Shown: in pieces, positions 1-64,000 of the stretch
Numbering within the stretch: the first letter of the stretch is position 1
Layout of the letters: each line of letters begins with the position of its first letter
Origin: Candidatus Gottesmanbacteria bacterium RIFCSPHIGHO2_02_FULL_39_11
Lineage (GTDB): Bacteria; Patescibacteriota; Microgenomatia; 2-02-FULL-39-11
Reading direction: 5' to 3'
Assembly (NCBI GenBank): GCA_001779195.1
Contig: MFJL01000026.1
Span: forward strand, 3,226 to 67,225
DNA length: 64,000 bases
Translations under genes and position numbers: made by a program
Notes under the pieces: generated by a model
Database searches by the model: none
What the model saw: only the letters and a program-made list of their open reading frames with translations
What the model was told of the DNA's origin: nothing

Positions 1-7
1 TTCTCAG

Positions 8-841
8 ATGTTTTATTTTAGAGCTCCCAGATCTCCGGGAAGTGCTGCAACTTTAAAAGTAAGCGGACTTATAAATATTCCGCAGAAGCCAGGGAATTAT
101 CCGGTCGTTGTAATGCTGCGGGGGTATATTCCCCGGGAAACGTATAAACCGGGAATCGGATCACAGCCTAGTGCACAAGTCTTTGCAAAAAACGGATTTA
201 TCACACTTTCTCCTGATTTTTTAGGGTACGGAGAATCGGCAAGTTCCTCGGCAAACCCGTTTGAGGAAAGGTTTCAAACATATACGACTGCTTTGAGTTT
301 GCTCTCATCACTGACACATTTAAACACGGGACTGGATGCTAGCTATTCAGGAAATATAACTGCGGATTTGACCAAGATCGGTATTTGGGGACACAGTAAC
401 GGAGGACATATCGCTTTATCTGTATTGGCCATAAGCGGAATGGCCTATCCTACAGTACTGTGGGCACCGGTTTCTCAGTCATTCCCCTATTCCATTCTCT
501 ATTATACGGACGAGTATGATGACGGTGGAAAAGCACTTCGGAAAGTTCTTTCTAATTTCGAACAGGAGTATGACACGGATATGTTCTCACCTTCCCGGTA
601 CTACTCGTGGATTAAAGCTCCTCTTCAAATCCATCAGGGGCTTTCTGACCGTGAAGTTCTGCCCTGGTGGTCTCTCGATCTTACAAAAATACTGAAGAAA
701 AATGATATCGACGTAACATATTTAACTTACCCAAACGCCGATCATAATTTACTTCCGAGCGGATGGACAAATGCAGTCCAAAGCAGTATTAATTTTTACA
801 ACGATCATTTTTACAAAAAATTTGGTATAATCTTACCATAA
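8..841 (+). CDS. alpha/beta-hydrolase fold protein (dienelactone hydrolase / S9 peptidase-like esterase)
   Basis: 277-aa ORF with nucleophile-elbow motif GHSNGG (G-x-S-x-G) and later D/H residues typical of alpha/beta hydrolases. May be 5'-truncated at the window edge. Confidence 0.5.
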   Translation: MFYFRAPRSPGSAATLKVSGLINIPQKPGNYPVVVMLRGYIPRETYKPGIGSQPSAQVFAKNGFITLSPDFLGYGESASSSANPFEERFQTYTTALSLLSSLTHLNTGLDASYSGNITADLTKIGIWGHSNGGHIALSVLAISGMAYPTVLWAPVSQSFPYSILYYTDEYDDGGKALRKVLSNFEQEYDTDMFSPSRYYSWIKAPLQIHQGLSDREVLPWWSLDLTKILKKNDIDVTYLTYPNADHNLLPSGWTNAVQSSINFYNDHFYKKFGIILP

Positions 842-865
842 TTGGTAAAGCGTTTGAGTTTATAC

Positions 866-900
866 CGCTCTTTCCGATCCCGATTTAATCGGGAGCGGAT
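866..900. repeat. nested GC-containing hairpin (ccgctc..tcccgat-ttaa-atcggga..gagcgg)
   Basis: Perfect inverted repeat tcccgat/atcggga nested in ccgctc/gagcgg, seen directly; it sits downstream of the hydrolase stop. Confidence 0.5.
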
Positions 901-903
901 TAG

Positions 904-936
904 CACTGTAAAATTTTTAAAAAAAATTTTACAGTG
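904..936. promoter_or_regulatory. 33-bp palindrome cactgtaaaa-N13(AT)-ttttacagtg, copy 1 of 2
   Basis: Perfect 10-bp inverted arms seen in sequence; a near-identical copy lies at 8290-8322 in the copper-operon promoter. It contains TGTA/TACA half sites. Confidence 0.5.
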
Positions 937-1124
937 TAAAAGAGGTTTCCCGCTAAACGATTCTTGAAAAAGAGCGCAGCATATGATAAATATGACGGAA
1001 GGACACCGTAGAAATAATCCAAAGTGTGTCGTAGTTAAACGGAGCACTAATAAGAATCTTAATCGATTGAAGCAAGGTGGTACCACGAGTTAACCTCGTC
1101 CTTGTCAAAGGAGGAGGTTTTTTT

Positions 1125-1937
1125 GTGGAAAATTCAGAAAGAAAAATACATTTAGATCAAGAAGAAACAGAGAAATTTATTTCTCAAAAAATTATTGTCA
1201 AAATCGGAAGCAGCACCATTACCGGAGGAAGAGAAGCACTGGATACTGCCTTTATATCTGATATTGCCCGCCAGATAAGCTACCTTAAAAAAAAGAATTT
1301 GAATGTGGCAATCGTCTCATCCGGAGCAGTTGCATGCGGAAAACACAGAGTTTCAAATTACGATGGGAGTATCCTCAGCCGTCAGCGTGCAGCAGCCAGA
1401 GGACAAAGAATCCTCATCCAAAAATGGGCAGATGCATTTGAAACCTATGGTATGGAAGTTGATCAAATACTGATTAATGATGACAACTTTCCTTCCGCAA
1501 AAAATCTTCTGAATTCTCTTCTTGCCGATCCTGTAGGTATTCCAATAATAAATGCAAATGACGCGGTAAGTGATCATGAGATGAAACAACTTTTAATTTC
1601 TGCCGATAATGATAGACTGGCTGGTTTTGTTGCCGGAGCAGTAGGAGCAGATACCGTATTTTTACTGAGTGATGTTGATGGAATTAAAGATAGAGAAGGT
1701 AATATTGTACCAACTATATATACTCATAATTACTCAGGAGAAAATATAATTTTTAGGGGAAGATCAGAAACCGGAACAGGAGGAATGGAATCAAAACATC
1801 AAGTTGCAATGGAATTAGCAGAGCAAAATATGAGAGTTGTCATCGGAAACGGAAGAGAAGAAAATATTCTGATAAGAGGAGCAAAGGGTGAAAGTGTGGG
1901 GACTTTATACTTCGCACCCTCCTCCACCTTGCAGTGA
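1125..1937 (+). CDS. proB: glutamate 5-kinase (ProB, no PUA domain)
   Basis: Motifs KIGSSTITGG, IVSSGAVACG, IPIINANDAVS, ADNDRLAG, GTGGMESK and VGTLY match the amino-acid kinase/ProB signature blocks. A GTG start at 1125 follows an AAAGGAGGAGG SD with 8-nt spacing; the ORF track begins at 1077. Confidence 0.8.
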   Translation: MENSERKIHLDQEETEKFISQKIIVKIGSSTITGGREALDTAFISDIARQISYLKKKNLNVAIVSSGAVACGKHRVSNYDGSILSRQRAAARGQRILIQKWADAFETYGMEVDQILINDDNFPSAKNLLNSLLADPVGIPIINANDAVSDHEMKQLLISADNDRLAGFVAGAVGADTVFLLSDVDGIKDREGNIVPTIYTHNYSGENIIFRGRSETGTGGMESKHQVAMELAEQNMRVVIGNGREENILIRGAKGESVGTLYFAPSSTLQ

Positions 1938-1946
1938 GATTTGCGT

Positions 1947-2771
1947 TTATTTTGAAGTTTTTTTACTTTCATGTTTTGCTACCTTTAGCATGAACCAAAC
2001 TAACAAGATTATCCCCATAAGAACAGCAATATCTAATAGGGGATTTGAAAGTTTTGAAGACAGGTTGAAAATAAATGTCCGAAGATTTTTGGCATAAGCC
2101 TCGTTTTCATCCATTATGATCTTATCGGTAAGCGCCATATAAGCGATAATAACTGATGACACCATAAAGAGAACACTTGCTGCCAGTTTTAAGGGTTTTT
2201 CTGTTTTGCTTTTTATCTTATACAGATACTGATTGGTAAGCTTTTCATAAAATAAGGATAGAAAAAAAAGAGGAAAGACTATTCCTAAAACGTAGACAAA
2301 TGAAACGATAAGAGAAGTAAGAATTGTCGGGGATAAGGATGATAGAGTAATTGCTGCAAATAGGACAGGGGCACAGCAGGATGAAGTAATGCCAGAAAAA
2401 AGTCCTAATACATAGGTCGAGAAAACGGTCGTTTTGGTTGGCATGGTAAAGTGAGGAAGCGGTAGCATCAGTTTGGTATCAAAAAGGGTCATTAACCCCA
2501 GAAGAAACATAAGAAGAGCTCCTAATAAGTAGGTAGTAGTATGAAACTGGTCAAACACCGAGACAATGATTTTCATGCCAAGCGCAACCGGAACGAGTAT
2601 CGAGCCTAAGCCTAGAGCGAATACTAGTGTCAGAAGAACAATCCGTTTCCTTTCCTTAAAAATAGTACCTAAATAGGAAGGAAATAAAAAAGTGATACAG
2701 CAGGGGGCAAAAAGGGCTACCATTCCGCCTAAAAAAGATGCCGTTAGTGATACTCCGAAAAGTGCAGTCAT
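1947..2771 (-). CDS. ccdA: cytochrome c biogenesis / thiol-disulfide transporter CcdA (DsbD TM-domain family)
   Basis: Polytopic membrane protein with paired-Cys motifs (APCCITF, SSCCAPV) and CcdA-like topology. It is the last gene of the copper operon. Confidence 0.55.
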   Translation of the reverse strand: MTALFGVSLTASFLGGMVALFAPCCITFLFPSYLGTIFKERKRIVLLTLVFALGLGSILVPVALGMKIIVSVFDQFHTTTYLLGALLMFLLGLMTLFDTKLMLPLPHFTMPTKTTVFSTYVLGLFSGITSSCCAPVLFAAITLSSLSPTILTSLIVSFVYVLGIVFPLFFLSLFYEKLTNQYLYKIKSKTEKPLKLAASVLFMVSSVIIAYMALTDKIIMDENEAYAKNLRTFIFNLSSKLSNPLLDIAVLMGIILLVWFMLKVAKHESKKTSK

Positions 2772-2773
2772 AA

Positions 2774-3286
2774 CTAGTTTACATTCGCCTTAACGGTAAA
2801 ATTCAACCTCGGATTATTCGGGTCATTTGTCTCCATAAACACGTCACGACTTACCTCTCCTTTAACCGGCATGATAAAAGGACGATATATAACAGATAAA
2901 GTTGCTTTCTTCCCCGGAGCAATTGTTCCAACCCATGGATTTTTGGAGTGCATGGAGAATTCAGGACTTACTTTCCCATCGATGGTTATCTGACCATAAG
3001 TACAATCACACGATGAGCTTATCTTAAAAAGGGAAAGAGGTTTCAGGCCGTTATTAACGATCGTAAATTCTGCAGATTTCTCATCTTTAACATTCATATT
3101 TCCTAGATCGGAAAAGAAAGATGATACGCTCGCCTCCGGCTTCTCTTTATCGTTTGCTCTGTAACTGGTTATATTGGAAGCTGCCTGGCTCTGTTTTCCT
3201 TCATTAATGGAAAAAAGAACAATGAGTACCAAAAGAAGCACGGTAATTCCGCCAATAATGTAAAAAACTAGCTTGTCCGTACCCAT
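2774..3286 (-). CDS. DUF1573-like membrane-anchored beta-sandwich protein
   Basis: N-terminal TM helix followed by a soluble domain with an SCDCT motif resembling the DUF1573 SCGCT signature. The assignment is inferred from memory of that family. Confidence 0.35.
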   Translation of the reverse strand: MGTDKLVFYIIGGITVLLLVLIVLFSINEGKQSQAASNITSYRANDKEKPEASVSSFFSDLGNMNVKDEKSAEFTIVNNGLKPLSLFKISSSCDCTYGQITIDGKVSPEFSMHSKNPWVGTIAPGKKATLSVIYRPFIMPVKGEVSRDVFMETNDPNNPRLNFTVKANVN

Positions 3287-3288
3287 AT

Positions 3289-6246
3289 TTACTTTCCGGA
3301 GCTGACTCGGACATTTGACATCGGTTTTTCAGGTGTTGCCATGGTTGAGCTAATTTTGGCAAATCCGGCAAAGATTAAACTAAAAATAATAATCATGACA
3401 GTAGGAGCAATAAATGATAGGTAGTTTCTGCGGTGCGGCTGAAAATAGCGTAGAGTCAGAGAATTACTAACCACTGATACAGACGACAAGGCCATAGCAA
3501 GTCCGGCAAGTTCCGGTTTGAGCACCAGTCCGGCAAATGCCAGCGCTCGTGCTGCAACCGGAATTCCAATCACATTGTAAAACAGGGCAAAGAACATATT
3601 CTGTTTGATTTTACCCATCGTTTCTTTTGATAAGTTAATTGCTGTCGCGACATCTCTTAAATCATTTTTTACAATGACAATTCCCCCCGCTTCCATAGCC
3701 ACATCGGTTCCAGAACCCATAGCAATTCCTAAATCTGCTTGTGCTAGAGCCGGAGCATCATTAATACCGTCTCCGACCATGGCAACCGTCTTACTTTGTT
3801 CCTGAAGTTTCTTCACCTCGCTTGCCTTATCCTGAGGCAATACTTCTGCAAGAACATTGGTTATTCCTAATTGTTTGGCTATAGCTTCTGCCGTTTTCCG
3901 GTTATCGCCCGTTATCATATAGACAGCTATATTCTTTGCTGTTAGTTTTTGAATGGCTTCCCGGGATGTCTCTTTGAGAGTATCCGCAACGGCAACAGTA
4001 CCTATAATTTCTTTGTTGTTGGAAAGAAGCATTACCGTTTTTCCTTGTTCCTCAAGTCGTACTACTTTTCTGTCGACTCTATCAATTGGTAAGCCGACAA
4101 CATCAGTTGTCAGTTTTCTATTTCCAAAATAATACGTTTCACCGTTAATAACCCCTTGTACTCCGTGTCCGGCAATTGCCTTAAACTGCTCGACTCCGGA
4201 TGTTTTTATCGATTCTTCATTTGCATAAGTTACGATTGCCTCAGCCAAAGGATGCTCAGAAGAACGCTCAAGACTTGCTGCAAGAGAAAGAACATCGTTC
4301 TCATCAAAGTCAGAAAAGCAATCGACGTCAGTAACTACAGGCTTACCGTTTGTCAGTGTGCCCGTCTTATCAAAAATTACAACATTCACCTTACAAGCCT
4401 TTTCAAGCGGCTCACCGCCTTTTATTAATATGCCGTGTTCAGCACCTTTTCCGGTTCCTACCATAAGAGCGGTTGGAGTTGCCAGTCCCAACGCGCATGG
4501 ACAGGCGATGACTATCACTGCCGTAAATGCCATAAGTGCATAGGAAAGCGGTGCACCGATTACAAAAAACCATACAACAAAGGTAAGAAGTGCAATCGCA
4601 ATTACAGCCGGGACAAAGTATGCTGATATTTTATCGGCGAAAGCTTGAATAGGAGCTTTGCTTCCTTGAGCTTCTTCAATAAGTCTGATTATCTGAGACA
4701 ATGTTGTTTCCGATCCCACACGGGTTGCTTCAAATTCAAAACTGCCCATCTTATTCATAGTAGCGCCAATAACTGTATCACCAATATTTTTCTCAACCGG
4801 GATACTTTCACCGGTTACCATGGACTCGTCAATACTTGATGAACCCTTTATTATTTTCCCGTCAACTGGTATCTTTTCACCCGGTCTAACCAAAATAACA
4901 TCTCCTTTAACTACTTCATCAATCGGTATATCTAGCGTTTGATTGCCGCGCACCACTCGTGCAGTTTTTGCCTGAAGACCCATCAGCTTTTTTATGGCGT
5001 CTGATGTCTGTCCTTTAGCACGAAGTTCGAGCCATTTTCCTAAAAGAACAAAGGTAATAAGAAATGCCGCTGTTTCAAAATACAGTTCAGGAATTTTTTC
5101 TCCGTTTAGACCAATAAATGAACCGGTCCTAAGACTGTAGAATAGAAAATTATAGATACTGTATAGAAATGCAGTTGACGTTCCGATTGCTATAAGACTG
5201 TCCATATTAAACGTCTTCATACGAAGAGCAGATATCATTCCTTTATAGAAACTGTTTCCTAAGAAGATTTGGACCGGTGAGGCAAGAAGAAAAGAGATAG
5301 CTCCTACATACGGAAGTAAAATAGTCTTTCCCGGAATGAAAGGGAAGAAGTCAAAAAGCATAAAGTAGAGCATGGGAAAACTTAGCACAAAACCCATAAT
5401 GAATTTATTACGGGCTTTTTTTATTTCTTTCTGCCTTTTTTTTGACTCGAAAGTAGCATCTTTCTGATTGACAATTTCCGCTTTATATCCTGCTCTCTCC
5501 ACGGCCTTAATCAGTAAGTCAACAGACGTTTTTGCTAGGTTAAAATCAACGAGAGCTTTTTCTGCCGCGAAGTTGACATTTGCCTGCGATACGCCATCTA
5601 CTTTTTTTAAGGATCTCTCGATAATTGCCGCACAGGAGGAACAGTGCATCCCTGAAAGGGATAGATTGACTCTTGTAGTTTGAGATGCAATATTTTCCTG
5701 TTTTTGTATGCTTTTATTTTCTCTATCTTTCCCAATTTCAGGTGTATTTGCAGAAGATGTGATTCCGTCAAAAAGTCTGATTACATCAAGTGAAGAGACA
5801 AGATTCTCTAAATACTCCTTAGACGTTTTTTGATTTTCCGGAACAGATACCTTTACTTGGCGGTTGTTCTTGAGCACTCCTTCAAAATACGATTTACCTT
5901 CAGGATCTTGTCGTACTTTTCCTTCGGCTACGATTTCCGATTCCAATGAAAACTTAAGAGGTTTTCCTGTTGGAATAACTTCTTGCTCTATATTCATTCC
6001 ATTTCCCAATACAGCATTCCCATTTCCGTTACTTTCAACTTTCGCTTCATATCCGGCACGAGCAATGGCAGAAACAATATTCCGTAATGATCCGTCATTA
6101 TCATCTGCTACCAGACTGGCAGCACCTGTTTTATGATCGATGGATCTCACCTGTACCCCAGGAATTTCCGACAGTTCATCTTTAATAAGAGCTTCACATG
6201 AACTACAATGCATTCCCGAGATAGTAAAGTTTATGTTTGTTGTCAT
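3289..6246 (-). CDS. copA: copper-translocating P1B-type ATPase with multiple N-terminal HMA domains
   Basis: HMA motifs GMHCSSC (x2), TM CPC motif [11 protein letters not shown], phosphorylation site FDKTGTLT, hinge [10 protein letters not shown]; 985 aa. Confidence 0.9.
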
Positions 6247-6249
6247 ATC

Positions 6250-6465
6250 TTATGCTTCTAAAACGGTATAGGGCATACCCGACAGTGCAGTGATAATATC
6301 GGACACTTTCAACTCATTGCTGCTTGTTATCGTCGTTTCTCCGTTATTGTTTTTAATCGCCACATCTGTAACTCCTGTAAGCCTTCCCACTTTTTTCTTA
6401 ATCAATTTGACACAAGCTTCGCAGGTTATCCCTGAAATTTTTAAAGTTAAAGTGTAATTATTCAT
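6250..6465 (-). CDS. copZ: copper chaperone (HMA domain protein, CopZ-like)
   Basis: 71 aa with GITCEACV metal-binding motif; its start overlaps copA. Confidence 0.8.
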   Translation of the reverse strand: MNNYTLTLKISGITCEACVKLIKKKVGRLTGVTDVAIKNNNGETTITSSNELKVSDIITALSGMPYTVLEA

Positions 6466-8228
6466 AGAACTTTGATAACTCCCCGTGGTACACCCATTGC
6501 ACAGGTAATAGGATAATTTCCTTTTCCATTCGGGGTGAAATTGAAGGTAATTGTTTTACCTTTCGCCAAATATTGAGGATCATCTACCAGTCTTGGAATA
6601 GTTATGGTTCCCATGCACCCCGACCCGTTATCTTTAACATCTATTTCCATCCTTACCGGTGTTCCAGCTTTTACAGAAAACTCATTAGGAGAAATATCCC
6701 GGTCAGCAGTATATGTTGTTTTTATAACCTGTACGGCACCTTCCCGTTTTGCTTCTTGGGCAACAACGGGTTGTTGGACAGCTTGTTTTGCCCCTCCTCC
6801 ACAACCGCAACCGCCCGTCCCGCATGATACTCCGCTTTTTGCCGGCGGTGCCTGCGCAACTGCATCCGTACTTTTTTCAACTACATTAAAAACTCCCGTA
6901 TACATGCCCATACTGCATGAGAAAGGCAATCTTCCAACGTCTGTTGGGGTAAATTCTATGGTATTGTCACCTAATTCAAGATTTTTCCGTATGCCAAGGC
7001 GGGATATAATGATGGCACTGGCACACGTATTAGAATCAGTTGAGTTGATTTCCCATTTCACCGGAACATCTTTTACGACAGTAAATATATTCGGATTATA
7101 TCCGTTTGCCGACTGCGTCATCTTAACGACTTGAAAACCATCCACAATAGTATTGACAGAAGATGCAGCCAATACATTCTGATTAGAAGAAAAAAGATAT
7201 GCAGGAGATAATCCCATCAAATTTAATCCGTTTTGAGCATTGAAAAACGCTAGTATTGTAACGACAACACCGGCAAATTTGAAGAATTTTTGGGCAAAAT
7301 ATCCTTTGATGACGGATGTCACTCCTCCGACACCTAATAATCCGGGAGCAGTACCCAAAGCAAAAATACCCATGATGGTGGCCCCTCTGATAAAACTGCC
7401 GCTACTCATAGCCAAAAGCTGCATCGCTTGGGTAAAACCGCAGGGAAGAAAAAAAGTCAATCCGCCCAGGATGAATGCATTTTTATGACTGTATTCTTTA
7501 TTCTGCTGCTCTTTTATCCCCAACGCCTTACTTATTCCTGTTGGAAGAGTGAAATGGGCATTGCTGATCCTGGGAAACAGTCCGGTAAGTTGCAATCCGA
7601 GCATCAACATAACCAGAGCTACTCCCAAGGTAAGAAGACCTAAACCAAAGCCAGATAGCTGAAAAAATGATCCGATTAGGCCAATAACACCGCCCAGTAT
7701 TACGTAAGAGGTGATTCTTCCGAAATTAAAAAAAAGATGGGGTTTAAATTTTTCATACACTGATGCATTAGGATTTTTTTCTGAAAAACGGGCAGATACC
7801 CCAAGCACCAGACCTCCCACAAGCGCCATGCAGGTAGAGAGACCTGCGGTTATTCCTATCAGGAATATGGGTATCAGACCGGACGGACGGGAAATAGAAG
7901 TACTGAATAATTTGTTTAAACCAAATATATCGACAAGAATAAAAAGAAAGGAAAGCACAATAACTGAAATGATAATATCTTTGTAGTCATTAATGTTTTT
8001 AGAAAAAAGCGGTTTTTCCTCCTCGTAACCAACTTGATACCCTGCCCGCTCTACTGACTGTATAATTGTGCCATCATTTAAGTAGTTTTCGTGATAAAGT
8101 TCTGCACATTTTTTCCGCTGGGAAACGGTAACTTTTTTCACTCCGGGGATGTCTTTTAATTCATCCTCAATTAAAAGTTCGCAGGATCTGCAGTGCATTC
8201 CTTGAATTGGAACAGTAGTGATTCTCAT
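6462..8228 (-). CDS. fusion protein: N-terminal HMA domain, polytopic permease-like membrane domain, Cys/Gly-rich linker, two C-terminal cupredoxin-like domains
   Basis: N-terminal GMHCRSC HMA motif; ~8 predicted TM helices (TauE/SafE- or CcdA-like); GCGCGGG linker. Two tandem beta-rich repeats end in C..M motifs (SCSMGM, TCAMG) reminiscent of cupredoxin/CopC-like copper sites. Confidence 0.5.
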   Translation of the reverse strand: MRITTVPIQGMHCRSCELLIEDELKDIPGVKKVTVSQRKKCAELYHENYLNDGTIIQSVERAGYQVGYEEEKPLFSKNINDYKDIIISVIVLSFLFILVDIFGLNKLFSTSISRPSGLIPIFLIGITAGLSTCMALVGGLVLGVSARFSEKNPNASVYEKFKPHLFFNFGRITSYVILGGVIGLIGSFFQLSGFGLGLLTLGVALVMLMLGLQLTGLFPRISNAHFTLPTGISKALGIKEQQNKEYSHKNAFILGGLTFFLPCGFTQAMQLLAMSSGSFIRGATIMGIFALGTAPGLLGVGGVTSVIKGYFAQKFFKFAGVVVTILAFFNAQNGLNLMGLSPAYLFSSNQNVLAASSVNTIVDGFQVVKMTQSANGYNPNIFTVVKDVPVKWEINSTDSNTCASAIIISRLGIRKNLELGDNTIEFTPTDVGRLPFSCSMGMYTGVFNVVEKSTDAVAQAPPAKSGVSCGTGGCGCGGGAKQAVQQPVVAQEAKREGAVQVIKTTYTADRDISPNEFSVKAGTPVRMEIDVKDNGSGCMGTITIPRLVDDPQYLAKGKTITFNFTPNGKGNYPITCAMGVPRGVIKVL

Positions 8229-8289
8229 AAAATATCTATACCCATCTTACTCAGGTTTGCAACTAGAATAGTTGCAATAGCTCACTTAG

Positions 8290-8322
8290 CACTGTAAAAT
8301 TTTTTAAAAAAAATTTACAGTG
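8290..8322. promoter_or_regulatory. palindrome cactgtaaaa-AT-ttttacagtg, copy 2, ~65 nt upstream of the copper operon start
   Basis: Near-identical to 904-936. It is followed upstream by a second perfect palindrome tactgaaaaa-ggcg-tttttcagta (8336-8359) and a direct repeat ttttcagtatat (8351-8362, 8393-8404). Confidence 0.55.
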
Positions 8323-8639
8323 TAAAATGGGTTTATACTGAAAAAGGCGTTTTTCAGTATATATGCTGGAAAAACATATTTCAACCTCGAGTTTTTTCAG
8401 TATATTAGGTAATTTTAGTAATAACGACTATCTTACCAATACAGTTATTAAGATTTTATGAGTACCGGGCACAAAAAATTTATTCGTATTATTTCCTTTC
8501 CTTTTTCGTGATCTCCTTGGCGAAATAAATGATACCGAGAATAAGAAAAACAATAACTAATAACCATATCAGTGAACCAAATATTCCCCAGCCAGACATC
8601 ATATTTGAGTAATATCCCATCATAATAAGCCACCTCCTT

Positions 8640-10826
8640 TCAAATTGAAATTAAATCTTTTTCTGCTCGTTTTAATAATACTGCATTTGTCGCCACAATA
8701 ATTGATGAGATACTCATAAGAAGTGCTGATATTTCAGGCCGTAATGAAATACCAAACCCAGGATATAAAATACCTGCTGCAACCGGAATTGCCAGAAGGT
8801 TATAAATCGATGCCCAAAACAGATTTTGTTTCATTTTGCGCACGGTTGCTTTGGATAATTTGATTGCTCGTAGAATATCAGCAGGATCTGATTTCATTAG
8901 GACAACTTTCGCGGTCTCAATAGCAACATCAGTACCAGCGCCAATTGCAATTCCTATATCTGCTTGTGAGAGAGCCGGAGCATCATTGACTCCATCGCCA
9001 ACCATAGCAGTAAACTTACCTTCTTTTTGTAACTTCTTAATATATGAGGCTTTGTCTTCCGGCAACACCTCAGAGAATATTCTGTCTATAGTTAATTGCT
9101 TCCCAATTGCTTCCGCAGTTTTTTTATTATCGCCTGTTATCATGGCTACTTCCAACCCCAACTCTTTCATAGCTAGGATTGCTTCTTTGGCTGTTGGTTT
9201 AATCTTATCGGCTGCTGCCGCCACGCCTGCAACTTTGCCGTCAATTGCCAAAATCATTATGGTTTTGCCCTCAGATAATAATCGGTCAATATCTTTCTGG
9301 AGTGGAGTAATATCAACTTTCCGATCATTCATGAGCTTTATGGTTCCCACAAGAACGTGCCTGCCGGAAACATACGCTTCAACGCCATGACCAGCTAAGT
9401 TTTTGAATCCCGCAACTTCACCTAGAACAAGTTTTTCTTTCTCGGCTTTTTCCAAAATAGCGTGACTTAGAGGATGACTCGATCGCTTCTCAACAGAGGC
9501 AATAAACCATAGAACCTTTTTCTCATCGTGCGATACTGATAGTATATCAATCACGGTGGGTTTGCCTTCTGTCAATGTACCCGTCTTATCAAGAACCACT
9601 GCTTGGATTTTTGATACCTGCTCAAGCGTGGGGGCATCTTTGATGAGGATATTATGTTTGGCTCCAAGACCAGTGCCTACTGCTACGGCAGTTGGAGTTG
9701 CTAGTCCAAGTGCATCCGGACAAGCAATCACGACAGTTGAAATAGCAAAGGACAGCGCAACAAGAAGTGGTTGACCCAGAATAAAAAACCAAATACCGAA
9801 TGTCAAAAGCCCACCGCCTACGGCGATTATAACAAGATATTTGGCAAACTTATCTGCTAATTTTTGCCCGGGTGCTTTTGAGTTCTGGGCAGTTTCCACC
9901 ATTTTAACAATTTGGGCAAGAGCAGTATCTTCGCCAACTTTCGTGGCTTTGAATTTGACAGAGCCGGAAGTATTGATTGAACCACCAATAACCGAATCGC
10001 CTATATTTTTAGCCACCGGAATTGACTCACCAGTAACCAGAGATTCATCAATCGCCGTCTCTCCTTCGATAATCTCGCCATCGACTGGCACTTTGTCCCC
10101 TGGTTTAAGCATAAGAATATCGCGAGACTTAACTTGTGATGTAGGTACCATTTCTTCTTTTCCATCTTTCCAAAGCCTTGCTTGGGGAGGAACGAGGTTA
10201 AATAATGCTTGGAGTGCATCGGTAGTACCCCGCCGACTTTTCATCTCCATCCAATGGCCAAAAAGCACAAAGGTAATAAGCATTACAGAGGCTTCGTAAT
10301 ACGAATCATTACTGCCTAAAATAGTTAGGACAACACTAAATCCATAGGCCGCTGTGATCCCTACCGCAATCAAAACTGCCATATTGAGAGTCTTGGCTTG
10401 AAGTGCTTTATAAGTTGAATAAAGGAAGATCCATCCGGCGTAGAAAAATACGGGTGTGGTTAACAGAAACAGAAGCCACGGTACTGGAATTGGACTTGGT
10501 AAAGTTACTCCGATAATTTTCTCCCCAAGGGGGGAATACAGGATAATGGGGATGGAAAAAAGCAGAGCGAAAAAGAATTTATTTCGGATATCTTCTTCCA
10601 TCAACTTTGCCATTTCACGACCTGCCAATCCTCCGTGCTCCATCCCCATACTCATCGTCATACTCATCTTTAATTTTTCCCATGATGACATCCCAGAAGT
10701 AGGCTTCATGACATGTCCAGCTTCTAATTTCTCACTTCTGGCTTCCAGTTCCATCCCGCATTTAGGACATGAACCAGGAATATCTGAAGAAATTTCAGGA
10801 TGCATCGGACACGTATATTTTTGCAT
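8640..10826 (-). CDS. heavy-metal (Cu) P1B-type ATPase with N-terminal CPMHPE...CPKCGM metal-binding domain and Met-rich segment; non-canonical CPD TM motif
   Basis: YTCPMHPEISSDIPGSCPKCGM (HMBD-type), MSMTMSMGMEHGG Met-rich stretch, TM motif IACPDALGLATP (CPD rather than CPC/CPH), LDKTGTLT, GDGVNDAPAL. Confidence 0.85.
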   Translation of the reverse strand: MQKYTCPMHPEISSDIPGSCPKCGMELEARSEKLEAGHVMKPTSGMSSWEKLKMSMTMSMGMEHGGLAGREMAKLMEEDIRNKFFFALLFSIPIILYSPLGEKIIGVTLPSPIPVPWLLFLLTTPVFFYAGWIFLYSTYKALQAKTLNMAVLIAVGITAAYGFSVVLTILGSNDSYYEASVMLITFVLFGHWMEMKSRRGTTDALQALFNLVPPQARLWKDGKEEMVPTSQVKSRDILMLKPGDKVPVDGEIIEGETAIDESLVTGESIPVAKNIGDSVIGGSINTSGSVKFKATKVGEDTALAQIVKMVETAQNSKAPGQKLADKFAKYLVIIAVGGGLLTFGIWFFILGQPLLVALSFAISTVVIACPDALGLATPTAVAVGTGLGAKHNILIKDAPTLEQVSKIQAVVLDKTGTLTEGKPTVIDILSVSHDEKKVLWFIASVEKRSSHPLSHAILEKAEKEKLVLGEVAGFKNLAGHGVEAYVSGRHVLVGTIKLMNDRKVDITPLQKDIDRLLSEGKTIMILAIDGKVAGVAAAADKIKPTAKEAILAMKELGLEVAMITGDNKKTAEAIGKQLTIDRIFSEVLPEDKASYIKKLQKEGKFTAMVGDGVNDAPALSQADIGIAIGAGTDVAIETAKVVLMKSDPADILRAIKLSKATVRKMKQNLFWASIYNLLAIPVAAGILYPGFGISLRPEISALLMSISSIIVATNAVLLKRAEKDLISI

Positions 10827-10872
10827 AGCAATTCTATTCTACCTTTTGGTTTCTGCGCTCATCATGGATAGA

Positions 10873-11487
10873 CTATGTGAAACTATGTTTATATGATTCT
10901 GCAATAACTTGAACAGACGATTGGATGATAAGAAATGATATACCCAGTCCGACAAAAATATCCGGCCAGGCGGAATTAAAATAGGAAACTAATAATCCTG
11001 CACCAATAACTGCCACATTTGCCGTCACATCGTTTCTGGAACATATCCATGCTGACTTAACATTAATATCTTCTTTCCGATGCTTCATCAACAAAAGAAA
11101 ACTCACCAGGTTAGCAATCAACGCAACCACTCCTAAAAGGGTAATTGTTTCTGCTTGAGGTAGTGTCGGCACAATAATTCTAAGGATACTTTTATAGACA
11201 ACAAAAAATCCCAACAATAGCATAATTAACCCTTTGATAAGGGACGCCTTTGCCCGTAGGTTTGATGATTTATTCATTACGAGCAAACTTACTCCATAAA
11301 CCGAGGCATCTCCCAACATATCCAGCGAGTCACCCAGAAGCGCGTTTGAGGATGCGAGAATTCCGCCAATAAATTCGGCTATGAACATCACGAAATTAAT
11401 AGCCAAAACAATGATAAAAATTTGCTTCAGCTCTTTCTTTTTGGCTAGATCGAGTTCTTTGTTATCAAACTCACAACAGTCAGACAT
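10873..11487 (-). CDS. cation diffusion facilitator (CDF)-like transporter, transmembrane domain only
   Basis: The N-terminus matches CDF TM1-2 signature (FIAEFIGGILASSNALLGDSLDMLGDA). It is only 204 aa and lacks the ~90-aa cytoplasmic C-terminal domain of CzcD-type CDFs. Confidence 0.5.
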   Translation of the reverse strand: MSDCCEFDNKELDLAKKKELKQIFIIVLAINFVMFIAEFIGGILASSNALLGDSLDMLGDASVYGVSLLVMNKSSNLRAKASLIKGLIMLLLGFFVVYKSILRIIVPTLPQAETITLLGVVALIANLVSFLLLMKHRKEDINVKSAWICSRNDVTANVAVIGAGLLVSYFNSAWPDIFVGLGISFLIIQSSVQVIAESYKHSFT

Positions 11488-11606
11488 ATAAATTCCTCAG
11501 GACACATAGGGCATATATATATAATTCCACAGTAATTTTATTATACCTTAGAGGATTTAAGGATTTTGCTGATTCTTGGGTAGAGAATAGGACACTTTCC
11601 ATATTT

Positions 11607-12287
11607 TTACAATTTTTTACTGGTTATACGTTTATTAAATACTTCTGCTGAAATCATTTTTACTGATGGGAAAAAGCCGGGTGTTTCTTTTTGATAGCGA
11701 ATGTATGCATCGCCAAACATTTTAATCATCTCCCTCTCTTCAACTCGCGCAAGCCGGATATATCGGAAAATAAGGATCGGGGCCATGAACAAGGTAATAA
11801 GAGTTGGCCATTGAATGAGAAAGCCAAAAATAATCAAAATAAATGCAAGATATTGCGGATGACGAATATAGTTATAGACACCCCCAATCGCGAGCCGTTG
11901 TTGTTTTTGGGCTTTATATAATACTTCCCATGCTTTACCCAGAAGGACAAGTCCGCCGATAATTAAAGCGTAGCTTGTAATATGCAGAATATTAAAATGT
12001 GGATCCCCGCCAAGACCTAACAAAGTATTAAGGATGTGGCCGTTATTATGAGTAAAATCCAAACCTATTTTGTTGCCAAAAAATGAAGTCAACAAGTAGA
12101 TAGTCAGAGGAAATCCGTACATCTCGGCAAACAGGGCAACGATGAATGCCCCAAGAATCTTGTACGTCCTCCAGTCTGTATTTGTCCTCGGCTTGAAAGC
12201 GCTCTTAATGAAATAGAGAAAAAGAATGATATTGAATATTACGAGAAACCAGTTTCCGTAGTCGTACATATAAGGAAAGTGTAACAA
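11607..12287 (-). CDS. isoprenylcysteine carboxyl methyltransferase / phospholipid methyltransferase family membrane protein
   Basis: Polytopic membrane protein with C-terminal NYIRHPQYLAFILIIFGF motif (RHPxY...E of ICMT/PEMT family). Confidence 0.55.
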   Translation of the reverse strand: MLHFPYMYDYGNWFLVIFNIILFLYFIKSAFKPRTNTDWRTYKILGAFIVALFAEMYGFPLTIYLLTSFFGNKIGLDFTHNNGHILNTLLGLGGDPHFNILHITSYALIIGGLVLLGKAWEVLYKAQKQQRLAIGGVYNYIRHPQYLAFILIIFGFLIQWPTLITLFMAPILIFRYIRLARVEEREMIKMFGDAYIRYQKETPGFFPSVKMISAEVFNKRITSKKL

Positions 12288-12353
12288 AGAATAGATTAAG
12301 AAATCGTGAGATTATTATCCAGTATTAATCAGGGTTGAACTTTTTGCTTCCAA

Positions 12354-12372
12354 TTACTACAATTAGTAGTAA
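12354..12372. promoter_or_regulatory. palindrome ttactac-aatta-gtagtaa immediately upstream of blaI/copY-like start
   Basis: Perfect 7-bp arms; ends 6 nt before the ATG at 12378. It shares the ACTAC/GTAGT core with the 13763-13781 palindrome. Confidence 0.5.
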
Positions 12373-12377
12373 CCTAT

Positions 12378-12758
12378 ATGTTTCAAAAAACACTAAGCCC
12401 TCTGGAACAAGAGATTATGACTATTGTTTGGGAACTGAAGAAGTGCTCTGTTCGGGATGTTATGGAGCAACTTAACCGGGAGAAAAAACTTGCGTATACA
12501 ACGGTTGCCACACTGCTTCAGCGCTTGTTTGAAAAGGGTCTTGTCCAGAGAGGCAGTCGAGGTACAGTACTTTCCTACATACCTAAAGTTTCCAAGGAAC
12601 TATACAGCAAAAGAACGGCTAAGTCGTTTATGCGAACGTTTGTGTCTTCTTTTGGGGAAACAGCTATCGCTTCGTTTGCCGAGTCTATTGACAAACTGCC
12701 AAAGGACAAAAAGGATTATTTGTTGCAGCTGTTGGAAAAACAAAATGAGGATAAATAA
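12378..12758 (+). CDS. BlaI/MecI/CopY-family winged-helix transcriptional repressor
   Basis: The N-terminus (LSPLEQEIMTIVWELKKCSVRDVMEQL...KLAYTTVATLLQRLFEKGLVQR) matches the penicillinase-repressor family. It has no C-terminal Cys cluster, so it is BlaI-like rather than classical CopY. Confidence 0.8.
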   Translation: MFQKTLSPLEQEIMTIVWELKKCSVRDVMEQLNREKKLAYTTVATLLQRLFEKGLVQRGSRGTVLSYIPKVSKELYSKRTAKSFMRTFVSSFGETAIASFAESIDKLPKDKKDYLLQLLEKQNEDK

Positions 12759-13731
12759 GCATTTGTTCATTTTTTCAAGTTTATTATTTCTTCTGACTGC
12801 GAGTTATTTTTTTGTTTTAGTGAAGTTTTTTCCACTACTGGTACACCATACCTTTTATTACTGTCAAGAAATGGCAAAGGTAATATCTTTGAGCCTTCCG
12901 GGGAACTGGGGAGTTGTTGTCTTTGGGATATTAATTATTTCGGTTCTTTACACCGCATTCAAATTATTTGCTACCATCGTTCAAGTTTATAAGTTTCGTC
13001 AGTTGTTGTCCCGATCCATTGTCAAGAATCATGAACTTTCAGATATTTTCAAATCTCTCAAGCTTGTAGATAAAGTGGTCGTATTACATGAAACTAAGCC
13101 ATTTGCATATTGTTTTGGAGTAAGAAACCCAAAAATCTTTATTACTATTGGTTTAATTGCAATGGTTAATAGAAAGGAACTTGAGGTTATTTTACGCCAC
13201 GAAAAGTATCATCTGGAACATCGGGATAACCTAATTTTACTGGTAGCAACATTTATTGAGTCTCTATTCCCTTTTTTCCCAATACTTACGGACCTTATCC
13301 GTATTTACAAGACAGATCGGGAATTACTAGCAGATCAGGCTGCTATCCATAGAGAAGCAGATAAACATTCCCTTTCGTCTATTTTGAAAAAACTCCTTCA
13401 ATATGAACCCGTAACACTACCTGCATTGGCTCCCGCAATTGCTGATGTTGATACACTTGAGACTCGTATAAAATCATTGCTTTCAATTAAAGTAGATTAT
13501 CCTAAGCTAGGAAAAAGAAATTCGCTTCTCAGTATAATTTCCATTGCCGCACTCATGGCGCTTATGAGAACTTCTGTACATGCAGTAGAACTTCATAGGG
13601 ACGGCTTGGATATAATGATAGTCTGTAATGGAAATGTCAGCTGCGAATCTGTCTGTAAAGACCGCAACTTGATCAAATCGCAAAGTATCAGCTCTTCGTA
13701 CACTTCTAAAAACTTCTCCGCAAACAACTGA
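12745..13731 (+). CDS. M56-family (BlaR1-like) membrane metalloprotease / antirepressor without a penicillin-binding sensor domain; His/Cys-rich extracytoplasmic tail
   Basis: HEXXH motif (RHEKYHLEHRD) between TM helices. An in-frame ATG at 12745 overlaps the repressor stop by 14 nt. After the last TM the C-terminus reads HAVELHRDGLDIMIVCNGNVSCESVC. Confidence 0.7.
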   Translation: MRINKHLFIFSSLLFLLTASYFFVLVKFFPLLVHHTFYYCQEMAKVISLSLPGNWGVVVFGILIISVLYTAFKLFATIVQVYKFRQLLSRSIVKNHELSDIFKSLKLVDKVVVLHETKPFAYCFGVRNPKIFITIGLIAMVNRKELEVILRHEKYHLEHRDNLILLVATFIESLFPFFPILTDLIRIYKTDRELLADQAAIHREADKHSLSSILKKLLQYEPVTLPALAPAIADVDTLETRIKSLLSIKVDYPKLGKRNSLLSIISIAALMALMRTSVHAVELHRDGLDIMIVCNGNVSCESVCKDRNLIKSQSISSSYTSKNFSANN

Positions 13732-13762
13732 TATTTTATCTGTTGACAAATGGTTAATATAC

Positions 13763-13781
13763 CTACTACACTTTGTAGTAG
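13763..13781. promoter_or_regulatory. palindrome ctactaca-ctt-tgtagtag (TACA-N3-TGTA) upstream of the dsbA-MCO operon, preceded by TTGACA at 13743-13748
   Basis: Perfect 8-bp arms seen in sequence. It resembles BlaI/CopY operator half-sites (TACA/TGTA). Confidence 0.55.
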
Positions 13782-13801
13782 ATTCTAACTATTTTTATTT
13801 T

Positions 13802-14566
13802 ATGCCGGAAAACTTATCCACTCTGAAAATAAACACAGTGTTTGCGGGATTTTTAATCGTTGCTTCATTTATCATTGGTTCTTTATGGACAAAAGTGCAG
13901 TATCTCGAGAAGGGAGCTTCACAACCTGCGCTGGCTGCCGATAACCCAAGTGCCGATGTGCCTGCTCCAATTGTCGCTCCAGGGGATAATGGTGAGCCGG
14001 TAAAAGTATCAATTGATGACGATCCTGTATTGGGAGATAAGAACGCAAAAGTGACATTGATAGATTTTTCAGATTACGAATGTCCTTTTTGTAAACGACA
14101 TTTCGATGAAGTCTATCCACAACTGAAGAAAGACTATATTGATACGGGAAAAGTCAAAATGGTTTTTCGCGACCTTCCTTTGAGCTTTCATCAAAATGCT
14201 CCCAAAGAGGCTGAGGCCGCTGAGTGTGCAAGAAAACAAGGCGGTGACCAGATGTACTACAAGTACCACGACCAAATCTTTACCAAAACCACTTCCAACG
14301 GAACAGGCTTAGCTCTTGACCAGCTACCAGTTATAGCCAAAGACTTAGGGCTGAATATAGGTCAGTTTCAACAGTGTCTTGATTCCGGCGAATTTAAAGC
14401 GGAAGTCGATAAAGACTTAGCCGATGCAGCTAAAGTCGGGGCTAGTGGTACACCTACGTTTTTTATCGGTAAATCAACAAGCAATGGCGAGATAGACGGC
14501 ATCAAGGTGGTTGGAGCACAACCGTACAGCGCTTTTAAGACAATTATTGATGAAAAATTGAAATAA
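13802..14566 (+). CDS. DsbA-like thioredoxin-fold thiol:disulfide oxidoreductase (membrane-anchored)
   Basis: N-terminal TM segment; CPFC active site in YECPFCKRHF context; DsbA-family length. Confidence 0.7.
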   Translation: MPENLSTLKINTVFAGFLIVASFIIGSLWTKVQYLEKGASQPALAADNPSADVPAPIVAPGDNGEPVKVSIDDDPVLGDKNAKVTLIDFSDYECPFCKRHFDEVYPQLKKDYIDTGKVKMVFRDLPLSFHQNAPKEAEAAECARKQGGDQMYYKYHDQIFTKTTSNGTGLALDQLPVIAKDLGLNIGQFQQCLDSGEFKAEVDKDLADAAKVGASGTPTFFIGKSTSNGEIDGIKVVGAQPYSAFKTIIDEKLK

Positions 14567-14573
14567 TATATGT

Positions 14574-15089
14574 ATGGACAAATCAATCTTTTCCAGTCGA
14601 CTGCTTTTGCCTACAGTAATAATTTCTAGCCTCTATCTTTTAATAACAATACTTCTTATGAATCGCAGTTTAACTGTTGATACACTTTTTGGAACATACT
14701 CTCTTGACTACAAAGGTCAAATAATTATTTCACTTATAAGCGGTATGTGGACTTCGATGACTGACATGGGTTTGTTTCTTCTTGTGATAGCTTCGGTGCT
14801 TACCGGTCTTAACATTTCCCTTTTAGTAGATCGCTTGAACAAGTTAAAAAAGTTAGCGAAGCTTCATTTAGTGGTTGGAGGAAGTTCAATTCTGGGAATA
14901 GTAGGAAGCGGTTGTGCGGCCTGTGGATTGCCAATTCTAGCCCTTCTGGGATTAAGCGGAAGTGCTGCATATTTGCCTCTGAGGGGCATGGAACTGTCGT
15001 ACTTTTCTGTCTTAATATTATTATTTTCTTTTTATTTTTTGGTTAAAACTGATACCCGTCAATCTTGTACTATTAATGTAAATAAATAA
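14574..15089 (+). CDS. small polytopic membrane protein with CAAC motif (possible DsbB/VKOR-like or metal-handling partner)
   Basis: ~4 TM helices; GSGCAACGLP motif; immediately downstream of the DsbA-like gene. No confident family match. Confidence 0.3.
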   Translation: MDKSIFSSRLLLPTVIISSLYLLITILLMNRSLTVDTLFGTYSLDYKGQIIISLISGMWTSMTDMGLFLLVIASVLTGLNISLLVDRLNKLKKLAKLHLVVGGSSILGIVGSGCAACGLPILALLGLSGSAAYLPLRGMELSYFSVLILLFSFYFLVKTDTRQSCTINVNK

Positions 15090-15097
15090 ACGTCTAT

Positions 15098-16165
15098 ATG
15101 GATACAGAATTTTTACTCAAAAATAAATATGTTTTAGTTGTTCTGACAGTAGTCTTTTTGGCTGTTGTCTTTTTCCAAATAAATAAATCAAAAAGTGGCG
15201 TAACACTCAAAAACACTCCGGCGCAGTTATCGATATCAGGGGAGAATGAAACCGCACTTAAGGCTATGGAAGCGATTCCACAAGATAATGTCCCTATGGC
15301 AACAGAAAAACAAGGCCTTCAGGAATTGCCATTTAAAGTGGAAAACGGTGAGAAAGTTTTTAATCTGACTACCCAACCGGTGAAGTGGAATATTTTAAAA
15401 GATGTTACGGTGACGGCTTGGGCATACAATGGAATGATTCCCGGACCGCTCATCCGTGTAACTGAGGGGGACAAAGTGAAAATTTTAGTCAAAAATAATT
15501 TGTCTGAGCCTACCACTATCCATTGGCACGGGATTCAAGTTCCTAATAATATGGATGGTATCCCCGATGAGACGCAAAAACCCATTGCTCCGACAGAAAC
15601 ATTTACCTATGAATTCATAGCAAAGCCGGCTGGTACTTATTGGTACCATTCCCACTATGATAGCGATAAGCAAATCTCGGTGGGGCTCTCCGGTGCCTTT
15701 ATTATAGAACCGAAAGGTGGACTAGCCTCAAAGCCGGATATCGACAAAATTCTTATGCTTAATGAATGGCGTGTCATTGATGATCAAACCTATGCTGCTA
15801 TGCCGGCAACGGGAATGGATGGCAACTTCTTTACCATTAACGGTAAAGCATTCCCTGAGACTGAAACGCTGAATGTTAAGATTGGCCAGAAGGTGAGATT
15901 GCGCTTTATAGGAAGCGGCCAGATGATCCACCCGATGCATTTGCATGGATTCCCCTTTAAAATAGTGGCAACTGACGGCAACGATGTGCTGGAATCTGCC
16001 CAATGGATAAAGGATACCGTCTCGGTGGCTCCCGGTGAGCGGTATGATGTCGAATTTACACCTGATCGGCCAGGCAAATGGATGCTGCATTGTCATATAC
16101 CCCATCACACGACTAACGAACATGTTGAGCCCGGTGGGCTTATGATGATTGTTAATGTTACTTAA
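15098..16165 (+). CDS. two-domain multicopper oxidase
   Basis: All four MCO His motifs are present (HWHG, HSHY, HPMHLHG, HCHIPHH). At 355 aa it is a small two-cupredoxin-domain MCO, and it has an N-terminal TM/signal segment. Confidence 0.8.
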   Translation: MDTEFLLKNKYVLVVLTVVFLAVVFFQINKSKSGVTLKNTPAQLSISGENETALKAMEAIPQDNVPMATEKQGLQELPFKVENGEKVFNLTTQPVKWNILKDVTVTAWAYNGMIPGPLIRVTEGDKVKILVKNNLSEPTTIHWHGIQVPNNMDGIPDETQKPIAPTETFTYEFIAKPAGTYWYHSHYDSDKQISVGLSGAFIIEPKGGLASKPDIDKILMLNEWRVIDDQTYAAMPATGMDGNFFTINGKAFPETETLNVKIGQKVRLRFIGSGQMIHPMHLHGFPFKIVATDGNDVLESAQWIKDTVSVAPGERYDVEFTPDRPGKWMLHCHIPHHTTNEHVEPGGLMMIVNVT

Positions 16166-16185
16166 TTTATTTATAAAGAGGACTT

Positions 16186-16596
16186 ATGAACAATAAAAAT
16201 CTACTCGTTGTGTTAGCAATTGCAGTTGGTGTTCTAGTAATACTCGGATTCAAATTGATGAATACTTCCGGTTCAAGTTCACCATCAAATAATGGAAGAA
16301 ACGCACAGGTGAGTTTAACCACTGATCCAGACCCGCTTAAAATGGGACAGGCAACCTTTATTATTGACGTTAAAGATCAGACCGGCAAGCCAGTCGATAA
16401 TGCGACGGTATTTTTCGATCTCAATATGACCGCTATGAACATGGGAACCCAACAGGGAAACGCCACTTCCCAGGGTAATGGTAGGTACGCAGCCTCCGGA
16501 AGGATGAGCATGCGCGGTCCCTGGAAAGTGACAACAAAAGTCACTATGCCGGACAGTAGTGTTGTGAATAAAGATTTTACAGTCAATGTTCCTTAA
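16186..16596 (+). CDS. YtkA-like / periplasmic copper-binding Ig-like domain protein
   Basis: N-terminal TM/signal, then a Met-rich beta domain (FFDLNMTAMNMGT...GRMSMRGPWKVTTKVTMPD) resembling the YtkA/FixH-like domain found in copper operons. Confidence 0.4.
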   Translation: MNNKNLLVVLAIAVGVLVILGFKLMNTSGSSSPSNNGRNAQVSLTTDPDPLKMGQATFIIDVKDQTGKPVDNATVFFDLNMTAMNMGTQQGNATSQGNGRYAASGRMSMRGPWKVTTKVTMPDSSVVNKDFTVNVP

Positions 16597-16632
16597 ATTG
16601 TGGTTCGGGATATTGATCCGGTTATCCATCTC

Positions 16633-16905
16633 TTACTTATTCTTAAGAAGATGGTTATATATAAAAGCAAAGATATATCCGGTAATCCATGCAGATACTG
16701 TAAATGTAACCAGACCCCACAACATCGTACCTATCTCAGGCGGAGATCCCCTCCATATCTGAGATAGATCTGCCCCATGTGCCCACGAAATAGCAATACT
16801 TTTGTATAAGTCAGGAGCAATATAGATAAGTGAAGCACAGACTATATAGTAAGCTCCGGCCATTATTGCTAAACTATGTGCAGCAACTTTTTCATTTAAC
16901 TTCAT
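16633..16905 (-). CDS. small hydrophobic membrane protein, function unknown
   Basis: 90 aa with 2-3 predicted TM helices. Confidence 0.3.
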   Translation of the reverse strand: MKLNEKVAAHSLAIMAGAYYIVCASLIYIAPDLYKSIAISWAHGADLSQIWRGSPPEIGTMLWGLVTFTVSAWITGYIFAFIYNHLLKNK

Positions 16906-16993
16906 AAATAATCACCCCCTCTTTATATATCATACGTAATTTCATGTCTTTAGTTATTTATACATTATTTATTATGGCAACAATATGCCTCCT

Positions 16994-17173
16994 CTATTCT
17001 GACAACATTTTCCGTGACGGCGATAATACCAAAGATAGAAATATTTTATTCCTGCCTTCTTCCCTTAAAATCAAAAGATAACCTGAAGAAATCAGAAAAA
17101 AAAGAAGAGTTCCGCAGCAAAAAAGATGAAGTGCCAAAAATGGCAATATTCCGGTAATAACTTTTTTCATCAT
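16994..17173 (-). CDS. unannotated 59-aa membrane ORF with vicinal CC motif (HLFCCG)
   Basis: Hand-translated: MMKKVITGILPFLALHLFCCGTLLFF.... It starts 10 nt downstream of the 17183 stop and is below the 60-aa threshold of the ORF track. The CC-in-TM pattern recalls MerT/MerE-type metal handling. Confidence 0.3.
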   Translation of the reverse strand: MMKKVITGILPFLALHLFCCGTLLFFLISSGYLLILREEGRNKIFLSLVLSPSRKMLSE

Positions 17174-17182
17174 TAAACCCCG

Positions 17183-17401
17183 TTAATGTTTGTGACCGCC
17201 GTCCTTCATCATCCAAATGTGCATTAACGGACAAGCCAGAAGTACTGCTCCAAAGAATACCGTACTTACCGGGATTCGAAAAATAGTCACCGCTACAACC
17301 GCCAAAGCTATTAGTCCTAAACACATACCGAGCCACCTTAGAGATGAGTCTTGAGCCTTAACAGCAGAAAATGTACTCGAATGATCATTATGGTTTTCCA
17401 T
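17183..17401 (-). CDS. DUF2933-like small His-rich membrane protein
   Basis: 72 aa: an HNDHSS N-terminus, one TM helix, and C-terminal CPLMHIWMMKDGGHKH. It resembles the DUF2933 family seen in metal-resistance loci (from memory). Confidence 0.35.
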   Translation of the reverse strand: MENHNDHSSTFSAVKAQDSSLRWLGMCLGLIALAVVAVTIFRIPVSTVFFGAVLLACPLMHIWMMKDGGHKH

Positions 17402-17466
17402 ATTTTCACCTCCTTTTACTGCATTATAGAAATCAGATTATGAAGATTTCGTTAATTATGTGAAGT

Positions 17467-18864
17467 TTAAGTACCGGGAAAGGATATAGATACTGTGGTA
17501 CCATGTTCTACTTTGCTGTCGATATCTATTTTCCCGTGATGTGAGGAAATGATAGCCTGAGCAATCGCAAGACCAAGCCCGGAGCCTGAAGCTTTCTCAT
17601 TCTTTGACGCTCTATAAAACCGTTCGAAAATATGGGGCAGATCTTTTTTAGCAATTCCAGTGCCATTGTCTTTTATCTCTACATGAACCAGATTCCTTAT
17701 CTTATGTAACATAATGGTAACTGTTCCATTCTCGTGTGTGTACTTCATTGCGTTATCAACAATATTTAGTATGGCATGGAATAATTTATCTCTTTTCCCG
17801 TGTATTTTAATATCCGGCGCGGTTTCTCCGGTAATTTTAATATTTTTAGAAGAAGCCATTTTTGTCGCCAGTTCGCGGATTTCCTCCAGAAGCTCTGAAA
17901 GATCAAAAACTTCAAAATGAGCAGTAACATCCGCTTCTGACCACGCAAGATCCAAAATGTTTTCCAGCGTTTGCGACATTCTTTTATTATCGATAAGTGT
18001 TTCATCCAAAGCCTTTATATACTCATTTTTTCCTCTCTCTTTTAAGCGTATAATCTCGATATTGCTTCTTTGGGTAGCCAGAGGAGTTTTCAGTTCATGG
18101 GCTACATCTCCAATAAATTGCCGTTCCCTTTTAAATGCCGAATTTAACCGGTCCAAAAGACTGTTAAAAGTTACTGCTAATTCTTTAATCTCGTCATTAG
18201 TGTCGGGAGTATCTACTCGTTCATCAAGATTTTCGTGGCTTATCTTTTTCAGTTTTTCAGAAATGGATGCGATGGGTGCAATCGCGCTTTTGGCGAGAAG
18301 GTATCCCCCAAAAACAGTCGGCAATAAAAATACTACAAAAACGGCTCCAAGTATCAGGAGTAAATTGTTTAGAGAGTTTTCAATCACGTCAATCGGATGA
18401 CCGACAAACACAACCCCATACAACTGATTGTTTTTATAGATGGGGTCAATCCAGAAACGCATTCTAAGATCAGAAATAGTGTGATCTGTAATATGAGGGG
18501 ATTTTGCCGTCGCGGCTTGTTCAAAAAGTTGAGATAGTTTTTTATCGGATCGGTTAACGGTAACGGAACTGCCTACAATATTGCCGGTACTATCCATCAA
18601 AATTACAACCATTCCAGGAATATCGCTAAACTCAGAAAGAAAAGCATTTCGTGCCATCATCTGACATGTTTGACAGGATAGGTTCCCTTCTTTTGTGATC
18701 ACTTCAACAATCGAATTTCCGTGTGATTTAAGTGTTGCATCCGTTTGTGAATATAGAGTGTTTTTTGTAATGAGATAAAAACTGGCAAAAATGACTAGAG
18801 ATGCTATAAAAAAGGCAAGGGAATACCAAACCGTTAGACGAAATCTGACACTTCTCGTATTCAT
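17467..18864 (-). CDS. sensor histidine kinase (CusS/CopS-like)
   Basis: Two TM helices flanking a periplasmic domain containing CQTCQMM, then HAMP, HisKA H-box (HELKTPLA) and HATPase N/G boxes (DNGTGI, GSGLGL). Confidence 0.85.
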   Translation of the reverse strand: MNTRSVRFRLTVWYSLAFFIASLVIFASFYLITKNTLYSQTDATLKSHGNSIVEVITKEGNLSCQTCQMMARNAFLSEFSDIPGMVVILMDSTGNIVGSSVTVNRSDKKLSQLFEQAATAKSPHITDHTISDLRMRFWIDPIYKNNQLYGVVFVGHPIDVIENSLNNLLLILGAVFVVFLLPTVFGGYLLAKSAIAPIASISEKLKKISHENLDERVDTPDTNDEIKELAVTFNSLLDRLNSAFKRERQFIGDVAHELKTPLATQRSNIEIIRLKERGKNEYIKALDETLIDNKRMSQTLENILDLAWSEADVTAHFEVFDLSELLEEIRELATKMASSKNIKITGETAPDIKIHGKRDKLFHAILNIVDNAMKYTHENGTVTIMLHKIRNLVHVEIKDNGTGIAKKDLPHIFERFYRASKNEKASGSGLGLAIAQAIISSHHGKIDIDSKVEHGTTVSISFPGT

Positions 18865-19535
18865 ATTGATTCACTTATTTTATATCCGACACCGTGCAGG
18901 GTATGGATAAGTTTAACTTTCGCTCCTTTATCTACCTTACGCCTGATTGCAGCAAGAAAAACATCTACAACATTGCTCATGCTGTCAAAGTTATAGTCCC
19001 AGACATGTTCAATGATCATGGTTCGTGAAACAACTTCATCTTTATGACGGAGTAAAAGTTCCAGGACTGAAAATTCCTTAGGAGTAAGGGTAATAGGTTT
19101 TCCATTTCTTGTTAATAGATGTTTAATCGGATCCAGTTCCAAATCGGCAACACTTAGCGTGGGTGATGATTCCCCTTTACTGCGTCTTATAAGTGCGTGT
19201 ATTCGCGAGCGAAGTTCCAGATAGGCGAAAGGTTTTGTAATATAATCATCTGCTCCGCTATCAAGGCCGATAACTTTCTCTTCAAGCGTAGCACGGGCAG
19301 TGAGCATAAGGATTGGAGTTTTAATATTTTTCTTACGAAGTTCTTTGCAGATGGTTATCCCATCTGCTTTTGGCAGAGTTATATCCAATATAATAAGATC
19401 ATATTCTTCAGATTCTGCAAGATATTTTCCTTCTTCCCCATCATAAGCGATATCTACAGCAAATCCTTCTTCCGTAAGACCTTTTTTGACTACATTTGCA
19501 AGGCGCCTCTCATCTTCTACAAGAAGTATTCTCAT
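18861..19535 (-). CDS. OmpR-family response regulator (CusR/CopR-like)
   Basis: Receiver domain (MRILLVEDE, DLIILD) plus winged-helix trans_reg_C; it overlaps the kinase gene by 4 nt. Confidence 0.9.
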   Translation of the reverse strand: MRILLVEDERRLANVVKKGLTEEGFAVDIAYDGEEGKYLAESEEYDLIILDITLPKADGITICKELRKKNIKTPILMLTARATLEEKVIGLDSGADDYITKPFAYLELRSRIHALIRRSKGESSPTLSVADLELDPIKHLLTRNGKPITLTPKEFSVLELLLRHKDEVVSRTMIIEHVWDYNFDSMSNVVDVFLAAIRRKVDKGAKVKLIHTLHGVGYKISESI

Positions 19536-19598
19536 AGCCTCTGATTATACACCAAAAAGGTTAAGATTTTATGAAGTTTCCGGTTAGGAACAATATAC

Positions 19599-19913
19599 TT
19601 GACAAGTATATTAGTAATTGCTAATATAGTTAAGATGAAACACGATGTTATTTCCGCATTATGCAATCCGGTGAGACTTAAACTTATTCTCTGCCTTGCC
19701 AGAAAAAGCAAAAACGTACAAGAGCTTATACATACCTGTGGTTTATCTCAGTCGGCAGTTTCCCAACATTTAAATAAGCTAAGAAAAGCCGGGTTAGTAA
19801 AAGATCGAAAGGAAGGTCTATTTATTTATTACTCACTAAAGTATCCTAAAACCGCAAAAATTGCTGAGATGGTTATTAAATTTACTAAGGAGATACGGAA
19901 TGAAAAACAATAA
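19599..19913 (+). CDS. ArsR/SmtB-family metalloregulatory transcriptional repressor
   Basis: HTH CGLSQSAVSQHLNKLRKAGLV; the ALCNPVRLKLI region is typical of the ArsR family. Confidence 0.75.
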   Translation: MTSILVIANIVKMKHDVISALCNPVRLKLILCLARKSKNVQELIHTCGLSQSAVSQHLNKLRKAGLVKDRKEGLFIYYSLKYPKTAKIAEMVIKFTKEIRNEKQ

Positions 19914-20166
19914 AAGTATCACGCATGTAAAATTATACTCAACATTAACCTGTCCGTACTGCATCATGGAACAATCATGGTTAGAAAGTAAAAAGATACA
20001 ACATGAAGTTGTTCATGTGGACCTAAATCCGAAGGAGGCGGAATATATGGTAGAAAAGACCGGACAGATGGGAGTTCCGGTAACGGAGATTGGCTATAAG
20101 GACGGAAAAATGGAATATGTTATCGGATTTGATCAAACGCATCTGGAACAGATTTTACATGTTTGA
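19900..20166 (+). CDS. glutaredoxin-like protein (thioredoxin fold, CPYC)
   Basis: TCPYC active-site motif. ATG at 19900 follows AAGGAGA, overlapping the arsR 3' end. Confidence 0.7.
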   Translation: MKNNKSITHVKLYSTLTCPYCIMEQSWLESKKIQHEVVHVDLNPKEAEYMVEKTGQMGVPVTEIGYKDGKMEYVIGFDQTHLEQILHV

Positions 20167-20500
20167 TATTACAGAACCTCAAGTTCCGGAAATTACCGCA
20201 GAAAACGTAAAAAAATCCATCGATGCAAAAGAGGGAGCACTTCTACTGGATGTCCGGACTGCCGGAGAATACTTGCGTGGAAAAATTGAAGGAAGCATAA
20301 ATATACCGGTGGATGAAGTGACAAACTTCGTCGAATCGGTTGTCCCGGATAAAAGTCATACCATATACGTTTATTGTCTGTCTGGCTCCCGAAGCGTTCA
20401 TGCGGTTAGCACAATGGTAAAACTGGGATACACGCGTGTCTACAATATGATAAACGGCTTACTGGCGTGGCGGGCAAAGGGTTACCCGGTAGAAGGATAA
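20159..20500 (+). CDS. single-domain rhodanese (sulfurtransferase)
   Basis: Rhodanese fold with active-site loop CLSGSRS (CxxGxR type). Its ATG overlaps the glutaredoxin stop. Confidence 0.75.
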   Translation: MFDITEPQVPEITAENVKKSIDAKEGALLLDVRTAGEYLRGKIEGSINIPVDEVTNFVESVVPDKSHTIYVYCLSGSRSVHAVSTMVKLGYTRVYNMINGLLAWRAKGYPVEG

Positions 20501-20511
20501 TCTGTCAGAAC

Positions 20512-21084
20512 TCATTTCTCCACCGGTTCTTCCTTCTTCTGTTTTCTTCTTGTCCAAAGCTTTTCAAACCACCAGGGAATGGTGGTCATGGGGCCGAAAA
20601 TGCTGCCTATAATTGAAAAAAGCTTTGTCTGTCCTGTGGTAAACCCGAAGGTATTTGTGACAGTGATCCCTAATATTTTTGTATTTAAACTGTCAGACAC
20701 CGCTATCTCATACGTACCGGTTTTTCGGGGAGTCATAATCCAGGAGAGAAACCCTTTGCTTCCTTTTTGAAGGGTGATCGTCTGTTCGTCTTTGGAAGGC
20801 GTAATATCAAACCCGGGAGAACGCAGGGAGAGAATGGAGACACAATTCTCCGAGGCGGGATTATCTATATGTATAAGAAGAGCTTGGGATTTGTCCTCCG
20901 ACATCACCCGTTCCGAAACGTCCGCGTTCCAGATGCAGAGGGGCGGCCCCTGTACTATTCCATGTGCCGTTTTTTCGCTATCGCGGGAAACAGCATTTTT
21001 CTCCTCCTGATAAAGGGTAAAAAGAAAATACAGGCTGACAAGGAAAAACACAGCGCCGAGTATTCCAATAATTTTTTTTGTCAT
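20512..21084 (-). CDS. hypothetical membrane-anchored protein
   Basis: N-terminal TM helix followed by a ~150-aa soluble domain; no recognisable motif. Confidence 0.3.
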   Translation of the reverse strand: MTKKIIGILGAVFFLVSLYFLFTLYQEEKNAVSRDSEKTAHGIVQGPPLCIWNADVSERVMSEDKSQALLIHIDNPASENCVSILSLRSPGFDITPSKDEQTITLQKGSKGFLSWIMTPRKTGTYEIAVSDSLNTKILGITVTNTFGFTTGQTKLFSIIGSIFGPMTTIPWWFEKLWTRRKQKKEEPVEK

Positions 21085-21099
21085 TTAAATTAAATTATG

Positions 21100-22066
21100 A
21101 ATAGGAAGGGGGATTTTTAAATGTTTCTTCCAAACTGTTTTTTACAGATATAAAATCCATCTTTTCTCTTTCATGAATAAGAGCTTTTATACCTTGTATA
21201 GCACCATCGTATTTTGAAAATAACTGTCTGACCGTCTGTTGTACTTCAGCATCCATACTTCCAATCTCTAACTGTAGTTGAGATTGTCTGCCTTGGCTAA
21301 AATGAACCTGGGAATTAAGCCATGCCAGTAGTCTTTGTTGATAGAATTCTTCTTTTCCCGATCTCTTTCTCCGTTCTCATTGACTGATCTAAAATACTGA
21401 GCAATATCCAGATTATCCTCTATATATAACGAGTCTGCTTCCCACCGGGCAGTTCCTGATCCTTCCATTCCCCCTCCTCCTAAATCTGCCAAGGCAACCG
21501 CCTGAGCAACTAAGTTTCCTTTGTATTTCACAAACTCCGGTTGCGTCACAGTTCCTAGGGATACGTCAAAATTGGGAACAGTCAATAGAATTGCTTCCTG
21601 TACTTTCTGTCTATCTGATTCCGTAAATACTTCCTCCCCCGTTTCTTTATTAACCCCTGTCATATATTCTATCGCCAACTTGGCGCTGGACTGTTCATTA
21701 TTTCCCAAAGCACGTTTTCTTTTTACCATTGCCCGCCCTTTAGCATCTTCTTACCGGATTCGGCTTCCAATTCTGGACCGTATCATGCCATGCCGCGGCA
21801 AATTTGGCCAGACCAATATCTCTCTCTGTGACTTTATGTGAATTGGGGTTTGCCTGTCTTACTGCATTCAGGATACTTTCGCTCCGATGCATCACCCCTT
21901 GTGTATGAATTCTTATATGGTATGACAATCGGTTTTCGAGATTGGGATTTCTTTCAAAGTTTTCTTCAATTCTGGATAAGGCAGATGAAATCCCCCGTGC
22001 GATTGAGGCGTTGAATTTTTGTTCGTGTGATAAATTCCCTTCTGAAGGTTGAATCGTTTCAGTCAT
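21100..22066 (-). pseudogene. probable frameshifted gene (three consecutive same-strand ORF fragments; HD-like H...HD motif in the N-terminal fragment)
   Basis: ORFs 21740-22066 and 21268-21729 are separated by 10 nt. Protein-like coding in a third frame continues below 21268 to ~21100. The pattern H..H...AAWHD suggests an HD phosphohydrolase. Confidence 0.25.
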
Positions 22067-22149
22067 TATGGGTGAATTATTTCATAAGAAGGAACAAGAA
22101 ATCAAATGGAGCTCTTCCTGATAAAAATATGGTTTTGCTTTTCATAGAA

Positions 22150-22398
22150 TCATTTATACACTCCGTGTCTGTGTGCAATCGTCACAACATATACCCTCTT
22201 TTCTTTTTCATGGACATAATAAAGTATCCGGTAGGGCCAGGCCCGCAGAGACCTCGTTTCCGACAAAGTCCCCGAAAGTTTTTTGCCTTCTGCAGAATTT
22301 TTTTCCAGGAGTAAAAGTCTTTTTCTTATCTTTATTTGTTCCGTTTTCGGAAGACGAAGATATTGCTTAGCGGCTTTCGGAGTAATAATGACTTCCAT
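22150..22398 (-). CDS. RelE/ParE-family type II toxin
   Basis: 82 aa, with C-terminal RAWPYRILYYVHEKEKRVYVVTIAHRHG typical of the RelE/ParE fold; 4 nt downstream of the antitoxin. Confidence 0.7.
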   Translation of the reverse strand: MEVIITPKAAKQYLRLPKTEQIKIRKRLLLLEKNSAEGKKLSGTLSETRSLRAWPYRILYYVHEKEKRVYVVTIAHRHGVYK

Positions 22399-22401
22399 TT
22401 T

Positions 22402-22656
22402 TTATTTTAAGTCAGAGAGACGGATGCCCTGACCCTTTTTTGCCTGTTTCATGCCTTCCGAAATGCTTTTTTTGGCTCCGGGAATGGCAAAGATTTCCGC
22501 TGTCTCTTCAAGAGATTCTAATTCCTCCGCACTTACAAGTGTTGCCTTCGGCTGTCCGTTCACGGTGATCGTCACCCGATCCATATGCTGACTGACCTTA
22601 TTGACCAGATCCGGAAGGATCATTCGCGCGTCCGATATAGAAATTATGTTGCTCAT
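22402..22656 (-). CDS. Phd/YefM-family antitoxin
   Basis: MSNIISISDARMILPDLVNKV...LVSAEELESLEETAEI matches YefM/Phd. The start is taken at the internal Met; the ORF track extends to 22707. Confidence 0.7.
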   Translation of the reverse strand: MSNIISISDARMILPDLVNKVSQHMDRVTITVNGQPKATLVSAEELESLEETAEIFAIPGAKKSISEGMKQAKKGQGIRLSDLK

Positions 22657-22762
22657 ACCTAAAATGTACAACATTATGTACAAGATGTCAAGAGGAGATA
22701 TAACCACTATTTGCGCAAGTTAAAAACAAAATGCAGAATTTCATATGCAAGATCTTTCCTTT

Positions 22763-23182
22763 TCACTCTGAAACTGTAAATTTATTTTTCTTATAACTCT
22801 TGATTAAATATTCTGCGGCTGGAAATAAGTTTTGTGGGATTTTATCTTTATCAAACCATTCCCATTTCTCCCAGTCCTCCGGAATTAAGAGTTTCGGTCC
22901 ACCATCAATTTCTGCTGTTACTCCTATGCCGATATAGTGATTGCCGAAGGCGTAATTTGCGTTTACGGAAATGATTTTATACTTTTTAATACCGCATCCG
23001 AACTCTTCTTTGATATTCCGTCTCACCGTATCCCCGATTTTTTCTGCGAATCTGATATCTCTTCCAGGTACACCGTAAACCTGTTGTCCGTTATACATCC
23101 ACTTCTTAGTCAGTAGACCCAAGAGAATTTTATTATCTTTAATAACCAAAATAGCTACACTAACTTTTGGATATTTTTTCAT
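22763..23182 (-). CDS. NUDIX hydrolase
   Basis: Nudix box GVPGRDIRFAEKIGDTVRRNIKEEFG (Gx5Ex7REUxEExGU). Confidence 0.7.
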   Translation of the reverse strand: MKKYPKVSVAILVIKDNKILLGLLTKKWMYNGQQVYGVPGRDIRFAEKIGDTVRRNIKEEFGCGIKKYKIISVNANYAFGNHYIGIGVTAEIDGGPKLLIPEDWEKWEWFDKDKIPQNLFPAAEYLIKSYKKNKFTVSE

Positions 23183-23260
23183 ATTAGGCTGGGTTTACAT
23201 ATTCTGTTAGAACTTATTTTATTAATTTTTAAGTATATATTTCAACAAAATATACTGTCA

Positions 23261-23875
23261 CTAGTTCAAATATTTTTCAATTTTATCAATAATCTTCTTT
23301 GCATTATCAAACACATTATTAACATCTTTTTTTTGATAAAAATCATCCGTCTCTTTTAAGGCAGCTAGATGTATTCTGTTTCTTATCTTTCTTATTTTCT
23401 CTGCACAATCATATTCTTCTTTATCAAAAACTTTTGCTCTAAAGGCAGCTTTATTTAGTGTAATAAATTGAGTACTATCTTCAAAAGATTCACATTGTTT
23501 ACGTTTTATGACGCCACAAACTTTTTCAACTCCTGATATTTTATAGAGATCTTTGCATGTGATTTCTTTCCATTCAATATCCATAATATCTTTTTCTTCG
23601 ATCTTATTTAGAAATATAGCAGTTTTTAAACAGTAATATATGCAACTTTCTACTATTGCGGCAGTATGAACAATAATATCCTTAAATATAGAGTATGAAA
23701 TGGGACCTGGTAATTTTACTTTATCTTCCTCTAGGATAATCAAAAAGAGAATGTACCTAAAAGAAATAGTAATGTTTGTTCCTAAAAGATCATCTTTGAT
23801 AAATTTAAATCTAGCCTCAATGGTCTTTTGGGAAGGAATTTGCGGATTTAAAGAAGATAAAATCTTACTACCCAT
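23261..23875 (-). CDS. hypothetical protein with HEPN-like R-x6-H motif (RKIRNRIH)
   Basis: 204 aa, largely alpha-helical, with a C-terminal RKIRNRIHLAA motif compatible with the HEPN Rx4-6H signature. This is inference only. Confidence 0.3.
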   Translation of the reverse strand: MGSKILSSLNPQIPSQKTIEARFKFIKDDLLGTNITISFRYILFLIILEEDKVKLPGPISYSIFKDIIVHTAAIVESCIYYCLKTAIFLNKIEEKDIMDIEWKEITCKDLYKISGVEKVCGVIKRKQCESFEDSTQFITLNKAAFRAKVFDKEEYDCAEKIRKIRNRIHLAALKETDDFYQKKDVNNVFDNAKKIIDKIEKYLN

Positions 23876-24029
23876 TTTTGAGTAATTTACTTAATGAATC
23901 ATACCCTTTTTCTTTAAGATATTTGCCTAATTTCTTATCTGATCTCACACCAAAATCTTTACCATATTTTTTTTCAATAGTACCCATTTTCGTATCAGTT
24001 CTTTTACTTCTAAAGCTGGGATTCTTCAT
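23868..24029 (-). CDS. unannotated 53-aa basic protein translationally coupled (ATGGGTAG overlap) to the 23261-23875 gene
   Basis: Hand-translated: MKNPSFRSKRTDTKMGTIEKKYGKDFGVRSDKKLGKYLKEKGYDSLSKLLKNG; its stop overlaps the downstream start by 8 nt. Confidence 0.3.
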   Translation of the reverse strand: MKNPSFRSKRTDTKMGTIEKKYGKDFGVRSDKKLGKYLKEKGYDSLSKLLKNG

Positions 24030-24204
24030 ACATTTATTATATACTACTTTTCATTTTTTTTGTTTTAGTCATCGCTTGATCAATTAATATATCAACAAAA
24101 AAGGATAAAAACATAAATCCTAAAATCCTCCACCCTCCAGGTGGGGATGACTATTAGGGTCTATTTCTCACCCAACTAACAAGAAATATTGTACCGTATA
24201 GTTG

Positions 24205-24582
24205 CTAAGTCATACGATAAATATATGCATCTTCGATGAAGTAGTTATTAATCGTATTTTTAGAAAATCTGATACCAGAAATAGCAGTTCTTCCGGTACT
24301 TATAGCTTTTTTTAGCATAACTACTAAATTGTTATTGGGACTTACTACAGATATGTCCTTAAGGGAAATAATATTATTTCCAAGATAACTCTGGATGTCC
24401 TGGTAAACCTTTAAAGGTCCTTCTTCGTCAACTCTGGAGGAAGATATGACATATTTCCAACTATCAGAATTTTGATCATAGAACCACATAGCTGCATTAA
24501 CAGGAAATTTTTTTGAATCTAAGTTTTTCAATAACGTTTTACCCTCCGTTATGTATTTATCTACCAATATTTTTGTATCCAT
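24205..24582 (-). CDS. hypothetical protein, downstream partner of HEPN-domain gene
   Basis: 125 aa; overlaps the HEPN gene by 22 nt; no nucleotidyltransferase GSxDxD motif. Confidence 0.3.
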   Translation of the reverse strand: MDTKILVDKYITEGKTLLKNLDSKKFPVNAAMWFYDQNSDSWKYVISSSRVDEEGPLKVYQDIQSYLGNNIISLKDISVVSPNNNLVVMLKKAISTGRTAISGIRFSKNTINNYFIEDAYIYRMT

Positions 24583-24977
24583 TGCAATACTCCTTTCCTT
24601 GAATCAGTGATTGATAGGATCATGTCTTCTGCTTTTTTTCGTTGGTGCTGTTCATAACGAGCATTTTCTGACCAATCCTTAGCAACACCCCAATAGGTAT
24701 CGAATGTCTTATCTGCTTTTATCTGGTTATTAAGTTTTATTTCTAGCCCTGCTCCTTTTATCAGTTTTTCCAACTCATGTGTGTAGATGTTGTCAAGTGA
24801 TTTTCTGTCTAAAGGGAAATCGCCTTTCCTCGTTTTTCTAGCTATGCATGCTTTAAGTGCACACTCGATTACATATCCACTAATATAATACGCTCCCGAA
24901 TAATGACCCTTTTTTAGAAGAATTTGTGCTTCTTTTAATCGTATCGTTGATAGTTTTTTAAAGAGTAATCTATTCAT
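24561..24977 (-). CDS. HEPN-domain protein
   Basis: GYVIECALKACIA helix and overall 4-helix pattern of the classical HEPN domain; 138 aa. Confidence 0.5.
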   Translation of the reverse strand: MNRLLFKKLSTIRLKEAQILLKKGHYSGAYYISGYVIECALKACIARKTRKGDFPLDRKSLDNIYTHELEKLIKGAGLEIKLNNQIKADKTFDTYWGVAKDWSENARYEQHQRKKAEDMILSITDSRKGVLQWIQKYW

Positions 24978-25162
24978 AGAATTAAAAAAATAGATTCAAA
25001 TACATTTTAACATATCCGTGAAAGAGTGAGACTTTCCGAAGTGTTCACGTTGTTGATGTGATGGTCAAACTTAGGTATACCCAATCAAATCCTCTACCCT
25101 CCAGGTGGAAATGATAATCTTTTCTTCCATATTATTTTCACCCTTGCTCTGAGTGAGCTGTA

Positions 25163-26212
25163 TTACCTTTCTATGTAATCGTCATTTTTCATCGAAGGAT
25201 CAAGATCAACATAAAAATTTCTTTCCCAGGCATGATGTTTCAATTTTTCCATAAGTTGACCTGTTAATTTACGACCATCCGAAACGGATGCATTATCATC
25301 GACATATTTTACTTTTCTTGTTCCGGGGATAACTGTGGAAATTTCATCAAAAGAAAGTATCCAACGAAGAGCTAATTCCGGTAAAGTTTTTGCCTCGTTT
25401 CCTAAAAGTTTTTCAAGTTTTTTAATTCTTGGGATAAGTAACTTTAATCGTTCCTCACTAAAATATTTTGATCTCATATCGTCGTTAAACTTGCTTTCTA
25501 GTGTAAGTTTTCCGGTTAAACCTCCTTCGTCTCGTGGTACTCGAGCAATTAAACCGACGTTATGCTTTTTGGCAAATGGCAGAAGTTTTTCTGTAGGTTT
25601 TTGGTGAAAAATATTAAAAATAAATTGTATAGTACCAATTAAGCCTGTTTCTAAAGTTTTGAAACAGTTACTTGGTTGGTAATCGTTAATAGAAATTCCC
25701 CAGTATTTTACTTTCCCCTTTTTTGTAATACTCTGTATTTCTGATTTCCAGTCATCCTCTTCCACAAACTGATCTTGCCAGACGTGGAATTGCATGAGAT
25801 CAAGCGAGTCAATCTTTAAACTCTTTAGAGAACTATCAACCATTTTTTCAATATAACCTTTTGGAAATACTTCTGAAATCGGCACACCTCTCCATGCTGG
25901 CCATTTGCGGTTTTTACCGGGAATCTTGGAGGCGATAATTATCTTTTCTCTGTTACCCGACTCTTTAATAAACTTACCGATCAATTCTTCTGAACAATGT
26001 TTTCCTTGTTCATCACCTGGTTCATCAACTCTACCATAAACCCAAGCCGTATCTATAAAATTGCCTCTTAGCTCAACGAAACGATACAATGCTCTCATGC
26101 TTTCATTTTCATCCGGCGCATCCCAACCCCATGGTTTGCCCGCAAGTTGCCATGTACCCATACCAACTTCCGAAACTCGTAATCCTGTTTTACCAAGTGT
26201 TCTGTATTTCAT
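25163..26212 (-). CDS. aldo/keto reductase family oxidoreductase
   Basis: N-terminus YRTLGKTGLRVSEVGMGTW plus typical AKR length and (alpha/beta)8 pattern. Confidence 0.8.
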   Translation of the reverse strand: MKYRTLGKTGLRVSEVGMGTWQLAGKPWGWDAPDENESMRALYRFVELRGNFIDTAWVYGRVDEPGDEQGKHCSEELIGKFIKESGNREKIIIASKIPGKNRKWPAWRGVPISEVFPKGYIEKMVDSSLKSLKIDSLDLMQFHVWQDQFVEEDDWKSEIQSITKKGKVKYWGISINDYQPSNCFKTLETGLIGTIQFIFNIFHQKPTEKLLPFAKKHNVGLIARVPRDEGGLTGKLTLESKFNDDMRSKYFSEERLKLLIPRIKKLEKLLGNEAKTLPELALRWILSFDEISTVIPGTRKVKYVDDNASVSDGRKLTGQLMEKLKHHAWERNFYVDLDPSMKNDDYIER

Positions 26213-26233
26213 ATTTTTATCTTAGTATATTCA

Positions 26234-26316
26234 AATCCTCCAAAACCCTCCACCCTCCAGCCAAAACCCTCCAAAAACCCTCCACCCAAACCCTCCACCC
26301 TCCAGGTGGAAATGAG
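26234..26316. repeat. C-rich degenerate tandem array (AAACCCTCCA-like units, ~6 copies) ending in hairpin cctccaccctccaggtgg; G-rich on the minus strand
   Basis: Seen directly. The minus strand reads GGAGGGTGGAGGGTTTGGGTGGAGGGTTTTTGGAGGGTTTTGGCTGGAGGGTGGAGGG with at least 8 GGG tracts. Single-unit copies of the terminal hairpin lie at 24123-24144 and 25087-25108, each just 3' of a minus-strand gene. Confidence 0.7.
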
Positions 26317-26348
26317 TCCACACCTGCTTTTTATTTTTTTCAGAATCT

Positions 26349-26422
26349 TGGCTGCCCAGCTTGGATTCGAACCAAGATACCATCCTCCAGAGGGACGTGT
26401 CCTACCGTTAGACGACCGGGCA
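26349..26422 (-). tRNA. tRNA-Gln (anticodon CUG), CCA encoded
   Basis: Hand-folded cloverleaf: acceptor TGCCCGG/CTGGGCA, D-arm GTCT..GGAC, anticodon stem CGTCC/GGATG with loop CTCTGGA, T-arm CTTGG-TTCGAATC-CCAAG, and 3' G-CCA. Confidence 0.75.
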
Positions 26423-26481
26423 ATAATAATGAAATATCCTAACGATTGTATCATTTTTCTGCTAAAATCGGGATAACTCTT

Positions 26482-27192
26482 ATGTCCAGGCTCGTTACTC
26501 TCAAAAAAGAACTCAACTCTTTAGGCAGTTCCCAAAAAGCAAAAGCGTCGGCATGGTTTTTTAAAACCGGAAAAGGTGAATACGGAGAAGGAGACAAATT
26601 TATAGGGGTAACCTTACCGGAACAAAGAGGTATAGCCAAAAAATATTTCGATCTTCCGCTTAAGGATATTGAAAGACTATTAAATAGTCCTATTCACGAA
26701 CACAGATCAGTTGCTCTTATTATCTTGGTCAACCAATACCAAAAATCCGATAAAAAGAAACAAAAAGAAATTTTTAACTTCTATCTTTCACATACAAAAA
26801 GAATTAATAACTGGGATTTAGTCGATTGTTCAGCCGGATATATCGTAGGGGGATATTTAATTGATAAGCAGGTTACCATTCTCTCTAAATTAACAGAGTC
26901 TAAAAATATATGGGAAAGGCGTATTTCGATACTTGCAACTTTTAAATTTATATACAACGGCAGATACAAAGAGACATTTCTTATCGCAGAAAAACTTTTG
27001 GCTGATAAACATGACTTGATCCATAAAGCTGTCGGATGGATGCTTCGTGAGACGGGAAAAAGATGCGGTGAGGACATTGAAGAGGAATTTCTAAAAAAGC
27101 ATTATAAGAAAATGCCAAGGACTTCCCTGAGGTATGCTATCGAAAGGTTTTCAAAAGAAAAGAAATTTCAGTATCTTAAAGGTTTAGTTTAA
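26482..27192 (+). CDS. DNA alkylation repair enzyme (AlkD/AlkC-like HEAT-repeat glycosylase family)
   Basis: N-terminal KASAWFFKTG...VTLPEQRGIAKKY and WDLVDCSAGYIVG motifs typical of the DNA alkylation repair family (from memory). ATG at 26482; an alternative TTG at 26446. Confidence 0.65.
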   Translation: MSRLVTLKKELNSLGSSQKAKASAWFFKTGKGEYGEGDKFIGVTLPEQRGIAKKYFDLPLKDIERLLNSPIHEHRSVALIILVNQYQKSDKKKQKEIFNFYLSHTKRINNWDLVDCSAGYIVGGYLIDKQVTILSKLTESKNIWERRISILATFKFIYNGRYKETFLIAEKLLADKHDLIHKAVGWMLRETGKRCGEDIEEEFLKKHYKKMPRTSLRYAIERFSKEKKFQYLKGLV

Positions 27193-27231
27193 AATCACTA
27201 AGCGGGTGACCCGGAATCCAGTTGCAGGGCA

Positions 27232-28626
27232 ATGCAGGAAAGAATGAAGAAAAAAAATTTAATCCTATGGTTGATTTTACTTTTCGCGTTTATTTTTTAC
27301 TCCTCGTCTCTTTCCTTCTTTTTCATATCAGATGACTTTTTTCATATAAGTTTTAATCGCCTGGCTGAAATTTTTAAAATCAGTCCTTCGTATAACCACT
27401 ACATTCCTGTTTTTTTAAGTTCCCTTTTTATTATAAAAAAACTTTTTGGAACTAATCCTTTTGTCTTTCATTTGTATGTAGTTTTACTGCATATTTTAAA
27501 TATTTTTCTGGTATATGTTTTTACAAAAGAATTTTTAAAAAGTTCACGAAAAGCACTCATTGTTTCTCTTCTTTTTTCTTTTTTCTACTCCCACTATGAA
27601 GCAGTTTACTGGATCACGGGAACGACAAATTCTCTTATGACTTTGTTTTATTTATTATCCCTTATTTCGTTTCAAATGTTTACTAAAACAAGAAAAAATA
27701 TTTGCTTGGTTTTTACAGGAGTACTAATACCCCTCGCATTTCTCTCCCATGAGCATGCAATCACATTAATTCCAATAATTATCTGTTATGGAATTTACAG
27801 AAAAGTTAGAGTTAAGAATTACAAAATTCTCCTCCTGCCTATATTTCTGTTTTGTTTTATCTCAATTTTAAAAATTGAAAATACTCATTTAGAGGTGGTA
27901 AAAATAGCAACTTTTTCTCAATTCTACCAATCCGTTATTAGATCAAATATATATCTGTTAATTCCTATTCCATTTATAGTAGATAACATTCCGAAAGGAA
28001 TACCCCTGCTTGCTTTCTTAATTTTAATGATTATTATCTTTATATTAATAAAAAAAGAAACAAAACTTTTGTTCTGCTTAATTTGGCTGGAAATTCACAT
28101 ATTGCTTTTTTCATCAACCAGCCTTCCTCAGCCGAGATATTTTTATTTGGCATCCATACCGGCACTCTGTTTAATTATATCTTTCCTCTCTTACTTTAAG
28201 AAAAACGTGCAGTTTGTGCCTTATATGTTTCTACTTATCGGTTTTATTATTTTCCTATCAAATAGAAGCAGGGAATGGAAAGAGACAAGTATGATTATGC
28301 GCCAAACAATAACTTCTTTAAATACTATGTACTCAAGATTTTCTAAAGATAAAAAAGTATATTTTGTAAATCTTCCCGATTCTCTTAATGGACCTCCATG
28401 GAACGCGTATCTGTTTAGAAATGGAGTTGAAAGATTAATTGAATATGCATCTGGAATACTCCCTAATAATATTTATTATCTGAAGACAGTGAAAAATAAT
28501 ATATTACTTAGAAATGATCCATACATTAATACTAAAGAATTATATAGAATAAATAATTCAGCAGTTATGTTGTATAAAGAAGGAAAATTGTATTTTAGTG
28601 AGAGAAAAATAAAAGAAGAAAAATAA
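27232..28626 (+). CDS. large polytopic membrane protein, putative GT-C-type glycosyltransferase (ArnT/PMT-like)
   Basis: More than 10 predicted TM helices; an N-terminal FISDDFFH acidic loop motif is reminiscent of GT-C glycosyltransferases. Weak. Confidence 0.35.
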   Translation: MQERMKKKNLILWLILLFAFIFYSSSLSFFFISDDFFHISFNRLAEIFKISPSYNHYIPVFLSSLFIIKKLFGTNPFVFHLYVVLLHILNIFLVYVFTKEFLKSSRKALIVSLLFSFFYSHYEAVYWITGTTNSLMTLFYLLSLISFQMFTKTRKNICLVFTGVLIPLAFLSHEHAITLIPIIICYGIYRKVRVKNYKILLLPIFLFCFISILKIENTHLEVVKIATFSQFYQSVIRSNIYLLIPIPFIVDNIPKGIPLLAFLILMIIIFILIKKETKLLFCLIWLEIHILLFSSTSLPQPRYFYLASIPALCLIISFLSYFKKNVQFVPYMFLLIGFIIFLSNRSREWKETSMIMRQTITSLNTMYSRFSKDKKVYFVNLPDSLNGPPWNAYLFRNGVERLIEYASGILPNNIYYLKTVKNNILLRNDPYINTKELYRINNSAVMLYKEGKLYFSERKIKEEK

Positions 28627-29368
28627 GTGCCAGAATAATTCTGTAGATTCCAAAGATTTTTAATGAATGATTTTTTATATATTCGATAAAATATTTAATA
28701 GCAATTAATGCAGTAACAAATGCACCGATAAACCCGATAAGAAGAAGCATCCATTCGTTTGTTGAGTATGAAAATCCGACCTTTAACATGTCTAAAAGTG
28801 TTGCACCCAAAATAGTCGGAATTGCAAGAAGAAATGAAAACTCTACGGCGTGAACCTTGTCAAATCCGGCCATCTGTCCGCCGATAATAGTTGCCGCCGA
28901 ACGGGACACTCCGGGAATAATTGAGAATACCTGATACAGCCCAATTCCCATAGCTTCTTTGGCATTCATCTTTTCAATTGATTTGTCATGTTTTTCTTTG
29001 GGCAAAAGTTTCTCAAAACTGACAAGAATAACTCCTCCGATAAAAAGTGCTGCAACCGTGATCCAAATATTTCCGATTAATAATCCCTTGATGAATTTAT
29101 ACAGTACAAAGCCTGCCACTCCGGCCGGAACAAAGGAAATAATAATTGGCCGGATAAGTTTTTTATTATCAAGAATTTTTTTAGCATATAAAATAATTAC
29201 TGAAAATATCGATCCGAGTTGAATAAAAATTTCAAAACTTTTTACAAAATCAGTTTGGGCAACTCCTAAAATTTTGGAAGCGAGAATCAAATGACCTGTC
29301 GAGGATATGGGAAGAAATTCCGTAACTCCTTCAACCATTGATAAAATAATAGCCTGGAGAATGTTCAT
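28595..29368 (-). CDS. uppP: undecaprenyl-diphosphate phosphatase
   Basis: The N-terminus (AIILSMVEGVTEFLPISSTGHLIL) and 8-TM layout are the UppP/BacA signature. Confidence 0.9.
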   Translation of the reverse strand: MNILQAIILSMVEGVTEFLPISSTGHLILASKILGVAQTDFVKSFEIFIQLGSIFSVIILYAKKILDNKKLIRPIIISFVPAGVAGFVLYKFIKGLLIGNIWITVAALFIGGVILVSFEKLLPKEKHDKSIEKMNAKEAMGIGLYQVFSIIPGVSRSAATIIGGQMAGFDKVHAVEFSFLLAIPTILGATLLDMLKVGFSYSTNEWMLLLIGFIGAFVTALIAIKYFIEYIKNHSLKIFGIYRIILALIFLLLFFSH

Positions 29369-29375
29369 TTCTTAT

Positions 29376-29466
29376 TGTCATTCATAACTTCATGTGCGAT
29401 CAAACATAGACTCCCGCCTTCCCATAAAAACTCTAACGAGTTTTCAGGGTAAACGCGGGAATGACA
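29376..29466. repeat. palindromic intergenic repeat, family A module (TGTCATTC ... GGGTAAACGCGGGAATGACA), inverted orientation
   Basis: The same ~55-nt core recurs at 52741-52797, 55583-55635 and 57927-57985. Confidence 0.7.
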
Positions 29467-29470
29467 TCTC

Positions 29471-29782
29471 CTACTTTTTCTTTTTCTTCTCTTCTTTTTT
29501 AGTCTCTTTCTCTTTTTCCTCTTCGGGCACATCTCCGAGCTGTTCATCAGTTGCGGTAAGAATTGAGAACAATATAAACCCAGCAAATACCGGCATTATA
29601 AGAGTAAATCGGGTTACTTCATCTTTTACTTTAACCAAAATTCCAAGCGTTAAAATAACGGCAATAACCGCCGCCCAAACCATGGGCTTGTTTTCTTTGT
29701 ATATTTTATTTAAGAGTTTCATAAATAGGATATTAATTATTAATAGTACCATTATGCTATGGTAAGGTAGTATAATTGTCAA
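29471..29782 (-). CDS. small membrane protein with K/E-rich C-terminal tail
   Basis: Three TM helices then EEEKEKETKKEEKKKKK. Confidence 0.3.
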   Translation of the reverse strand: MTIILPYHSIMVLLIINILFMKLLNKIYKENKPMVWAAVIAVILTLGILVKVKDEVTRFTLIMPVFAGFILFSILTATDEQLGDVPEEEKEKETKKEEKKKKK

Positions 29783-29786
29783 GGTT

Positions 29787-30650
29787 ATGAAGTCGGGCTA
29801 CGTCGCAATCACCGGAAAACCAAATGTAGGGAAGTCTACACTTCTTAATAATATTTTGGGACAAAAAGTATCTATCACCTCTCCCAAGCCGCAGACTACT
29901 AGGCAGTCCATCGAAGCCGTGTATGAAGATAAGAGAGGTCAGATAATTTTTGTCGATACTCCGGGAATTTTTAAAAAAGTTGAAGATCCGGTTTCTGCAA
30001 AAATAAACCTCGTTGCTCCAAAAGCTTTGGGTAGGGAAATCGCCGTTGCTGTCTATGTAATTGATCCATCCCGGGAACGGGATGAGGAAGACAATAAAGT
30101 TTTGGGGATGGTGCGTAAAATGAAAATTCCGAAAATTCTCGCTATAAATAAAATGGATATTAAGCATCCTTCTTTTCTTCCCCACTATAAATTCATGGAA
30201 GAAGAATTTGATAAAGTTGTCACCATATCGGGAATGTATAAATTAAACACCAACTATCTTATAGATGCCATTTTCGAATTACTTCCGGAAGGGGAGCCCA
30301 TCGTTAAACCGGGACCGCGTGCTACTCCTCTTTTAAATTTGGACAGCAAGCTTTTTATAGGAGAGCTTATACGGGAAAAAGCATATATATTCCTAAGAAA
30401 AGAACTTCCCTATACATTGGGAACGGTTGTTGATGAAGTTACGGAAAGAGACCAAAATTTGACGTATGTAAAAGCCCGGATTCTGACAACTACTGATAAA
30501 TATAAAAAAATGATTATTGGGAGTCACGGAAGAATGATAAAAGAAATCGGAATGGCGGCACGGAAAGAACTGGAAACTGCAACCGGAAAAAAATTCTTCA
30601 TAGATCTGACTGTTGAAGAAAACCCTCACTGGATAGAGACATTACTATAA
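29787..30650 (+). CDS. era: GTPase Era
   Basis: G1 GKPNVGKST, G3 DTPG, G4 NKMD, C-terminal KH domain. Confidence 0.9.
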   Translation: MKSGYVAITGKPNVGKSTLLNNILGQKVSITSPKPQTTRQSIEAVYEDKRGQIIFVDTPGIFKKVEDPVSAKINLVAPKALGREIAVAVYVIDPSRERDEEDNKVLGMVRKMKIPKILAINKMDIKHPSFLPHYKFMEEEFDKVVTISGMYKLNTNYLIDAIFELLPEGEPIVKPGPRATPLLNLDSKLFIGELIREKAYIFLRKELPYTLGTVVDEVTERDQNLTYVKARILTTTDKYKKMIIGSHGRMIKEIGMAARKELETATGKKFFIDLTVEENPHWIETLL

Positions 30651-30654
30651 GAAT

Positions 30655-31251
30655 TTATTTTAATGGTTTTTTTACTAAATATTCTTTTACTTTATTAAAT
30701 GCTTTTCCGCGATGACTTATTTGGTTTTTTTCTTCCATACTTGCCTCTGCAAAGGTTTTCTTCAGGTCAAATGAATAAAAGATGGGATCGTATCCAAATC
30801 CGTTTCCTCCATCGGGCTTTGTGGTAATTTTCCCTTCACTTATTCCTTCAAACGTTTTTATTTCTTTGGTTAAGGGATTGTATAAAGCAACAACTTCACA
30901 GTACCGGGCAGATCTTTTACCTTCGGGAATATTTTTCATTTCTTTAAGGATCTGGCTGGTCCGATCAGAGTCACTCCCTTCACTATATCGGGCAGAGTAT
31001 ATTCCGGGTTTCCCACCTAAAGCATCTATTTCAAGCCCTGAGTCCTCCGCAAGAGTTAACAGACCGGTTTTTTCTCCCCAATACTGTGCTTTTAATCGTG
31101 CATTTTCCTCAAATGTTTTTCCCGTTTCTTCCGCTTGACCGTGCTTATTAATATCCTTAGGTGAAACAACTCCCAGAGATAAATCCTTAATTAATTCTTT
31201 AATTTCCTGAAGTTTATGAGCGTTTGTGGTTGCAATAAGAAGTTTTTGCAT
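30655..31251 (-). CDS. rdgB: non-canonical purine NTP pyrophosphatase (RdgB/Ham1)
   Basis: LLIATTNAHKLQEI N-terminus; Ham1 family length and motifs. Confidence 0.85.
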   Translation of the reverse strand: MQKLLIATTNAHKLQEIKELIKDLSLGVVSPKDINKHGQAEETGKTFEENARLKAQYWGEKTGLLTLAEDSGLEIDALGGKPGIYSARYSEGSDSDRTSQILKEMKNIPEGKRSARYCEVVALYNPLTKEIKTFEGISEGKITTKPDGGNGFGYDPIFYSFDLKKTFAEASMEEKNQISHRGKAFNKVKEYLVKKPLK

Positions 31252-31266
31252 GAATTATTGGGGTAA

Positions 31267-32682
31267 TTAGACTAATTTTAATCTTTCTGTACTCTCTTCT
31301 TTCCCCAAAATTTCCATCGATTCATTTAAGGGTGGACTTACTTTTCGTCCGGTAACTGCTATTCTTACCGCCATAAAATAATCCGATGATTTTTTGCCGG
31401 TCTCGTTGACAACTTGTTGCATTGCTTCCCCAATAGATACAGCATCCCATTTTTTAACCGATTTTAATTTTTCCGAAGTTTTAGCAAAAATATCTTTCCA
31501 CGCTTTAATATCAATTTCATAAGCAGTCGGTTTTTCAAAAAAGAAAGAACTAAGAGGTAAATAATCGGAAAACTTTTTTATTCTCTCTTTAACCAGAGGA
31601 ATTGTTTTTCCAATAATTTCTTCCGGATAGTTATGATCTAAATAATTTGAAATTTGATCTTTGAGCTTTGGATTTTCCGTTTTACGGATATATTCCCCGT
31701 TTACCCACTCCAGTTTTTTCAAATCAAAAGAAGGGCCTACTGCTTTAAGATGTGCGATATCAAACTTTTTTATCATTTCCTCTATCGTGTATATCTCGAT
31801 ATCACCCGGATAAGACCATCCCATCTGTGCAAGATAATTTAAAATTGCTTCGGGCAAAAATCCCTGATCTTTATACCAACTAGCCCACACGGGATTTTTT
31901 CTTTTGGAAAGTTTTGAGTGATCCGGATTTCTGATAAGGGGCACATGACAAAATACAGGCAATTCCCAACCCAGATAGTGATAAAGAAGAATATGTTTTG
32001 GGGTGGACGAAATCCAGTCTTCGGCACGAATTACATGAGATATTCCCATAAGATAATCATCAACGACAACTGCTAAATGATAGGTGGGATATCCATCTGA
32101 TTTTAAAAGCACCTGATCATCAATAAGTTTATTTTCAAATGTGACTTTCCCCCGTATTACATCTTCAAACTGAGTAGTTCCGCTATCTGGTACATTTAAT
32201 CGAATTACATACTTTTCGTTCAATGATCTTTTTTTTGCTTCTTTAGAATTGATATTTTTGCAAAAGCCATCGTATAAAGTAGGTTCTTTTCTTGCGATTT
32301 GTCCTTTTCTCATTTCCTCAAGCCGTGCACTTGTGCAAAAACAATAATAAGCTTTTCCTTTTCCAACAAGTTCCTCGGCATATTTTTTATAAAAATTGAG
32401 TCTTTCTGATTGACGATATGGTCCATATTTACCTTCTGTATCGGGTCCTTCATCATAATCAAGATCAAACCATTTTAAGGAATTTAAAATCCGTGCTTCT
32501 GACCCCTGTACATACCGGGTCCGGTCGGTATCTTCAATCCGTACGATAAATATGCCGTTATTTTTTTTAGCATAAACGTAGTTAAGTAGAGCTGTGTATA
32601 CATTTCCTATATGAAGATCTTCTCCTGTTGGAGAAGGTGCGATGCGCACTCGGACTGGTTTTATCATGCGCTTATTATACAC
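31267..32682 (-). CDS. gltX: glutamate--tRNA ligase
   Basis: Class I HIGH-type motif (PSPTGEDLHIGN) and KLSKR motif (SKLSKRKN). Confidence 0.9.
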   Translation of the reverse strand: MYNKRMIKPVRVRIAPSPTGEDLHIGNVYTALLNYVYAKKNNGIFIVRIEDTDRTRYVQGSEARILNSLKWFDLDYDEGPDTEGKYGPYRQSERLNFYKKYAEELVGKGKAYYCFCTSARLEEMRKGQIARKEPTLYDGFCKNINSKEAKKRSLNEKYVIRLNVPDSGTTQFEDVIRGKVTFENKLIDDQVLLKSDGYPTYHLAVVVDDYLMGISHVIRAEDWISSTPKHILLYHYLGWELPVFCHVPLIRNPDHSKLSKRKNPVWASWYKDQGFLPEAILNYLAQMGWSYPGDIEIYTIEEMIKKFDIAHLKAVGPSFDLKKLEWVNGEYIRKTENPKLKDQISNYLDHNYPEEIIGKTIPLVKERIKKFSDYLPLSSFFFEKPTAYEIDIKAWKDIFAKTSEKLKSVKKWDAVSIGEAMQQVVNETGKKSSDYFMAVRIAVTGRKVSPPLNESMEILGKEESTERLKLV

Positions 32683-32731
32683 AACTTGCTACTTGATTCG
32701 TAATACGCAATACTTAATAAGCAGCACCTTT

Positions 32732-33784
32732 ATGTCTTCACTGACCCAAATCTCAATAAATGCCCGTAAAGCACTCGTCTTCGGTATTATCCTTTTTGTT
32801 GCATACCTTATATTAAATGCAATTTTCAACGCAGTTCTGAGATCTCTTCAGAAACCTCCACCTCCCTTTATACTCCTTCCTCAAAATGAATACGGACAGC
32901 TTCCCTCACCCAAGTTTACTACCGCTGAAAATACGGCAGGTATTAATCTCACCTTGGAAAATATAGAAGGACATCCTCCCGAATCAACAACCGCGGCAAA
33001 AGTATACAAATTTCCCGAAAGACTTTATACCAGCCTTTCTCTGGACCGGGCACGTGCATTCGGAAGAAATTTAGGATTCAGAGATGAACCCGTTGCTCAG
33101 TCCAAAACGTTATATTTATTCACCGATCCTAATAATCCCTTACGTACTTTACAAATAGATGTGGTGACTTTTAATTTCCAAATAAAATACAACTATGCTC
33201 AAAGTCCTGATCTTTTTAAAAATTTGCCAAATACAGGAAAAGATCAACTGGTGAAGGATGCCAGAAATTTTATCACACCGTTATTTGATTCGACTTTATT
33301 AGGAAATATAAAGAGCGATTATCTTAAAGTAGATGCAACCGGCACACAGCTTGTACCTGCCACTGATCGTTTTGATCCCATTCAGGGAGTGAAAATGAAT
33401 TTTTTCAGACCTAATTTGGACGGATTAAAAATAGTGACATCCCAATTTTTTGAAAGCCAGGTAAATCTGACTCACATACCTACCCCTGACATCAATACCA
33501 GCTTTCTTAATATTTCTTATACCTTTTGGCCTATTGCGTACGACTCATACAGTTTATACGGTATACGCACAGCTCTTCAGGCATGGCAGGATTTAAAAGA
33601 CGGATACGGAGCAGTAATATCTATGGGAAATAATACTCCCGAGAAAGTCGTCATCAGAGATATATATATGGCTTACTATGATTCTGAGGAAGAACAACCA
33701 TACTTGCAGCCGGTATATGTATTTGAGGGAGATAATGATTTTGTAGCGTATGTACCCGCGGTTTCTCCGGAACAATTGAATTAA
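32732..33784 (+). CDS. hypothetical secreted/membrane-anchored protein
   Basis: An internal Met followed by a TM/signal segment; no recognisable domain. Its 3' end overlaps the convergent dac gene by ~130 nt. Confidence 0.3.
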   Translation: MSSLTQISINARKALVFGIILFVAYLILNAIFNAVLRSLQKPPPPFILLPQNEYGQLPSPKFTTAENTAGINLTLENIEGHPPESTTAAKVYKFPERLYTSLSLDRARAFGRNLGFRDEPVAQSKTLYLFTDPNNPLRTLQIDVVTFNFQIKYNYAQSPDLFKNLPNTGKDQLVKDARNFITPLFDSTLLGNIKSDYLKVDATGTQLVPATDRFDPIQGVKMNFFRPNLDGLKIVTSQFFESQVNLTHIPTPDINTSFLNISYTFWPIAYDSYSLYGIRTALQAWQDLKDGYGAVISMGNNTPEKVVIRDIYMAYYDSEEEQPYLQPVYVFEGDNDFVAYVPAVSPEQLN

Positions 33785-34724
33785 TATCTTTCCACTGAAA
33801 ATTATCAAATATCCAATTCATCAGATGTTGCGTCTCTGTAAACCTGTCGGCACTTTTTAAAATGACAATCAGAACTCTATGATCATTTCTTTTTACTTCT
33901 GAGACCAGGATTTCTCCTCCTTCCTCGGTAAATCCGGTTTTAACTCCTGACACGCCGGGAATCCTTCCCAATAGCTCATTTACGTTTTTTAAATCATGAA
34001 AATATTGGTAATTTACATCTGAAACCGTTATCTCTTTGGTACCGACCATTTTGGTAAATACCGGATTTCTAAGACCCACTAAGGCCATTTGTGCAAGTTC
34101 TGATGCCGTTGTATACTGGTTGGTATTATCAAACCCGACGGGGTTTTGAAAATGGGTATTACTAAGCCCCATCTCCTTGGCAACCCGGTTCATCTCGGAA
34201 ACAAAATTTTCAACTCCTCCCGGATAGTTATCTGCCAGAGTGTAAGCAGCATCGTTTGCTGAGTCAACAAGTGTCGCGTATAGAACGTTTTCGGCAGTCA
34301 TCCTCTCACTGTTTACGAGTCCCATGGTTTTTCCCTCAGTAATTACCGTTTTAACCGTCAAAACATCATCCAGTTTGTAATGGTTGAGAGATACAAGAGC
34401 GGTCATAATTTTAGATGTTGAAGCAGGAGCAAGCCGTTCATTTTTATTTTTTGAATACAAAACGACTCCGGATGTAATATCTTTAACCAGAACTGCAGCA
34501 GCAGAAAGTAGAGGAGGAGGATTTTTTGTCTGATTTATAGGAATAGCAGGAGGAGCTGGCAAGACTGATTTTTCAGGAAGAGCATATCCGATGAGTTCAG
34601 GAGGGGTATAAAAATAGACATTTTGAGAAGGAAAAAGAGATATTAGAATGAGGAAAAGAACAAATATAATAATTCTTTGTTTGTGCTTTTTGAGATTTTT
34701 TAATTTAGAGCTGATCTTTTTCAT
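33654..34724 (-). CDS. D-alanyl-D-alanine carboxypeptidase (serine-type, PBP5/S11 family)
   Basis: SxxK (ASTSK), SxN (DSANDAA), KTG (VKTGFT) motifs; N-terminal signal/TM. Confidence 0.8.
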   Translation of the reverse strand: MKKISSKLKNLKKHKQRIIIFVLFLILISLFPSQNVYFYTPPELIGYALPEKSVLPAPPAIPINQTKNPPPLLSAAAVLVKDITSGVVLYSKNKNERLAPASTSKIMTALVSLNHYKLDDVLTVKTVITEGKTMGLVNSERMTAENVLYATLVDSANDAAYTLADNYPGGVENFVSEMNRVAKEMGLSNTHFQNPVGFDNTNQYTTASELAQMALVGLRNPVFTKMVGTKEITVSDVNYQYFHDLKNVNELLGRIPGVSGVKTGFTEEGGEILVSEVKRNDHRVLIVILKSADRFTETQHLMNWIFDNFQWKDINSIVPEKPRVHTLQNHYLPQIHIPAASMVVLPQNHSKPYIYL

Positions 34725-34769
34725 TCATTTATATGGAGCCGGTTCCCGGTTCTCTCGCGCAGCAAATTG

Positions 34770-36158
34770 TTATCTATTTTTAATCACTTTAATCCCCAAC
34801 TCTTTTAGCTGTTCACTAGAAAGCTGATTGGGAGCATCCATGACGGACGTTCTTCCTCCTGATGTCTGAGGAAAAGCAACTACTTCACGCAAATATTGCT
34901 CATTAGCCAGCATCATAATTAATCTTTCAACTCCAAAAGCGCATCCGCCGTGAGGAGGCGCCCCATAGGAAAATGCCTCCAGCATGTGTCCGAATTTTTC
35001 CCATATTTCTTTTTTTTCGTATCCCAGTATTCCAAAAACTGCTTCCAGAATCTCAGGACGGTGAGCTCTAGTGCTTCCTCCTCCTACTTCAAACCCATTA
35101 CAGACTAAATCATATTGAGTTGTAAGAATACCTTCAATATTTCGCTTATTTAATAAGTCCTTAATAAATTCATCTTTGGGTTTTGAAAACGGATTATGGG
35201 TAAATGTCCATTTTCCTTCTTTGTCTTTTTCAAAAAATGGAAAATCTACAACCCATGCAAATGCTTTTACTCCGTTTTTCTTCTCTTCTTCATTTCTTAA
35301 ATCGAATTTGTCGCTTGCAAATTTTTCCATTGCTTCTTTATAGGTAAGTACTGGAAATGGTTTTTGTTTTATTTTAACGTCAAAACTTTCAAAAACCTGC
35401 GTAATCATTTCCTCCAAAATTTCCATCACATCTTCCCTTTCTATAAAACTCATTTCCAAATCAATTTGGGTATGTTCAAATCCCCGGTCAGCGCGCAAAT
35501 CTTCATCGCGCAGACACCGTGCAATTTGGAAATATCTCTCAAATCCGGCTACCATCAGAAGCTGTTTATATTGCTGGGGTGATTGAGGAAGTGCGTAGAA
35601 ATTTCCCTGCTGAAGTCGGGAAGGTACGACAAAATCCCGCGAGCCTTCAGGAGTTGACTTAGTCAAAAGAGGAGTTTCAATTTCACAAAAATCTTTTGAA
35701 AAAAGAAATTCGCGGACCTTTTGTACAAACTGAGAACGAAGTCTGATGTTTTTAGTAAGTCTGTCTCTTCGAAGATCCAGATATCGATATTTTAATCTCG
35801 ACTCTTCGTTAACATCGTATCCATCGCCGTCAATTGGAATCGGTAATTCTTTTGCTTTTGATACAATCTCAAGGGATTTTATCTCCACTTCGACTTTCCC
35901 GGTTGCTATTTTAGGATTTACCATTTTAACAGGTCTCTCTTTAACCAAACCGGCAATTTTCACAACATCCTCAGTTGTTATATTTTCTTTAAGGTTGACT
36001 CCTACACATTGGATAAACCCGCTCCTGTCGCGAAGATCTATAAACATGACTTTTCCATGATCACGCCGGGTCGCGACCCATCCCATGAGAGTTACTTCTT
36101 TTCCAACTTCTCGAACTGAGTCAGCAATTAATATTCGTTTCATAAATACTCTTGTCAT
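34770..36158 (-). CDS. aspS: aspartate--tRNA ligase, archaeal/eukaryal-type (possibly non-discriminating)
   Basis: Class II motifs, QSPQQYKQ signature of Asp/Asn synthetases, C-terminal GGGSTRAHR...GAPPHGGCAFGVERL; ~460 aa. Confidence 0.75.
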   Translation of the reverse strand: MTRVFMKRILIADSVREVGKEVTLMGWVATRRDHGKVMFIDLRDRSGFIQCVGVNLKENITTEDVVKIAGLVKERPVKMVNPKIATGKVEVEIKSLEIVSKAKELPIPIDGDGYDVNEESRLKYRYLDLRRDRLTKNIRLRSQFVQKVREFLFSKDFCEIETPLLTKSTPEGSRDFVVPSRLQQGNFYALPQSPQQYKQLLMVAGFERYFQIARCLRDEDLRADRGFEHTQIDLEMSFIEREDVMEILEEMITQVFESFDVKIKQKPFPVLTYKEAMEKFASDKFDLRNEEEKKNGVKAFAWVVDFPFFEKDKEGKWTFTHNPFSKPKDEFIKDLLNKRNIEGILTTQYDLVCNGFEVGGGSTRAHRPEILEAVFGILGYEKKEIWEKFGHMLEAFSYGAPPHGGCAFGVERLIMMLANEQYLREVVAFPQTSGGRTSVMDAPNQLSSEQLKELGIKVIKNR

Positions 36159-36203
36159 CCCCGCAATGGATCCTTCTCCCGTCAGGGCGGGGTCAGGATG
36201 ACA
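36154..36203. repeat. palindromic repeat, family D (TGTCATCCCCGC...GCGGGGTCAGGATGACA)
   Basis: Hairpin with TGTCATCC/GGATGACA termini; related copies at 38960-38997 and 55513-55540. Confidence 0.7.
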
Positions 36204-37398
36204 TTTTGTTATATTTCTTTATCGCCATTCCTAAAAGCTCCATTGCTCTTTCAAGTCTTTTCTCTTTAAGAACATAAGCAATCCGTATCTCATCTTTTCC
36301 TTTTCCGCCGCTCGCATAAAATCCGGTCGCCGGAGCAACCATAAGTGTCTCATTTTTGTCGCTGAATTCTTTGAGTAAATATTGGGCAAAGCGGTCGCTG
36401 TCTCTAATTGGAAGCTTCGGAATGATATAAAAAGCTCCCTGAGGAGGAGTGAATTTTGCACCTGTGATCTTTGAAAGACCTGAAACGATTGTATCTCTTC
36501 TGCTTTGATATACTTTTTTAATCTTTTCAGTATAGGATTTCCAATTTTTAAATGCAGGAATCATTGCAAGTTGTTCAATGGTTGCAACCGATAACCGCGA
36601 TTGTGCAAAACGAAGCATCACCTGCATAACTTCGCTGTTTTTACTTGCAACGCAGCCGATCCTTGCTCCGCAGGCATTAAATCTTTTAGATGTTGAATCG
36701 CAAATAATTAACTGGCTATGAATTTCAGAAAAACATATAAAGGGAAGAACTTTTTTATTATCAAAAACAATTTCCTGATACGTTTCGTCAGAAATAATAA
36801 ATAAATTATGTTCTTTTGCAATTTCAACAATTGTTTCTACTTCCTCATCTGTATAAACAGTCCCGGTAGGATTATTTGGGTTGCATACTACAATCCCTTT
36901 TGTTTTTTTGCCGATTGCCCTCTCTATAATTTCTTTTTTCGGCAGGTGAAATCCGTCCTCTACATGCGTCATGACAGGTTTTAAAACAATATCTCCCATA
37001 CGGGCAATGATGGCATAGCTTGTGTAAAAGGGGTCAAAAACCAAAAGCTCATCACCCGGATCACACACCGTAAAGAAAGCAAAAATAAGCCCTTCAGATC
37101 CTCCTGCTGTAACTATAATATCGTGATCTTCAATGGGATACTGCTTTGACCGGTAAAATTCTCCCCAGGCATGAATGGTTTCCGGAAATCCTAATGACGG
37201 AGCGTATTCCAAAGTTGTAAGCTTCAGTCTATGAATCTCTTTAAAAACTTCTGGAGGAGTAGGAAGATCCGGTTGCCCGATATTTACATGATAAACTGTC
37301 CTTCCCTTCTTTTTTGCTTCCTCAGCAAATGGCACAAGTTTTCGAATAGCTGATGAAGGAGTTTGGCGCCCCCGATTTGAAATGGATATTTTTTTCAT
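36193..37398 (-). CDS. PLP-dependent aminotransferase, class I/II (aspartate aminotransferase-like)
   Basis: Fold-type I length with a conserved SKRF lysine region. Confidence 0.75.
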   Translation of the reverse strand: MKKISISNRGRQTPSSAIRKLVPFAEEAKKKGRTVYHVNIGQPDLPTPPEVFKEIHRLKLTTLEYAPSLGFPETIHAWGEFYRSKQYPIEDHDIIVTAGGSEGLIFAFFTVCDPGDELLVFDPFYTSYAIIARMGDIVLKPVMTHVEDGFHLPKKEIIERAIGKKTKGIVVCNPNNPTGTVYTDEEVETIVEIAKEHNLFIISDETYQEIVFDNKKVLPFICFSEIHSQLIICDSTSKRFNACGARIGCVASKNSEVMQVMLRFAQSRLSVATIEQLAMIPAFKNWKSYTEKIKKVYQSRRDTIVSGLSKITGAKFTPPQGAFYIIPKLPIRDSDRFAQYLLKEFSDKNETLMVAPATGFYASGGKGKDEIRIAYVLKEKRLERAMELLGMAIKKYNKMSS

Positions 37399-37401
37399 AA
37401 C

Positions 37402-38901
37402 TTATCCTAAACTTTTTCTAAGCACTCCGGATCTGGTTATAAGATCCGAGACTTTTTTATGGTGCCGATCCTCGTAAATAGTGTCCGTCAATTCTTTATG
37501 TTCAAAATGAGACGGTTCTTTCGGTCCTAACTCAATATGAAAAATCTCTTCAATGCCTTCTATATCTTTTCGCAATCCGTTTAAGTTTTTTATGCTTCCT
37601 ATAGTCTTTTCAAGAGTATTTTGATTGAAAAAATAACCTGCCTGGATGATATCATTTTTAAGTGTGGGGTACAAATGTAAAATTTCAGAAAGTACACCTT
37701 TCTTTTTGGCATCTAGTAGTCCCCGCCCGGTTCCTATAATCTCAGGCGGAATCCCTATGGAATAAAGAGAAGCAGTAAAGGGAATTGCCCGGGGTAATGT
37801 CACTTTTCCGACTCCTCTGCTGTATCCAAACAATCCTACATGCTGCACCCGTTCGCGCCTTTTTGCTACCTGTTTACTCAGAATATTTATAAGCGGCGCA
37901 ATTTTTTCAATCGTTTCCCGATATGGTTTTTCAAAAAAGGAAACTGATTCTTTTGCAGTATTTTCAAGTTTCTTAGGAACGGAGACGGCACTTAGATGGG
38001 GAAGTTCCCTATTTAATTCGTGAATTGCTTCCTTGACTCTTTTCTCAGCATAATCATATCTAAAAGCACTTTGAATTGTGAGAGTTCTTACCCCCGGATA
38101 TTTTTGAATGGTTTCTGAAGTAGTTAACGGATTTACCCCTCCCCTAAAAGGAAGAGAGCCGGTCCCCAGCATCGGGAAAAGTTTTACTCCGGTTTCACTC
38201 TCCAAAGATGAGAAATTTGATAAAGCGCATCTGACTGCGAGCATTGTTGCAACCAGTCCTGAATTTAATGCCGGATCGCTTCTGGCACAATAGGGTCTTA
38301 GGTATTGGGGTTTTTTGCCGAATTTTTTAAGATGGAGTGAAATATATTTTTTTATGATGTTGCTTGATTCAAATATGCGCTCTACTTGCTCAAAAAGAGG
38401 AATAATTTCAATATGCTGAATGGAGTCTTCCATTTTCAACAGTTTGTGATCGATTGCGACAAGTTCACGAAATGCTTCCTGAATGTCCATAATCTCAGAA
38501 GCGGTCTCAGTAAGAGGGAGGATGGTTTCAAAAATAGGCGGGCTTGAGAATCCCAGACTTTCAGCCAACTGTGAACTGGTTATCATAACCATAAAGGCTC
38601 GTGCCAGTCTGAACTGCTTTTCAATCCGGGGATTAGGGATGCGGAATGTCAGAAATTTTTCTTTGCCCAGAGAGTGACTTTTAAAATAATCAAAGTATTT
38701 ATGCAAAAGCCGGTCAACAACGGCCTCATCCACAAACTTTCCCTCCCAGTCCCAGTTATATTCATCCATCCCGAGATTATTAAAACAATAATAAGCCTCG
38801 CGGGGTTCGGTTCCGGTTGATATATAAGCACGGGAATTCCAAAGAGGACGTCCTGCATTGTCCGGATGCTGAGTAGCCATGGTAGAGGGAATTTTGCGCA
38901 T
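37402..38901 (-). CDS. archaeal-type phosphoenolpyruvate carboxylase
   Basis: N-terminal IPSTMATQHPDN motif and ~500-aa length are characteristic of atPEPC (PpcA). Confidence 0.65.
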   Translation of the reverse strand: MRKIPSTMATQHPDNAGRPLWNSRAYISTGTEPREAYYCFNNLGMDEYNWDWEGKFVDEAVVDRLLHKYFDYFKSHSLGKEKFLTFRIPNPRIEKQFRLARAFMVMITSSQLAESLGFSSPPIFETILPLTETASEIMDIQEAFRELVAIDHKLLKMEDSIQHIEIIPLFEQVERIFESSNIIKKYISLHLKKFGKKPQYLRPYCARSDPALNSGLVATMLAVRCALSNFSSLESETGVKLFPMLGTGSLPFRGGVNPLTTSETIQKYPGVRTLTIQSAFRYDYAEKRVKEAIHELNRELPHLSAVSVPKKLENTAKESVSFFEKPYRETIEKIAPLINILSKQVAKRRERVQHVGLFGYSRGVGKVTLPRAIPFTASLYSIGIPPEIIGTGRGLLDAKKKGVLSEILHLYPTLKNDIIQAGYFFNQNTLEKTIGSIKNLNGLRKDIEGIEEIFHIELGPKEPSHFEHKELTDTIYEDRHHKKVSDLITRSGVLRKSLG

Positions 38902-38911
38902 ATAATGAATA

Positions 38912-38997
38912 TGTCATTCTGAGCGGAGCGAAGAATCCCGACCGATTGCATAATCCCAACGGGATCCTTCCCCCCGCGAACGGGGATCAGGATGACA
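38912..38997. repeat. composite palindromic repeat (TGTCATTCTGAGCGGAGCGAAGAATCC + family D module)
   Basis: Sits between recJ and PEPC; seen directly. Confidence 0.7.
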
Positions 38998-38999
38998 AC

Positions 39000-40676
39000 T
39001 CAATTCGAAACTTTAACATCAATGAGCGTCAACTGCAACTTTTTCTCTCCATTCCACTCATTCTCGCAAACCCTATATACAATGTCCAAATGGTTATTTT
39101 CGATAAACTCGGATACCCTTTCCCCCATTCCAAAACCCATTGCTTCATAGTAAGTATTATTTTTTGAATCTTTTATTTTTATTTTCAGATGGCTCCCTGT
39201 TTTTCCTACAAACCTTTTTTCAACTATTTCCGCATTTTTTGAAAGAAACACCGGCTCCGGATTTGCAACCCCGAAGGGCTTTAACAATTCAACGGTTTTT
39301 AACAGTTTAGTATCTAAAGCGGAAAGGGGAAGTTGGGCATCAACCGGTATTTCCTTTTCCATTTTTCTGCCCTTTAATATTTTCTTTGCTTTTTTCTCTA
39401 AAACTTCTTGAAGTTTCTCTACATTTTCAAGTTTGACGGTAAATCCTGCTGCCATAGGATGTCCTCCTACATCTACAAACCAACCTATCTCCTCCCTAAA
39501 AAATTCAACGATGTTAAATCCCGCAACTGATCTTGCCGAAGCTTTGGCAAATTCCTTTCCTAATGACATTACAACTGAAGGCTTGTTGTATTTTTCCGTA
39601 AGTTTTCCTGCAACCAAACCGATTATTCCTTCATTAAATTCTTCATGGCTGATAATTAGTATCGACTCATCTTTTTTAACCATCTCAAATGCAATATCCG
39701 TTGATTCGCGGGTCAAGTCCTGACGATTTGTGTTGGTATAGCCCAATATGCGAGCCAGCTCACGGGCACGTTTACCATCTGTTGTGCATAACAGCCTTAG
39801 CGCATCCATTGCGTGGGTAATCCTTCCCATGGCGTTAATTCGCGGAGCAATGATGTGTCCTATGTGATAAGTATCTATTTCCTTATCTTTTAATCCTGAT
39901 TGTTCAATAAGGGCAAGTAAACCCAAACGCTTTGTATTATTTAATCTTTCCAGTCCGAATTTTACAATTGCCCGGTTAGGACCCGTCAGAGGAACCAGAT
40001 CAGCAACCGTTCCAATAACCGCCAAGTCCAGATAATTTTTTTTCAATTCTTCAAAAGAAATTTCTTTAACAACAGATCTTAGGTAATTTGAAAAAAACCA
40101 GGAAATTCCGGATGCGCACAACCCGGTGGTATGAACCAATGCAAAAGGCTTAGGAGGATTTTTAGGTATTAAATGATGATCAAGAATAATTACATCCATT
40201 CCTAAGTGTTTGGCATACTCTACTTTTTCTCCTGATGTTATTCCGTGATCAACGGTTATAAGAAGTGCAGGATTAAATTCCTTCTTTATATTTTCAATTC
40301 CAAGTTTTGATAAGCCATACCCCTCACGTACCCGGTGAGGAACATACGGCATGACATGCCCCCCTAACTTATAAAGAGTTTCCCAAAGAATGGCACCTCC
40401 TGAAACTCCATCCGCGTCATAATCTGTATAGACAACTATCGATTCCCGATTTTTAATTGCTTTTTTAATTCTTACAACCGCAATATCTGCTTCTTTTTTA
40501 TCAATTCCGGTTGTCTGAAACGTAATGCTTTCTAATGTAGGATGCAGAAAACTTTCTTCATCTTTTTTCCCTATATTCCTATTTTTTAATAAAATCGAAA
40601 ATAAATTTTGTGAAGTTACTTCTTCTTGCGATAACAGTTTCCACGTTGTCATAGGAGATATAGTACAATAATACAA
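39000..40676 (-). CDS. recJ: single-stranded-DNA-specific exonuclease RecJ
   Basis: DHH motifs (VVYTDYDADGVSG, ILDHH) and DHHA1 domain (GGHPMAAG). Confidence 0.85.
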   Translation of the reverse strand: MYYCTISPMTTWKLLSQEEVTSQNLFSILLKNRNIGKKDEESFLHPTLESITFQTTGIDKKEADIAVVRIKKAIKNRESIVVYTDYDADGVSGGAILWETLYKLGGHVMPYVPHRVREGYGLSKLGIENIKKEFNPALLITVDHGITSGEKVEYAKHLGMDVIILDHHLIPKNPPKPFALVHTTGLCASGISWFFSNYLRSVVKEISFEELKKNYLDLAVIGTVADLVPLTGPNRAIVKFGLERLNNTKRLGLLALIEQSGLKDKEIDTYHIGHIIAPRINAMGRITHAMDALRLLCTTDGKRARELARILGYTNTNRQDLTRESTDIAFEMVKKDESILIISHEEFNEGIIGLVAGKLTEKYNKPSVVMSLGKEFAKASARSVAGFNIVEFFREEIGWFVDVGGHPMAAGFTVKLENVEKLQEVLEKKAKKILKGRKMEKEIPVDAQLPLSALDTKLLKTVELLKPFGVANPEPVFLSKNAEIVEKRFVGKTGSHLKIKIKDSKNNTYYEAMGFGMGERVSEFIENNHLDIVYRVCENEWNGEKKLQLTLIDVKVSN

Positions 40677-40699
40677 GATTTTGTCATTATACTATTAAT

Positions 40700-42049
40700 A
40701 TGTCATATTCACTTCCTCAATCAGTACAAGATTTAATAAAACAATTTCGCCATTCTAGATTTGAAATCTATGCTGTTGGTGGAGCTGTTAGAAATATGCT
40801 TCTTGGCAAACTTTCAAACGATTGGGATTTTACAACTAATGCAAAACCCGAAGAGATTCAAAAACTGTTTCCTGACTCGTTCTATGATAATTCTTTTGGC
40901 ACAGTCGGAATTCCCATTAAGGATAATGATGGAAATACCGAGTCCGTATATGAAGTAACTACGTTTAGATCCGATAGGAATTATTCAGATTCACGTCATC
41001 CTGATTCCGTAGCATGGGGAAGCTCTTTGCAAGAGGACCTCTTGAGAAGAGATTTTACAATAAATGCTATAGTATATGATGGAAAGTCTATTATTGATCC
41101 GTTAAACGGACAGGAGGATCTGAAAAATAAACTGGTAAAAGCCGTTGGAGATCCCCAAAAAAGATTTCAGGAGGATGCGCTTCGCATGATGCGGGCAGTT
41201 CGCATTGCAACGGAATTGGGATTTGCAATTGATGAGAGTACTTTTGATGCAATCAAAAAAAACGCGCCCCTCCTTTCTAAAATTTCAGGGGAAAGAATAC
41301 GGGATGAACTTATAAAAATACTCTCCTCAGATTATCCCTCTGACGGGATCATGGTTTTAAAAAATTCCACACTTCTCGATAGTATCATCCCCGAGTTTGT
41401 AATCTGTTTTGGAGTTGGTCAGATAAGCCCTAAAAGACACCATACCCTGGATGTCGGGACGCATCTTATTGAATCTCTCAGGAATTGTCCCTCAAAAGAT
41501 CCCATTGTACGGCTTGCAACTCTTCTTCATGACATCGGAAAACCGCAGACGCGCAAAGAAATTGACGGAGTAATTACTTTTTATAATCACGAAATAGTGG
41601 GGGCGGGAATTGTCAGAAGAATACTGGATCGTCTCCATTTTTCCAAAAAAGACAGAGAAAAAATTTACCGGTTAGTAAGATTTCATCAGTTTACCGTTGA
41701 TGAAAGACAGACGGATTCGGCCCTTCGAAGAATTCTAAGAAATGTAGGAGTTGAGAATATGGATAACATGTTAGCTCTTCGAACCGGAGACAGACTAGGC
41801 GGAGGAGCACGGGAAACTTCCTGGCGACTTGAACTTTTTAAGAAACGCCTCATTGAAGTTCAGATTATTCCGTTTTCCGTGCAGGATTTAAAAATAAGCG
41901 GATATGATGTGATGAAAGAATTAAATATAAAACCCGGCCCTCAAGTCGGAAAAATCCTGAATGAAATTTTTGAAAAAGTGGAAAAAGGAGAGTTGAAAAA
42001 TGAAAGAGAAGTTTTATTAAAATATATTCAATCCAATCAGCATTTCTAA
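40700..42049 (+). CDS. cca: tRNA nucleotidyltransferase (CCA-adding enzyme) with HD domain
   Basis: Pol-beta NT motif (YAVGGAVRN...DWDF) plus an HD domain (HTLDV...HDIGK). Confidence 0.8.
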   Translation: MSYSLPQSVQDLIKQFRHSRFEIYAVGGAVRNMLLGKLSNDWDFTTNAKPEEIQKLFPDSFYDNSFGTVGIPIKDNDGNTESVYEVTTFRSDRNYSDSRHPDSVAWGSSLQEDLLRRDFTINAIVYDGKSIIDPLNGQEDLKNKLVKAVGDPQKRFQEDALRMMRAVRIATELGFAIDESTFDAIKKNAPLLSKISGERIRDELIKILSSDYPSDGIMVLKNSTLLDSIIPEFVICFGVGQISPKRHHTLDVGTHLIESLRNCPSKDPIVRLATLLHDIGKPQTRKEIDGVITFYNHEIVGAGIVRRILDRLHFSKKDREKIYRLVRFHQFTVDERQTDSALRRILRNVGVENMDNMLALRTGDRLGGGARETSWRLELFKKRLIEVQIIPFSVQDLKISGYDVMKELNIKPGPQVGKILNEIFEKVEKGELKNEREVLLKYIQSNQHF

Positions 42050-42142
42050 ATCAAAACGGAACGAGTTACAAATACCTTCCGGCTTCAAAGTATTTAAAAC
42101 GGAACGGATTACAAATACCTTCCGGCTTAAAACTTAGTTCTT

Positions 42143-42487
42143 TTATTCAATTGTCATCTCGCTGGGAAAACCATCAAGTCGTCTTATAAATCGTTTTACA
42201 TCCTCCGGATCACCGCTATAAAATTCATAGTATCGGTCATCACTTAATAGGCTTTGGCTTCCATCACCATTTACTCTAAATATTTCTCCGCTTTTTCCGT
42301 ATCTGCCACACACTTCTATTTTTCCTTTAGACAAGCCTTCTTGTATAGCAATATCAATATGGCTCTCAGTGCCAAATCCCCATTTATCAGCCGTATACAA
42401 TGTACCACCGGCAAATATATATGGTACAGAAGATCTATCAAGTACTAAACCATTTCTACGATCATAACTTTCTACTGGATGAGACAT
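42143..42487 (-). CDS. hypothetical protein translationally coupled to secF (TAATG overlap)
   Basis: An internal Met at 42487 overlaps the secF stop (TAATG); the ORF track extends to 42511. Confidence 0.3.
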   Translation of the reverse strand: MSHPVESYDRRNGLVLDRSSVPYIFAGGTLYTADKWGFGTESHIDIAIQEGLSKGKIEVCGRYGKSGEIFRVNGDGSQSLLSDDRYYEFYSGDPEDVKRFIRRLDGFPSEMTIE

Positions 42488-43383
42488 TATTTTTTCTTCC
42501 TCTCTTCCCACAAAACTAATAATGGTGCTGCGTTAAATATGGATGAGTAAGTACCCGATAGTATACCGATTAATAGTGCTACGGCAAACCACCGGATGGA
42601 CTCTCCTCCGAAAAGAACGAGTGCCAGAATAGTGAGAAGTACAGTCAAAGATGTAGAAAGAGAACGGACGAGTGTCTGATTCATTGAGAAATTCACTATT
42701 TCTGAAAAATGTACTTCCGGCATTTTACGAAGATTTTCCCGGACCCGGTCAAAAACAACGATGGTATCATGTACGGAAAATCCCATGACAGTCAGAAGTG
42801 CTGTTATAAAAAGACTATCAACTTCAACTTTTAAGAAATGTCCGAGTATTGAAAATAGACCGACAACAACCAAAACATCATGGATAAGGGCAACTACTGC
42901 GCATACTCCGAATGCAATCGGGGAATACGGTTTGGGAATTTTGCGAAACGACCAGGCAATATACAAAATGATAAACAGAGAAGCAACGAGTACTGCCTTA
43001 ACGGCATTGAGTGTCGTTTCCTGACCTACACTCGGTCCAACTGTCTCGTATTTTTTCTGAATAACGGTACCCCCTATTTCTTTTTCAGCTGAGGATAGAA
43101 TCTCCCGACTTTTATTTACGTCAATCGGTTTCATTCTCAGTAAATACGAATCATCACCTGCCTCTGCAACGGATGCTACCTCTACTCCGCTTTTTACAAT
43201 CACATCTTTCAGTTTTTCTTTTGAGAATCCAGGAGACGGATTTTTTATCTGATACTCAAGAAGAGTTCCTCCGGTAAAATCAATGGAAGGACTAAGACCC
43301 CACAAGATAAGCGAAATAGTACCCGGAATAATAATAAGACCGGAGATAATAAAATAGAGGGTTTTTTTCCCGATGATATTCAT
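42487..43383 (-). CDS. secF: protein translocase subunit SecF
   Basis: Six-TM SecF pattern with conserved N-terminal region. Confidence 0.85.
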   Translation of the reverse strand: MNIIGKKTLYFIISGLIIIPGTISLILWGLSPSIDFTGGTLLEYQIKNPSPGFSKEKLKDVIVKSGVEVASVAEAGDDSYLLRMKPIDVNKSREILSSAEKEIGGTVIQKKYETVGPSVGQETTLNAVKAVLVASLFIILYIAWSFRKIPKPYSPIAFGVCAVVALIHDVLVVVGLFSILGHFLKVEVDSLFITALLTVMGFSVHDTIVVFDRVRENLRKMPEVHFSEIVNFSMNQTLVRSLSTSLTVLLTILALVLFGGESIRWFAVALLIGILSGTYSSIFNAAPLLVLWEERKKK

Positions 43384-43393
43384 GATTTGCTTT

Positions 43394-43494
43394 TGTCATT
43401 CCCGCGAAGGCGGGAATCCAATCATTTAGATAAAAATACTAATAATAAAACTTATTTATTAAGGAGTGGATCCCGGGTCAAGCCCGGGATGACA
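43394..43494. repeat. composite palindromic repeat (TGTCATTCCCGCGAAGGCGGGAATCC ... GGATCCCGGGTCAAGCCCGGGATGACA) between secD and secF
   Basis: Two hairpin modules with an AT-rich spacer fill the 117-nt secD-secF gap. Confidence 0.7.
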
Positions 43495-43500
43495 CCATAT

Positions 43501-44829
43501 TTAATCCTTATAAATCATTCCTAAAAACGTTCTGGTAATTACAACCGCGCTAAAAAGTGAAACTAAAATACCGATTGCCAAAGTGATTGCAAAGCCTCTT
43601 ATGGTTCCGCTCCCAAAGTAATACAAAATACCGCATGTCAGAAGTGAGGATACATTTGAATCCCGAATAGACGGATATGCCCGGTCAAAACCCAATCTAA
43701 GCGCGGATACAAAACTGTGTCCCCATCCCCTCTCTTCTTTCATTCTCTCAAATATTAAAATATTGGCATCAACCGCCATTCCAACTGATAGAATAAACCC
43801 GGCAATTCCTGCAAGAGTCAGAGTGACCGGAATAATTTTAAATATAGCAAGAGTTAGAAATGTATAGATAACCAGTGCACAAACGGCGACTATTCCTAAA
43901 ATTCCGTACTGGACGATCATAAAAACAGCAATAATAGTAAGCCCAATTCCGCCCGCTAGTAAACTTTTATCAATGGATGACTGTCCCAGAGTTGCTCCGA
44001 TGTTTCTTTCTTCAATAGGCTTAAGAGGAACGGGAAGCGCGCCTGCGTTTAGGGCAATTGAGAGTTTTTTTGCTTCATCTACTCCAAAACTTCCGTTAAT
44101 AACCGCTTTTCCTCCGTCGATTCTCTCGCTTACGTTCGGAGCTGAAAGAAGCTCGTTATCCAAAAATATCGCCAGTGTCTTTCCTATGTTTCGAGAAGTA
44201 ATGTCTGAAAATAGCTTTGATCCGGCTTCATCAAACTCCAAAGATACCTGCGGAACTCCTGTTTTCGGATCAAAGGTAACTTCAGATTTTTTCAGCTGTT
44301 TGCCTGTCAGTTTTGTCTCTTTAGGCCAGACTTCCAACAGACCTGACGGTGTTGCTACTTTGGCGCTTTCAGATGCTTCCTCCCGAAAAGTCAGTTGGGC
44401 AGTTTTGCCGATAAGATCAACCGCCTGGTGTACATCAGTCACCCCCGGAATTTCTGCAATAATCCGGTATGAGTTTCCCACTTTTGACTGCTGAATAACC
44501 GGCTCGGTAAGACCATACAGATTTACCCGTCTTTCAACAACCGTTTTAGCAGCATCAAAAGCACTTTTCCTGTCACTTTCGGCAACCCCGGTCATATCAG
44601 CCTCTAAAACCAGATGGGTTCCTCCGGAGAGGTCCAAACCAAATTTAGGAGGAAATGACTTTACGATATTAATTGGCCCTAAATGAATATTAAATTCAAG
44701 AGGATGAAGAGTACGGTTAATGTTAATTGGTCCGGCGTGAATATTCAAAGGAACACTGGGGATGTTAATAAGAACCGCGTAAAGGGTAATGATAAAAATG
44801 ATACCGATAAGAAATTTATTTTGTCTCAT
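43501..44829 (-). CDS. secD: protein translocase subunit SecD
   Basis: Periplasmic P1 domain plus C-terminal 6-TM core (LDLSGGTHLVLEAD). Confidence 0.85.
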   Translation of the reverse strand: MRQNKFLIGIIFIITLYAVLINIPSVPLNIHAGPININRTLHPLEFNIHLGPINIVKSFPPKFGLDLSGGTHLVLEADMTGVAESDRKSAFDAAKTVVERRVNLYGLTEPVIQQSKVGNSYRIIAEIPGVTDVHQAVDLIGKTAQLTFREEASESAKVATPSGLLEVWPKETKLTGKQLKKSEVTFDPKTGVPQVSLEFDEAGSKLFSDITSRNIGKTLAIFLDNELLSAPNVSERIDGGKAVINGSFGVDEAKKLSIALNAGALPVPLKPIEERNIGATLGQSSIDKSLLAGGIGLTIIAVFMIVQYGILGIVAVCALVIYTFLTLAIFKIIPVTLTLAGIAGFILSVGMAVDANILIFERMKEERGWGHSFVSALRLGFDRAYPSIRDSNVSSLLTCGILYYFGSGTIRGFAITLAIGILVSLFSAVVITRTFLGMIYKD

Positions 44830-45401
44830 CTTACCAATTCCTCTTCATCCCCTATTACCATAATCCGGGAACCTTTTAAAATTTCAAGAACAAAAGGATC
44901 CCGTCTATTTTTTCGAAACTCAAACTCTTCTTCACTCATTACCGTGTAATTAATCTCTTTTTCCCGCCTTACCTCCTCAGCTCTTACGATTTGATTTATT
45001 TCCGGTAATACTACCTTACCAACCAACAAGAGGTCAACCTCGTTTGCGTTTTTCTTTAAATTACGGGCAAATTTTCCTGCTATCATGGCAAACTTTACTT
45101 TGCCCAGCTTGGGCTTATTTTTGATAATTTCTCCGCCCATTCCTGTTGTTTTTACGATAAGTTCTAAAAGATCGTAATAAATGGAATAGTCCTTTCGAAG
45201 TGAATAAAAAAGCCGATTTGCCCGGTGCTCCTTACTCATGATCCCCTTTTTCTCAAGATGGGAAAGTTCTCTGCGGACCGCATTTATTTCCTCACTCGTC
45301 CGTCTTACAATCTCCCGGACATGATAGATAGTCTCAGGATTTGAGAAAAATAATTCGAGGATTTTGACCCTCACCCGCGAGACAATTAGATCATGTAGCA
45401 T
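44826..45401 (-). CDS. winged-helix DNA-binding domain protein with uncharacterised C-terminal domain
   Basis: N-terminal RVRVKILELFFSNPETIYHVREIVRRT (ArsR/PadR-like wHTH); it overlaps the secD start by 4 nt. Confidence 0.35.
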   Translation of the reverse strand: MLHDLIVSRVRVKILELFFSNPETIYHVREIVRRTSEEINAVRRELSHLEKKGIMSKEHRANRLFYSLRKDYSIYYDLLELIVKTTGMGGEIIKNKPKLGKVKFAMIAGKFARNLKKNANEVDLLLVGKVVLPEINQIVRAEEVRREKEINYTVMSEEEFEFRKNRRDPFVLEILKGSRIMVIGDEEELVR

Positions 45402-45441
45402 AATTACTCCTATACGGGCAGGCCTTTAAATAATTAAAATT

Positions 45442-46623
45442 TCATTGGTATGTCACTTGGCTTTCATTTGGAATAAGTTCAATCCAGATAAGGCCCCGGT
45501 TAAATTCGATCTCTTTTCCATCCGGCCCAAAATACTGGGTCCGTCCAATCCTGCTTTTTTTAGACCACGTCCCCATAATTTGTTTGCCGTCCTTAAAAAT
45601 AAGTGCCTTGCCGCCTCCTATAGTCCCGTACAGCAAATGTCCGTGTTCATCCACCGGCCCGGTCAATTTAGTAAGCTGAACAACTACATTTTTAACCCTG
45701 AGTTGCTCCTTTGTTGTCAGATCAAGATGAGCCGCTCCTCCCGTCTTTCTCTTGTAACTATTTGAAGCTTTGTCATAATCCCACTCCGCGTCATATTTTT
45801 CATACCCCTGGCTAAACTGGACTTTAACCGTATTTACGGCACTTTGATCCGTTGGCGAACCGTCTATAAATTTCCATGGGGTAAAGTTTTTATCCCATGC
45901 AATTCCCCGGTCATCTACATTGGTCCACTCTCTTTTTTCGGCTATCTTATATAGATTTTCAGAGAAACATACCATGGTATGCTCTGTAGCCACCGGATGG
46001 TCTAATCTATCAGGATTTCTGTAGCAGTCAGGATACCCGATGCCGAACTGATCCATATCTTTTATGCGATAGTTCTGGATTTGACACAGTGCTTTTGCAC
46101 GCGGGTCAACGGTATCATCCGGACATCTCCCGGCTCCTCCTACATGGTTATATAAAGCGTCATACTCTGAAACATAGTCCACATAATAGGTACGGGCTGA
46201 CCGCACAGGAGCAAATTCAATATTTTCAAAGGGTGTATTGCAATAAAAAACACCCATAAGTCTTGTGATCCATCCTTCAGCCAGTGCTTCGTAAATAATG
46301 TCAGCTCGGGAAATTCCCGACTGAGGTCTAGCCTCTTCCGTATTTTCAATCATGACGGCAAGAGGACGCCTAGTTGCCCATACCTCTTCTTCCTTTTTGG
46401 TATATTTCATACCGTTTAAGGGACATTCTTCGGTTTTGGGCAAAGATGGATCGACTTTGTATTTGGGTGTCGGAGAGACAGAAGTTTTAGGAGATTTTCC
46501 GTCCAGGCCCGATATATCTGCAAGCCCCTCTGAATTTACCCTGCTAAATCCCATAAAAGATACTCCGGTCACAACCAGATATAATCCTAAGCCACCAATA
46601 AGATAGGACAGCTTTTTATTCAT
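45442..46623 (-). CDS. hypothetical secreted protein/lipoprotein (DUF3048-like?)
   Basis: Internal Met (MNKKLSYLIGGLGLYLVV) then a signal/TM segment and a ~370-aa soluble domain; family guess only. Confidence 0.3.
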   Translation of the reverse strand: MNKKLSYLIGGLGLYLVVTGVSFMGFSRVNSEGLADISGLDGKSPKTSVSPTPKYKVDPSLPKTEECPLNGMKYTKKEEEVWATRRPLAVMIENTEEARPQSGISRADIIYEALAEGWITRLMGVFYCNTPFENIEFAPVRSARTYYVDYVSEYDALYNHVGGAGRCPDDTVDPRAKALCQIQNYRIKDMDQFGIGYPDCYRNPDRLDHPVATEHTMVCFSENLYKIAEKREWTNVDDRGIAWDKNFTPWKFIDGSPTDQSAVNTVKVQFSQGYEKYDAEWDYDKASNSYKRKTGGAAHLDLTTKEQLRVKNVVVQLTKLTGPVDEHGHLLYGTIGGGKALIFKDGKQIMGTWSKKSRIGRTQYFGPDGKEIEFNRGLIWIELIPNESQVTYQ

Positions 46624-46680
46624 AAACAATTCTCTCCTTTTTAAAACTAATAACTGACAACTAATAACCAACAACCGACT

Positions 46681-47181
46681 TTACTTCATCATGGCCAAAA
46701 GCGTATTTGACCACCCTTCTTTTAAGATGCTGGCATGTTTGACTGCTTCTTTTTCTTCAGAAGATAACTCATGATCCACACTTTTTCCATCCATTACCCT
46801 TTTTATATACCACCTGGTATTGCCTCTATTATGAAGAGAGGTAATGACCAGTCCGCTGTTGTATCCATCCAGAAGTGCAATGATAAAACTCTGTTCTCCT
46901 CCTGTATTTGCAAAAGGATTAAACCGGACTAAGCCCATTTTCTGAATATGATATTTCGTATCTTTTTTGAGAGTGTCTACTTCTTTTTCAAAATAGTCCT
47001 GCCGGGTTGAATGTTCATTTACGTGCCCTAAAATCTCAGTTAAAATTTCCTGCAGATTTTTTTTATTATTTCCCCCCGTAAGCGTCCTGTAATGACTCAT
47101 CATTTTATACAAATTCAGAGTCAGTACTGACATCCATCCCACGATTAACCCGATTAATACAAAAAGAATTACACTTTCCAT
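46681..47181 (-). CDS. DUF4446-like membrane-anchored protein
   Basis: MESVILFVLIGLIVGW TM start, then a domain ending GEQSFIIALLDGYNSGLVITSLH. It resembles DUF4446 from memory. Confidence 0.35.
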   Translation of the reverse strand: MESVILFVLIGLIVGWMSVLTLNLYKMMSHYRTLTGGNNKKNLQEILTEILGHVNEHSTRQDYFEKEVDTLKKDTKYHIQKMGLVRFNPFANTGGEQSFIIALLDGYNSGLVITSLHNRGNTRWYIKRVMDGKSVDHELSSEEKEAVKHASILKEGWSNTLLAMMK

Positions 47182-47256
47182 AAATGAGTACACTATGTAT
47201 TCGAGATTGTAAATTACTTTACAAGGTTCTGTCAATATGATAGGCTCAAATCTGCT

Positions 47257-47523
47257 ATGCCGCAAAAAACCAGAAAAGAAAAAATCCTCGCAGAAAAAAG
47301 GAGACAGAAGCAACTTTTAATTTCTCCTGCCGTGCCTGCTTATTCTTTAGACATAAAACCTGCTCCCAAAACTTCTTCAGAAGCGCAAAGTGTACAAAAC
47401 ACAGAAAAAGTAAATATACTGACAGGACACGCTGACCTCAAGTCTGACCTTTTAAAAATTTCACTTTTTACCGTAGGGGCTGTTGCTTTTCAACTTATTT
47501 TATTCTTCTTTGTTATCAAATAA
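47257..47523 (+). CDS. small hypothetical protein with C-terminal TM helix
   Basis: 88 aa, basic N-terminus, C-terminal hydrophobic helix. Confidence 0.25.
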   Translation: MPQKTRKEKILAEKRRQKQLLISPAVPAYSLDIKPAPKTSSEAQSVQNTEKVNILTGHADLKSDLLKISLFTVGAVAFQLILFFFVIK

Positions 47524-47524
47524 C

Positions 47525-47631
47525 ACGACTTACTATGTAAGTCGTCATCCTGAACTTGATTCAGCCTGCCTGCCGGCAGGCAGGGATCCAGAAATTAACT
47601 AACTGGATTCCGGGTCAAGCCCGGAATGACA
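47525..47631. repeat. composite palindromic repeat (hairpin acgacttac/gtaagtcgt; GTCATCCTGAAC...; cctgcctgcc/ggcaggcagg; GGATTCCGGGTCAAGCCCGGAATGACA)
   Basis: Several perfect hairpins concatenated, seen directly. Confidence 0.7.
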
Positions 47632-47843
47632 ACATATGCCCTTCATTTTCTGTGTCCGGTGTCAGACAAAGCGGGATGATCCTAATGCACAAAAAGTTAT
47701 AATGAAAAATAAGCGTCCGGCTCTTAAAGGAAAATGCCCGGTCTGCGGGGCAACCTTGTTTCAGTTGGGAGGATAACCAAGATATTGAAGAAAAGAATTC
47801 AATAATATATTTAATCCTAATTCAGCTAATATAATTTTTTGAA

Positions 47844-48728
47844 ATGCTTGAAAATAAAATAGCAATAATAACCGGTGCAGCAAGCGGAATTGGCCAAGAA
47901 GCAATAAGACGCTTTATTCAAAATCCAAATTATCAAGTATATGCTGTAGATAAAAACCCGCTAGTCTGTCAACTGTACGACAGAAGTTCTTCTGTTAAAC
48001 CAACTCTGTTAGATGTTAGAGAACGTGATGCAGTATCTCAATTCGTTCAACAAGTGCTGGAAAGAAACAGCAGTGTAGAGGTGCTTGTAAACGGAGCGGG
48101 AATTTTGAATGTTGGCAGAGTGGAAACATATTATGATATAGATGGAAAACCAAATTCAAAATATCAAGATCTCTTAGAAACGAATTATACGGCCCCTTTA
48201 AGATTAATGAGATTAATCTTACCTGTTATGAGGCAACAAGGTTCAGGGGTTATAGTAAATATTACCTCAACAAAAGAATATGTACAGGATCCCTATCATG
48301 TTCCTTATGCTGATTTAAAAGCAAAATTAACAAAAGTCACAAGAAGGATTTCACAGGTAGAAAGAGAAAATGGTATTAGAGTTGTTGCTTTGCAACCGGG
48401 AAATACGAAAACAAATATCGATCCGGGACTATGGACTCCGGGAAGTGATGAAGAAGAGTCATATCAAATACAAACATTAAATGACTGGTGGAGAAAAGTC
48501 TTTGGAAACAATCCCCGAAATGTCGCAGAAGTAATTTACCAAATTGCAGAAGGAGATATAACAGATGAACGGGTTTTGGTGGGAATGGATGCAAAACTTG
48601 CGGCAATTTTGCATGATCATCTACCCTATTGGGATAAAATATTTGCACTAGGTTATAAATCTGCAATGATTCTAACCAGAGTAAGTCTTGCAATTCAAAA
48701 TAAAAGGAATGAGCAAATTAATAAATAG
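47844..48728 (+). CDS. short-chain dehydrogenase/reductase (SDR) family oxidoreductase
   Basis: TGAASGIG cofactor motif and the YxxxK region (YADLK). Confidence 0.85.
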   Translation: MLENKIAIITGAASGIGQEAIRRFIQNPNYQVYAVDKNPLVCQLYDRSSSVKPTLLDVRERDAVSQFVQQVLERNSSVEVLVNGAGILNVGRVETYYDIDGKPNSKYQDLLETNYTAPLRLMRLILPVMRQQGSGVIVNITSTKEYVQDPYHVPYADLKAKLTKVTRRISQVERENGIRVVALQPGNTKTNIDPGLWTPGSDEEESYQIQTLNDWWRKVFGNNPRNVAEVIYQIAEGDITDERVLVGMDAKLAAILHDHLPYWDKIFALGYKSAMILTRVSLAIQNKRNEQINK

Positions 48729-48736
48729 GGTGAGAA

Positions 48737-49531
48737 TTAAAAGTGATAAAACGATATTCTTGCTTTCTTCTCTAATTTTAATAGTCCCTTCGTAACTAAT
48801 TCTGTTAAATAGTCGGTTGCGGCACTTTGGCTCACGTGAAGAAAAGTCCGAACCTCTTTATTGGTGACTTTTCCTTTTACTTTGACATAGTCAACAATCT
48901 TATTCATGCGAATCATCCTTCGCCGGGCACGTTCCTGGTTTGCATGGTTTAATTTTTCAAAAGCATTTCTCTTGATCCCTTCTTTCACTTGATCTTCAAT
49001 AGCATGCTTGTCAGATGAACCTATCTGATCGGCCGGATTCGTCTGCGGCAATCGGCCAGGTTCGTCTATAGTATCGGCCACATTGGTAGAAGACTCTACG
49101 GGATGATCGGCCGGATTGGTACTCTCCTCCCGGCCACTTTCGCTCACCGGATCGGCCATTTTGGTGGAATCTGGCCGATCGGCATTTGTGGAAGGATCAG
49201 AAGGCTGATCGGCCGGAATGGAATCAGATTTTGGGCCGGGTTCAACGGATTGGTTGGGAACAGGAGAAGCAGGAAGAGGTCGAATCTCGACAGGCTTTGA
49301 AGGTTCAACTTGAATAGGAGGAGGACTAACGGGAACCGGAGAAGCACTCGACGGAGACTCAACTGGAGAAGACGGAATGGAAGGTTCCTGCGGAAGGTTT
49401 TGAACAGGAGGGTTGGGTTGAGTAGGTAGGAACTCAGGAATAGAAACTTTCACGTCTTTAAGTTTATTAAGGATGTCGCCAAAAGACGTGCGTGAATTTC
49501 CCAAAGGAGGAACTGTAGCATCATCTGCCAT
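48737..49531 (-). CDS. Pro/Ser/Asp-rich low-complexity protein with C-terminal winged-helix DNA-binding domain
   Basis: C-terminal KEVRTFLHVSQSAATDYLTELVTKGLL wHTH. The N-terminal two-thirds is low complexity with NPAD/ADQ repeats, encoded by GATCGGCC-type DNA repeats. Confidence 0.4.
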   Translation of the reverse strand: MADDATVPPLGNSRTSFGDILNKLKDVKVSIPEFLPTQPNPPVQNLPQEPSIPSSPVESPSSASPVPVSPPPIQVEPSKPVEIRPLPASPVPNQSVEPGPKSDSIPADQPSDPSTNADRPDSTKMADPVSESGREESTNPADHPVESSTNVADTIDEPGRLPQTNPADQIGSSDKHAIEDQVKEGIKRNAFEKLNHANQERARRRMIRMNKIVDYVKVKGKVTNKEVRTFLHVSQSAATDYLTELVTKGLLKLEKKARISFYHF

Positions 49532-49594
49532 ACAAAGTCAGTATAGCATTCCAATCATTATACTGCTTTGATCAGGTAATTCGATAAAAAAAAT

Positions 49595-49623
49595 TTGACA
49601 AAAGCCGCAAAAGAAGATATATT
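49595..49623 (+). promoter_or_regulatory. sigma70-type promoter TTGACA-N17-TATATT for leuA leader
   Basis: Consensus -35 at 49595-49600 and -10 at 49618-49623, seen directly. Confidence 0.6.
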
Positions 49624-49722
49624 TTCTATAGTGTGATTACAAATTCTCTTTCAAACCTTTTAAATCTCCTCCTTCTTGGAGGCATTTAATGGGGTTTGAG
49701 AGAGCCAAAGTTTTAGAATAAG

Positions 49723-49745
49723 TCTCTCGAAAGAGAGATTTTTTT
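49723..49745 (+). terminator. intrinsic terminator-like hairpin tctctc-gaaa-gagaga + T7 within the leuA 5' leader
   Basis: Perfect 6-bp stem and 7 T residues. An upstream GAGAGAG (49699-49705) could alternatively pair with the 5' arm as an antiterminator. Confidence 0.5.
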
Positions 49746-49834
49746 ATGCAGCCGTTGCCGATTCTGAGTTTGACGAAGAAGCGGTTTACGGATGCATAAT
49801 CCGCCGAAGCCTTGGCGAAGGCGGATATTACCTT

Positions 49835-51334
49835 ATGAAACAAAAAATTTACATCTTTGACACCACCCTAAGAGACGGTGAACAAACCCCCGGAGCCAAA
49901 TTAAATACTGCCCAAAAAGTAATTTTGGCAAAACAACTTGAGAAACTGGGAGTGGATATTATTGAGGCCGGGTTCCCTATCTCATCTCCGGGAGACTTCC
50001 AATCGGTTGTTGAGATCGGAAAAGCAGTAAAAGACGTAGTCGTATGCGGACTGACACGGGCTATAAAAGGAGATATCGACCGTGCAGCTGAGGCGCTTAA
50101 ATATTGTAAACATCCCCGGATTCATACCGGTATCGGAGCATCGGATGTTCACATCGAATTTAAATTTAAAAGTACTAGAGAAAAAATACTTGAACAAGGC
50201 ATAGAAGCTGTAAAGTACGCTAAAAAATGTGTAGATGATGTTGAATTTTATGCGGAAGATGCAGGACGGGCTGATAATGGATTTTTAGCCAAAATGGTGT
50301 ATGAAGTTATTAAAGCCGGTGCAACCGTTGTAAATATTCCGGATACTACCGGATATTGTTTTCCTGAGGAATTCGGAGAAAAAATAAAGTATCTTTTTAA
50401 TCACGTGGAAAACATAGACAAGGCAATTATTTCCGTTCACTGCCATAATGATCTGGGTATGGCAACTGCCAATACGCTATCAGGAGTGGCAAATGGAGCA
50501 AGACAAGTAGAGGTTACGATAAACGGCATCGGAGAGAGAGCAGGAAACACATCTCTTGAGGAAGTTGTAATGGCTCTTTATACCAGGAAAGACAAAACGG
50601 ATTACTTTACCGATATTAAAACTGCTGAGATTTCCCCGGCAAGTAAAATGGTATCAAGCATTATGGGAATTCCCATTCAGCCGAATAAAGCAATAGTGGG
50701 AGCCAATGCATTTGCCCATTCCTCAGGAATACATCAGGATGGAGTTTTAAAGAGACGCGAAAACTATGAAATTATTGATCCGAAAACCGTAGGACTGGAT
50801 GCATCCCAAATTATACTTACGGCACGATCAGGACGTGCTGCACTCCGACATAAGTTGGGAGAACTTGGAATTGAATTAAATCAGGATGAATTAAACGGTT
50901 TGTATGAAGATTTTTTAAATCTCGCTGACCGGAAAAAAGAAATTTATGATGAGGATCTCCGTATGTTGGTAGGAGAAAAACAGGAGGGCAAGCCGCAAAA
51001 AATAAAATTGGATTTGATACATGCAATTTCAGGGAATCAAAACCTTCCAACCGCTTCGGTCAAACTTACCATCCTGGACAAAGAATACGAGTCAGCAGCA
51101 ACCGGAGACGGAGGAATTGATGCCGCTTTTAAAGCAATTGATCACTGTGTGAAGAAAAAATACAAGCTTACTGAATTTATGATTACTGCAGTAAGTGTGG
51201 GAACAGACGCGCAAGCCCGGGTAAATGTAGCAATTGAGTATAATAAAGAACTTTTTTGGGGCGTGGGTATTGATACGGATACCGTCGTTGCAGCAGCTAA
51301 ATCTTATATAGATGCGATAAATAAATTTATCTGA
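49835..51334 (+). CDS. leuA: 2-isopropylmalate synthase / (R)-citramalate synthase family (LeuA/CimA) with C-terminal LeuA-dimer regulatory domain
   Basis: HMGL-like N-terminus [12 protein letters not shown]; HxH metal site; C-terminal [12 protein letters not shown] regulatory domain. Confidence 0.85.
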
Positions 51335-51336
51335 TT

Positions 51337-52734
51337 ATGCCTAAAACTCTTTTTCAAAAATTATGGGATTCTCATATCGTCAAAAAAATAGATGATGAGA
51401 CTTTCTTAATCTATATCGATACTCATCTGGTGCATGAGGTTACTTCCCCCCAGGCGTTTAACGGACTGAGAAAGCGCGGAATCAAAGTAAGACGGAGGGA
51501 TAAAACTTTTGCAACATGCGATCATAATGTCCCGACATCCGATCAGAAAAACATACGGGATGAATTATCCCGCCTCCAAGTTGAAGCGCTTGAAAAAAAC
51601 TGTAAGGAATTTGAAATCCCCCTGTATGGACTGGATAGTCCCCATCAGGGAATTGTTCATGTAATAGGACCTGAACTTGGAATTACACAGCCGGGTGCAA
51701 CCATAGTCTGCGGAGATTCCCACACGTCCACTCATGGTGCATTTGGGACTTTGGCATTCGGAATTGGAACAACGGAAGTTGAACAGGTTTTAGCAACTCA
51801 GTGTCTGCTCCAATCTCCCTTAAAGACTATGGAAATAAAAATTGATGGAAAATTGGGGAGTGGTGTAACTGCTAAAGATATTATTCTGACCATTATTAGA
51901 AATATCGGAACTAAAGGCGGAAGCGGGTATGCAATTGAATACACGGGAGAAGCAATAAGAAATCTTTCAATGGATGGACGCATGACCATATGCAATATGA
52001 GTATCGAGGCAGGGGCAAAAGCAGGAATGGTTGCTGCGGATCAAAAGACATTTGACTATATAAAAGGAAAAATGTTTGCACCCTATGGAACAAATTGGGA
52101 TAAAGCTTTAGATTATTGGAAAAGTCTTCATACAGATAAAGGGGCTGCATATGATAAATTAATTGTAATTAATGGAAATACAATTGAACCGCTGGTAACA
52201 TATGGAACAGATCCTTCAACAGGAATTAAATTAAGCGAAAAAATTCCAAATTTTTCCGATTTAAAAACTCCTGAGGAAAAAATTACACTTACCAAATCTT
52301 TGGAATACATGCAGATTAAACCCGGAACATCTTTAAATAATTTTCCTATAGATTATGTGTTTATTGGAAGCTGTACGAACTCTAGACTATCCGATCTTCG
52401 TGAAGTTACAAACTTAATAAAAGGAAAAAAAGTAAAATCAGGAGTTTATGCTTTTGTGGTACCGGGATCCCGGCATGTAAAAAAAATGGCTGAGGAAGAG
52501 GGCTTAGACAAAATATTTATAAGTGCCGGATTTGACTGGAGAGGAGCGGGATGCTCAGCCTGTCTGGGGATGAACGAAGATAAAATTCCGGCAGGAAAAT
52601 ACTGTGTTTCGACAAGTAATAGAAATTTTCAAGGCCGCCAGGGCCCGGGAGCCCGCACTTTTTTGGCAAGTCCTCTAACCGCTGCAATTTCAGCAATAGA
52701 AGGAAAAATTGTTGATGTGAGAAATTATTTATAA
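51337..52734 (+). CDS. leuC: 3-isopropylmalate dehydratase large subunit
   Basis: Aconitase-family Cys ligands and the LeuC N-terminus. Confidence 0.9.
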   Translation: MPKTLFQKLWDSHIVKKIDDETFLIYIDTHLVHEVTSPQAFNGLRKRGIKVRRRDKTFATCDHNVPTSDQKNIRDELSRLQVEALEKNCKEFEIPLYGLDSPHQGIVHVIGPELGITQPGATIVCGDSHTSTHGAFGTLAFGIGTTEVEQVLATQCLLQSPLKTMEIKIDGKLGSGVTAKDIILTIIRNIGTKGGSGYAIEYTGEAIRNLSMDGRMTICNMSIEAGAKAGMVAADQKTFDYIKGKMFAPYGTNWDKALDYWKSLHTDKGAAYDKLIVINGNTIEPLVTYGTDPSTGIKLSEKIPNFSDLKTPEEKITLTKSLEYMQIKPGTSLNNFPIDYVFIGSCTNSRLSDLREVTNLIKGKKVKSGVYAFVVPGSRHVKKMAEEEGLDKIFISAGFDWRGAGCSACLGMNEDKIPAGKYCVSTSNRNFQGRQGPGARTFLASPLTAAISAIEGKIVDVRNYL

Positions 52735-52740
52735 ACATAC

Positions 52741-52826
52741 TGTCATTCCCACGTTTACCCTGAAAAGTTCGCTTTTTAGGGAAGGCGGGAATCCATCCTG
52801 GATCCCGGATCAAGTCCGGGATGACA
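52741..52826. repeat. composite palindromic repeat (family A + family B modules) between leuC and leuD
   Basis: TGTCATTCCCACGTTTACCCTGAAAAGTTCGCTTTTTAGGGAAGGCGGGAATCC + TGGATCCCGGATCAAGTCCGGGATGACA. Confidence 0.75.
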
Positions 52827-52836
52827 AATAATATAT

Positions 52837-53424
52837 ATGAAAAAAATTCACAAAATCACTTCTCATACTCTCCCATTAAAACACGAGAACATCGACACAG
52901 ACCAAATTATCCCTGCTAAATTTCTTAAAACCACAGTGCGGGAAGGAATCGGGGAGTTTTTCTTCCATGCATGGCGGGAGGATAAAGATTCCGTTTTTCA
53001 TTCTTCTAAGCATAAAGGGGCCAAAATACTTTTGGCAGGAAAAAACTTCGGAATCGGAAGTTCCCGCGAGCATGCTGTGTGGGCAACACTGGATTACGGA
53101 TTTGATGCCGTTATTTCTTCTTCGTTTGGAGACATTTTTTACAACAACTCGTTAAAAAACGGCCTTATTCCTGTCAAAATCGCACACAGCGAACTTTTGG
53201 AACTGTTTGGATTGGTTGAAAAAGACCACACCACCATTATCGAAGTAAATTTGGAGAGTGAGGAAATTCATCTTCCCAAACACGGAAAAAAATATAAATT
53301 CCCGATTGATCCTTTCCGGAAACAGCTTTTGTTAAATGGAACAGATGAATTAGGGTATCTTTTGACACTCGATAAAGAAATTTCAGAATTTGAAAATAAA
53401 CATAAAGGATTTGTGAATAATTAA
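52837..53424 (+). CDS. leuD: 3-isopropylmalate dehydratase small subunit
   Basis: Aconitase swivel domain, 195 aa. Confidence 0.9.
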   Translation: MKKIHKITSHTLPLKHENIDTDQIIPAKFLKTTVREGIGEFFFHAWREDKDSVFHSSKHKGAKILLAGKNFGIGSSREHAVWATLDYGFDAVISSSFGDIFYNNSLKNGLIPVKIAHSELLELFGLVEKDHTTIIEVNLESEEIHLPKHGKKYKFPIDPFRKQLLLNGTDELGYLLTLDKEISEFENKHKGFVNN

Positions 53425-53445
53425 TTATCATCTAAAAAATATTCA

Positions 53446-53471
53446 GATCCTGAAACAAGTTCAGGATGACA
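53446..53471. repeat. palindromic repeat, family C (GATCCTGAAACAAGTTCAGGATGACA) between leuD and leuB
   Basis: Perfect hairpin ATCCTGAAC/GTTCAGGAT; the same unit recurs at 59205-59231. Confidence 0.7.
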
Positions 53472-53477
53472 TAAGAT

Positions 53478-54542
53478 ATGCAAAAAACCATAGCTGTTTT
53501 ACCGGGTGACGGAATCGGTCCTGAAATAATTGAAGAAAGTATTAACATACTAAATGCCGTTGCAAAAAAATTCAATCATATGTTCGAGTATAAATATGGA
53601 TTAATCGGCGCTTCCGCAATTGATAAAACAGGTGATCCGTTTCCAAAAGAGACAGAAGAAATTTGCAGAACTTCCGATGCAATTTTATTTGGGGCAATCG
53701 GGGATCCGAAATATGATAATGACCCGCGGGCAAAAGTAAGACCGGAACAGGGAATTTTACGTCTTAGAAAGTCTTTGGAACTTTTTGCAAACATTAGACC
53801 AGTCAGTATTTACCCGGAACTTTTTGATATTTCTCCTCTGAAAAATGAAAAGCTTAAAAACGTAGATTTTATTATCGTCAGAGAATTGACCGGCGGGATA
53901 TATTTTGGTGAAAAGAAACGATTCAGTAGCAGTAAAAGTGCATCCGATGTCCTAACTTATTCAAAAGATGAAATAAAGAGAATTGCAAAAAAAGCATTTG
54001 ATCTTGCTAAAAAAAGAAAGAAAAAAGTGACATCTGTTGACAAAGCAAACGTTTTGGAAACTTCACGGCTTTGGAGAGAGACGGTAAATGAAATATCACA
54101 GGATTATTCAGGTGTTGAGTTAAATCATCTATTTGTTGACAATACTTCCATGCAGATTATCAAACGTCCCTCTGAATTTGATGTCATTCTGACGGAAAAT
54201 ATGTTCGGAGATATTCTCTCCGATGAGGCATCGGTGCTAGCCGGTTCAATAGGACTTCTTCCTTCCGCATCCATCGGAGAAAAATACGCGCTTTACGAAC
54301 CTATCCATGGAGCGTTTAATAAAGCCGCGGGTAAAAATATAGCAAATCCCGTGGGTACCATTTTATCCGCAGCCATGATGTTGCGGTTAAGTTTTAAGAT
54401 GGAAGAAGAAGCACAAGTAGTTGAAAACGCAGTGAAAGAAACGATTAAGGATGGGAAGAGAACTAAAGATACAGCACCCTCACAAGAAACTTATTTAGGA
54501 ACAAAAGAATTCGGGGAAATAATTAAGAAAAATTGTCTTTGA
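53478..54542 (+). CDS. leuB: 3-isopropylmalate dehydrogenase
   Basis: IAVLPGDGIGPEI N-terminus and the isocitrate/IPM dehydrogenase signature. Confidence 0.9.
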   Translation: MQKTIAVLPGDGIGPEIIEESINILNAVAKKFNHMFEYKYGLIGASAIDKTGDPFPKETEEICRTSDAILFGAIGDPKYDNDPRAKVRPEQGILRLRKSLELFANIRPVSIYPELFDISPLKNEKLKNVDFIIVRELTGGIYFGEKKRFSSSKSASDVLTYSKDEIKRIAKKAFDLAKKRKKKVTSVDKANVLETSRLWRETVNEISQDYSGVELNHLFVDNTSMQIIKRPSEFDVILTENMFGDILSDEASVLAGSIGLLPSASIGEKYALYEPIHGAFNKAAGKNIANPVGTILSAAMMLRLSFKMEEEAQVVENAVKETIKDGKRTKDTAPSQETYLGTKEFGEIIKKNCL

Positions 54543-54548
54543 TTTTCT

Positions 54549-55502
54549 TTAAATTTTCGTTAGCCAATTTTTATATTTGTTATTTCTCCCTCTCACAATG
54601 TCAAAAAAGAGTTTCTGAAGTTTTCCGGTGACGGGTCCAATTTTACCATCACGTATTTTCCTTCCGTCAACTTCTGAAATCCATGCCACCTGCGCGCCGG
54701 TTCCTGACAGAAAACACTCATCTGAAATATATACCTCACTCCTATCTACTTCCCGTTCCTCAACCGGAATATGAAGATCACGGGCAAGCTGAATAATGGA
54801 ACGCCTGGTAATTCCTTCTAAAATATCTGAATAGTTAGATGGGGTGATAAGCACACCATCCCTTACCATAAAGAAATTTGCGGCAGATCCTTCAGTAATG
54901 TGGCCTTCTGATGTCATCATTAGAGCGTCATCAAATCCCAAGCTTTCAGCGTCTCCTTTTGCCAACGATGAGTTAATATATGCTCCTGTAACTTTTGCCC
55001 GTGCCGGAATCATCACATCTGAAATCCGTATCCAGTTTGAAATCATCAGTTTCAATCCTTTGTGTATCGGCAGGTACTCCCCCAGAGGGATCATGTATAT
55101 CGCAAAATCAAAGACCGCTTCGTGAAGGTTAGGAGATAATCCTAAATTGGATGCATAAGCAAGGGGCCGGAAATAACAATCTGTATCCGGTGCATTTTTC
55201 TTTGCAAGTTCAATGGTAATATCAACCAATTTCTTATGAGAATAAGGAATGGTCTTATTTAAAATATTGAGCGACTTTAAAAACCTTTGATAATGATCCG
55301 CAATTCTGAAAATCGCTACTTCTTTTTTGGGATTTTGGATTTTGGATTTTGGATTTTCTTGTACATACCCCCGTATTCCTCCAAATATTCCCGTCCCGTA
55401 CTGAAGAGCGTTTGTCATAATACTGACCTTTGCTTCACCAATCGGAACTATTTTCCCTTTAAAAAAAACATAGGGAAAAGAGATTTTTGAATTGTTTGTC
55501 AT
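54549..55502 (-). CDS. ilvE: branched-chain amino acid aminotransferase (fold type IV)
   Basis: Class IV aminotransferase motifs; its stop lies 6 nt from the convergent leuB stop. Confidence 0.85.
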   Translation of the reverse strand: MTNNSKISFPYVFFKGKIVPIGEAKVSIMTNALQYGTGIFGGIRGYVQENPKSKIQNPKKEVAIFRIADHYQRFLKSLNILNKTIPYSHKKLVDITIELAKKNAPDTDCYFRPLAYASNLGLSPNLHEAVFDFAIYMIPLGEYLPIHKGLKLMISNWIRISDVMIPARAKVTGAYINSSLAKGDAESLGFDDALMMTSEGHITEGSAANFFMVRDGVLITPSNYSDILEGITRRSIIQLARDLHIPVEEREVDRSEVYISDECFLSGTGAQVAWISEVDGRKIRDGKIGPVTGKLQKLFFDIVRGRNNKYKNWLTKI

Positions 55503-55512
55503 AAAGTTAATA

Positions 55513-55635
55513 TGTCATCCCCGACCAGATCGGGGATCCACTCATTAATAAATAAGTTTTATTCTAAGATTTTTTAAGGATTGGATTCCCGCCTGCCCTA
55601 AAAAGCGAATTTTCAGGGTAAACGCAGGAATGACA
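55513..55635. repeat. composite palindromic repeat (family D + inverted family A) between ilvE and ridA
   Basis: Seen directly. Confidence 0.7.
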
Positions 55636-55659
55636 AAATATTAAATATTTGTAATTAAC

Positions 55660-56085
55660 TTAACAGCATTCTCCTCCGCATCCATCACATCCTTCATCCT
55701 TCATCCGTTTAATATACGCAATACATTCAATTTCAATCGGCGATCCTTTCGGAAGAACAGCAACCTGTACCGTTGCACGAGCAGGGAACGGCTTCTCAAA
55801 ATAAGTTTCATAAACTTTATTCATATCAGAGAATTTCGAAAGATCAGTCATATAAACCGTTGTTTTAAGTACCGATTCCATGCCGGAGCCGGCATCTTCT
55901 AAAATCGATTTGATATTTTCCAAAACTTGTTTTGTTTGTTTTGAAATATCACCCTTTACTATTTCTTTTGTTTTAGGGTTTATGGGAATCTGTCCTGAAA
56001 CAAAAACCAGATCTCCTATAACCACCCCTTGGGAATAGGGGCCAATTGCTTGTGGTGCATTGGGTGTAATAATTTCTTGAATCAT
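55660..56085 (-). CDS. ridA: RidA/YjgF-family reactive enamine/imine deaminase with Cys-rich C-terminal tail
   Basis: PNAPQAIGPYSQGVVIGDLVFVSGQIP RidA core; an extra C-terminal CDGCGGECC. Confidence 0.8.
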   Translation of the reverse strand: MIQEIITPNAPQAIGPYSQGVVIGDLVFVSGQIPINPKTKEIVKGDISKQTKQVLENIKSILEDAGSGMESVLKTTVYMTDLSKFSDMNKVYETYFEKPFPARATVQVAVLPKGSPIEIECIAYIKRMKDEGCDGCGGECC

Positions 56086-56086
56086 G

Positions 56087-57916
56087 TTATTTACCTTTCT
56101 TGTTTAACTGATAATAAAGTTCATTATACCCTCTTACATATGCATCCATGGATGCAACTATCATATCAGGAGATGTTCCTTTTGCAACAATTTCCGTACC
56201 GTCACTTGATACCAAAACCATAGTCACAACAACAGATGCGTTGCTTCCTGAGGTAGGAATCTCAACAAGAAAGTCTTTCAGACGAAAAGAGATGCCGTCA
56301 TATTTATTAATAATTGATTTAATTGCAGAAACCGCAGCATCCACGGGCCCGTCTCCGATACCGTTTGCTGTATATATTTTTCCGTTAAGTTTAACCGTCA
56401 CAAAAACAGACGCTTTTCTGTGTTTAGAATCAGAAAGAGTAAAGTCTTCCAAACTTAGATAATCATTGGGAGACTGATGCTGAAAAATGGTCTCAAGAAT
56501 TGTCTGCAAATCAGCTTTCCCCAGAGATTTTCCTTTCTCTTTTACAAAATGGTTTACCTGTTTTACAACTTTTTTTATGTCGTCTTGTGATAATTGTATG
56601 TCAAATTCATGGTGAATAATTTTCGAAATTTTTTTCTCATCAAAATTTTCATCCAGAAGCTTTTTCTCTTTTTCTGAAGTTTCTGATGTCTTCATGGAAA
56701 GCAAATTTTGGGAAAAAATCCGCTCTACTTCTTTAAGATCCGGTTCAATTGTCGGAGGTGCCGCCATAATTTTTAAAGTTGCCGCAGGGTCTTTAAGCCC
56801 TATACCGGTTGCCACACACACGACCGTATCATCTTTAGAGATAGTTTTAGTCTTTAGCAGTTTTGCCAAAGCAACAATGGTTGTTGCACTGCTGGGCTCG
56901 ATATACAAAGCCTGAGTTTGAGCAAGCATTTTTTGTGCGAGAAGTGCCTCTTCATCAGAGGCATCGGTAATGGTTCCGTGTGTGTTAACTAACGATTCAA
57001 TCACTTTCGGAGCATCAATTGGGAATCCGCATGCGATTGCTCCGCAGATAGTCTGAGGTTTTTGAACCGGCCGGACTTGGTATGAATTTTTATCAGGATA
57101 AATGGAATGACAACCGGAAGCTTGTACTCCGACAATTTTAGGCATTTTTTTAATAAGTCCAAGTCTATAGTACTCATATATTCCTTTATAAATTCCTGAA
57201 AGATGCGTACCCATGCCGATAGGAACTATAATCCAGTCTACATTTCCGCCAGGTACTTGATCCATGATTTCAAAGCCGGTTGATTTCTGACCTTCCTGTC
57301 TAAAAACATAATCTCCTGCAAGATAAAAATTGTATTTTTTGGCAACTTTTTCACACAGCTCGCTTGCTTCATTATAGGTGCTACTTACCTGAATCACCTT
57401 TGCACCATAGGAGAGTGTCTGAGCAAGTTTTCCTTTGGGAGTATTTTCAGGAATAAAGACATAGCAGGCAAGTCCCGCTTGTGCGGAAAATGCAGCAACA
57501 GATGCAGCCATATTGCCTGTTGAAGCCACACACACAGAAGTAAATCCAAGCTCTTTGGCTTTATTTATCTCGACAAAACTTCCCCGATCCTTAAACGCAC
57601 CTGTTGGATTAAGTCCCTCATGCTTAATATAGATATGATCGTTTTTAAGTTTTATTCCCAGTTTTTTTGCATGAATAAGGGGAGTTCCGCCTTCTTTAAG
57701 AGAAACTAAATTTTTCCTGGATTTAAACGGATAAAAATCCAGGTACTTCATAACCGTGGGCTTTGCATTTTCCAACAGATACGGATTCATTTTATTTTTA
57801 AGTTCCTCAAAATTATATTCAATAGTTAAAGCACCTCCGCAGGAAAGACACCGGGAGGTGGTCATTTTTTCATCCGTCTTTTTTTTACATGAGACACACT
57901 GCAGATAGTAATTCAT
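56087..57916 (-). CDS. PLP-dependent ThrC-like enzyme (threonine synthase/dehydratase fold II) with N-terminal Zn-ribbon and C-terminal LeuA-dimer-like allosteric domain
   Basis: Cys4 ribbon (CVSC...CLSC); PLP-lysine signature HEGLNPTGAFKDRGS. The C-terminal ~110 aa match the LeuA_dimer regulatory block (ANGIGDGPVDAAVSAIKSI). Confidence 0.6.
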   Translation of the reverse strand: MNYYLQCVSCKKKTDEKMTTSRCLSCGGALTIEYNFEELKNKMNPYLLENAKPTVMKYLDFYPFKSRKNLVSLKEGGTPLIHAKKLGIKLKNDHIYIKHEGLNPTGAFKDRGSFVEINKAKELGFTSVCVASTGNMAASVAAFSAQAGLACYVFIPENTPKGKLAQTLSYGAKVIQVSSTYNEASELCEKVAKKYNFYLAGDYVFRQEGQKSTGFEIMDQVPGGNVDWIIVPIGMGTHLSGIYKGIYEYYRLGLIKKMPKIVGVQASGCHSIYPDKNSYQVRPVQKPQTICGAIACGFPIDAPKVIESLVNTHGTITDASDEEALLAQKMLAQTQALYIEPSSATTIVALAKLLKTKTISKDDTVVCVATGIGLKDPAATLKIMAAPPTIEPDLKEVERIFSQNLLSMKTSETSEKEKKLLDENFDEKKISKIIHHEFDIQLSQDDIKKVVKQVNHFVKEKGKSLGKADLQTILETIFQHQSPNDYLSLEDFTLSDSKHRKASVFVTVKLNGKIYTANGIGDGPVDAAVSAIKSIINKYDGISFRLKDFLVEIPTSGSNASVVVTMVLVSSDGTEIVAKGTSPDMIVASMDAYVRGYNELYYQLNKKGK

Positions 57917-57926
57917 ATGTTTTCTC

Positions 57927-58046
57927 TGTCATTCCCGCGTTTACCCTGAAAAATTCGCTTTTTAGGGCAGGCGGGAATCCATCGATGGATCCCGGGTCTC
58001 GGAACAATTCTGTCGAATTTTCCGAGTAAACAAGCCCGGGATGACA
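57927..58046. repeat. composite palindromic repeat (family A + expanded family B) between ilvC and thrC-like gene
   Basis: Seen directly. Confidence 0.75.
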
Positions 58047-58050
58047 ATTA

Positions 58051-59103
58051 TTATTTTTTTAAATTTTCCGGTCTTAAGCTTCTAACCATTCTTCCTGCTC
58101 TCCAAATTTCAAGTTCTGACATCTCTTTTAATTCTTTATTTAATTTTTCTTTGTAATCTTTTGTTGCGTTTGCTTTAAGAACCCGTGCTGTTTCTTTCCC
58201 CTCTTTGACACTCTGATATAACTTTTTAAATACCGGCATCACCGCTTTTTTAAACTTCCCCTTCCAATCCAGTGCTCCCCGCTGAGCAGTTGTACTACAA
58301 TTTGCGTACATCCAATCCATTCCACTCTCTGCAACCATTCGGATAAGACTTTGTGTCAGTTCTTCAACCGTTTCGTTAAATGCTTCACTGGGAGTGTGTC
58401 CTTTTTTCCTAAGAGTCTCGTACTGAGCTTCCATAATTCCGGCAAGCGCTCCCATTAAGACTCCCCTCTCTCCGGTCAGATCGCTGTATACTTCATTTTT
58501 AAAATTGGTTTCAAATAAAAACCCCGATCCTATTGCAATTCCCATAGCCAATACTCTTTCTCTAGCACGGCCGGTTGCATCCTGAAAAACCGCAAAACTG
58601 CTGTTTATTCCGCTTCCGTCTAAAAAGTTAGTCCGAACCGATCTTCCAGCGCCTTTCGGAGCAACTAAAATTACATCAATATCTATGGGTGGAATAATTT
58701 TCGTTTGTTCCTTATAGGTAATTCCAAATCCGTGAGAAAAATACAAGGCTTTTCCCTTGGTTAAGTATTTTTTAACATCTGGCCATAACTGCATTTGTCC
58801 TGCATCGGATAACAAATATGCGATAATGGTGCCTTTTTCCAGCGCTTCTTCAATTGAAAATAAATTTTTCCCTTTTTTCCATCCGTCTTTTACGGCTTTA
58901 CCCCAGGAGGGAGATGGATACCTCTGTCCGATAATTACATGAATTCCGTTATCTCTCAAATTCATTGCCTGCGCAGGTCCTTGGACTCCATATCCGATTA
59001 TCGCAACGGTTTCACCTTTTAAGACTTCCTTTGCCTTTTTTAAAGGAAATTCTTCCCGGGTCATAACGGTTTCTAATTCATCTCCGAATTTTATTTTGGA
59101 CAT
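58051..59103 (-). CDS. ilvC: ketol-acid reductoisomerase (class I)
   Basis: Rossmann motif GYGVQGPAQAMNLRDNG and a KARI C-terminal knotted domain. Confidence 0.9.
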   Translation of the reverse strand: MSKIKFGDELETVMTREEFPLKKAKEVLKGETVAIIGYGVQGPAQAMNLRDNGIHVIIGQRYPSPSWGKAVKDGWKKGKNLFSIEEALEKGTIIAYLLSDAGQMQLWPDVKKYLTKGKALYFSHGFGITYKEQTKIIPPIDIDVILVAPKGAGRSVRTNFLDGSGINSSFAVFQDATGRARERVLAMGIAIGSGFLFETNFKNEVYSDLTGERGVLMGALAGIMEAQYETLRKKGHTPSEAFNETVEELTQSLIRMVAESGMDWMYANCSTTAQRGALDWKGKFKKAVMPVFKKLYQSVKEGKETARVLKANATKDYKEKLNKELKEMSELEIWRAGRMVRSLRPENLKK

Positions 59104-59110
59104 AAATTTT

Positions 59111-59268
59111 TGTAAGTGACCTAGAAGCAGTCTCGAAACCTTTACATCTCTGTCATGCTGAATTCATTTCAGCATCTTCAGAAGATTCCTGAACCGAATT
59201 CAGGACAGGCTCTGAAACAAGTTCAGGATGACGGTTTAGAGATGACTTCTAAGTCACTTAAGTAACTT
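59111..59268. mobile_element. MITE-like composite of hairpin modules bounded by ~17-25-bp imperfect terminal inverted repeats (TGTAAGTGACCTAGAAG / CTTCTAAGTCACTTAAGTAACTTAC) between ilvN and ilvC
   Basis: Terminal IRs with 1 mismatch enclose TGTCATGCTGAA..., ATTCCTGAACCGAATTCAGGACAG and family C modules. Confidence 0.45.
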
Positions 59269-59752
59269 ACTTAAATAATGCCGTCCTTCCGGTTCTTACG
59301 AACTCCATCACTCCATATTTCTTCATATTTTTATAAAATCCTTGTATCTTTTCTTCGTTTCCGGTTATCTCAAGCATCATATATTCAGGCGTGACTTGAA
59401 TTACTTTTGCACGGAAGTGATCTGCAATTAAAGAAATTTCTCCCTTGCTTCCGGTTTTTGTAGTTGAAACTTTAATAAGTCCAAGCTCTCTGGCAACAAT
59501 ACTATCTTCTTCCGGTTCGTTTACCTTGATAACTTCGATGATCCGGTATAACTGCTTTGCCATTTTTTCGACCGTTTCCTTATCTCCTTCAACAACGATT
59601 GTAAATCGGGACATGTCAGGATCCTCAGTTGCCGATACCGTAAGAGAAGCGATGTTAAATCTTCTTTTTCGGATAAGTCCTGAGATCCGGTATAAAACAC
59701 CCGGTTTATTTTGAACGGTTACGATTAATGTAGAAAATTTATTTTGCTTCAT
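59267..59752 (-). CDS. ilvN: acetolactate synthase small (regulatory) subunit
   Basis: N-terminal ACT domain followed by the ALS_ss_C domain. Confidence 0.85.
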   Translation of the reverse strand: MKQNKFSTLIVTVQNKPGVLYRISGLIRKRRFNIASLTVSATEDPDMSRFTIVVEGDKETVEKMAKQLYRIIEVIKVNEPEEDSIVARELGLIKVSTTKTGSKGEISLIADHFRAKVIQVTPEYMMLEITGNEEKIQGFYKNMKKYGVMEFVRTGRTALFK

Positions 59753-59785
59753 AGTCTTAATTGTTCATTGTACATTGAACACTAT

Positions 59786-61471
59786 TCATTCAATTCTAAT
59801 TTCATCCACCGATGCTCCCTGCGGAATCATCGGGAAAATATTCTGCTCTTTTTCAACAACAAACTCAATAAGATAGGGTCCTTTATGCTTTCTCGCCCGT
59901 TTAATTGCGCCTTCTATATCTTTTCTTTCCGTCACTTTTTCTGATGGAATTCCGAATCCTTCTGATAATTTCATAAAGTCAGGATTTTTCAAAGATACGG
60001 ATGAATAATTTTTATCAAAAAATAACTGCTGCCATTGTCTTACCATTCCTAAAAAATTATTATTTAAAAGCATTATTTTTATATCCAGGTTTTCCTGAGC
60101 AATCGTTGCCATCTCCTGCATAGTCATTTGGAAAGATCCGTCTCCGACAATTGTCCATACTTCATCATTAGGCTTTGCAACTTTAACACCTATACTGGCG
60201 GGAAGTGCAAAACCCATGGTTCCCAACCCCCCGCTTGTGACAAAACTGTCATGTTTTTTATATTCATAATATCTGCAAGCAATCATCTGATGCTGTCCGA
60301 CATCAGCAACGATACGTGATTTTCCGTGGGTTATATCGGAAAGTTTTTTTACAATTTCACTCATTTTTAAGGGTCCTTTCCTAGGATAGATTTCAGGACG
60401 GATCACTTTTTCGTACTCCACTTTGTCATAATCTTTAAACATGTCAAACCATTCTTTTCTTCCTTTAGATTCTTTGATGAGGGGAAGCAAACTTTTCAGT
60501 ACTTCTTTTACGTCTCCGACAATAGGTACACTGACTTTTACATTCTTACCCAGTTCCGCAGGATCAATATCTACATGAATAATAGTTGCATGGGGCAAAT
60601 AATCATTTAGTCTTCCAGTTACCCGATCATCAAATCGCATCCCAAGGGCAATAACAACATCGGCTTTATTTACACATTTATTGGGGGCCAAATTCCCATG
60701 CATCCCAAGCCAGCCGATATAATTAGGATGGTCTCTTTTGATACAGCTGATTCCGTGAAGTGTGGTTCCAACCGGAATTGCGGCTTTTTCGGATAACTCT
60801 AAAAGTTCTTTTTCCGCATGAGAAATAAGTACACCGTGTCCGGCAAAGATATAGGGCTTACTGCTTTGGTTTATAAATTCAGCCGCCCGTTCTATCTGAT
60901 GCATGTTTCCTTTCACTGTAGGATTATACCCGGGTAAATTAATTTTTTCGGGATAGTTAAATTCTATTTTTTCAAATTGTGCGTCTTTTGTGATATCAAT
61001 TACAACCGGTCCGGGCCTTCCGGTTCCGGATATATGAAACGCTTCTTTAACTGACACGGCAATTTCAGATGCTTTCATTATCAGATAATTATGCTTAGTA
61101 ACCATCGCTGTAATTCCTACAACATCCGTTTCCTGAAAAGCATCTCCCCCAATCAGATGTGAATGAACCTGTCCGCTTATGGCAACAACGGGAACTGAAT
61201 CAAGTATCGCATCAGCAAGACCGGTAACAACATTGGTTGCTCCCGGTCCTGATGTCACCAGACACACGGCAGGTTTTCCGGTAGACCTAGCATATCCTTC
61301 AGCCGCATGGATTGCTCCCTGTTCATGACGAACCAAAATATGGCGAAGTTTTGGATAGCGGGTGAGCGCATCATAAACGGGCATAATCGCGCCTCCCGGA
61401 TATCCGAATATTACTTCAACTCCTTCTTTTAATAGTGATTCACAAAGTATTTCAGCGCCGGTTAGTTTCAT
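59786..61471 (-). CDS. ilvB: acetolactate synthase large subunit (ThDP-dependent)
   Basis: ThDP-binding GDG...N motif and the conserved N-terminus. Confidence 0.9.
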
Positions 61472-63144
61472 ACAAGTATCGCCCCTTTTTCAGCACCCGT
61501 TACCAACTTTGCATACCTTGCTAACCATCCCTTAGAAACAGACAGTTTAAACGATTTTAAGTTTTTCTTTCTTTTTAAAATTTCTCTCTCTGAAACCAGT
61601 AGTGATATTTTCTTTTTTTCTGCATCTATTTCTATTTCATCCCCGTCTTTTACTAAAGAAATCGGACCGCCAACTGCAGCCTCCGGTGCAATATGTCCTA
61701 CAACATGCCCATGCGTTCCTCCCGAGAATCTTCCGTCTGTTATTAATGCTATATCTTCTCCTAATCCTTTTCCCATTACAGCGGAGGTGACCGATAACAT
61801 TTCTCTCATTCCGGGGCCGCCTTTGGGTCCTTCGTACCGGATGACAAGGACTGATCCTTTTTTTATTTTATTTTTCATAAGAGCATCCATGGCTTCTTCT
61901 TCGCTGTTAAAGACTTGGGAAGGACCCTTAAAATAGGAATATTTAAGTCCGGTAAGTTTAGTAATTGCTCCACGAGGGGCTAAGTTACCGTTAAGAATTG
62001 CCATTGGCGGATGAGTATACATTGGGTTATCAAAGGAAGAAATAACATCCTGCCCTTTTTTAAAGTCGGAAACAGCTTTTAAATTTTCTTTTATGGTTTT
62101 TCCGGTAACTGTCAAACACTCTCCGTGTAATAAACCCGCTTGTAATAACTGCTTCATAAGTGCTGGTACTCCTCCTACTTTATATAAATCAGCCATCACA
62201 TACTTCCCCGAAGGTTTAAGATTTCCCAGATAGGGGGTTTTTAATGCAACTCTTTGAAAGTCATCCAGTGTTAACTTGATATCTACTTCATGGGCCATGG
62301 CTAATAAATGTAACACTGCATTGGTTGATCCTCCGAGAGCCATCACAACAGTAATTGCATTTTCAAATGCTTTTTTTGTCATAATCATTTTTGGAGTAAT
62401 CTTTTTTTTAATCAGAGTAACAATCTGCTCGCCGGCTTTTTTACATTCCTCTTTTTTTTCAGGATATACTGCAGGAGTGGATGAAGATTGCGGTAAACTC
62501 ATACCCAAAGATTCAATTGCTGAGGACATTGTGTTGGCCGTATACATTCCTCCGCATGCACCCGGACCCGGACACGCGTTACACTCTATACATTTAAATT
62601 CATCTTTGGAAATTTTTCCCGCATTATATTTTCCTACAGCTTCAAAAATGGATACAATATCTACTTTCTTTCCATGACACTCCCCAGGAAGTATGGTTCC
62701 GCCGTAAACAAATATAGATGGAATATTAATTCTACCCATAGCCATGAGGCAACCGGGCTGATTTTTATCGCATCCGCCGATTGCGACAAGCCCATCGTAA
62801 TTTTGGGCTTTTGCAACAGTCTCAATTGAATCTGCAATAATTTCCCGCGAAGGCAGAGAATATTTCATCCCCCAGTGTCCCATTCCGATTCCGTCAGAGA
62901 CAGTTATGGTATTAAAAATCTGAGGAGCCCCGCCCCCTATTTTCACGCCTTGTTTAACTTCACGAGCGAGCACATCAATATGGCTGTTGCAGGGCGTAAC
63001 TTCAGCCCACGTTGACGCAACACCTATCATGGGTTTTTTAAAATCGAGATCTGTAAATCCAACAGCTCTAAGCATGGCACGATTCGGCGCCCTCTCATTC
63101 CCTTCCGTTGTCAGATAACTTCTGAATTTAAGATATGACTTCAT
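61468..63144 (-). CDS. ilvD: dihydroxy-acid dehydratase
   Basis: IlvD/EDD Cys ligands ([17 protein letters not shown]). Confidence 0.9.
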
Positions 63145-63299
63145 ATAAATTCGAAATCCGAATATCGAAATCCGAAATAAATTCTAATTATTAAAATTCC
63201 AAATTTTCAAAATGTTTAGAATTTTCTTCTTTTAGAATTTCGATATTGTTTCGAATTTCGTATTTCATGCTTCGTATTTTCTTACTATATAACGCAAAA

Positions 63300-63318
63300 A
63301 CCTCTCACTTGGAGAGGT
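63300..63318 (-). terminator. intrinsic terminator (hairpin acctctc-caagt-gagaggt + T-run on minus strand)
   Basis: Seen directly; a T5 run follows the hairpin on the minus strand. Confidence 0.5.
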
Positions 63319-63476
63319 TAATTCAATATTCTATTTGGAAGCTTTTCAGGTCCTCTCAACCTTTAGCCCCCATAGAGGGACAATAAGGTTAAGGACAATA
63401 ATTGAAAAGCTGCTATTTATCATAATTGTTAGATTCTATCAAAAGGAAGCTTCAAATGTCAAGAATTTCTCTTTTT

Positions 63477-63983
63477 TTAGTGAAGGATTCTTTTAAGTTC
63501 ATCCAGACGCGCAAGAAAATAATTAAGCCCTTCCCCCGGATGTGTTATACAGTAAACTGCTTTTTTACTGCAGTCGAGAACCATCTCAACCGGAACATTC
63601 GAGACCATTTCTATTCCGTTTATCACTATACTTACCTGAGTTTTAAAAGGCTTGCTACCTGATATATCTACAAACCACGGAGTTACCCGATATGAGTAGT
63701 CAGAAGGATAGTCGACTTTTATATTTTCAATTTCAGGGGACAGATTAACGGAGATACTAGCAACGGGCGTTGTTCTTCCGTATACATTTAAAGGCAAAAT
63801 AAAAAGCCGGATAGGATTTCTTCCCGCTATTGCTTTTTTATTATTCCAATAAAAAATAGATTTATAAGAATCAACTTCCAGGTTTGCTTTATCCGGTTGA
63901 AAAATAGGATTTAGTTCTTCCAAGTTTTGCAGGGAAGTTTGCGGAGTCAGGGTAATTTGGTCAGTATCTTTTAAAAGATTCAA
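63477..63983 (-). CDS. hypothetical protein
   Basis: 168-aa ORF; no recognisable motif. Confidence 0.3.
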   Translation of the reverse strand: MNLLKDTDQITLTPQTSLQNLEELNPIFQPDKANLEVDSYKSIFYWNNKKAIAGRNPIRLFILPLNVYGRTTPVASISVNLSPEIENIKVDYPSDYSYRVTPWFVDISGSKPFKTQVSIVINGIEMVSNVPVEMVLDCSKKAVYCITHPGEGLNYFLARLDELKRILH

Positions 63984-64000
63984 AAGAGGTACAAAAATCT

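What the first reader, a model, noticed from the sequence alone, without database searches (positions are those of the whole stretch)
8640..10826. P1B-ATPase with CPD instead of CPC/CPH TM metal-binding motif, plus CPxHPE/CPxCG N-terminal domain and Met-rich stretch
The second ATPase carries IACPDALGLATP, whereas the neighbouring CopA has the canonical [11 protein letters not shown]. The TM4 Cys-Pro-X triad defines P1B subclass and metal selectivity, and Asp is unusual at that position.

Combined with an HMBD-type N-terminus and an MxM-rich segment (typical Cu(I)/Ag(I) ligands), this may be a rare subclass with distinct substrate or direction. It forms an operon with a CDF-like transporter that lacks its cytoplasmic domain.
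Basis: partly seen in the sequence, partly recalled or inferred. Interest (0 to 1): 0.55.

Follow-up and report, generated by a model that had tools for sequence, protein, structure and literature searches.

The report
CopB-like copper pump with Cys-Pro-Asp
This gene encodes a metal-exporting ATPase, probably a copper pump, in which one metal-binding residue in the membrane is aspartate instead of cysteine or histidine; the change is real, and it marks a widespread but experimentally untested sister lineage of the known CopB copper pumps.

Summary
ORF 8640-10826 (-) encodes a 728-aa P1B ATPase with IACPDALGLATP (TGT CCG GAT). It has an N-terminal HMBD motif (Pfam PF19335) and a Met-rich linker. 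CPD is not an error: all 120 closest homologues carry it. A DNA pattern scan of species-representative genomes hit its 120-locus limit across 11 phyla.

In a tree of 291 sequences, CPD and CPH (CopB, P1B-3) pumps form an exclusive clade (100% bootstrap). CPD is a sister lineage within it (89%). CPD shares TM2 GHWxEM and three TM3 residues with CopB. It shares the LpCopA-E189-equivalent glutamate and TM6 MSxSS with CopA. All other copper-pathway residues are kept.

Contexts are copper-type: CsoR, CopZ, CopA, multicopper oxidase, cupredoxin. The likeliest function is copper export, playing the CopB role beside the neighbouring CopA. The metal and its oxidation state are untested.

"Rare" is wrong. 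One 2017 paper already noted CPD in three rhizobial ATPases. The CDF neighbour belongs to a genuine short family and recurs next to CPD pumps in two related contigs, but the pairing is not general. Verdict: a new variant of a known kind, of moderate interest.

The parts
8640..10826 (-). CPD-type P1B ATPase, 728 aa
   Evidence: Translation. Pfam E1-E2_ATPase, Hydrolase and HMBD. NCBIfam TIGR01511 copper-translocating ATPase, 588.7 bits against a cut-off of 397. The best solved relative is Legionella CopA 3rfu, E 2e-162.
10740..10820 (-). N-terminal HMBD (residues 3-29, YTCPMHPE...CPKCGM)
   Evidence: PF19335, E 4.5e-13. The same motif aligns to residues 40-67 of LpCopA 3rfu. Y4 and C6 are at least 90% conserved and H9, C20 and C23 are invariant in 58 homologues.
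10596..10709 (-). Met/His-rich linker (residues 40-77, ...KMSMTMSMGMEHGGLAGREMAKLME)
   Evidence: The full HMBD-to-first-helix linker (residues 27-78, 52 residues) holds 9 Met; this part is its Met-rich stretch. Linker Met fraction has a median of 17.5% in 82 homologues. M54, M56, M58, M60, M62, H64, M72 and M76 are invariant in the 58-sequence alignment A3.
10242..10259 (-). TM2 motif G190-H-W-M-E-M195, around the Glu equivalent to the LpCopA E205 entry residue
   Evidence: H191, W192 and M195 are shared by the CPD (95/95, 94/95, 95/95) and CPH (69/69, 66/69, 65/69) pumps. CopA-type pumps have K/R, Y/L and A at these positions. GHWxEM is found in 103 of 104 genome CPD ORFs.
9714..9722 (-). 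TM4 Cys369-Pro370-Asp371 (TGT CCG GAT)
   Evidence: D371 aligns with C384 of LpCopA and with the His of CPH pumps. It is conserved in 120/120 close homologues.
9576..9590 (-). Phosphorylation motif D413-K-T-G-T
   Evidence: It is invariant in all three classes, so the pump is expected to be catalytically competent.
8784..8804 (-). TM5 Y675-N676-(x)4-P681
   Evidence: Copper-type TM5 signature, conserved in the CPD, CPH and CPC classes.
8703..8717 (-). TM6 M704-S-I-S-S708
   Evidence: MSxSS, as in CopA, in 84 of 99 genome CPD ORFs; CopB pumps have MSxST.
10873..11487 (-). Short CDF transporter, 204 aa, membrane domain only
   Evidence: Pfam Cation_efflux and TIGR01297. The family is conserved at about 200-221 aa, with an invariant N-terminal Cys-Cys, D56xxxD60 and C149xxxD153. 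It lies next to a CPD ATPase in L259 and L260 as well.
11607..12287 (-). ICMT/PEMT-family membrane methyltransferase; the likely true start is the ATG at 12269
   Evidence: Pfam PEMT and ICMT. The orthologue in the syntenic locus L131 starts MYDYGNW. The same family is found near CPD ATPases in 10 of 120 genome loci and on Ralstonia and Pseudomonas plasmids.
8489..8623 (-). 44-aa ORF for a Gly/Met/Trp-rich single-helix peptide, with a strong AAAGGAGG ribosome-binding site just after the ATPase stop
   Evidence: Read. Peptides of similar composition sit next to CPD ATPases in L128 (4491-4709) and L133 (the N-terminus of a SHOCT protein). Expression is not shown.
12378..13731 (+). Divergent BlaI-like repressor (12378-12758) and BlaR1/M56-like membrane protease. 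The protease ORF is listed from 12457; its true start probably lies near the end of the repressor gene (about 12755).
   Evidence: Pfam Penicillinase_R and Peptidase_M56. The same pair is found in the syntenic islands L131 and L259. The repressor lacks the C-terminal Cys motif of CopY.
6462..8228 (-). HMA - DsbD_2 - 2x cupredoxin membrane protein, directly downstream
   Evidence: The same gene follows the CPD ATPase, or the CDF, in L131 and L259.
3289..6246 (-). Canonical CopA (CPC, two HMA domains), 985 aa

Best explanation
The gene encodes a functional P1B-type ATPase of a CopB-related lineage. It most likely exports copper from the cytoplasm, and it sits beside the canonical CopA of the same island, much as CopB accompanies CopA in the Enterococcus copYZAB operon (own knowledge).

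Inferred mechanism: copper is collected by the N-terminal HMBD and the Met/His-rich tail. It is passed to an entry region that carries extra His/Met ligands (TM2 GHWMEM, next to M149, E194 and D325). It is then bound in the membrane by C369, D371 and M704, with Y675, N676 and S707/S708 nearby. Release to the outside follows the usual phosphorylation cycle (D413) and passes E178.

Asp371 occupies the position of the third CPC residue, which is a direct Cu(I) ligand in CopA. Like a thiolate it is anionic, but it is a harder donor and cannot be oxidised. It probably changes affinity or oxidation-state preference rather than the identity of the metal.

Shown: the sequence features, their conservation, the phylogenetic position and the copper-type gene neighbourhoods. 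Inferred: the metal, the ligand role of D371 and the division of labour with CopA.
For: All catalytic motifs are intact. NCBIfam places the protein in the copper-translocating subfamily, above the curated cut-off. It is most similar to solved Cu(I) pumps (LpCopA and AfCopA, E about 1e-162), and LpCopA carries the same HMBD motif.

Residues equivalent to LpCopA M148, E189, E205, D337, C382, Y688, N689, M717 and S720/721 are all conserved in the CPD class. CPD and CPH pumps form an exclusive clade in 100 of 100 bootstraps and share TM2/TM3 signatures.

CPR contexts are copper-type. One is CsoR (with a canonical C-H-C fingerprint) - CopZ - CPD ATPase - CopA. Another is CsoR - DUF5676 - CPD ATPase - YHS. 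The syntenic islands carry a multicopper oxidase, a DsbA-like protein, an HMA-cupredoxin protein, CopZ and CopA.

Across 120 genome loci, HMA proteins (17-20), multicopper oxidases (10) and CsoR (9) recur nearby. On a Ralstonia plasmid the pump lies beside CopC, CopRS, a multicopper oxidase and CopB-OM. In AfCopA the third CPC residue carries the anomalous Cu signal (PMC9433437). CopB pumps are now regarded as Cu(I) exporters (PMC7558416).
Against: No member of the CPD lineage has been tested; four literature searches found only one sequence-based mention. A carboxylate is an unusual Cu(I) ligand and would suit Cu(II) or another divalent ion better.

Two of the three adjacent CsoR-like regulators have a C-H-H fingerprint rather than C-H-C. 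In this lineage the pump is sometimes paired with a CDF, a family typical of divalent metals. In Proteobacteria the commonest partners (MFS transporter, ICMT-like protein, DUF2933, PPK2, nucleoside and sugar-phosphate enzymes) are not classical copper genes. The structural model was too uncertain in the membrane region to examine the site.
Confidence: 0.68

Rival explanations
1. The Asp changes the selectivity to a divalent metal other than copper (Zn, Cd, Pb, Co or Ni). The pump and the adjacent CDF would then form a two-transporter divalent-metal efflux unit inside a multi-metal island.
For: Asp is a hard, anionic ligand, and ZntA-type Zn pumps use an Asp in the membrane site (own knowledge). 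The CDF is adjacent in the window, L259 and L260, in both gene orders. Some neighbouring CsoR-like regulators have a C-H-H fingerprint. Relatives of the CDF sit in MerR- and ArsR-controlled operons.
Against: TM5 YN(x)4P and TM6 MxxSS are the copper-type signatures, and nothing resembling the Zn-type TM5 Lys or TM6 Asp-x-Gly is present. NCBIfam scores are far below the cut-offs for ZntA models (317.8 against 1240; 359.9 against 1005). The lineage is nested with the copper pumps. The CDF pairing is absent from most contexts. The Cys and Met ligands are kept.
Confidence: 0.13
2. It is a copper pump whose main job is to supply copper to extracytoplasmic copper proteins rather than to detoxify, a CopA2/FixI-like role. 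The candidate recipients are the HMA-DsbD_2-cupredoxin protein encoded directly downstream and the multicopper oxidase.
For: The HMA-DsbD_2-cupredoxin gene follows the pump, or the pump-CDF pair, in the window, L131 and L259, and similar proteins occur in 5 of 120 loci. A second, canonical CopA in the same island could cover detoxification. Bacteria do split these two roles between paralogous Cu pumps (PMC7558416).
Against: In L128 the CPD pump is the only ATPase in the 12-kb stretch read, in an operon headed by a CsoR-type repressor; CsoR de-repression by excess copper is own knowledge. Most of the 120 loci lack a cupredoxin partner. An independent promoter-like and operator-like region separates the pump from the cupredoxin gene.
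Confidence: 0.15
3. CPD is a sequencing or assembly error, or the gene is decaying.
For: None found.
Against: CPD is present in 120 of 120 homologues from many independent assemblies and in 120 of 120 genome loci found by the pattern scan. The reading frame is intact and all catalytic motifs are present.
Confidence: 0.01

Closest known systems
CopB / P1B-3 copper ATPases (CPH in TM4; e.g. Enterococcus hirae, Archaeoglobus fulgidus and Sphaerobacter thermophilus CopB)
   Same: Exclusive common clade (100% bootstrap). Shared TM2 G-H-W-x-E-M and TM3 Leu/Ala/Gly signature. A metal-rich N-terminal tail replaces CxxC HMA domains. The pump accompanies a CPC CopA in copper operons.
   Different: Asp replaces His in TM4. 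TM6 is MSxSS, not MSxST. The pump keeps the CopA-type Glu at the LpCopA E189 position, where CopB has Trp followed by Glu. About a dozen further positions follow CopA rather than CopB. In this CPR branch the N-terminus is HMBD plus a Met-rich stretch rather than poly-His.
CopA / P1B-1 Cu(I) ATPases (CPC; Legionella pneumophila CopA 3rfu, A. fulgidus CopA 7r0g)
   Same: Best solved relatives (E about 1e-162). LpCopA has the same YTCPMHPE...CPxCGM N-terminal motif. TM5 YN(x)4P and TM6 MxxSS are the same, as are the equivalents of the M148/E205/D337 entry residues and the E189 exit residue.
   Different: The third residue of the TM4 triad is Asp, not Cys. TM2 and TM3 residues differ (H191, W192, M195, L331, A335, G339). 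There is no CxxC HMA domain. The protein falls outside the CPC clade.
Rhizobial group VIc Cu-ATPases with a 'novel CPD motif' (Xanthobacter autotrophicus, Nitrobacter hamburgensis, Bradyrhizobium sp.; PMC5552934)
   Same: Same CPD / YN(x)4P / MSxSS signature. The plasmid-borne genes of these organisms were recovered here as members of the same lineage.
   Different: Those proteins are about 815-830 aa. They have an HMA-like domain without CxxC and a CG[YH]HC motif. The window protein is 728 aa with an HMBD. That paper gives sequence analysis only, with no function.
ZntA / P1B-2 Zn(II)/Cd(II)/Pb(II) ATPases
   Same: General P1B architecture. A carboxylate takes part in the membrane metal site (own knowledge).
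   Different: In ZntA the Asp lies in TM6 and the TM4 motif is CPC. The window protein has copper-type TM5 and TM6, and its scores against ZntA models are far below the cut-offs.

Membership tests
P1B-type (heavy-metal) P-type ATPase | DKTGT phosphorylation site, TGES, GDGxNDxP, and the Cys-Pro-x motif in TM4 | tested here: met
   LDKTGT at residue 413, VTGES, GDGVNDAP and CPD are all present. TIGR01525 scores 594.3 bits against a cut-off of 346.
P1B-type (heavy-metal) P-type ATPase | Eight membrane helices (MA, MB, M1-M6) | tested here: inconclusive
   The secondary structure of the AlphaFold model shows helices at the expected places, but confidence in the membrane region is low (pLDDT below 50 in TM4 and TM5-6). 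The full-length alignment to 3rfu supports the topology.
P1B-1 (CopA, Cu(I)) | CPC in TM4 | tested here: not met
   The motif is CPD.
P1B-1 (CopA, Cu(I)) | TM5 YN(x)4P and TM6 MxxSS | tested here: met
   Y675-N676...P681 and M704-S-I-S-S708.
P1B-1 (CopA, Cu(I)) | Membership of NCBIfam TIGR01511 (copper-translocating P-type ATPase) | tested here: met
   588.7 bits against a cut-off of 397.
P1B-1 (CopA, Cu(I)) | Groups with CPC pumps in phylogeny | tested here: not met
   No CPC sequence falls inside the CPD+CPH clade; the split appears in 100 of 100 bootstraps.
P1B-3 (CopB) | CPH in TM4 | tested here: not met
   Asp replaces His. GAT is one substitution away from CAT.
P1B-3 (CopB) | TM6 MSxST | tested here: not met
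   The motif is MSISS. Of 99 genome CPD ORFs, 84 have MSxSS and 9 have MSxST.
P1B-3 (CopB) | His-rich N-terminal tail instead of CxxC HMA domains | tested here: inconclusive
   No HMA domain is present. The tail is Met-rich with only 2 His, after an HMBD. CPD relatives outside CPR have His/Met-rich tails.
P1B-3 (CopB) | Common ancestry with CPH pumps (clade and shared TM2/TM3 residues) | tested here: met
   The CPD+CPH clade has 100% bootstrap support. H191, W192, M195, L331, A335 and G339 are shared.
P1B-2 (ZntA, Zn/Cd/Pb) | CPC plus a TM5 Lys and a TM6 Asp-x-Gly; membership of the ZntA models | tested here: not met
   TM5 and TM6 are copper-type. NF033775 scores 317.8 bits against a cut-off of 1240.
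Copper-exporting function | Copper-stimulated ATPase activity or transport; a copper-resistance phenotype | not testable with these tools
   Only genomic context bears on this.
Cation diffusion facilitator (the neighbouring gene) | Six-helix Cation_efflux membrane domain | tested here: met
   PF01545, E 1.2e-23. TIGR01297 scores 96.5 bits against a cut-off of 82.35.
Cation diffusion facilitator (the neighbouring gene) | Cytoplasmic C-terminal domain, and a His/Asp site A (TM2 xDxxxD with TM5 HxxxD) | tested here: not met
   The protein ends after TM6, and the whole family is about 200-221 aa. The TM5 position is an invariant Cys (C149xxxD153), and the N-terminus carries an invariant Cys-Cys.

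The most novel reading that the evidence does not exclude
CPD pumps are a third major lineage of copper-type P1B ATPases, found in at least 120 species-level genomes from 11 phyla and on many plasmids. In this reading the oxygen-donor Asp gives them a different selectivity from both CopA and CopB. They might take Cu(II), handle copper together with a divalent metal, or pump with low affinity and high turnover. They would act with recurrent but unexplained partners: an ICMT-like methyltransferase, DUF2933, an MFS transporter, or a short CDF with a Cys-containing site. As a natural His-to-Asp swap in the CopB background, they would offer a direct test of the long-running Cu(I) versus Cu(II) question about what the third TM4 residue controls.
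Probability: 0.25. Interest if true: 0.65.

Novelty: new variant of a known kind. Interest (0 to 1): 0.4.

Why it matters
The Cys-Pro-x triad in TM4 is the main handle used to predict which metal a P1B pump moves. The standard scheme (P1B-1 to P1B-7) has no place for CPD. This work shows that CPD is a conserved, widespread and often plasmid-borne lineage, sister to CopB and carrying a mixture of CopA and CopB features. It is currently annotated simply as a copper-translocating or heavy-metal ATPase. If its selectivity or kinetics differ, annotation of metal-resistance islands would need revising. Cultivable hosts such as Ralstonia, Xanthobacter, Nocardia and Mycolicibacterium would provide a natural experiment on the role of the third TM4 ligand. 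If it is simply another Cu(I) exporter, the result is a useful footnote to the classification.

Tried and rejected
1. Sequencing error was rejected: CPD is present in 120/120 homologues and in 120/120 pattern-scan loci.

2. Structure: an AlphaFold2 model built on a 58-sequence alignment was poor (mean pLDDT 64.5, pTM 0.47, TM4 and TM5-6 below 50). Only its secondary structure was used, and no fold search was run. The alignment was shallow (77-87% identity) because only hits may be submitted.

3. Key classification papers (Smith et al. 2014, PMC4119550; Purohit et al. 2018, PMC5834730) are not held in the library. Statements about them rest on reviews that cite them and on my own knowledge.

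4. Searches for 'CPD motif', 'Cys-Pro-Asp' and CPD with CopB found only PMC5552934. Another hit for 'CPD' meant critical point drying.

5. A conserved CDF-ATPase operon was rejected as a general rule. The window's CDF found no relative in the 120 genome loci, and Pfam found only 2 CDFs among 150 downstream ORFs. The pairing does recur in L259 and L260.

6. I looked for a residue that co-varies with the Asp and could act as a built-in counter-charge, like the Lys of ZntA. The only CPD-specific columns were M76, P112 and N315, and none is charged.

7. The neighbour analysis used crude ORF calling (longest-first, 8-kb pieces, pump not centred). The counts are therefore lower bounds and may include spurious ORFs in GC-rich genomes.
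Full report
**Observation.** ORF 8640-10826 on the minus strand encodes a 728-aa protein. It contains [17 protein letters not shown], and the codons at 9722-9714 are TGT CCG GAT. Pfam finds E1-E2_ATPase, the HAD hydrolase domain and, at residues 3-29, the HMBD domain PF19335 (E 4.5e-13). The linker between that domain and the first membrane helix holds 9 Met in 52 residues, against 3.7% Met overall. The neighbouring 985-aa ATPase (3289-6246, -) has [12 protein letters not shown] and two HMA domains. The two pumps are 45% identical.

**Not an error, and not rare.** The window comes from a Candidatus Gottesmanbacteria genome (Patescibacteria); the deposited protein is 100% identical. All 120 best homologues (76-100% identity, mostly Microgenomates-type names) carry CPD. 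In a search of 1.84 billion cluster representatives, the closest representatives (48-63% identity) were CPD proteins. Beyond them, nearly every representative whose motif could be read had CPC, and a few had CPH.

All 120 translate to CPDAL[GA]LATP inside a long ORF. By record title they comprise 46 Actinomycetota, 39 Pseudomonadota, 14 Chloroflexota, 8 Patescibacteria and 4 Gemmatimonadota, plus a few from six further groups including one archaeon. A proteobacterial member also finds close relatives on plasmids of Ralstonia, Variovorax, Nitrobacter hamburgensis X14, Xanthobacter autotrophicus Py2, Bradyrhizobium BTAi1, Roseovarius and Pseudomonas fluorescens.

**Where it belongs.** I aligned the conserved core of 291 pumps: 95 CPD, 69 CPH and 127 CPC. 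Most of the CPH sequences came from a matching pattern scan of metagenomes; the rest were cluster representatives. The CPD/H/C column itself was left out of the distances. In neighbour-joining trees:
- CPD plus CPH form an exclusive clade in 100 of 100 bootstraps.
- CPH is monophyletic in 100 of 100.
- CPD is monophyletic in 89 of 100, except for one intermediate sequence, P0123 (CPDALALATP with MSAST in TM6).

Position-by-position comparison explains the tree:
- CPD and CPH pumps share TM2 G-H-W-x-E-M, where CopA-type pumps have K/R, Y/L and A. They also share TM3 Leu331, Ala335 and Gly339, where CopA has Phe, Val and Ala.
- CPD pumps share with CopA the Glu equivalent to LpCopA E189, where CopB has Trp followed by Glu. 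They also share TM6 MSxSS, where CopB has MSxST, and about ten further positions.
- All three classes keep the equivalents of LpCopA M148, E205, D337, C382, Y688, N689, M717 and S720.

The protein is therefore a member of a distinct sister lineage of CopB (P1B-3) with a mixed CopA/CopB signature. NCBIfam places it in the copper-translocating subfamily TIGR01511 (588.7 bits against a cut-off of 397) and far below the ZntA models. Its best solved relatives are the Cu(I) pumps LpCopA and AfCopA (E about 1e-162). LpCopA carries the same N-terminal YTCPMHPE...CPLCGM motif.

**Surroundings.** In the window the order on the minus strand is:
- ICMT/PEMT-like membrane methyltransferase (11607-12287)
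- short CDF (10873-11487)
- CPD pump
- a 44-aa ORF with a strong ribosome-binding site (8489-8623)
- HMA-DsbD_2-2x cupredoxin protein (6462-8228)
- CopA (3289-6246)
- a DUF1573 protein

A BlaI-like repressor, a BlaR1/M56-like protease, a DsbA-like protein, a multicopper oxidase and a YtkA-like protein are transcribed divergently.

A Woesebacteria contig has the same island, but a bPH_2 protein sits where the CDF is. A third syntenic island (L259, and the fragment L260) has DUF2933 - CPD pump - short CDF - HMA-cupredoxin - CopZ - CopA. Here the CDF lies 10 bp downstream of a 687-aa CPD pump that has a His/Met-rich tail and no HMBD. Other CPR contexts are:
- CsoR - small peptide - DUF5676 - CPD pump - YHS
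- CsoR - CopZ - SHOCT - CPD pump - DoxX - CopA
- CsoR - CopA - Mrr_cat-domain protein - CPD pump

One of these CsoR proteins has the canonical Cys-His-Cys fingerprint. The other two have Cys-His-His, a variant also known from Thermus CsoR (own knowledge).

Within the 120 genome loci the recurrent neighbours are HMA-only proteins (17-20 loci), DUF2933 (11), MFS transporters (11), ICMT-like proteins (10), multicopper oxidases (10), CsoR (9), PPK2 (6) and DUF5676 (5). The window's type of CDF was found in none. On the Ralstonia plasmid pRp12D0 the pump lies between an HMA / DUF2933 / ICMT group and an MFS transporter, next to CopC, CopRS, a multicopper oxidase and the outer-membrane CopB.

**Mechanism.** What is shown: an intact catalytic apparatus, copper-type TM5 and TM6, conserved entry and exit residues, a CopB-type TM2 with extra His/Met, a metal-rich N-terminus and copper-type neighbourhoods. 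What is inferred: the pump exports copper, and D371 takes the place of the third CPC residue. In AfCopA that residue is a direct Cu(I) ligand of the M158/C380/C382 site (PMC9433437).

An Asp is anionic like a thiolate, which fits the absence of any co-varying charged residue. It is also a harder donor and cannot be oxidised. I therefore expect altered affinity, release rate or oxidation-state preference rather than a new metal. CopB pumps, once thought to move Cu(II), are now classed as Cu(I) exporters (PMC7558416), so Cu(I) is the default expectation. I put copper export at about 0.7. The rivals are a non-copper divalent metal (0.13) and a dedicated metallation role for the adjacent cupredoxin and oxidase proteins (0.15).

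**Comparison with what is known.** One paper on Rhizobiales Cu-ATPases lists three atypical pumps (Xanthobacter, Nitrobacter, Bradyrhizobium) with a 'novel CPD motif', YN(x)4P and MSGSS, grouped with P1B-3 (PMC5552934). The same plasmid genes turned up here. No experimental work on any CPD pump was found. The standard classification tables do not list CPD.

**The CDF.** It is not a truncated gene. Relatives are consistently about 200-221 aa and occur in Patescibacteria, Sideroxydans and Pseudomonas-like genomes. They have an invariant N-terminal Cys-Cys, TM2 D56xxxD60 and TM5 C149xxxD153, so a Cys sits where CDFs normally have His. Relatives lie in MerR- or ArsR-headed clusters, once with PCuAC-like, DsbB, DsbA and ICMT-like genes. 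This suggests a thiophilic substrate, but nothing more can be said.

**Verdict.** The feature is a member of a widespread, conserved, CopB-related lineage that the literature has barely noticed and never tested. I rate it a new variant of a known kind, with moderate interest (0.4). The most novel reading still open is a distinct selectivity conferred by the Asp (probability about 0.25).

Noticed in passing
window 11607-12287 (-); L125 1404-2069; L127 6206-6853; L131 3713-4408; L136 6449-6910: An ICMT/PEMT-family membrane methyltransferase recurs near CPD-type pumps from Patescibacteria to Proteobacteria. It was found in 10 of 120 genome loci, often together with DUF2933, and it also sits in a MerR - short-CDF cluster. 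Its role in metal islands is unexplained. CzcN and NccN of Cupriavidus belong to the same family (own knowledge).
   Followed up: partly
window 10873-11487 (-); P0271-P0390: The short CDF family (about 200-221 aa, no cytoplasmic domain) has an invariant N-terminal Cys-Cys and an invariant Cys in place of the TM5 His of metal site A (C149xxxD153). This suggests a thiophilic substrate, which would be unusual for CDFs.
   Followed up: partly
window 8489-8623 (-); L128 4491-4709; L133 4630-4866: A 44-aa ORF (MMGYYSNMMSGWGIFG..., one hydrophobic helix, basic tail) with an AAAGGAGG ribosome-binding site starts 16 bp after the pump's stop codon. Gly/Met/Trp-rich single-helix peptides or SHOCT proteins of similar composition flank CPD pumps in other CPR contigs.
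   Followed up: partly
window 900-948 and 8286-8334: A 49-nt AT-rich palindromic element (TTAGCACTGTAAAATTTTT...AAAATTTTACAGTGTAAAA) occurs twice at 92% identity. One copy lies between the pump operon and the cupredoxin gene, and the other between ORFs 8-841 and 1077-1937. It could be an operator or a bidirectional terminator.
   Followed up: partly
window 8334-8404: There are three exact copies of TATACTGAAAAA (about 1.2 matches expected in the whole window allowing one mismatch; no shuffle reached the 8 found). Two of them form a perfect palindrome that overlaps a promoter-like site upstream of the HMA-DsbD_2-cupredoxin gene, so this is a probable operator.
   Followed up: partly
window 12378-13731 (+); L131 2251-3604; L259 2312-3611: The copper island is paired with a BlaI-like repressor and a BlaR1/M56-like membrane protease rather than CopY; the repressor has no C-terminal Cys motif. 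The pair is conserved in two syntenic islands, which hints at protease-mediated signalling for metal stress.
   Followed up: no
window 10806-10826 (-); P0001: The deposited protein for this gene is 721 aa and evidently starts at Met8, which cuts off the YTCP part of the HMBD motif. Y4 and C6 are at least 90% conserved in homologues, so the ATG at 10826 is the likelier start.
   Followed up: yes
L013, L020, L025, L042, L059 (N-termini of CPD pumps): Outside CPR, CPD pumps carry an HMA-like domain that has lost CxxC. It is followed by a conserved CG[YH]HC...H-x-C motif (49 of 97 ORFs) and a MGHGxGM...DMRNRF stretch. This is a different metal-binding N-terminus from the window's HMBD.
   Followed up: partly
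L125, L126, L127 (plasmids); A2 neighbour set: In Proteobacteria the CPD pump is often followed by an MFS transporter. It is surrounded by thymidine-phosphorylase-like, PRPP-synthetase, MBL-fold, phosphoketolase, histidine-phosphatase and PPK2 genes, a recurrent cluster with no obvious link to metals.
   Followed up: no
window 6462-8228 (-): This is a 588-aa fusion protein: HMA domain, DsbD_2 membrane domain and two cupredoxin-like domains, joined by a Cys/Gly-rich linker (GVSCGTGGCGCGGG). It is conserved next to the pump in related islands.
   Followed up: no
window 22001-30000: G+C drops to about 34% here, against about 40% elsewhere in the window, with strongly negative GC and AT skew.
   Followed up: no
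L128 4219-4485; L001 2379-2708; L133 4055-4327: The CsoR-family regulators next to CPD pumps come in two fingerprints: Cys-His-Cys in L133 and Cys-His-His in L128 and L001. The metal sensed by the second type is uncertain.
   Followed up: partly

Follow-up and report, generated by a model that had tools for sequence, protein, structure and literature searches.

The blaI–M56 pair and its products

The window, the whole 64-kb stretch of DNA that was analyzed, derives from the uncultured groundwater bacterium Candidatus Gottesmanbacteria. It contains a blaI–M56 gene pair that precedes a set of copper-defence genes. The features of the region are as follows.

11607–12287, minus strand: PEMT/ICMT-like membrane methyltransferase, divergent from blaI (Pfam)
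12335–12363, plus strand: predicted blaI–M56 promoter, −35 TTGAAC at 12335–12340, 17-nt spacer, −10 TACAAT at 12358–12363 (consensus scan)
12355–12371, unstranded: operator 1 (putative, autoregulatory), TACTACAATTAGTAGTA, exact TACTAC-N5-GTAGTA
12378–12758, plus strand: BlaI/PetR-like winged-helix repressor, 126 aa (Penicillinase_R, 2.4e-27)
12672–12677, plus strand: codons of S99-F100, candidate equivalent of the BlaI/MecI/PetR cleavage site (gap-free alignment to BlaI/MecI, S-F on N-F)
12745–13731, plus strand: sensor-less M56/M48 membrane metalloprotease, 328 aa (Pfam; BlaR1 sequence and fold matches)
12832–12903, plus strand: predicted extracytoplasmic TM1–TM2 loop, residues 30–53 (hydropathy, charge)
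13198–13335, plus strand: predicted catalytic core, H152-E-K-Y-H156 at 13198–13212 and E193-x3-D197 at 13321–13335 (conservation, hydropathy/charge)
13522–13578, plus strand: predicted last transmembrane helix, residues 260–278 (hydropathy)
13579–13728, plus strand: predicted extracytoplasmic tail, residues 279–328 (conservation, Cys parity, acidic composition, AF2)
13743–13772, plus strand: predicted dsbA-operon promoter, −35 TTGACA at 13743–13748, 18-nt spacer, −10 TACACT at 13767–13772 (consensus scan, 10/12 matches)
13764–13780, unstranded: operator 2 (putative), TACTACACTTTGTAGTA, exact TACTAC-N5-GTAGTA
13802–14566, plus strand: DsbA-like protein with thioredoxin fold and membrane anchor (CPFC), at the head of the operon (Thioredoxin_4, 4e-30; DSBA, 2.4e-18)
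14574–15089, plus strand: membrane protein, 171 aa, with an invariant G-S-G-C-A-A-C-G (motif)
15098–16165, plus strand: two-domain multicopper oxidase (Cu-oxidase_3, 1.9e-42; Cu-oxidase_2, 7.1e-33)
16186–16596, plus strand: exported YtkA-like protein, closing the operon (YtkA, 3.5e-14)

The repressor and protease genes overlap by 14 nt, with the protease ATG at 12745 and the repressor TAA ending at 12758. Upstream of the pair lies a copper island encoding two P1B ATPases, an HMA protein, an HMA–DsbD_2–cupredoxin fusion, and a CDF transporter, and the PEMT/ICMT-like gene heads the genes for the CDF protein and the HMBD-type P1B ATPase. The module is kept in about 60 Patescibacteria loci, where the gene order blaI–M56–dsbA is recurrent: a repressor gene lies directly 5′ of M56 in all 60 family loci that have room for one, and a dsbA-like gene directly 3′ of M56 in 53 of 57. 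No second blaI–M56 pair was found elsewhere in the 64-kb window; such a second pair is present in the loci of three relatives (L036, L045, and L049). The repressor, the protease, their 14-nt overlap, the tail, the palindromes, and the downstream genes all lie where the initial annotation of this DNA had placed them.

The repressor matches 114 of the 115 positions of the PF03965 (Penicillinase_R) profile and scores 96 bits (cut-off 22.6), and its nearest solved structures are MecI and BlaI. The Penicillinase_R winged helix is followed by a predicted C-terminal dimerization helix that contains the protease-sensitive-site motif. There is only one Cys (C23), none being located in the C-terminal half, and C23 is found in most repressor orthologues and missing from several. 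The CopY C-terminal CxCx4CxC cluster is absent from this protein and from more than 60 orthologues, and the NCBIfam CopY/TcrY model (TIGR02698) yielded 48 bits, compared with a cut-off of 121.95. The protein is hence BlaI-like and devoid of the CopY cluster, as initially annotated, and direct CopY-type copper sensing by the repressor is ruled out, as the cluster occurs in no orthologue. The stretch A-S-F-A-E/Q-S, which includes S99-F100, is kept across more than 60 orthologues, and the PetR counterpart, at the degradation site marked in that protein, is A-A-F-A-D-S. By analogy, the repressor would be cut at or near S99|F100, probably by its partner M56 protease.

The protease matches Peptidase_M56 (2.6e-13; 50.2 bits for PF05569, cut-off 31) and Peptidase_M48 (2.1e-9), with no further domain, and its homologues begin at the same Met. 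The HEKYH motif comprises residues 152–156, and a hydrophobic re-entrant segment (residues 163–181), K/R-rich on both flanks, separates the two zinc-ligand motifs. None of the 187 aligned relatives departs from H152, E153, E193, or D197 (100%), and only two, with Gln, depart from H156 (99%); R241 is likewise invariant. Among solved structures, BlaR1 is the best sequence match, the family profile matching residues 100–324 of 8EXP (9.3e-14; 54.5 bits); it is also the top Foldseek match to the AF2 model (pLDDT 84), and its cryo-EM structures give the best fold matches. Profile matches and alignments thus support both the domain identities and the intactness of the catalytic residues. With these near-invariant residues and the conserved A-S-F-A-E-S stretch, the pair is built like a BlaI/BlaR-type proteolytic switch, as had been proposed.

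A C-terminal penicillin-binding sensor domain is absent from the protease, in agreement with the initial annotation: the 50 residues that follow the last helix have no Pfam match, all of about 190 relatives are 285–345 aa long, and the NCBIfam model blaR1_generic gave 31 bits versus a cut-off of 400. A response to β-lactams is ruled out, given the lack of this domain and of a β-lactamase among the targets.

In Synechocystis sp. PCC 6803, degradation of the BlaI/CopY-family repressor PetR by PetP, a sensor-less membrane protease of the M48/M56 type, requires copper, in vivo as well as in extracts (Garcia-Canas et al., bioRxiv 10.1101/2020.07.31.226407; PNAS 2021). The window repressor is 30% identical to Synechocystis PetR (65.9 bits) and 23% identical to Staphylococcus aureus BlaI (49.7 bits), and the protease profile scores 74 and 61 bits with two PetP homologues, compared with the BlaR1 score given previously; identity between the protease and PetP is 23%. 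By these scores, the copper-dependent PetR/PetP pair is the nearest characterized relative, ahead of BlaI/BlaR1.

Operators and the predicted regulon

Exact TACTAC-N5-GTAGTA occurs twice in the 64 kb, whereas 100 shuffles give an expectation of 0.00. The two copies lie within the palindromes ttactac-aatta-gtagtaa (12354–12372) and ctactaca-ctt-tgtagtag (13763–13781), and both −10 hexamers are located inside the operators. The TTGACA that had been noticed beside the second palindrome is the predicted −35 element of the dsbA-operon promoter, 18 nt from the TACACT inside that palindrome. In sequence, these are dyads of the TACA/TGTA type that overlap the promoters they would regulate, and the repressor is predicted to bind them. 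The geometry of the sites predicts repression only.

The operator, TACTACA-N3-TGTAGTA (17 bp), recurs at both promoters in relatives. CTACA-N3-TGTAG is found at the operator-1 position in 51 of 60 family loci and between M56 and the next gene in 55 of 60, 50 of the latter copies being perfect, so that the conservation of the palindromes extends to both promoters. The related loci that keep the operators include proteases with identities to the window M56 protein as low as 33%. The layouts TTGaaa ... CTACAAT.TGTAGTA upstream of blaI and TTGACA ... TACTACACT.TGTAGTA at the dsbA promoter are kept as well. Together, these comparisons support the predicted overlap of operators and promoters and the conservation of gene order and operators.

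Further operators, for example before the ATPase genes, were not found in the window at up to one mismatch to CTACA-N3-TGTAG; TACACTATGTA at 47189 was considered and rejected, as it is without outer arms. A two-component system and an ArsR regulator are encoded near the ATPase genes, which have no operator of their own. Operator 1 also faces the divergent PEMT/ICMT-like gene, an arrangement that is kept in six relatives (L002–L006 and L013), with the operator 30–67 nt from the start of this gene. A consensus scan revealed no minus-strand promoter for the PEMT-like gene overlapping operator 1, and control of the PEMT/ICMT-like operon by this operator is possible.

The most constant operator target is the DsbA-like gene and not a copper gene. 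The product of the gene that follows it is usually a membrane protein with CxxC or one of the DsbD_2 type. In the window, this is the CAAC membrane protein, for which no Pfam or NCBIfam match was found and all homologues of which are unnamed; its AF2 model has a pLDDT of 68 overall and below 50 at the CAAC segment. In relatives, operator copies stand directly before genes for HMBD-type P1B ATPases (L002, L049, and L052), the multicopper oxidase (its own copy in L005, L006, L008, and L012), DsbD_2–cupredoxin fusions, YtkA, DUF305, CsoR-family and HMA proteins, and second DsbA-like proteins. Within 8 kb of the module, a P1B ATPase gene is present in 28 of 35 loci and at least one copper gene in 33 of 35. 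The copper-gene content of the predicted regulon in relatives is supported by these data, and the link to copper genes that the initial annotation drew from one locus holds across genomes.

We consider it somewhat better than an even chance (roughly 55%) that the pair is a PetR/PetP-like proteolytic derepression switch over a copper and disulfide-stress regulon. Two of the observations above speak against this reading, namely the lack of operators at the ATPase genes of the window and the constancy of the DsbA-like gene as a target, and so does the low identity to PetR/PetP. At rest, repressor dimers would occupy the two 17-bp operators, each of which contains a −10 box, and would silence both blaI–M56 and the downstream operon, which encodes the DsbA-like and CAAC proteins, the multicopper oxidase, and the YtkA-like protein. 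Upon a signal from outside the cytoplasmic membrane, the gluzincin site at the cytoplasmic face would be switched on and the repressor cut in its dimerization helix; the cut repressor would then leave the DNA, and both operons would be transcribed.

The regulon also bears on a reading in which copper is not the signal, the pair being a general BlaIR-like system for envelope stress or another ligand, such as CenIR or PvmSR, that happens to control some genes of the copper island. BlaR homologues without a sensor or with an odd one are common and regulate varied genes (PMC13492132; bioRxiv 10.64898/2026.08.03.742534), and in relatives the operator is also seen before genes for an M23 peptidase and a Cys-rich protein. 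However, the association with copper genes is near universal (the 33 of 35 loci), the operator marks many copper families, and the characterized pair closest by score depends on copper. We therefore regard a copper-independent signal of this kind as improbable.

The predicted ectodomain and the nature of the signal

In the proteolytic switch that we favor, the signal would be registered by the outward-facing parts of the protease. These are the TM1–TM2 loop, which carries H34, H35, and C40 (codon at 12862–12864), and the tail, of which residues 279–304 read HAVELHRDGLDIMIVCNGNVSCESVC. The last transmembrane helix has counterparts in PetP, where it aligns with the final helix, and in BlaR1, where it aligns with the helix in front of the sensor domain; the start of the tail coincides with the start of the BlaR1 extracellular sensor domain. 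Lys and Arg make up 4–6% of the loop and tail core, versus 16–17% of the cytoplasmic parts. Homology and charge bias thus place the tail outside the cell, as initially annotated, and the alignment of relatives indicates that the tail is kept in orthologues.

The tail would begin with a β-hairpin, E282-x-H284-x4-D289 ... C294, followed by C300-x3-C304. In the 187 relatives, conservation amounts to 71% for E282, 67% for H284, 65% for D289, 91% for C294, 81% for C300, and 79% for C304, and it reaches 98% for C40 in the loop. A His is present in the loop of 161 of 181 members and in the tail core of 156 of 181. Judged by the alignment, the conserved core of the tail is the E-x-H-x4-D hairpin, which AF2 models with moderate confidence (residues 279–294, pLDDT ~63–73); confidence for the loop is low (45–56). 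In some distant members, the tail is rich in His, as in EVHHEEHD.

The initial annotation had described the tail as a His2/Cys3 metal cluster, a description that does not survive the comparison with relatives. Residue 279 is His in only 16% of them, and the number of tail Cys residues is three in 134 of 181 members, one in 43, and two in only 2. When the loop Cys40 is included, the outward-facing Cys residues add up to an even total (four or two) in 98% of members; those that lack Cys294 have a single Cys elsewhere in the tail. This pattern points to disulfide pairs rather than to a three-thiolate site and makes it less likely that thiolates bind a metal in the resting state. It suggests that the outward Cys residues are paired as disulfides.

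Such pairing lends itself to a different explanation, a thiol–disulfide feedback in which the Cys40–tail Cys pair and C300–C304 are substrates of the co-regulated DsbA-like protein. Reduced or mispaired, they would leave the protease active, so that the repressor is removed and DsbA rises; oxidized, they would switch it off, and copper would matter only insofar as it is one of the causes of disulfide stress. Periplasmic systems that isomerize or reduce disulfides, e.g., DsbC and ScsB/ScsC, are required for copper tolerance. The even Cys number and the replacement Cys in tails without Cys294 are in line with this feedback, as are the DsbA-like gene being the most constant target (53 of 57 loci, 50 perfect sites) and the CxxC or DsbD_2-type protein usually encoded next to it. 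Yet Cys parity fits purely structural disulfides equally well, and the E-x-H-x4-D motif and the His enrichment are left unexplained. Moreover, genes whose products take no part in forming disulfides, namely those for copper ATPases, the multicopper oxidase, DUF305, and CsoR, are also preceded by operators, and two loci without an intact neighboring dsbA (L057, where it is missing, and L015, where only an 80-aa remnant without CxxC is left) keep both the four-Cys ectodomain and the copper genes. On balance, this feedback seems unlikely, if a serious contender.

Copper could also be sensed in the cytoplasm, at the active-site region of the protease or on its substrate; for instance, Cu(I) on Cys123 of the protease or Cys23 of the repressor would make the repressor cleavable, and the tail would be a structural cap. 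Cys123 (A-x-C-F-G), in the cytoplasmic protease domain beside the active-site strand, is 95% conserved and specific to the family, there being no Cys at this place in PetP or BlaR1, and Cys23 is shared by most repressor orthologues. In PetP itself, copper could act on either side of the membrane, the assay having been carried out in whole extracts, in which both membrane faces are accessible (bioRxiv 10.1101/2020.07.31.226407). On the other hand, a single thiol per protein would make for poor Cu(I) binding, Cys23 is missing from several orthologues, and the strong conservation of the outward loop Cys and tail hairpin would have no explanation. In addition, some genomes have a CsoR-family gene under the operator, next to which a second cytoplasmic sensor would be redundant. 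We give cytoplasmic sensing little weight.

Returning to the outward-facing sensor, the signal reaching the proteolytic switch would be copper or copper-linked thiol stress, copper stress being the most likely, and it would be read by the loop (Cys40, His34/35) together with the tail hairpin (E-x-H-x4-D, Cys294, C-x3-C). Copper could bind to the His/carboxylate hairpin or act on the Cys40–tail Cys pair. More tentatively, and well short of even odds, loop and hairpin may constitute a self-contained extracytoplasmic copper sensor, in which copper on the hairpin or on a Cys40–Cys294 tether would move the last helix relative to TM1/TM2 and so open the BlaR-type active site. The minimal form of this putative sensor could be Cys40 plus some 18 tail residues, P-x-x-A-x-E-L-H-x-x-G-x-D-x4-C.

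Regulated proteolysis of BlaI-type repressors by membrane M56 proteases is a general signaling scheme, and where the sensor-less members, including PetP, read their signal is a question for the field. The present family offers a compact, testable case, with an outward element of 20–50 residues, few conserved residues, a 17-bp operator, and a regulon that can be read across some 60 genomes. If the ectodomain is indeed the sensor, it would give a sensor-less BlaR-type protease a defined sensing site for the first time, and in Microgenomates-type Patescibacteria the module would be the chief regulator of the response to copper stress, standing in some genomes above a CsoR-family regulator. To our knowledge, Patescibacteria do not grow in pure culture, and very little has been learned about their regulation; with this module, their copper and disulfide homeostasis would have a regulator predicted for the first time. 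It would also extend PetRP-type control from a photosynthetic cofactor swap to copper resistance proper.

Relation to characterized repressor–protease systems

Among the papers covered by a literature search for BlaI/BlaR in Patescibacteria, none describes such a system. Elsewhere, BlaI/BlaR1 and MecI/MecR1 of staphylococci and Bacillus share with the window an M56 gluzincin with HEXXH and EXXXD motifs and an adjoining Penicillinase_R repressor; the repressor aligns over its full length, and the dyad is of the TACA/TGTA type. In contrast, the window pair has no penicillin-binding sensor domain and no β-lactamase or PBP2a target, its dyad spacing is one base longer, and the first ~55 residues of its protease (TM1 and loop) do not align with BlaR1.

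CopY/TcrY of the Lactobacillales belongs to the same winged-helix family, controls copper genes, and uses a similar dyad, the cop box TACAnnTGTA (PMC7253601), with a spacing of N2 compared with N3 in the window. Unlike the window repressor, CopY senses copper itself, through its C-terminal CxCx4CxC, and has no partner protease. Other sensor-less pairs, as judged from their descriptions, are BlaI/BlaR of Mycobacterium tuberculosis and Mycobacterium abscessus, CenIR of Clostridioides difficile, and PvmSR of Pseudomonas aeruginosa, which combine an M56 protein lacking the transpeptidase domain with a BlaI-type repressor and have non-β-lactam targets; as described, however, none of them has a regulon connected with copper, and their ectodomains differ from that of the window protease or are disordered.

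PetR/PetP is the nearest to the window pair by score. Both consist of a BlaI-family repressor without the CopY Cys residues and an M48/M56 protease without a penicillin-binding domain, encoded by overlapping genes in one operon (for PetRP, as also seen in L070 and L071). Both have a Phe-containing motif, A-A-F-A-D-S in PetR and A-S-F-A-E-S in the window, and half-sites 5 nt apart, GAC-N5-GTC and TAC-N5-GTA, respectively. Both are linked to copper, the window by gene context. By this analogy, repressor cleavage and copper dependence would extend to the Patescibacteria family. The view in the initial annotation that no copper-sensing mechanism of this kind had been described is therefore set aside by the PetR/PetP precedent (bioRxiv 10.1101/2020.07.31.226407; commentary on PetRP, PMC7896320).

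The two systems differ in their outward parts and in their targets. PetP is tailless: its chain stops 2–4 residues past the last helix (...PLHIK, ...PFHC). Its proposed copper ligands are two Met in the TM2–TM3 loop (bioRxiv 10.1101/2020.07.31.226407); the PetP loops, MGCGQMFG and MGYHGQMWG, contrast with HH-x-x-YYC-Q-E-M in the window, where the Met pair is not matched, M43 is present in only 37% of relatives, and the conserved loop residue is Cys40. Given the low identity, the unmatched Met ligands, and the missing tail, the sensing site of PetP cannot be transferred to the window protease, whose family is marked instead by the invariant Cys of the loop, the conserved hairpin tail, and apparently paired Cys residues. 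The PetR regulon comprises petE, petJ, and two small genes and serves the plastocyanin/cytochrome c6 swap and not copper resistance, PetR acting as an activator as well (bioRxiv 10.1101/2020.07.31.226407; PMC10141476), and a 2023 review places copper homeostasis outside the scope of PetRP (PMC10141476). The predicted targets of the window pair are copper-resistance and Dsb genes, without petE or petJ. The type of mechanism is thus already known, and what is new here is the ectodomain, the regulon, and the lineage: the module is a widely conserved relative of the cyanobacterial PetR/PetP switch, which copper triggers, and differs from it in its small outward-facing putative sensor element.

The repressor–protease pair and its copper island

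The pair is organized as the initial annotation described it: blaI, encoding a 126-residue repressor, overlaps by 14 nt the gene for a 328-residue M56 membrane protease with an HEKYH motif (residues 152–156), and the genes assigned downstream are present on the same strand. A hypothetical protein of Candidatus Gottesmanbacteria RIFCSPHIGHO2_02_FULL matches the protease at 100% identity, which places the window in a Patescibacteria (CPR) genome. Upstream, six genes on the opposite strand encode a PEMT/ICMT-like methyltransferase, a CDF transporter, an HMBD-type P1B ATPase, an HMA–DsbD_2–cupredoxin fusion, a small HMA protein, and a second P1B ATPase.

Features of the copper island and its flank (window coordinates)
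6462–8228, minus strand: 588-aa fusion protein: HMA, DsbD_2 (membrane), and a pair of cupredoxin-like domains; Gly/Cys-rich linker, SCGTGGCGCGGG
11607–12287, minus strand: PEMT/ICMT-like methyltransferase, divergent from blaI
12378–12758, blaI: BlaI/MecI/CopY repressor; full-length Penicillinase_R match, E 2.4e-27
ATG at 12745, overlapping blaI: protease; Peptidase_M56 (2.6e-13) and Peptidase_M48 (2.1e-9) matches
13802–14566, same strand as blaI, downstream of the protease gene: membrane-anchored DsbA-like protein
14574–15089, same strand as blaI: 171-aa membrane protein with GSGCAACG, no family match
15098–16165, same strand as blaI: two-domain multicopper oxidase
16186–16596, same strand as blaI: YtkA-like protein
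16633–19535, minus strand: a kinase–regulator pair (histidine kinase and response regulator) plus small membrane proteins with DUF5676 and DUF2933, flanking the operon
22150–22707: small paired ORFs resembling a toxin–antitoxin pair
26349–26422, minus strand: tRNA-Gln, the sole tRNA of the window

Among related loci (designated L001–L071), the PEMT/ICMT-like gene accompanies that of the HMBD-type copper ATPase; it is oriented divergently to blaI in the window, L002–L006, and L013 and lies on the same strand, between ytkA and the ATPase gene, in L007 and L008. Nine of 35 relatives carry genes for the kinase, response regulator, and DUF2933 protein close to the module. Just beyond the island (22000–30000), G+C falls from about 0.40 to 0.34; this stretch, which contains the paired ORFs and the tRNA gene, may be an island boundary.

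Alignment of the repressor with MecI and BlaI is gap-free and puts its S99–F100 at the position of the staphylococcal N–F cleavage site (N101–F102). The S99–F100 dipeptide lies within A-S-F-A-E/Q-S, one of the most strongly conserved segments across more than 60 orthologs. None of the orthologs examined has a C-terminal Cys cluster, as had been noted for the window repressor, and the score with the CopY/TcrY model falls far short of the cut-off; CopY-type direct copper sensing by the repressor was therefore ruled out.

Operators and the predicted regulon

Both palindromes proposed as operators, one upstream of blaI and one upstream of the dsbA-like gene, match TACTAC-N5-GTAGTA exactly and are the sole exact matches in 64 kb (0 in 100 shuffles); a scan of the window placed the operator at these two promoters only, with no further copies. 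Within each palindrome lies the −10 hexamer of a promoter of sigma-70-like type (TTGAAC-17-TACAAT for blaI and TTGACA-18-TACACT for dsbA), and a repressor bound there would block the promoter. The blaI −10 box (TACAAT, 12358–12363) lies about 15 nt 5′ of the ATG (12378), a spacing repeated in orthologous loci, and no Shine–Dalgarno sequence is visible before this ATG (12358–12380). The blaI mRNA is therefore probably leaderless or nearly so, with a very short leader at most.

For comparison, 69 loci were collected from GTDB species representatives, 63 of them encoding a protease with 30% or more identity to that of the window. Of the 60 loci in which it would fit, 51 carry CTACA-N3-TGTAG 5′ of blaI, at the same distance; between the protease gene and its downstream neighbor, a site is present in 55 of 60 loci, and 50 of these sites are perfect. 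The −35 element is conserved at both operator-bearing promoters, and the sites are kept across loci whose proteases have as little as 33% identity to that of the window. Judged by this sequence comparison, the sites are a phylogenetic footprint, and the proposal that they are operators is borne out.

A blaI-type gene directly precedes the protease gene in 60/60 loci, and a DsbA-like gene directly follows it in 53/57. Where at least 4 kb is available on both sides (35 loci), a P1B ATPase is encoded within 8 kb in 28 and at least one copper gene in 33. Further operator copies were found in relatives directly before the following genes.

Additional operators in related loci
HMBD-type P1B ATPases: L002, L049, L052
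Multicopper oxidase: L005, L006, L008, L012
DsbD_2–cupredoxin fusions: L030, L045, L049, L057 (HMA-less shorter versions in L030 and L057)
YtkA: L046
DUF305 proteins: L029, L030
CsoR-family repressors (Trns_repr_metal): L021:12781–13059, L050:1689–1970, L052:1271–1540
ArsR regulator and HMA protein: L045
Second DsbA-like proteins: L046, L047
M23 peptidase: L004

The family-wide regulon predicted from these positions is copper handling together with extracytoplasmic thiol chemistry. The operators before CsoR-family genes in three relatives suggest that an outward-looking and a cytoplasmic copper regulator are arranged hierarchically. The ATPase genes of the window, which have no operator, may instead be regulated by the neighboring two-component system or ArsR regulator. 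Many loci are “MAG TPA_asm” contigs (L001, L003, and others) with record titles that name uncultured Gammaproteobacteria, Pseudomonadales, or Candidatus Saccharibacteria, or, in the case of L028, Candidatus Sulfotelmatobacter; their proteins are 45–80% identical to those of Gottesmanbacteria and Woesebacteria, with shared gene order, and the titles are probably unreliable.

The protease ectodomain and the proposed switch

Searching 1.84 billion representative proteins with the protease gave 101 clusters at E < 1e-30, all within the best 150 matches (at least 95.7 bits). Near-complete proteins among these 150 are about 290–350 residues long, the shorter entries being partial, so a sensor domain is absent throughout the family; this agrees with the absence of a penicillin-binding sensor originally reported for the window protease, whose only domain matches are Peptidase_M56 and Peptidase_M48. 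H152, E153, E193, and D197 are invariant in 187 aligned members, H156 is conserved in 99% (replaced by Gln in two), and R241 is invariant in alignments of 31 and 121 sequences. The family profile matches Staphylococcus aureus BlaR1 residues 100–324 (E 9.3e-14), a span that takes in the helix before the extracellular sensor domain of BlaR1, and the best fold matches of an AF2 model (pLDDT 84) are BlaR1 cryo-EM structures.

Hydropathy indicates four hydrophobic segments. The third is flanked by both zinc-ligand motifs and is K/R-rich on either flank and must therefore be re-entrant, as in BlaR1. The predicted topology has the N-terminus inside and both the TM1–TM2 loop (residues 30–53) and the 50-residue C-terminal tail outside. 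Family-wide composition agrees, with K+R at 4–6% in the loop and the acidic tail core versus 16–17% in cytoplasmic parts, and the tail is thus still predicted to be extracytoplasmic.

The C-terminal region of the protease contains HAVELHRDGLDIMIVCNGNVSCESVC, in which a His2/Cys3 metal-binding cluster had been proposed, followed by 24 further residues. The ectodomain is indeed conserved: in the loop, C40 (98%), H34 (52%), and H35 (58%); in the tail region, P277 (96%), E282 (71%), H284 (67%), D289 (65%), C294 (91%), C300 (81%), and C304 (79%). The cluster as such fares less well, H279 being His in only 16% of members. Tails carry three Cys in 134 members, one in 43, two in 2, and four in 2, members without C294 have a single Cys elsewhere in the tail, and the number of outward-facing Cys, loop included, is even in 98%. 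Such parity is what disulfide pairing would produce, putatively loop-to-tail and C300–C304, and it fits static and switchable bonds alike. The shortest tails stop at C294 (P-x-x-A-x-E-L-H-x-x-G-x-D-x4-C), a segment drawn by AF2 as a β-hairpin with moderate confidence. His occurs in the tail core of 86% of members and in the loop of 89%, and some distant members have His-rich tails. Given the Cys parity, the conserved hairpin, and the His enrichment, a disulfide-tethered hairpin with a metal site made of His and carboxylate ligands is no less plausible than a thiolate site.

The best-supported reading is a derepression switch like PetR/PetP of Synechocystis, and we put the probability of this architecture at roughly 0.8. 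The repressor would occlude both promoters; an extracytoplasmic signal read by the loop–tail ectodomain would activate the cytoplasm-facing zinc site, and cleavage of the repressor near S99|F100 would turn both operons on. Copper stress is the somewhat favored physiological trigger, and direct binding of copper by the ectodomain is doubtful. The main rival is a thiol–disulfide feedback sensor, re-oxidized by the DsbA-like product and affected by copper only indirectly, to which the Cys parity and the constancy of dsbA as a target both point. As the whole story, however, it sits poorly with the presence of the operator before many non-thiol copper genes and with the four-Cys ectodomain that persists without an intact neighboring dsbA in L015, where the post-operator gene (about 9040–9282) is an 80-aa remnant lacking CxxC, and in L057, which has no dsbA at that position. 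Cytoplasmic sensing through the family-specific C123 of the protease and C23 of the repressor is a lesser rival, as is an unrelated envelope signal.

Comparison with PetR/PetP and other sensor-less systems

The system is real and robustly conserved; the mechanism itself is not new. The initial annotation was wrong to regard a copper-wired BlaI/BlaR-type switch as undescribed, because PetR/PetP had already been reported. [quoted passage not shown] PetP is an M48/M56 membrane protease without a β-lactam-binding domain, the two genes overlap, and degradation of PetR, both in vivo and in extracts of Synechocystis and Escherichia coli, requires PetP and copper together; the authors suggest that copper may act at two Met in a short outward-facing loop (bioRxiv 10.1101/2020.07.31.226407). 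Our full-text literature search, with incomplete coverage, returned neither a description of such a system from Patescibacteria nor a paper on one that controls copper-resistance genes.

Using PetR from the paper's supplement and two cyanobacterial loci with PetP homologs (L070 and L071), we found that the window repressor scores higher against PetR (65.9 bits, 30% identity) than against BlaI (49.7 bits, 23%), and the protease family profile higher against the PetP homologs (74.3 and 61.3 bits) than against BlaR1 (54.5 bits). PetR has A-A-F-A-D-S at the cleavage position, and its operator, GAC-N5-GTC, has the half-site spacing of TAC-N5-GTA in the window. PetP differs in ending 2–4 residues past the last helix and in lacking a Cys40 equivalent. 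The homologs (L070:3423–4268 and L071:3423–4277) end in P-L-H-I-K and P-F-H-C just past that helix, the Pro aligning with P277 and the His lying at the position of H279; the PetRP paper does not consider this outward-facing His among the possible ligands (bioRxiv 10.1101/2020.07.31.226407). The PetR regulon is a plastocyanin/cytochrome c6 swap, unlike the copper-handling and thiol regulon predicted here, and a 2023 review stresses that PetRP drives no copper-homeostasis response (PMC10141476).

Further sensor-less BlaR-like systems, all of recent description, are BlaIR of Mycobacterium tuberculosis and M. abscessus, CenIR of Clostridioides difficile, and PvmSR of Pseudomonas aeruginosa (PMC13492132; bioRxiv 10.64898/2026.08.03.742534). 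The present system offers a cleanly defined operator and regulon and a first way into how Patescibacteria regulate metals, and its compact, conserved ectodomain could show how sensor-less BlaR proteases read their signal.

Follow-up and report, generated by a model that had tools for sequence, protein, structure and literature searches.

The minus strand of the window, meaning the whole 64,000-nucleotide stretch of DNA analysed here, carries a small gene for a basic protein and, downstream and overlapping with it, a larger gene (Table 1). The preliminary description had reported frames of 53 and 204 amino acids, their overlap and the octapeptide RKIRNRIH in the larger product, and all of these agree exactly in coordinates and sequence with our reading of the minus strand. 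The octapeptide spans residues 162–169 of the large protein, 35 residues before its C-terminus.

The two frames share 8 nt. The small gene ends with ...CTC AAA AAT GGG TAG, and the large gene starts within these codons in the other frame, with ATG GGT AGT. The overlap had been taken for a translational-coupling layout. Among 56 distinct junctions in the family, the large gene starts inside the small gene or at most 5 nt past its end in 52, the commonest overlap being 8 nt (16 junctions), followed by overlaps of 20 nt (9), 11 nt (8) and 26 nt (8). With its start inside the end of the small gene and no Shine-Dalgarno sequence in front, the large gene is, as judged from this geometry, coupled in translation to the small gene.

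Table 1. Positions of the gene pair, its internal features and its neighbours in the window
Feature	Position	Strand	Remarks
Small gene	23868..24029	-	53 aa, pI 10.1; highly conserved basic family without a name; upstream gene of the pair
Overlap ATGGGTAG	23868..23875	-	ATG of the large gene within the last codons of the small gene; no Shine-Dalgarno sequence
Large gene	23261..23875	-	204 aa; predicted HEPN-type four-helix core; putative RNase (toxin); downstream gene of the pair
E76 codon	23648..23650	-	invariant acidic residue, helix 2
R162-K-I-R165-N166-R-I-H169 codons	23369..23392	-	candidate active-site motif, end of helix 3
Codons of residues 100-128	23492..23578	-	long β-hairpin within the insert that separates helices 2 and 3
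TATAAT, -10-like promoter hexamer	24036..24041	-	followed by AAATGT (24035..24030), which abuts the ATG of the small gene; read from the sequence
Phd/ParE pair	22150-22707		neighbour
NUDIX gene	22763-23182		neighbour
125-aa gene	24205-24582		upstream of the pair; overlapped by the next gene
AbiV-like HEPN gene	24561-24977		upstream of the pair

TATAAT was the only k-mer enriched upstream of the small gene (31 of 57 loci versus 27 of 122 controls, p=2e-5). The distance from the end of a TATAAT-like hexamer to the ATG of the small gene is exactly 6 nt in 18 of 54 related loci and 4–12 nt in 32 of the 54, the control with neighbouring ORFs giving 18 of 121, and a Shine-Dalgarno-like sequence precedes the small gene in 2 of 54 loci. 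Given a −10 box that lies 6 nt before the start codon, the operon mRNA is probably leaderless or near-leaderless. Leaderless transcripts have been reported for toxin-antitoxin (TA) operons of M. tuberculosis (PMC3898074, PMC8485053). In the 57 loci no conserved operator was found upstream of the small gene, the −10 hexamer alone being enriched. Palindromes in this region (TTGATCAA), seen by eye in a few loci, did not generalise as an operator, and a candidate terminator hairpin between the upstream operon and the pair (about 24113–24164) was no more stable than shuffled sequences (z = −1.07).

The G+C content of the pair is 28%, versus 38.8% for the window. It lies in a small group of genes of the addiction or defence type, with a Phd/ParE pair and a NUDIX gene on one side and, upstream, an AbiV-like HEPN gene that overlaps a gene for a protein of 125 amino acids.

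Both proteins belong to sizeable families. The small frame, on whose conservation the earlier proposal of a two-gene system depended, has relatives in 191 clusters by homology search, at 68–94% identity and mostly from Patescibacteria. An exhaustive profile search with the large protein returned 356 representative clusters at E<=1e-3, of which 205 reached E<=1e-10; it overturned the impression of a tiny family given by a word-indexed search, which had found 4 full-length relatives. Neither the small protein nor its family matched significantly in Pfam, NCBIfam, PHROGs, PADLOC or the PDB sequences, and the same was true of the large protein and 116 members of its family in Pfam, NCBIfam, PADLOC and PHROGs. 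Public records list their relatives as 'hypothetical protein', and our literature search found no paper describing either family, in agreement with the earlier statement that neither protein could be assigned to a family with a name.

Predicted fold and motif of the large protein

With an alignment of 116 family sequences, AlphaFold2 modelled the mildly basic large protein at a pLDDT of 94.7 and a pTM of 0.89, as compared to a pLDDT of only 43 with 4 sequences. After a short N-terminal helical extension, the model contains four core helices, H1 (residues 29–50), H2 (57–88), H3 (152–172) and H4 (182–203), which form a four-helix up-down bundle of two α-hairpins. Residues 89–151, between H2 and H3, form an insert composed of a short helix, a long β-hairpin (100–128, with strands 100–112 and 118–128 by DSSP on the model) and a helix (137–146). 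The H3 helix is kinked at H169.

By the published definition, a HEPN domain consists of two α-hairpins; the insert that separates helices 2 and 3 is variable, helix 2 typically bears a conserved acidic residue close to the active site, and helix 3 ends in an Rx4-6H motif, in which a polar residue follows the R and 'RN' is the typical start (PMC3710099). The bundle and the insert of the model both correspond to this description. As for the residues, E76, R165, N166 and H169 are invariant in all 116 family members. E76 lies in helix 57–88, as expected of the acidic residue of HEPN domains; the position four residues further on is H in 59 of the 116 members, versus the K/R of the usual HEPN Ex3[KR]. 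The motif lies where helix 152–168 ends, which is also the place of the Rx4-6H in HEPN proteins. The preliminary description had pointed to a HEPN-like R-x6-H. Such a motif, R162-x6-H169, is indeed present at the right position and within the Rx4-6H range, but R162 is conserved in only 108 of 116 members (93%), and the invariant part is the trio R165-N166-x2-H169, whose 3-residue spacer falls outside the canonical Rx4-6H.

In a Foldseek search of the PDB with the model, HEPN proteins filled 26 of the top 50 rows, representing about 6 different proteins: HepT from two species, YutE, AF0298, 1wwp and Csm6. Their probabilities were 0.8–0.95 (0.95 for 2hsb) and the TM reached 0.64 of the target, with weak E-values of 0.3–2. 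The non-HEPN matches had probabilities below 0.25 and rmsd values above 13 Å, and HEPN was the only consistent fold among the matches. At the sequence level, single members among the 116 gave weak matches to HepT-like (1 of 116, E=0.009), Csx1/Csm6 (0.014) and cas_csm6 (0.024) models; phmmer and hmmsearch against the PDB sequences returned spurious epimerase and McrB matches only, and hhalign of the large-protein profile against the window's own HEPN protein returned nothing.

These Foldseek E-values are not significant, and neither the Pfam HEPN families nor the neighbouring HEPN protein gave a profile match, as might be expected if the likeness were coincidental and the large protein an unrelated helical protein with an R..H. 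We consider this very unlikely: the order of the helices and the position of the insert agree with the published definition, as do the acidic residue of helix 2 and the basic/His motif with which helix 3 ends, and the structural matches single out one fold. The topology of the model thus supports the HEPN fold that had been suggested from the motif, and the large protein is likely to be a member of the HEPN superfamily. This assignment is based on the topology, the position of the motif and Foldseek matches that are consistent but statistically weak. Since no curated HEPN model matches the protein, it would, if HEPN, represent a new family.

Conservation and spread of the pair

Loci were gathered through the small protein, 49 from species genomes and 77 from metagenomes, and HMMs of both families were run on them. 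The set used for counting the pairing comprised 142 loci (L001–L142), 82 of which carry the large gene. In 80 of these 82 the small gene was detected by its HMM directly upstream; the two exceptions are a small gene cut by the contig end and a locus with two divergent small genes in tandem. The large gene is present in 69 of the 71 loci that have a small protein of the window's type (>=92 bits), and of the other two, L007 shows what is left after a deletion, joined to a chorismate-mutase-like ORF, and L031 a fragment of a transposase. When loci were looked up from the large protein, in order of decreasing similarity, the small gene was immediately upstream in 9 of 9, including a locus that uses genetic code 25 and has in-frame TGA codons; most of the other loci were obtained through the small protein, and the statement that the large gene never occurs alone rests on only these nine independent look-ups. 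The preliminary description had asked whether the pair is conserved as a unit, and by these counts it is: the pairing is obligate, and the two genes form a real cassette, far beyond chance. Two adjacent, co-oriented and overlapping genes, conserved as a unit across unrelated contexts, are also the layout of type II TA systems.

In the most divergent branches of the large family the small partner is correspondingly divergent, suggesting that the two proteins co-evolve. Synonymous codons vary freely at the conserved amino-acid positions of both genes (58 non-identical pairs), indicating that selection acts on the proteins. An RNA element, or an mRNA serving as RNase target, was rejected as the cause of the conservation of the small gene, since its conserved residues show the same codon entropy as those of the large gene. 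The decay of the pair is one-sided. The large gene is deleted, replaced or disrupted next to an intact small gene in L007, L031, L042 and apparently L016, and no loss of the small gene beside an intact large gene was seen among the fetched loci.

The pair is rare and widely scattered. A pattern-limited scan of about 185,000 species genomes found it in only 49 loci, spread over many classes of Patescibacteria and over bins labelled Bacteroidota and others. With the patterns used, no copy was found among INPHARED phages, PLSDB plasmids or IMG/VR contigs, and a phage or plasmid origin was set aside on this ground. No third gene recurs, the 132 neighbouring ORFs falling into 125 Pfam families. Together, the base composition and the phyletic pattern support horizontal transfer of the pair.

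The neighbours of the paired form are mostly housekeeping and not defence genes (individual flanks include SecY, ribosomal proteins, tRNA synthetases and purine synthesis), and GmrSD/HNH genes or an integrase/Abi_C island flank other copies. Such ordinary surroundings, together with the report that some HEPN domains are non-catalytic (PMC3710099), would suit a housekeeping or regulatory component of Patescibacteria with no role as toxin or in defence, for example an RNA-maturation enzyme with its cofactor, or a HEPN-like regulator that lacks catalysis and is paired with a DNA-binding protein. We regard this as improbable, given that the distribution is very patchy and crosses phyla, the genomic position is variable, the G+C content lies 10 points under that of the window, and gene decay is seen in several genomes, while the invariant E/R/N/H set argues for catalysis.

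Properties of the small protein

The conserved core of the small family reads ..KRxDTKMGTIEKKYGKDFGVRSDKKLGxYLKEKGYxSLSKLL. The basic character noted earlier for the protein of the window extends throughout the family (pI 9.4–10.7, mean net charge +7), and such strong basicity is at odds with an acidic, RNA-mimicking inhibitor. Over the same 30 loci, the mean pairwise identity of the small protein is 66.8%, as compared to 39.7% for the large one, and the identity of the small protein is the higher of the two in 94% of the 435 locus pairs. None of the libraries detected an HTH, RHH, AbrB or other DNA-binding or nucleic-acid-binding domain in the small protein. A likeness to SAP/HeH or ribbon-helix-helix patterns, noticed by eye, was supported by no tool and is not claimed.

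A sister clade of the small protein, about 68 amino acids long, occurs without the HEPN-like partner, in defence or mobile contexts. Among the ORFs immediately upstream are ImmA/IrrE peptidases (7 of 49), XRE regulators and restriction, methylase, RloB, SMODS, SocA and RelB genes. On the Bradyrhizobium plasmid pBBta01 a TIR-domain gene follows 12 nt downstream of the sister-clade copy, the two lying at 14466–15406, and Mrr, GmrSD, DUF4238, resolvase and NUDIX genes are found downstream of other copies. Outside the Bradyrhizobium case, the downstream genes are 140–400 nt away or convergent and form no consistent family.

In type II systems, the antitoxin is usually the less conserved of the two proteins. 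The small protein is atypical for an antitoxin, being much more conserved than the putative toxin, strongly basic and represented by a stand-alone sister clade in defence islands. Four points in all speak against a textbook antitoxin, namely the conservation above that of the toxin, the basicity, the lack of any detected DNA-binding domain or operator, and the stand-alone relatives, and they keep alive, at a low but appreciable probability, the reading of the small protein as a sensor or adaptor. On that reading it would be a nucleic-acid-binding sensor, adaptor or specificity subunit that recognises a conserved RNA or DNA and recruits or activates the HEPN-like RNase, and the pair would be a two-subunit nuclease for defence or RNA processing; we hold this to be rather unlikely, if a serious contender. 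A protein that is always basic and far more conserved than its enzyme fits the constraint imposed by a conserved ligand, and the sister clade, without a HEPN-like gene but near TIR, Mrr, GmrSD and DUF4238 genes and XRE/ImmA-IrrE switches, looks like one module with varied effectors. On the other hand, the tight upstream position, the coupling geometry and the decay that keeps the small gene and loses the large one are traits of antitoxins, and none of the libraries found a nucleic-acid-binding domain in the small protein. Moreover, the distance and inconsistency of the genes downstream of the stand-alone clade, the Bradyrhizobium case excepted, make the picture of a swappable effector a weak one. 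In its broadest form, again an unlikely one, the protein of about 55 amino acids would be a portable basic sensor or adaptor, of which one clade, mainly in Patescibacteria, has become hard-wired to a HEPN-type RNase, while sister copies stand in defence islands, before other effectors such as the TIR protein of the Bradyrhizobium plasmid and behind XRE/ImmA-IrrE damage switches. If this were true, the pair would represent a new two-component immune architecture, and the small protein would owe its unusual conservation to the conserved ligand that it recognises.

The polarity could also be reversed, with the small basic protein as growth inhibitor and the HEPN-like enzyme as antidote, for instance by cleaving the toxin mRNA as in type V. 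HigB and MqsR are toxins encoded upstream, and the type V antidote cleaves the mRNA of its toxin. A toxin with conserved cell machinery as its target would be in keeping with the high conservation of the small protein, and the invariance of the catalytic residues of the enzyme indicates that its chemistry is needed. However, the small gene is intact where the large gene has been lost (L007, L031 and L042), a whole clade of the small protein stands alone, and synonymous sites vary as much in the small gene as in the large one, giving no sign of the mRNA as a conserved RNase target. A reversal of roles thus seems highly improbable.

A candidate toxin-antitoxin module

The pair is probably a new toxin-antitoxin or defence-type module, in which the small partner has a putative role as antitoxin or regulator. 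The more specific reading that we favour, with chances that we judge to be about even, is a self-contained, horizontally mobile operon of toxin-antitoxin or abortive-infection type, composed of a HEPN RNase toxin and the small partner as its antitoxin or regulator. A toxin module is suggested by the architecture, the obligate pairing, the invariant residues of catalytic type, the signs of horizontal transfer and the decay of the large gene only. The layout, the patchy distribution, the low G+C content and the pattern of decay likewise make a role in toxin-antitoxin function or abortive infection plausible.

In such a toxin-antitoxin operon, transcription would start from its own promoter, with the −10 box 6 nt before the first ATG, and yield a probably leaderless mRNA. 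The small basic protein would be translated first, and the large gene, lacking a ribosome-binding site, by coupling; as translation of the large gene would follow that of the small one, the small protein should be at least as abundant as the large. HepT, RnlA, Csm6 and other HEPN enzymes suggest by analogy that the large protein may act as a metal-independent RNase; its site would be formed by E76 of helix 2 together with R165, N166 and H169, where helix 3 ends, and would probably span a dimer. The small protein would bind the RNase directly and so restrain it, and might in addition repress the operon. If it were lost or titrated, upon stress, phage infection or loss of the element, the RNase would cut cellular RNA and growth would stop. 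The RNase activity, the toxicity, its neutralisation by the small protein and the trigger are steps that we infer.

One of the closest known systems is HepT-MntA, its HepT structures (5yep, 6m6u, 7bxo, 7ae*) being the commonest top structural matches of the large protein. It is also a two-gene operon with the partner gene upstream and overlapping, as here. However, the partner of HepT is a minimal nucleotidyltransferase, whereas that of the large protein is a basic protein of 53 amino acids with no NTase or other domain, far too small for a nucleotidyltransferase, which excludes neutralisation by AMPylation. The motif is RxxRNxIH here and Rx4H in HepT, and the large protein, at about 200 amino acids, has in addition an N-terminal extension and a β-hairpin insert.

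The MAE_28990/MAE_18760 families comprise HEPN proteins of comparable size, which are associated with defence and encoded in gene dyads (Anantharaman et al. 2013, PMC3710099). A viral model of about 208 amino acids, a HEPN protein like these, gave the best TM among viral models (0.49), but the match is weak (E 0.96), and no sequence match of the large protein to these families was seen. They are linked to genes for a ParB nuclease and a methylase or for a ParA/Soj ATPase, or fused to other domains. In RnlA-RnlB and LsoA-LsoB, which have an anti-phage role, a small dedicated protein binds a HEPN RNase toxin directly and thereby neutralises it (PMC8266594). There the antitoxin is encoded downstream and RnlA has several domains; the large protein showed no match to these systems in sequence or structure. 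AbiV and other lactococcal Abi HEPN proteins are abortive-infection effectors with a HEPN fold, and AF0298 (2hsb), which has been grouped near AbiV (PMC3710099), gave the highest Foldseek probability for the large protein (0.95). AbiV-type domains usually lack the motif H and use another His (PMC3710099), whereas H169 is invariant in the large family. No profile match of the large protein was seen. An AbiV-like HEPN gene lies directly upstream of the pair in the window.

The arrangement of the operon also resembles that of controller (C) protein-restriction enzyme operons. In those, a small regulator gene lies upstream of, and overlaps, the gene of a dangerous nuclease, and the transcript is leaderless, with a promoter that abuts the start codon. 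The upstream small overlapping gene and the promoter at the start codon are shared with the pair. C proteins are, however, helix-turn-helix proteins with conserved C-box operators, whereas neither an HTH nor a conserved operator was detected for the pair, which also has no protective methyltransferase.

HEPN toxin dyads are well known; this one stands out by a new partner family, an unusual spacing of the motif and a distribution centred on the CPR. HEPN RNases provide the effector activity in many toxin-antitoxin, abortive-infection and CRISPR-associated systems, and the module adds to them a HEPN-like family of 356 clusters that the libraries do not recognise, together with a partner family without a known fold or name. 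Its signature, TATAAT-N6-ATG followed by a gene for about 55 amino acids and an overlapping gene for about 200 amino acids with RNxIH, allows several hundred 'hypothetical' genes to be labelled. The module occurs mainly in Patescibacteria (CPR), organisms with small genomes and an epibiotic lifestyle whose conflict and defence systems are poorly understood. A partner that is basic, better conserved than the putative toxin and provided with stand-alone relatives lies outside the standard logic of toxin-antitoxin systems, and may hint at a novel mode of control or targeting of HEPN nucleases.

Gene neighbourhood of the pair in the window

Directly upstream of the paired module, which consists of the small gene for the 53-aa basic protein and the overlapping large gene for the 204-aa HEPN-like putative RNase, lies a second HEPN module, in which the 125-aa gene overlaps the gene for the 138-aa HEPN protein by 22 nt. 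The 138-aa protein matched the Pfam HEPN model (E 1.7e-5), the PADLOC candidate PDC-M28A (7.7e-6) and phrog_5737 (1e-33), and the AbiV-like models weakly, while phrog_5760 was the only family matched by the 125-aa gene (5.8e-11). Together, the two genes look like a phage-associated two-gene HEPN system. The hairpin between the 125-aa gene and the promoter of the small gene is possibly a terminator separating the upstream operon from that of the small and large genes; its energy was no better than that of shuffles (z = -1.07), and it was not listed by the consensus terminator scan.

On the downstream side, a canonical pair of a Phd/YefM antitoxin (E 6.5e-14) and a ParE toxin (E 5.7e-9) is located two genes away, and three addiction-type modules, including Phd/ParE, are grouped together within 3 kb of window sequence. 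The gene immediately following the large gene, after 78 nt, encodes a NUDIX hydrolase. In the metagenome locus L107, too, the gene of a stand-alone small protein has a NUDIX gene after it; NUDIX was absent from the families common to at least two neighbours of the paired module, and its presence next to small-protein genes in both the window and L107 may be a coincidence. The G+C content of window 23000-24500 is 0.29-0.32, as compared to 0.39-0.46 in the flanks and 0.388 in the whole window, compatible with imported DNA; a gene for tRNA-Gln is located near this stretch.

Coordinates of features in the window and in related loci (locus coordinates are local)
Feature	Position	Strand	Remark
Phd/YefM antitoxin and ParE toxin	window 22150-22707	minus	two genes downstream of the small/large pair
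NUDIX hydrolase gene	window 22763-23182	minus	downstream of the large gene
G+C-rich hairpin (core CCCCACC...GGGTGG), then U-rich stretch	window 24113-24164	minus	candidate terminator
Second HEPN module (138-aa HEPN protein, 125-aa gene)	window 24205-24977	minus	upstream of the small/large pair
tRNA-Gln gene	window 26349-26422		
Stand-alone sister-clade small genes	L035-L052, L097-L142		near 4000 or 2500 of each locus
Stand-alone sister-clade small gene	L143:2968-3177		
NUDIX gene after stand-alone small gene	L107:2916-3449		
Extra 54-aa ORF	L001:3084-3248		closest relative's locus
Large-gene N-terminal remnant	L007:1226-1630		fused to chorismate-mutase-like ORF
Transposase fragment	L031:4301-4624		where the large gene is lost or damaged
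Large-gene remnant	L042:4137-4949		7-Mb Saprospiraceae chromosome; runs into MsrA-like sequence
Large gene with apparent frameshift	L016:4146-4689		in an A-run
Large-family member in code 25	L064:1845-2489		also L065
Divergent small partner	L063:2633-2997		
Divergent small partner	L146:396-590		

Small genes without an intact large gene

The small proteins of the stand-alone sister clade are about 68 aa long, with the N-terminal extension DAPGMKGYRSRN..DKRDDTH, and their genes have no HEPN-like partner. These genes occupy defence or mobile contexts, and are often directly preceded by XRE and ImmA/IrrE (Peptidase_M78) genes. In the Bradyrhizobium plasmid pBBta01, a TIR-domain gene lies 12 nt downstream of the small gene.

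In four loci (L007, L031, L042 and L016), the small gene is intact, with the large gene lost or damaged. The apparent frameshift in L016 could be an assembly error.

Variation of the pair among relatives

The locus of the closest relative has an additional, unrelated 54-aa ORF ahead of the small gene; about 1.1 kb further upstream of this ORF comes a GmrSD/HNH restriction gene. One large-family member (L064 and L065) contains seven in-frame TGA codons, and the genetic code of these loci is code 25, of the Gracilibacteria or Absconditabacteria type. The small gene upstream of this member is missing from the source annotation and is present once the region is translated in code 25.

A divergent branch of the large family has a small partner that differs strongly, as exemplified by MSKKRPPTSEDIKAFIKREYGEREGINDREEAKKAMKQNGASDELIRLVLGDD. 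It is present as a tandem duplicate in L063, and has an acidic DEDDDDE tail in L146. Given these divergent partners, the basic, ultra-conserved form of the small protein is peculiar to the core clade.
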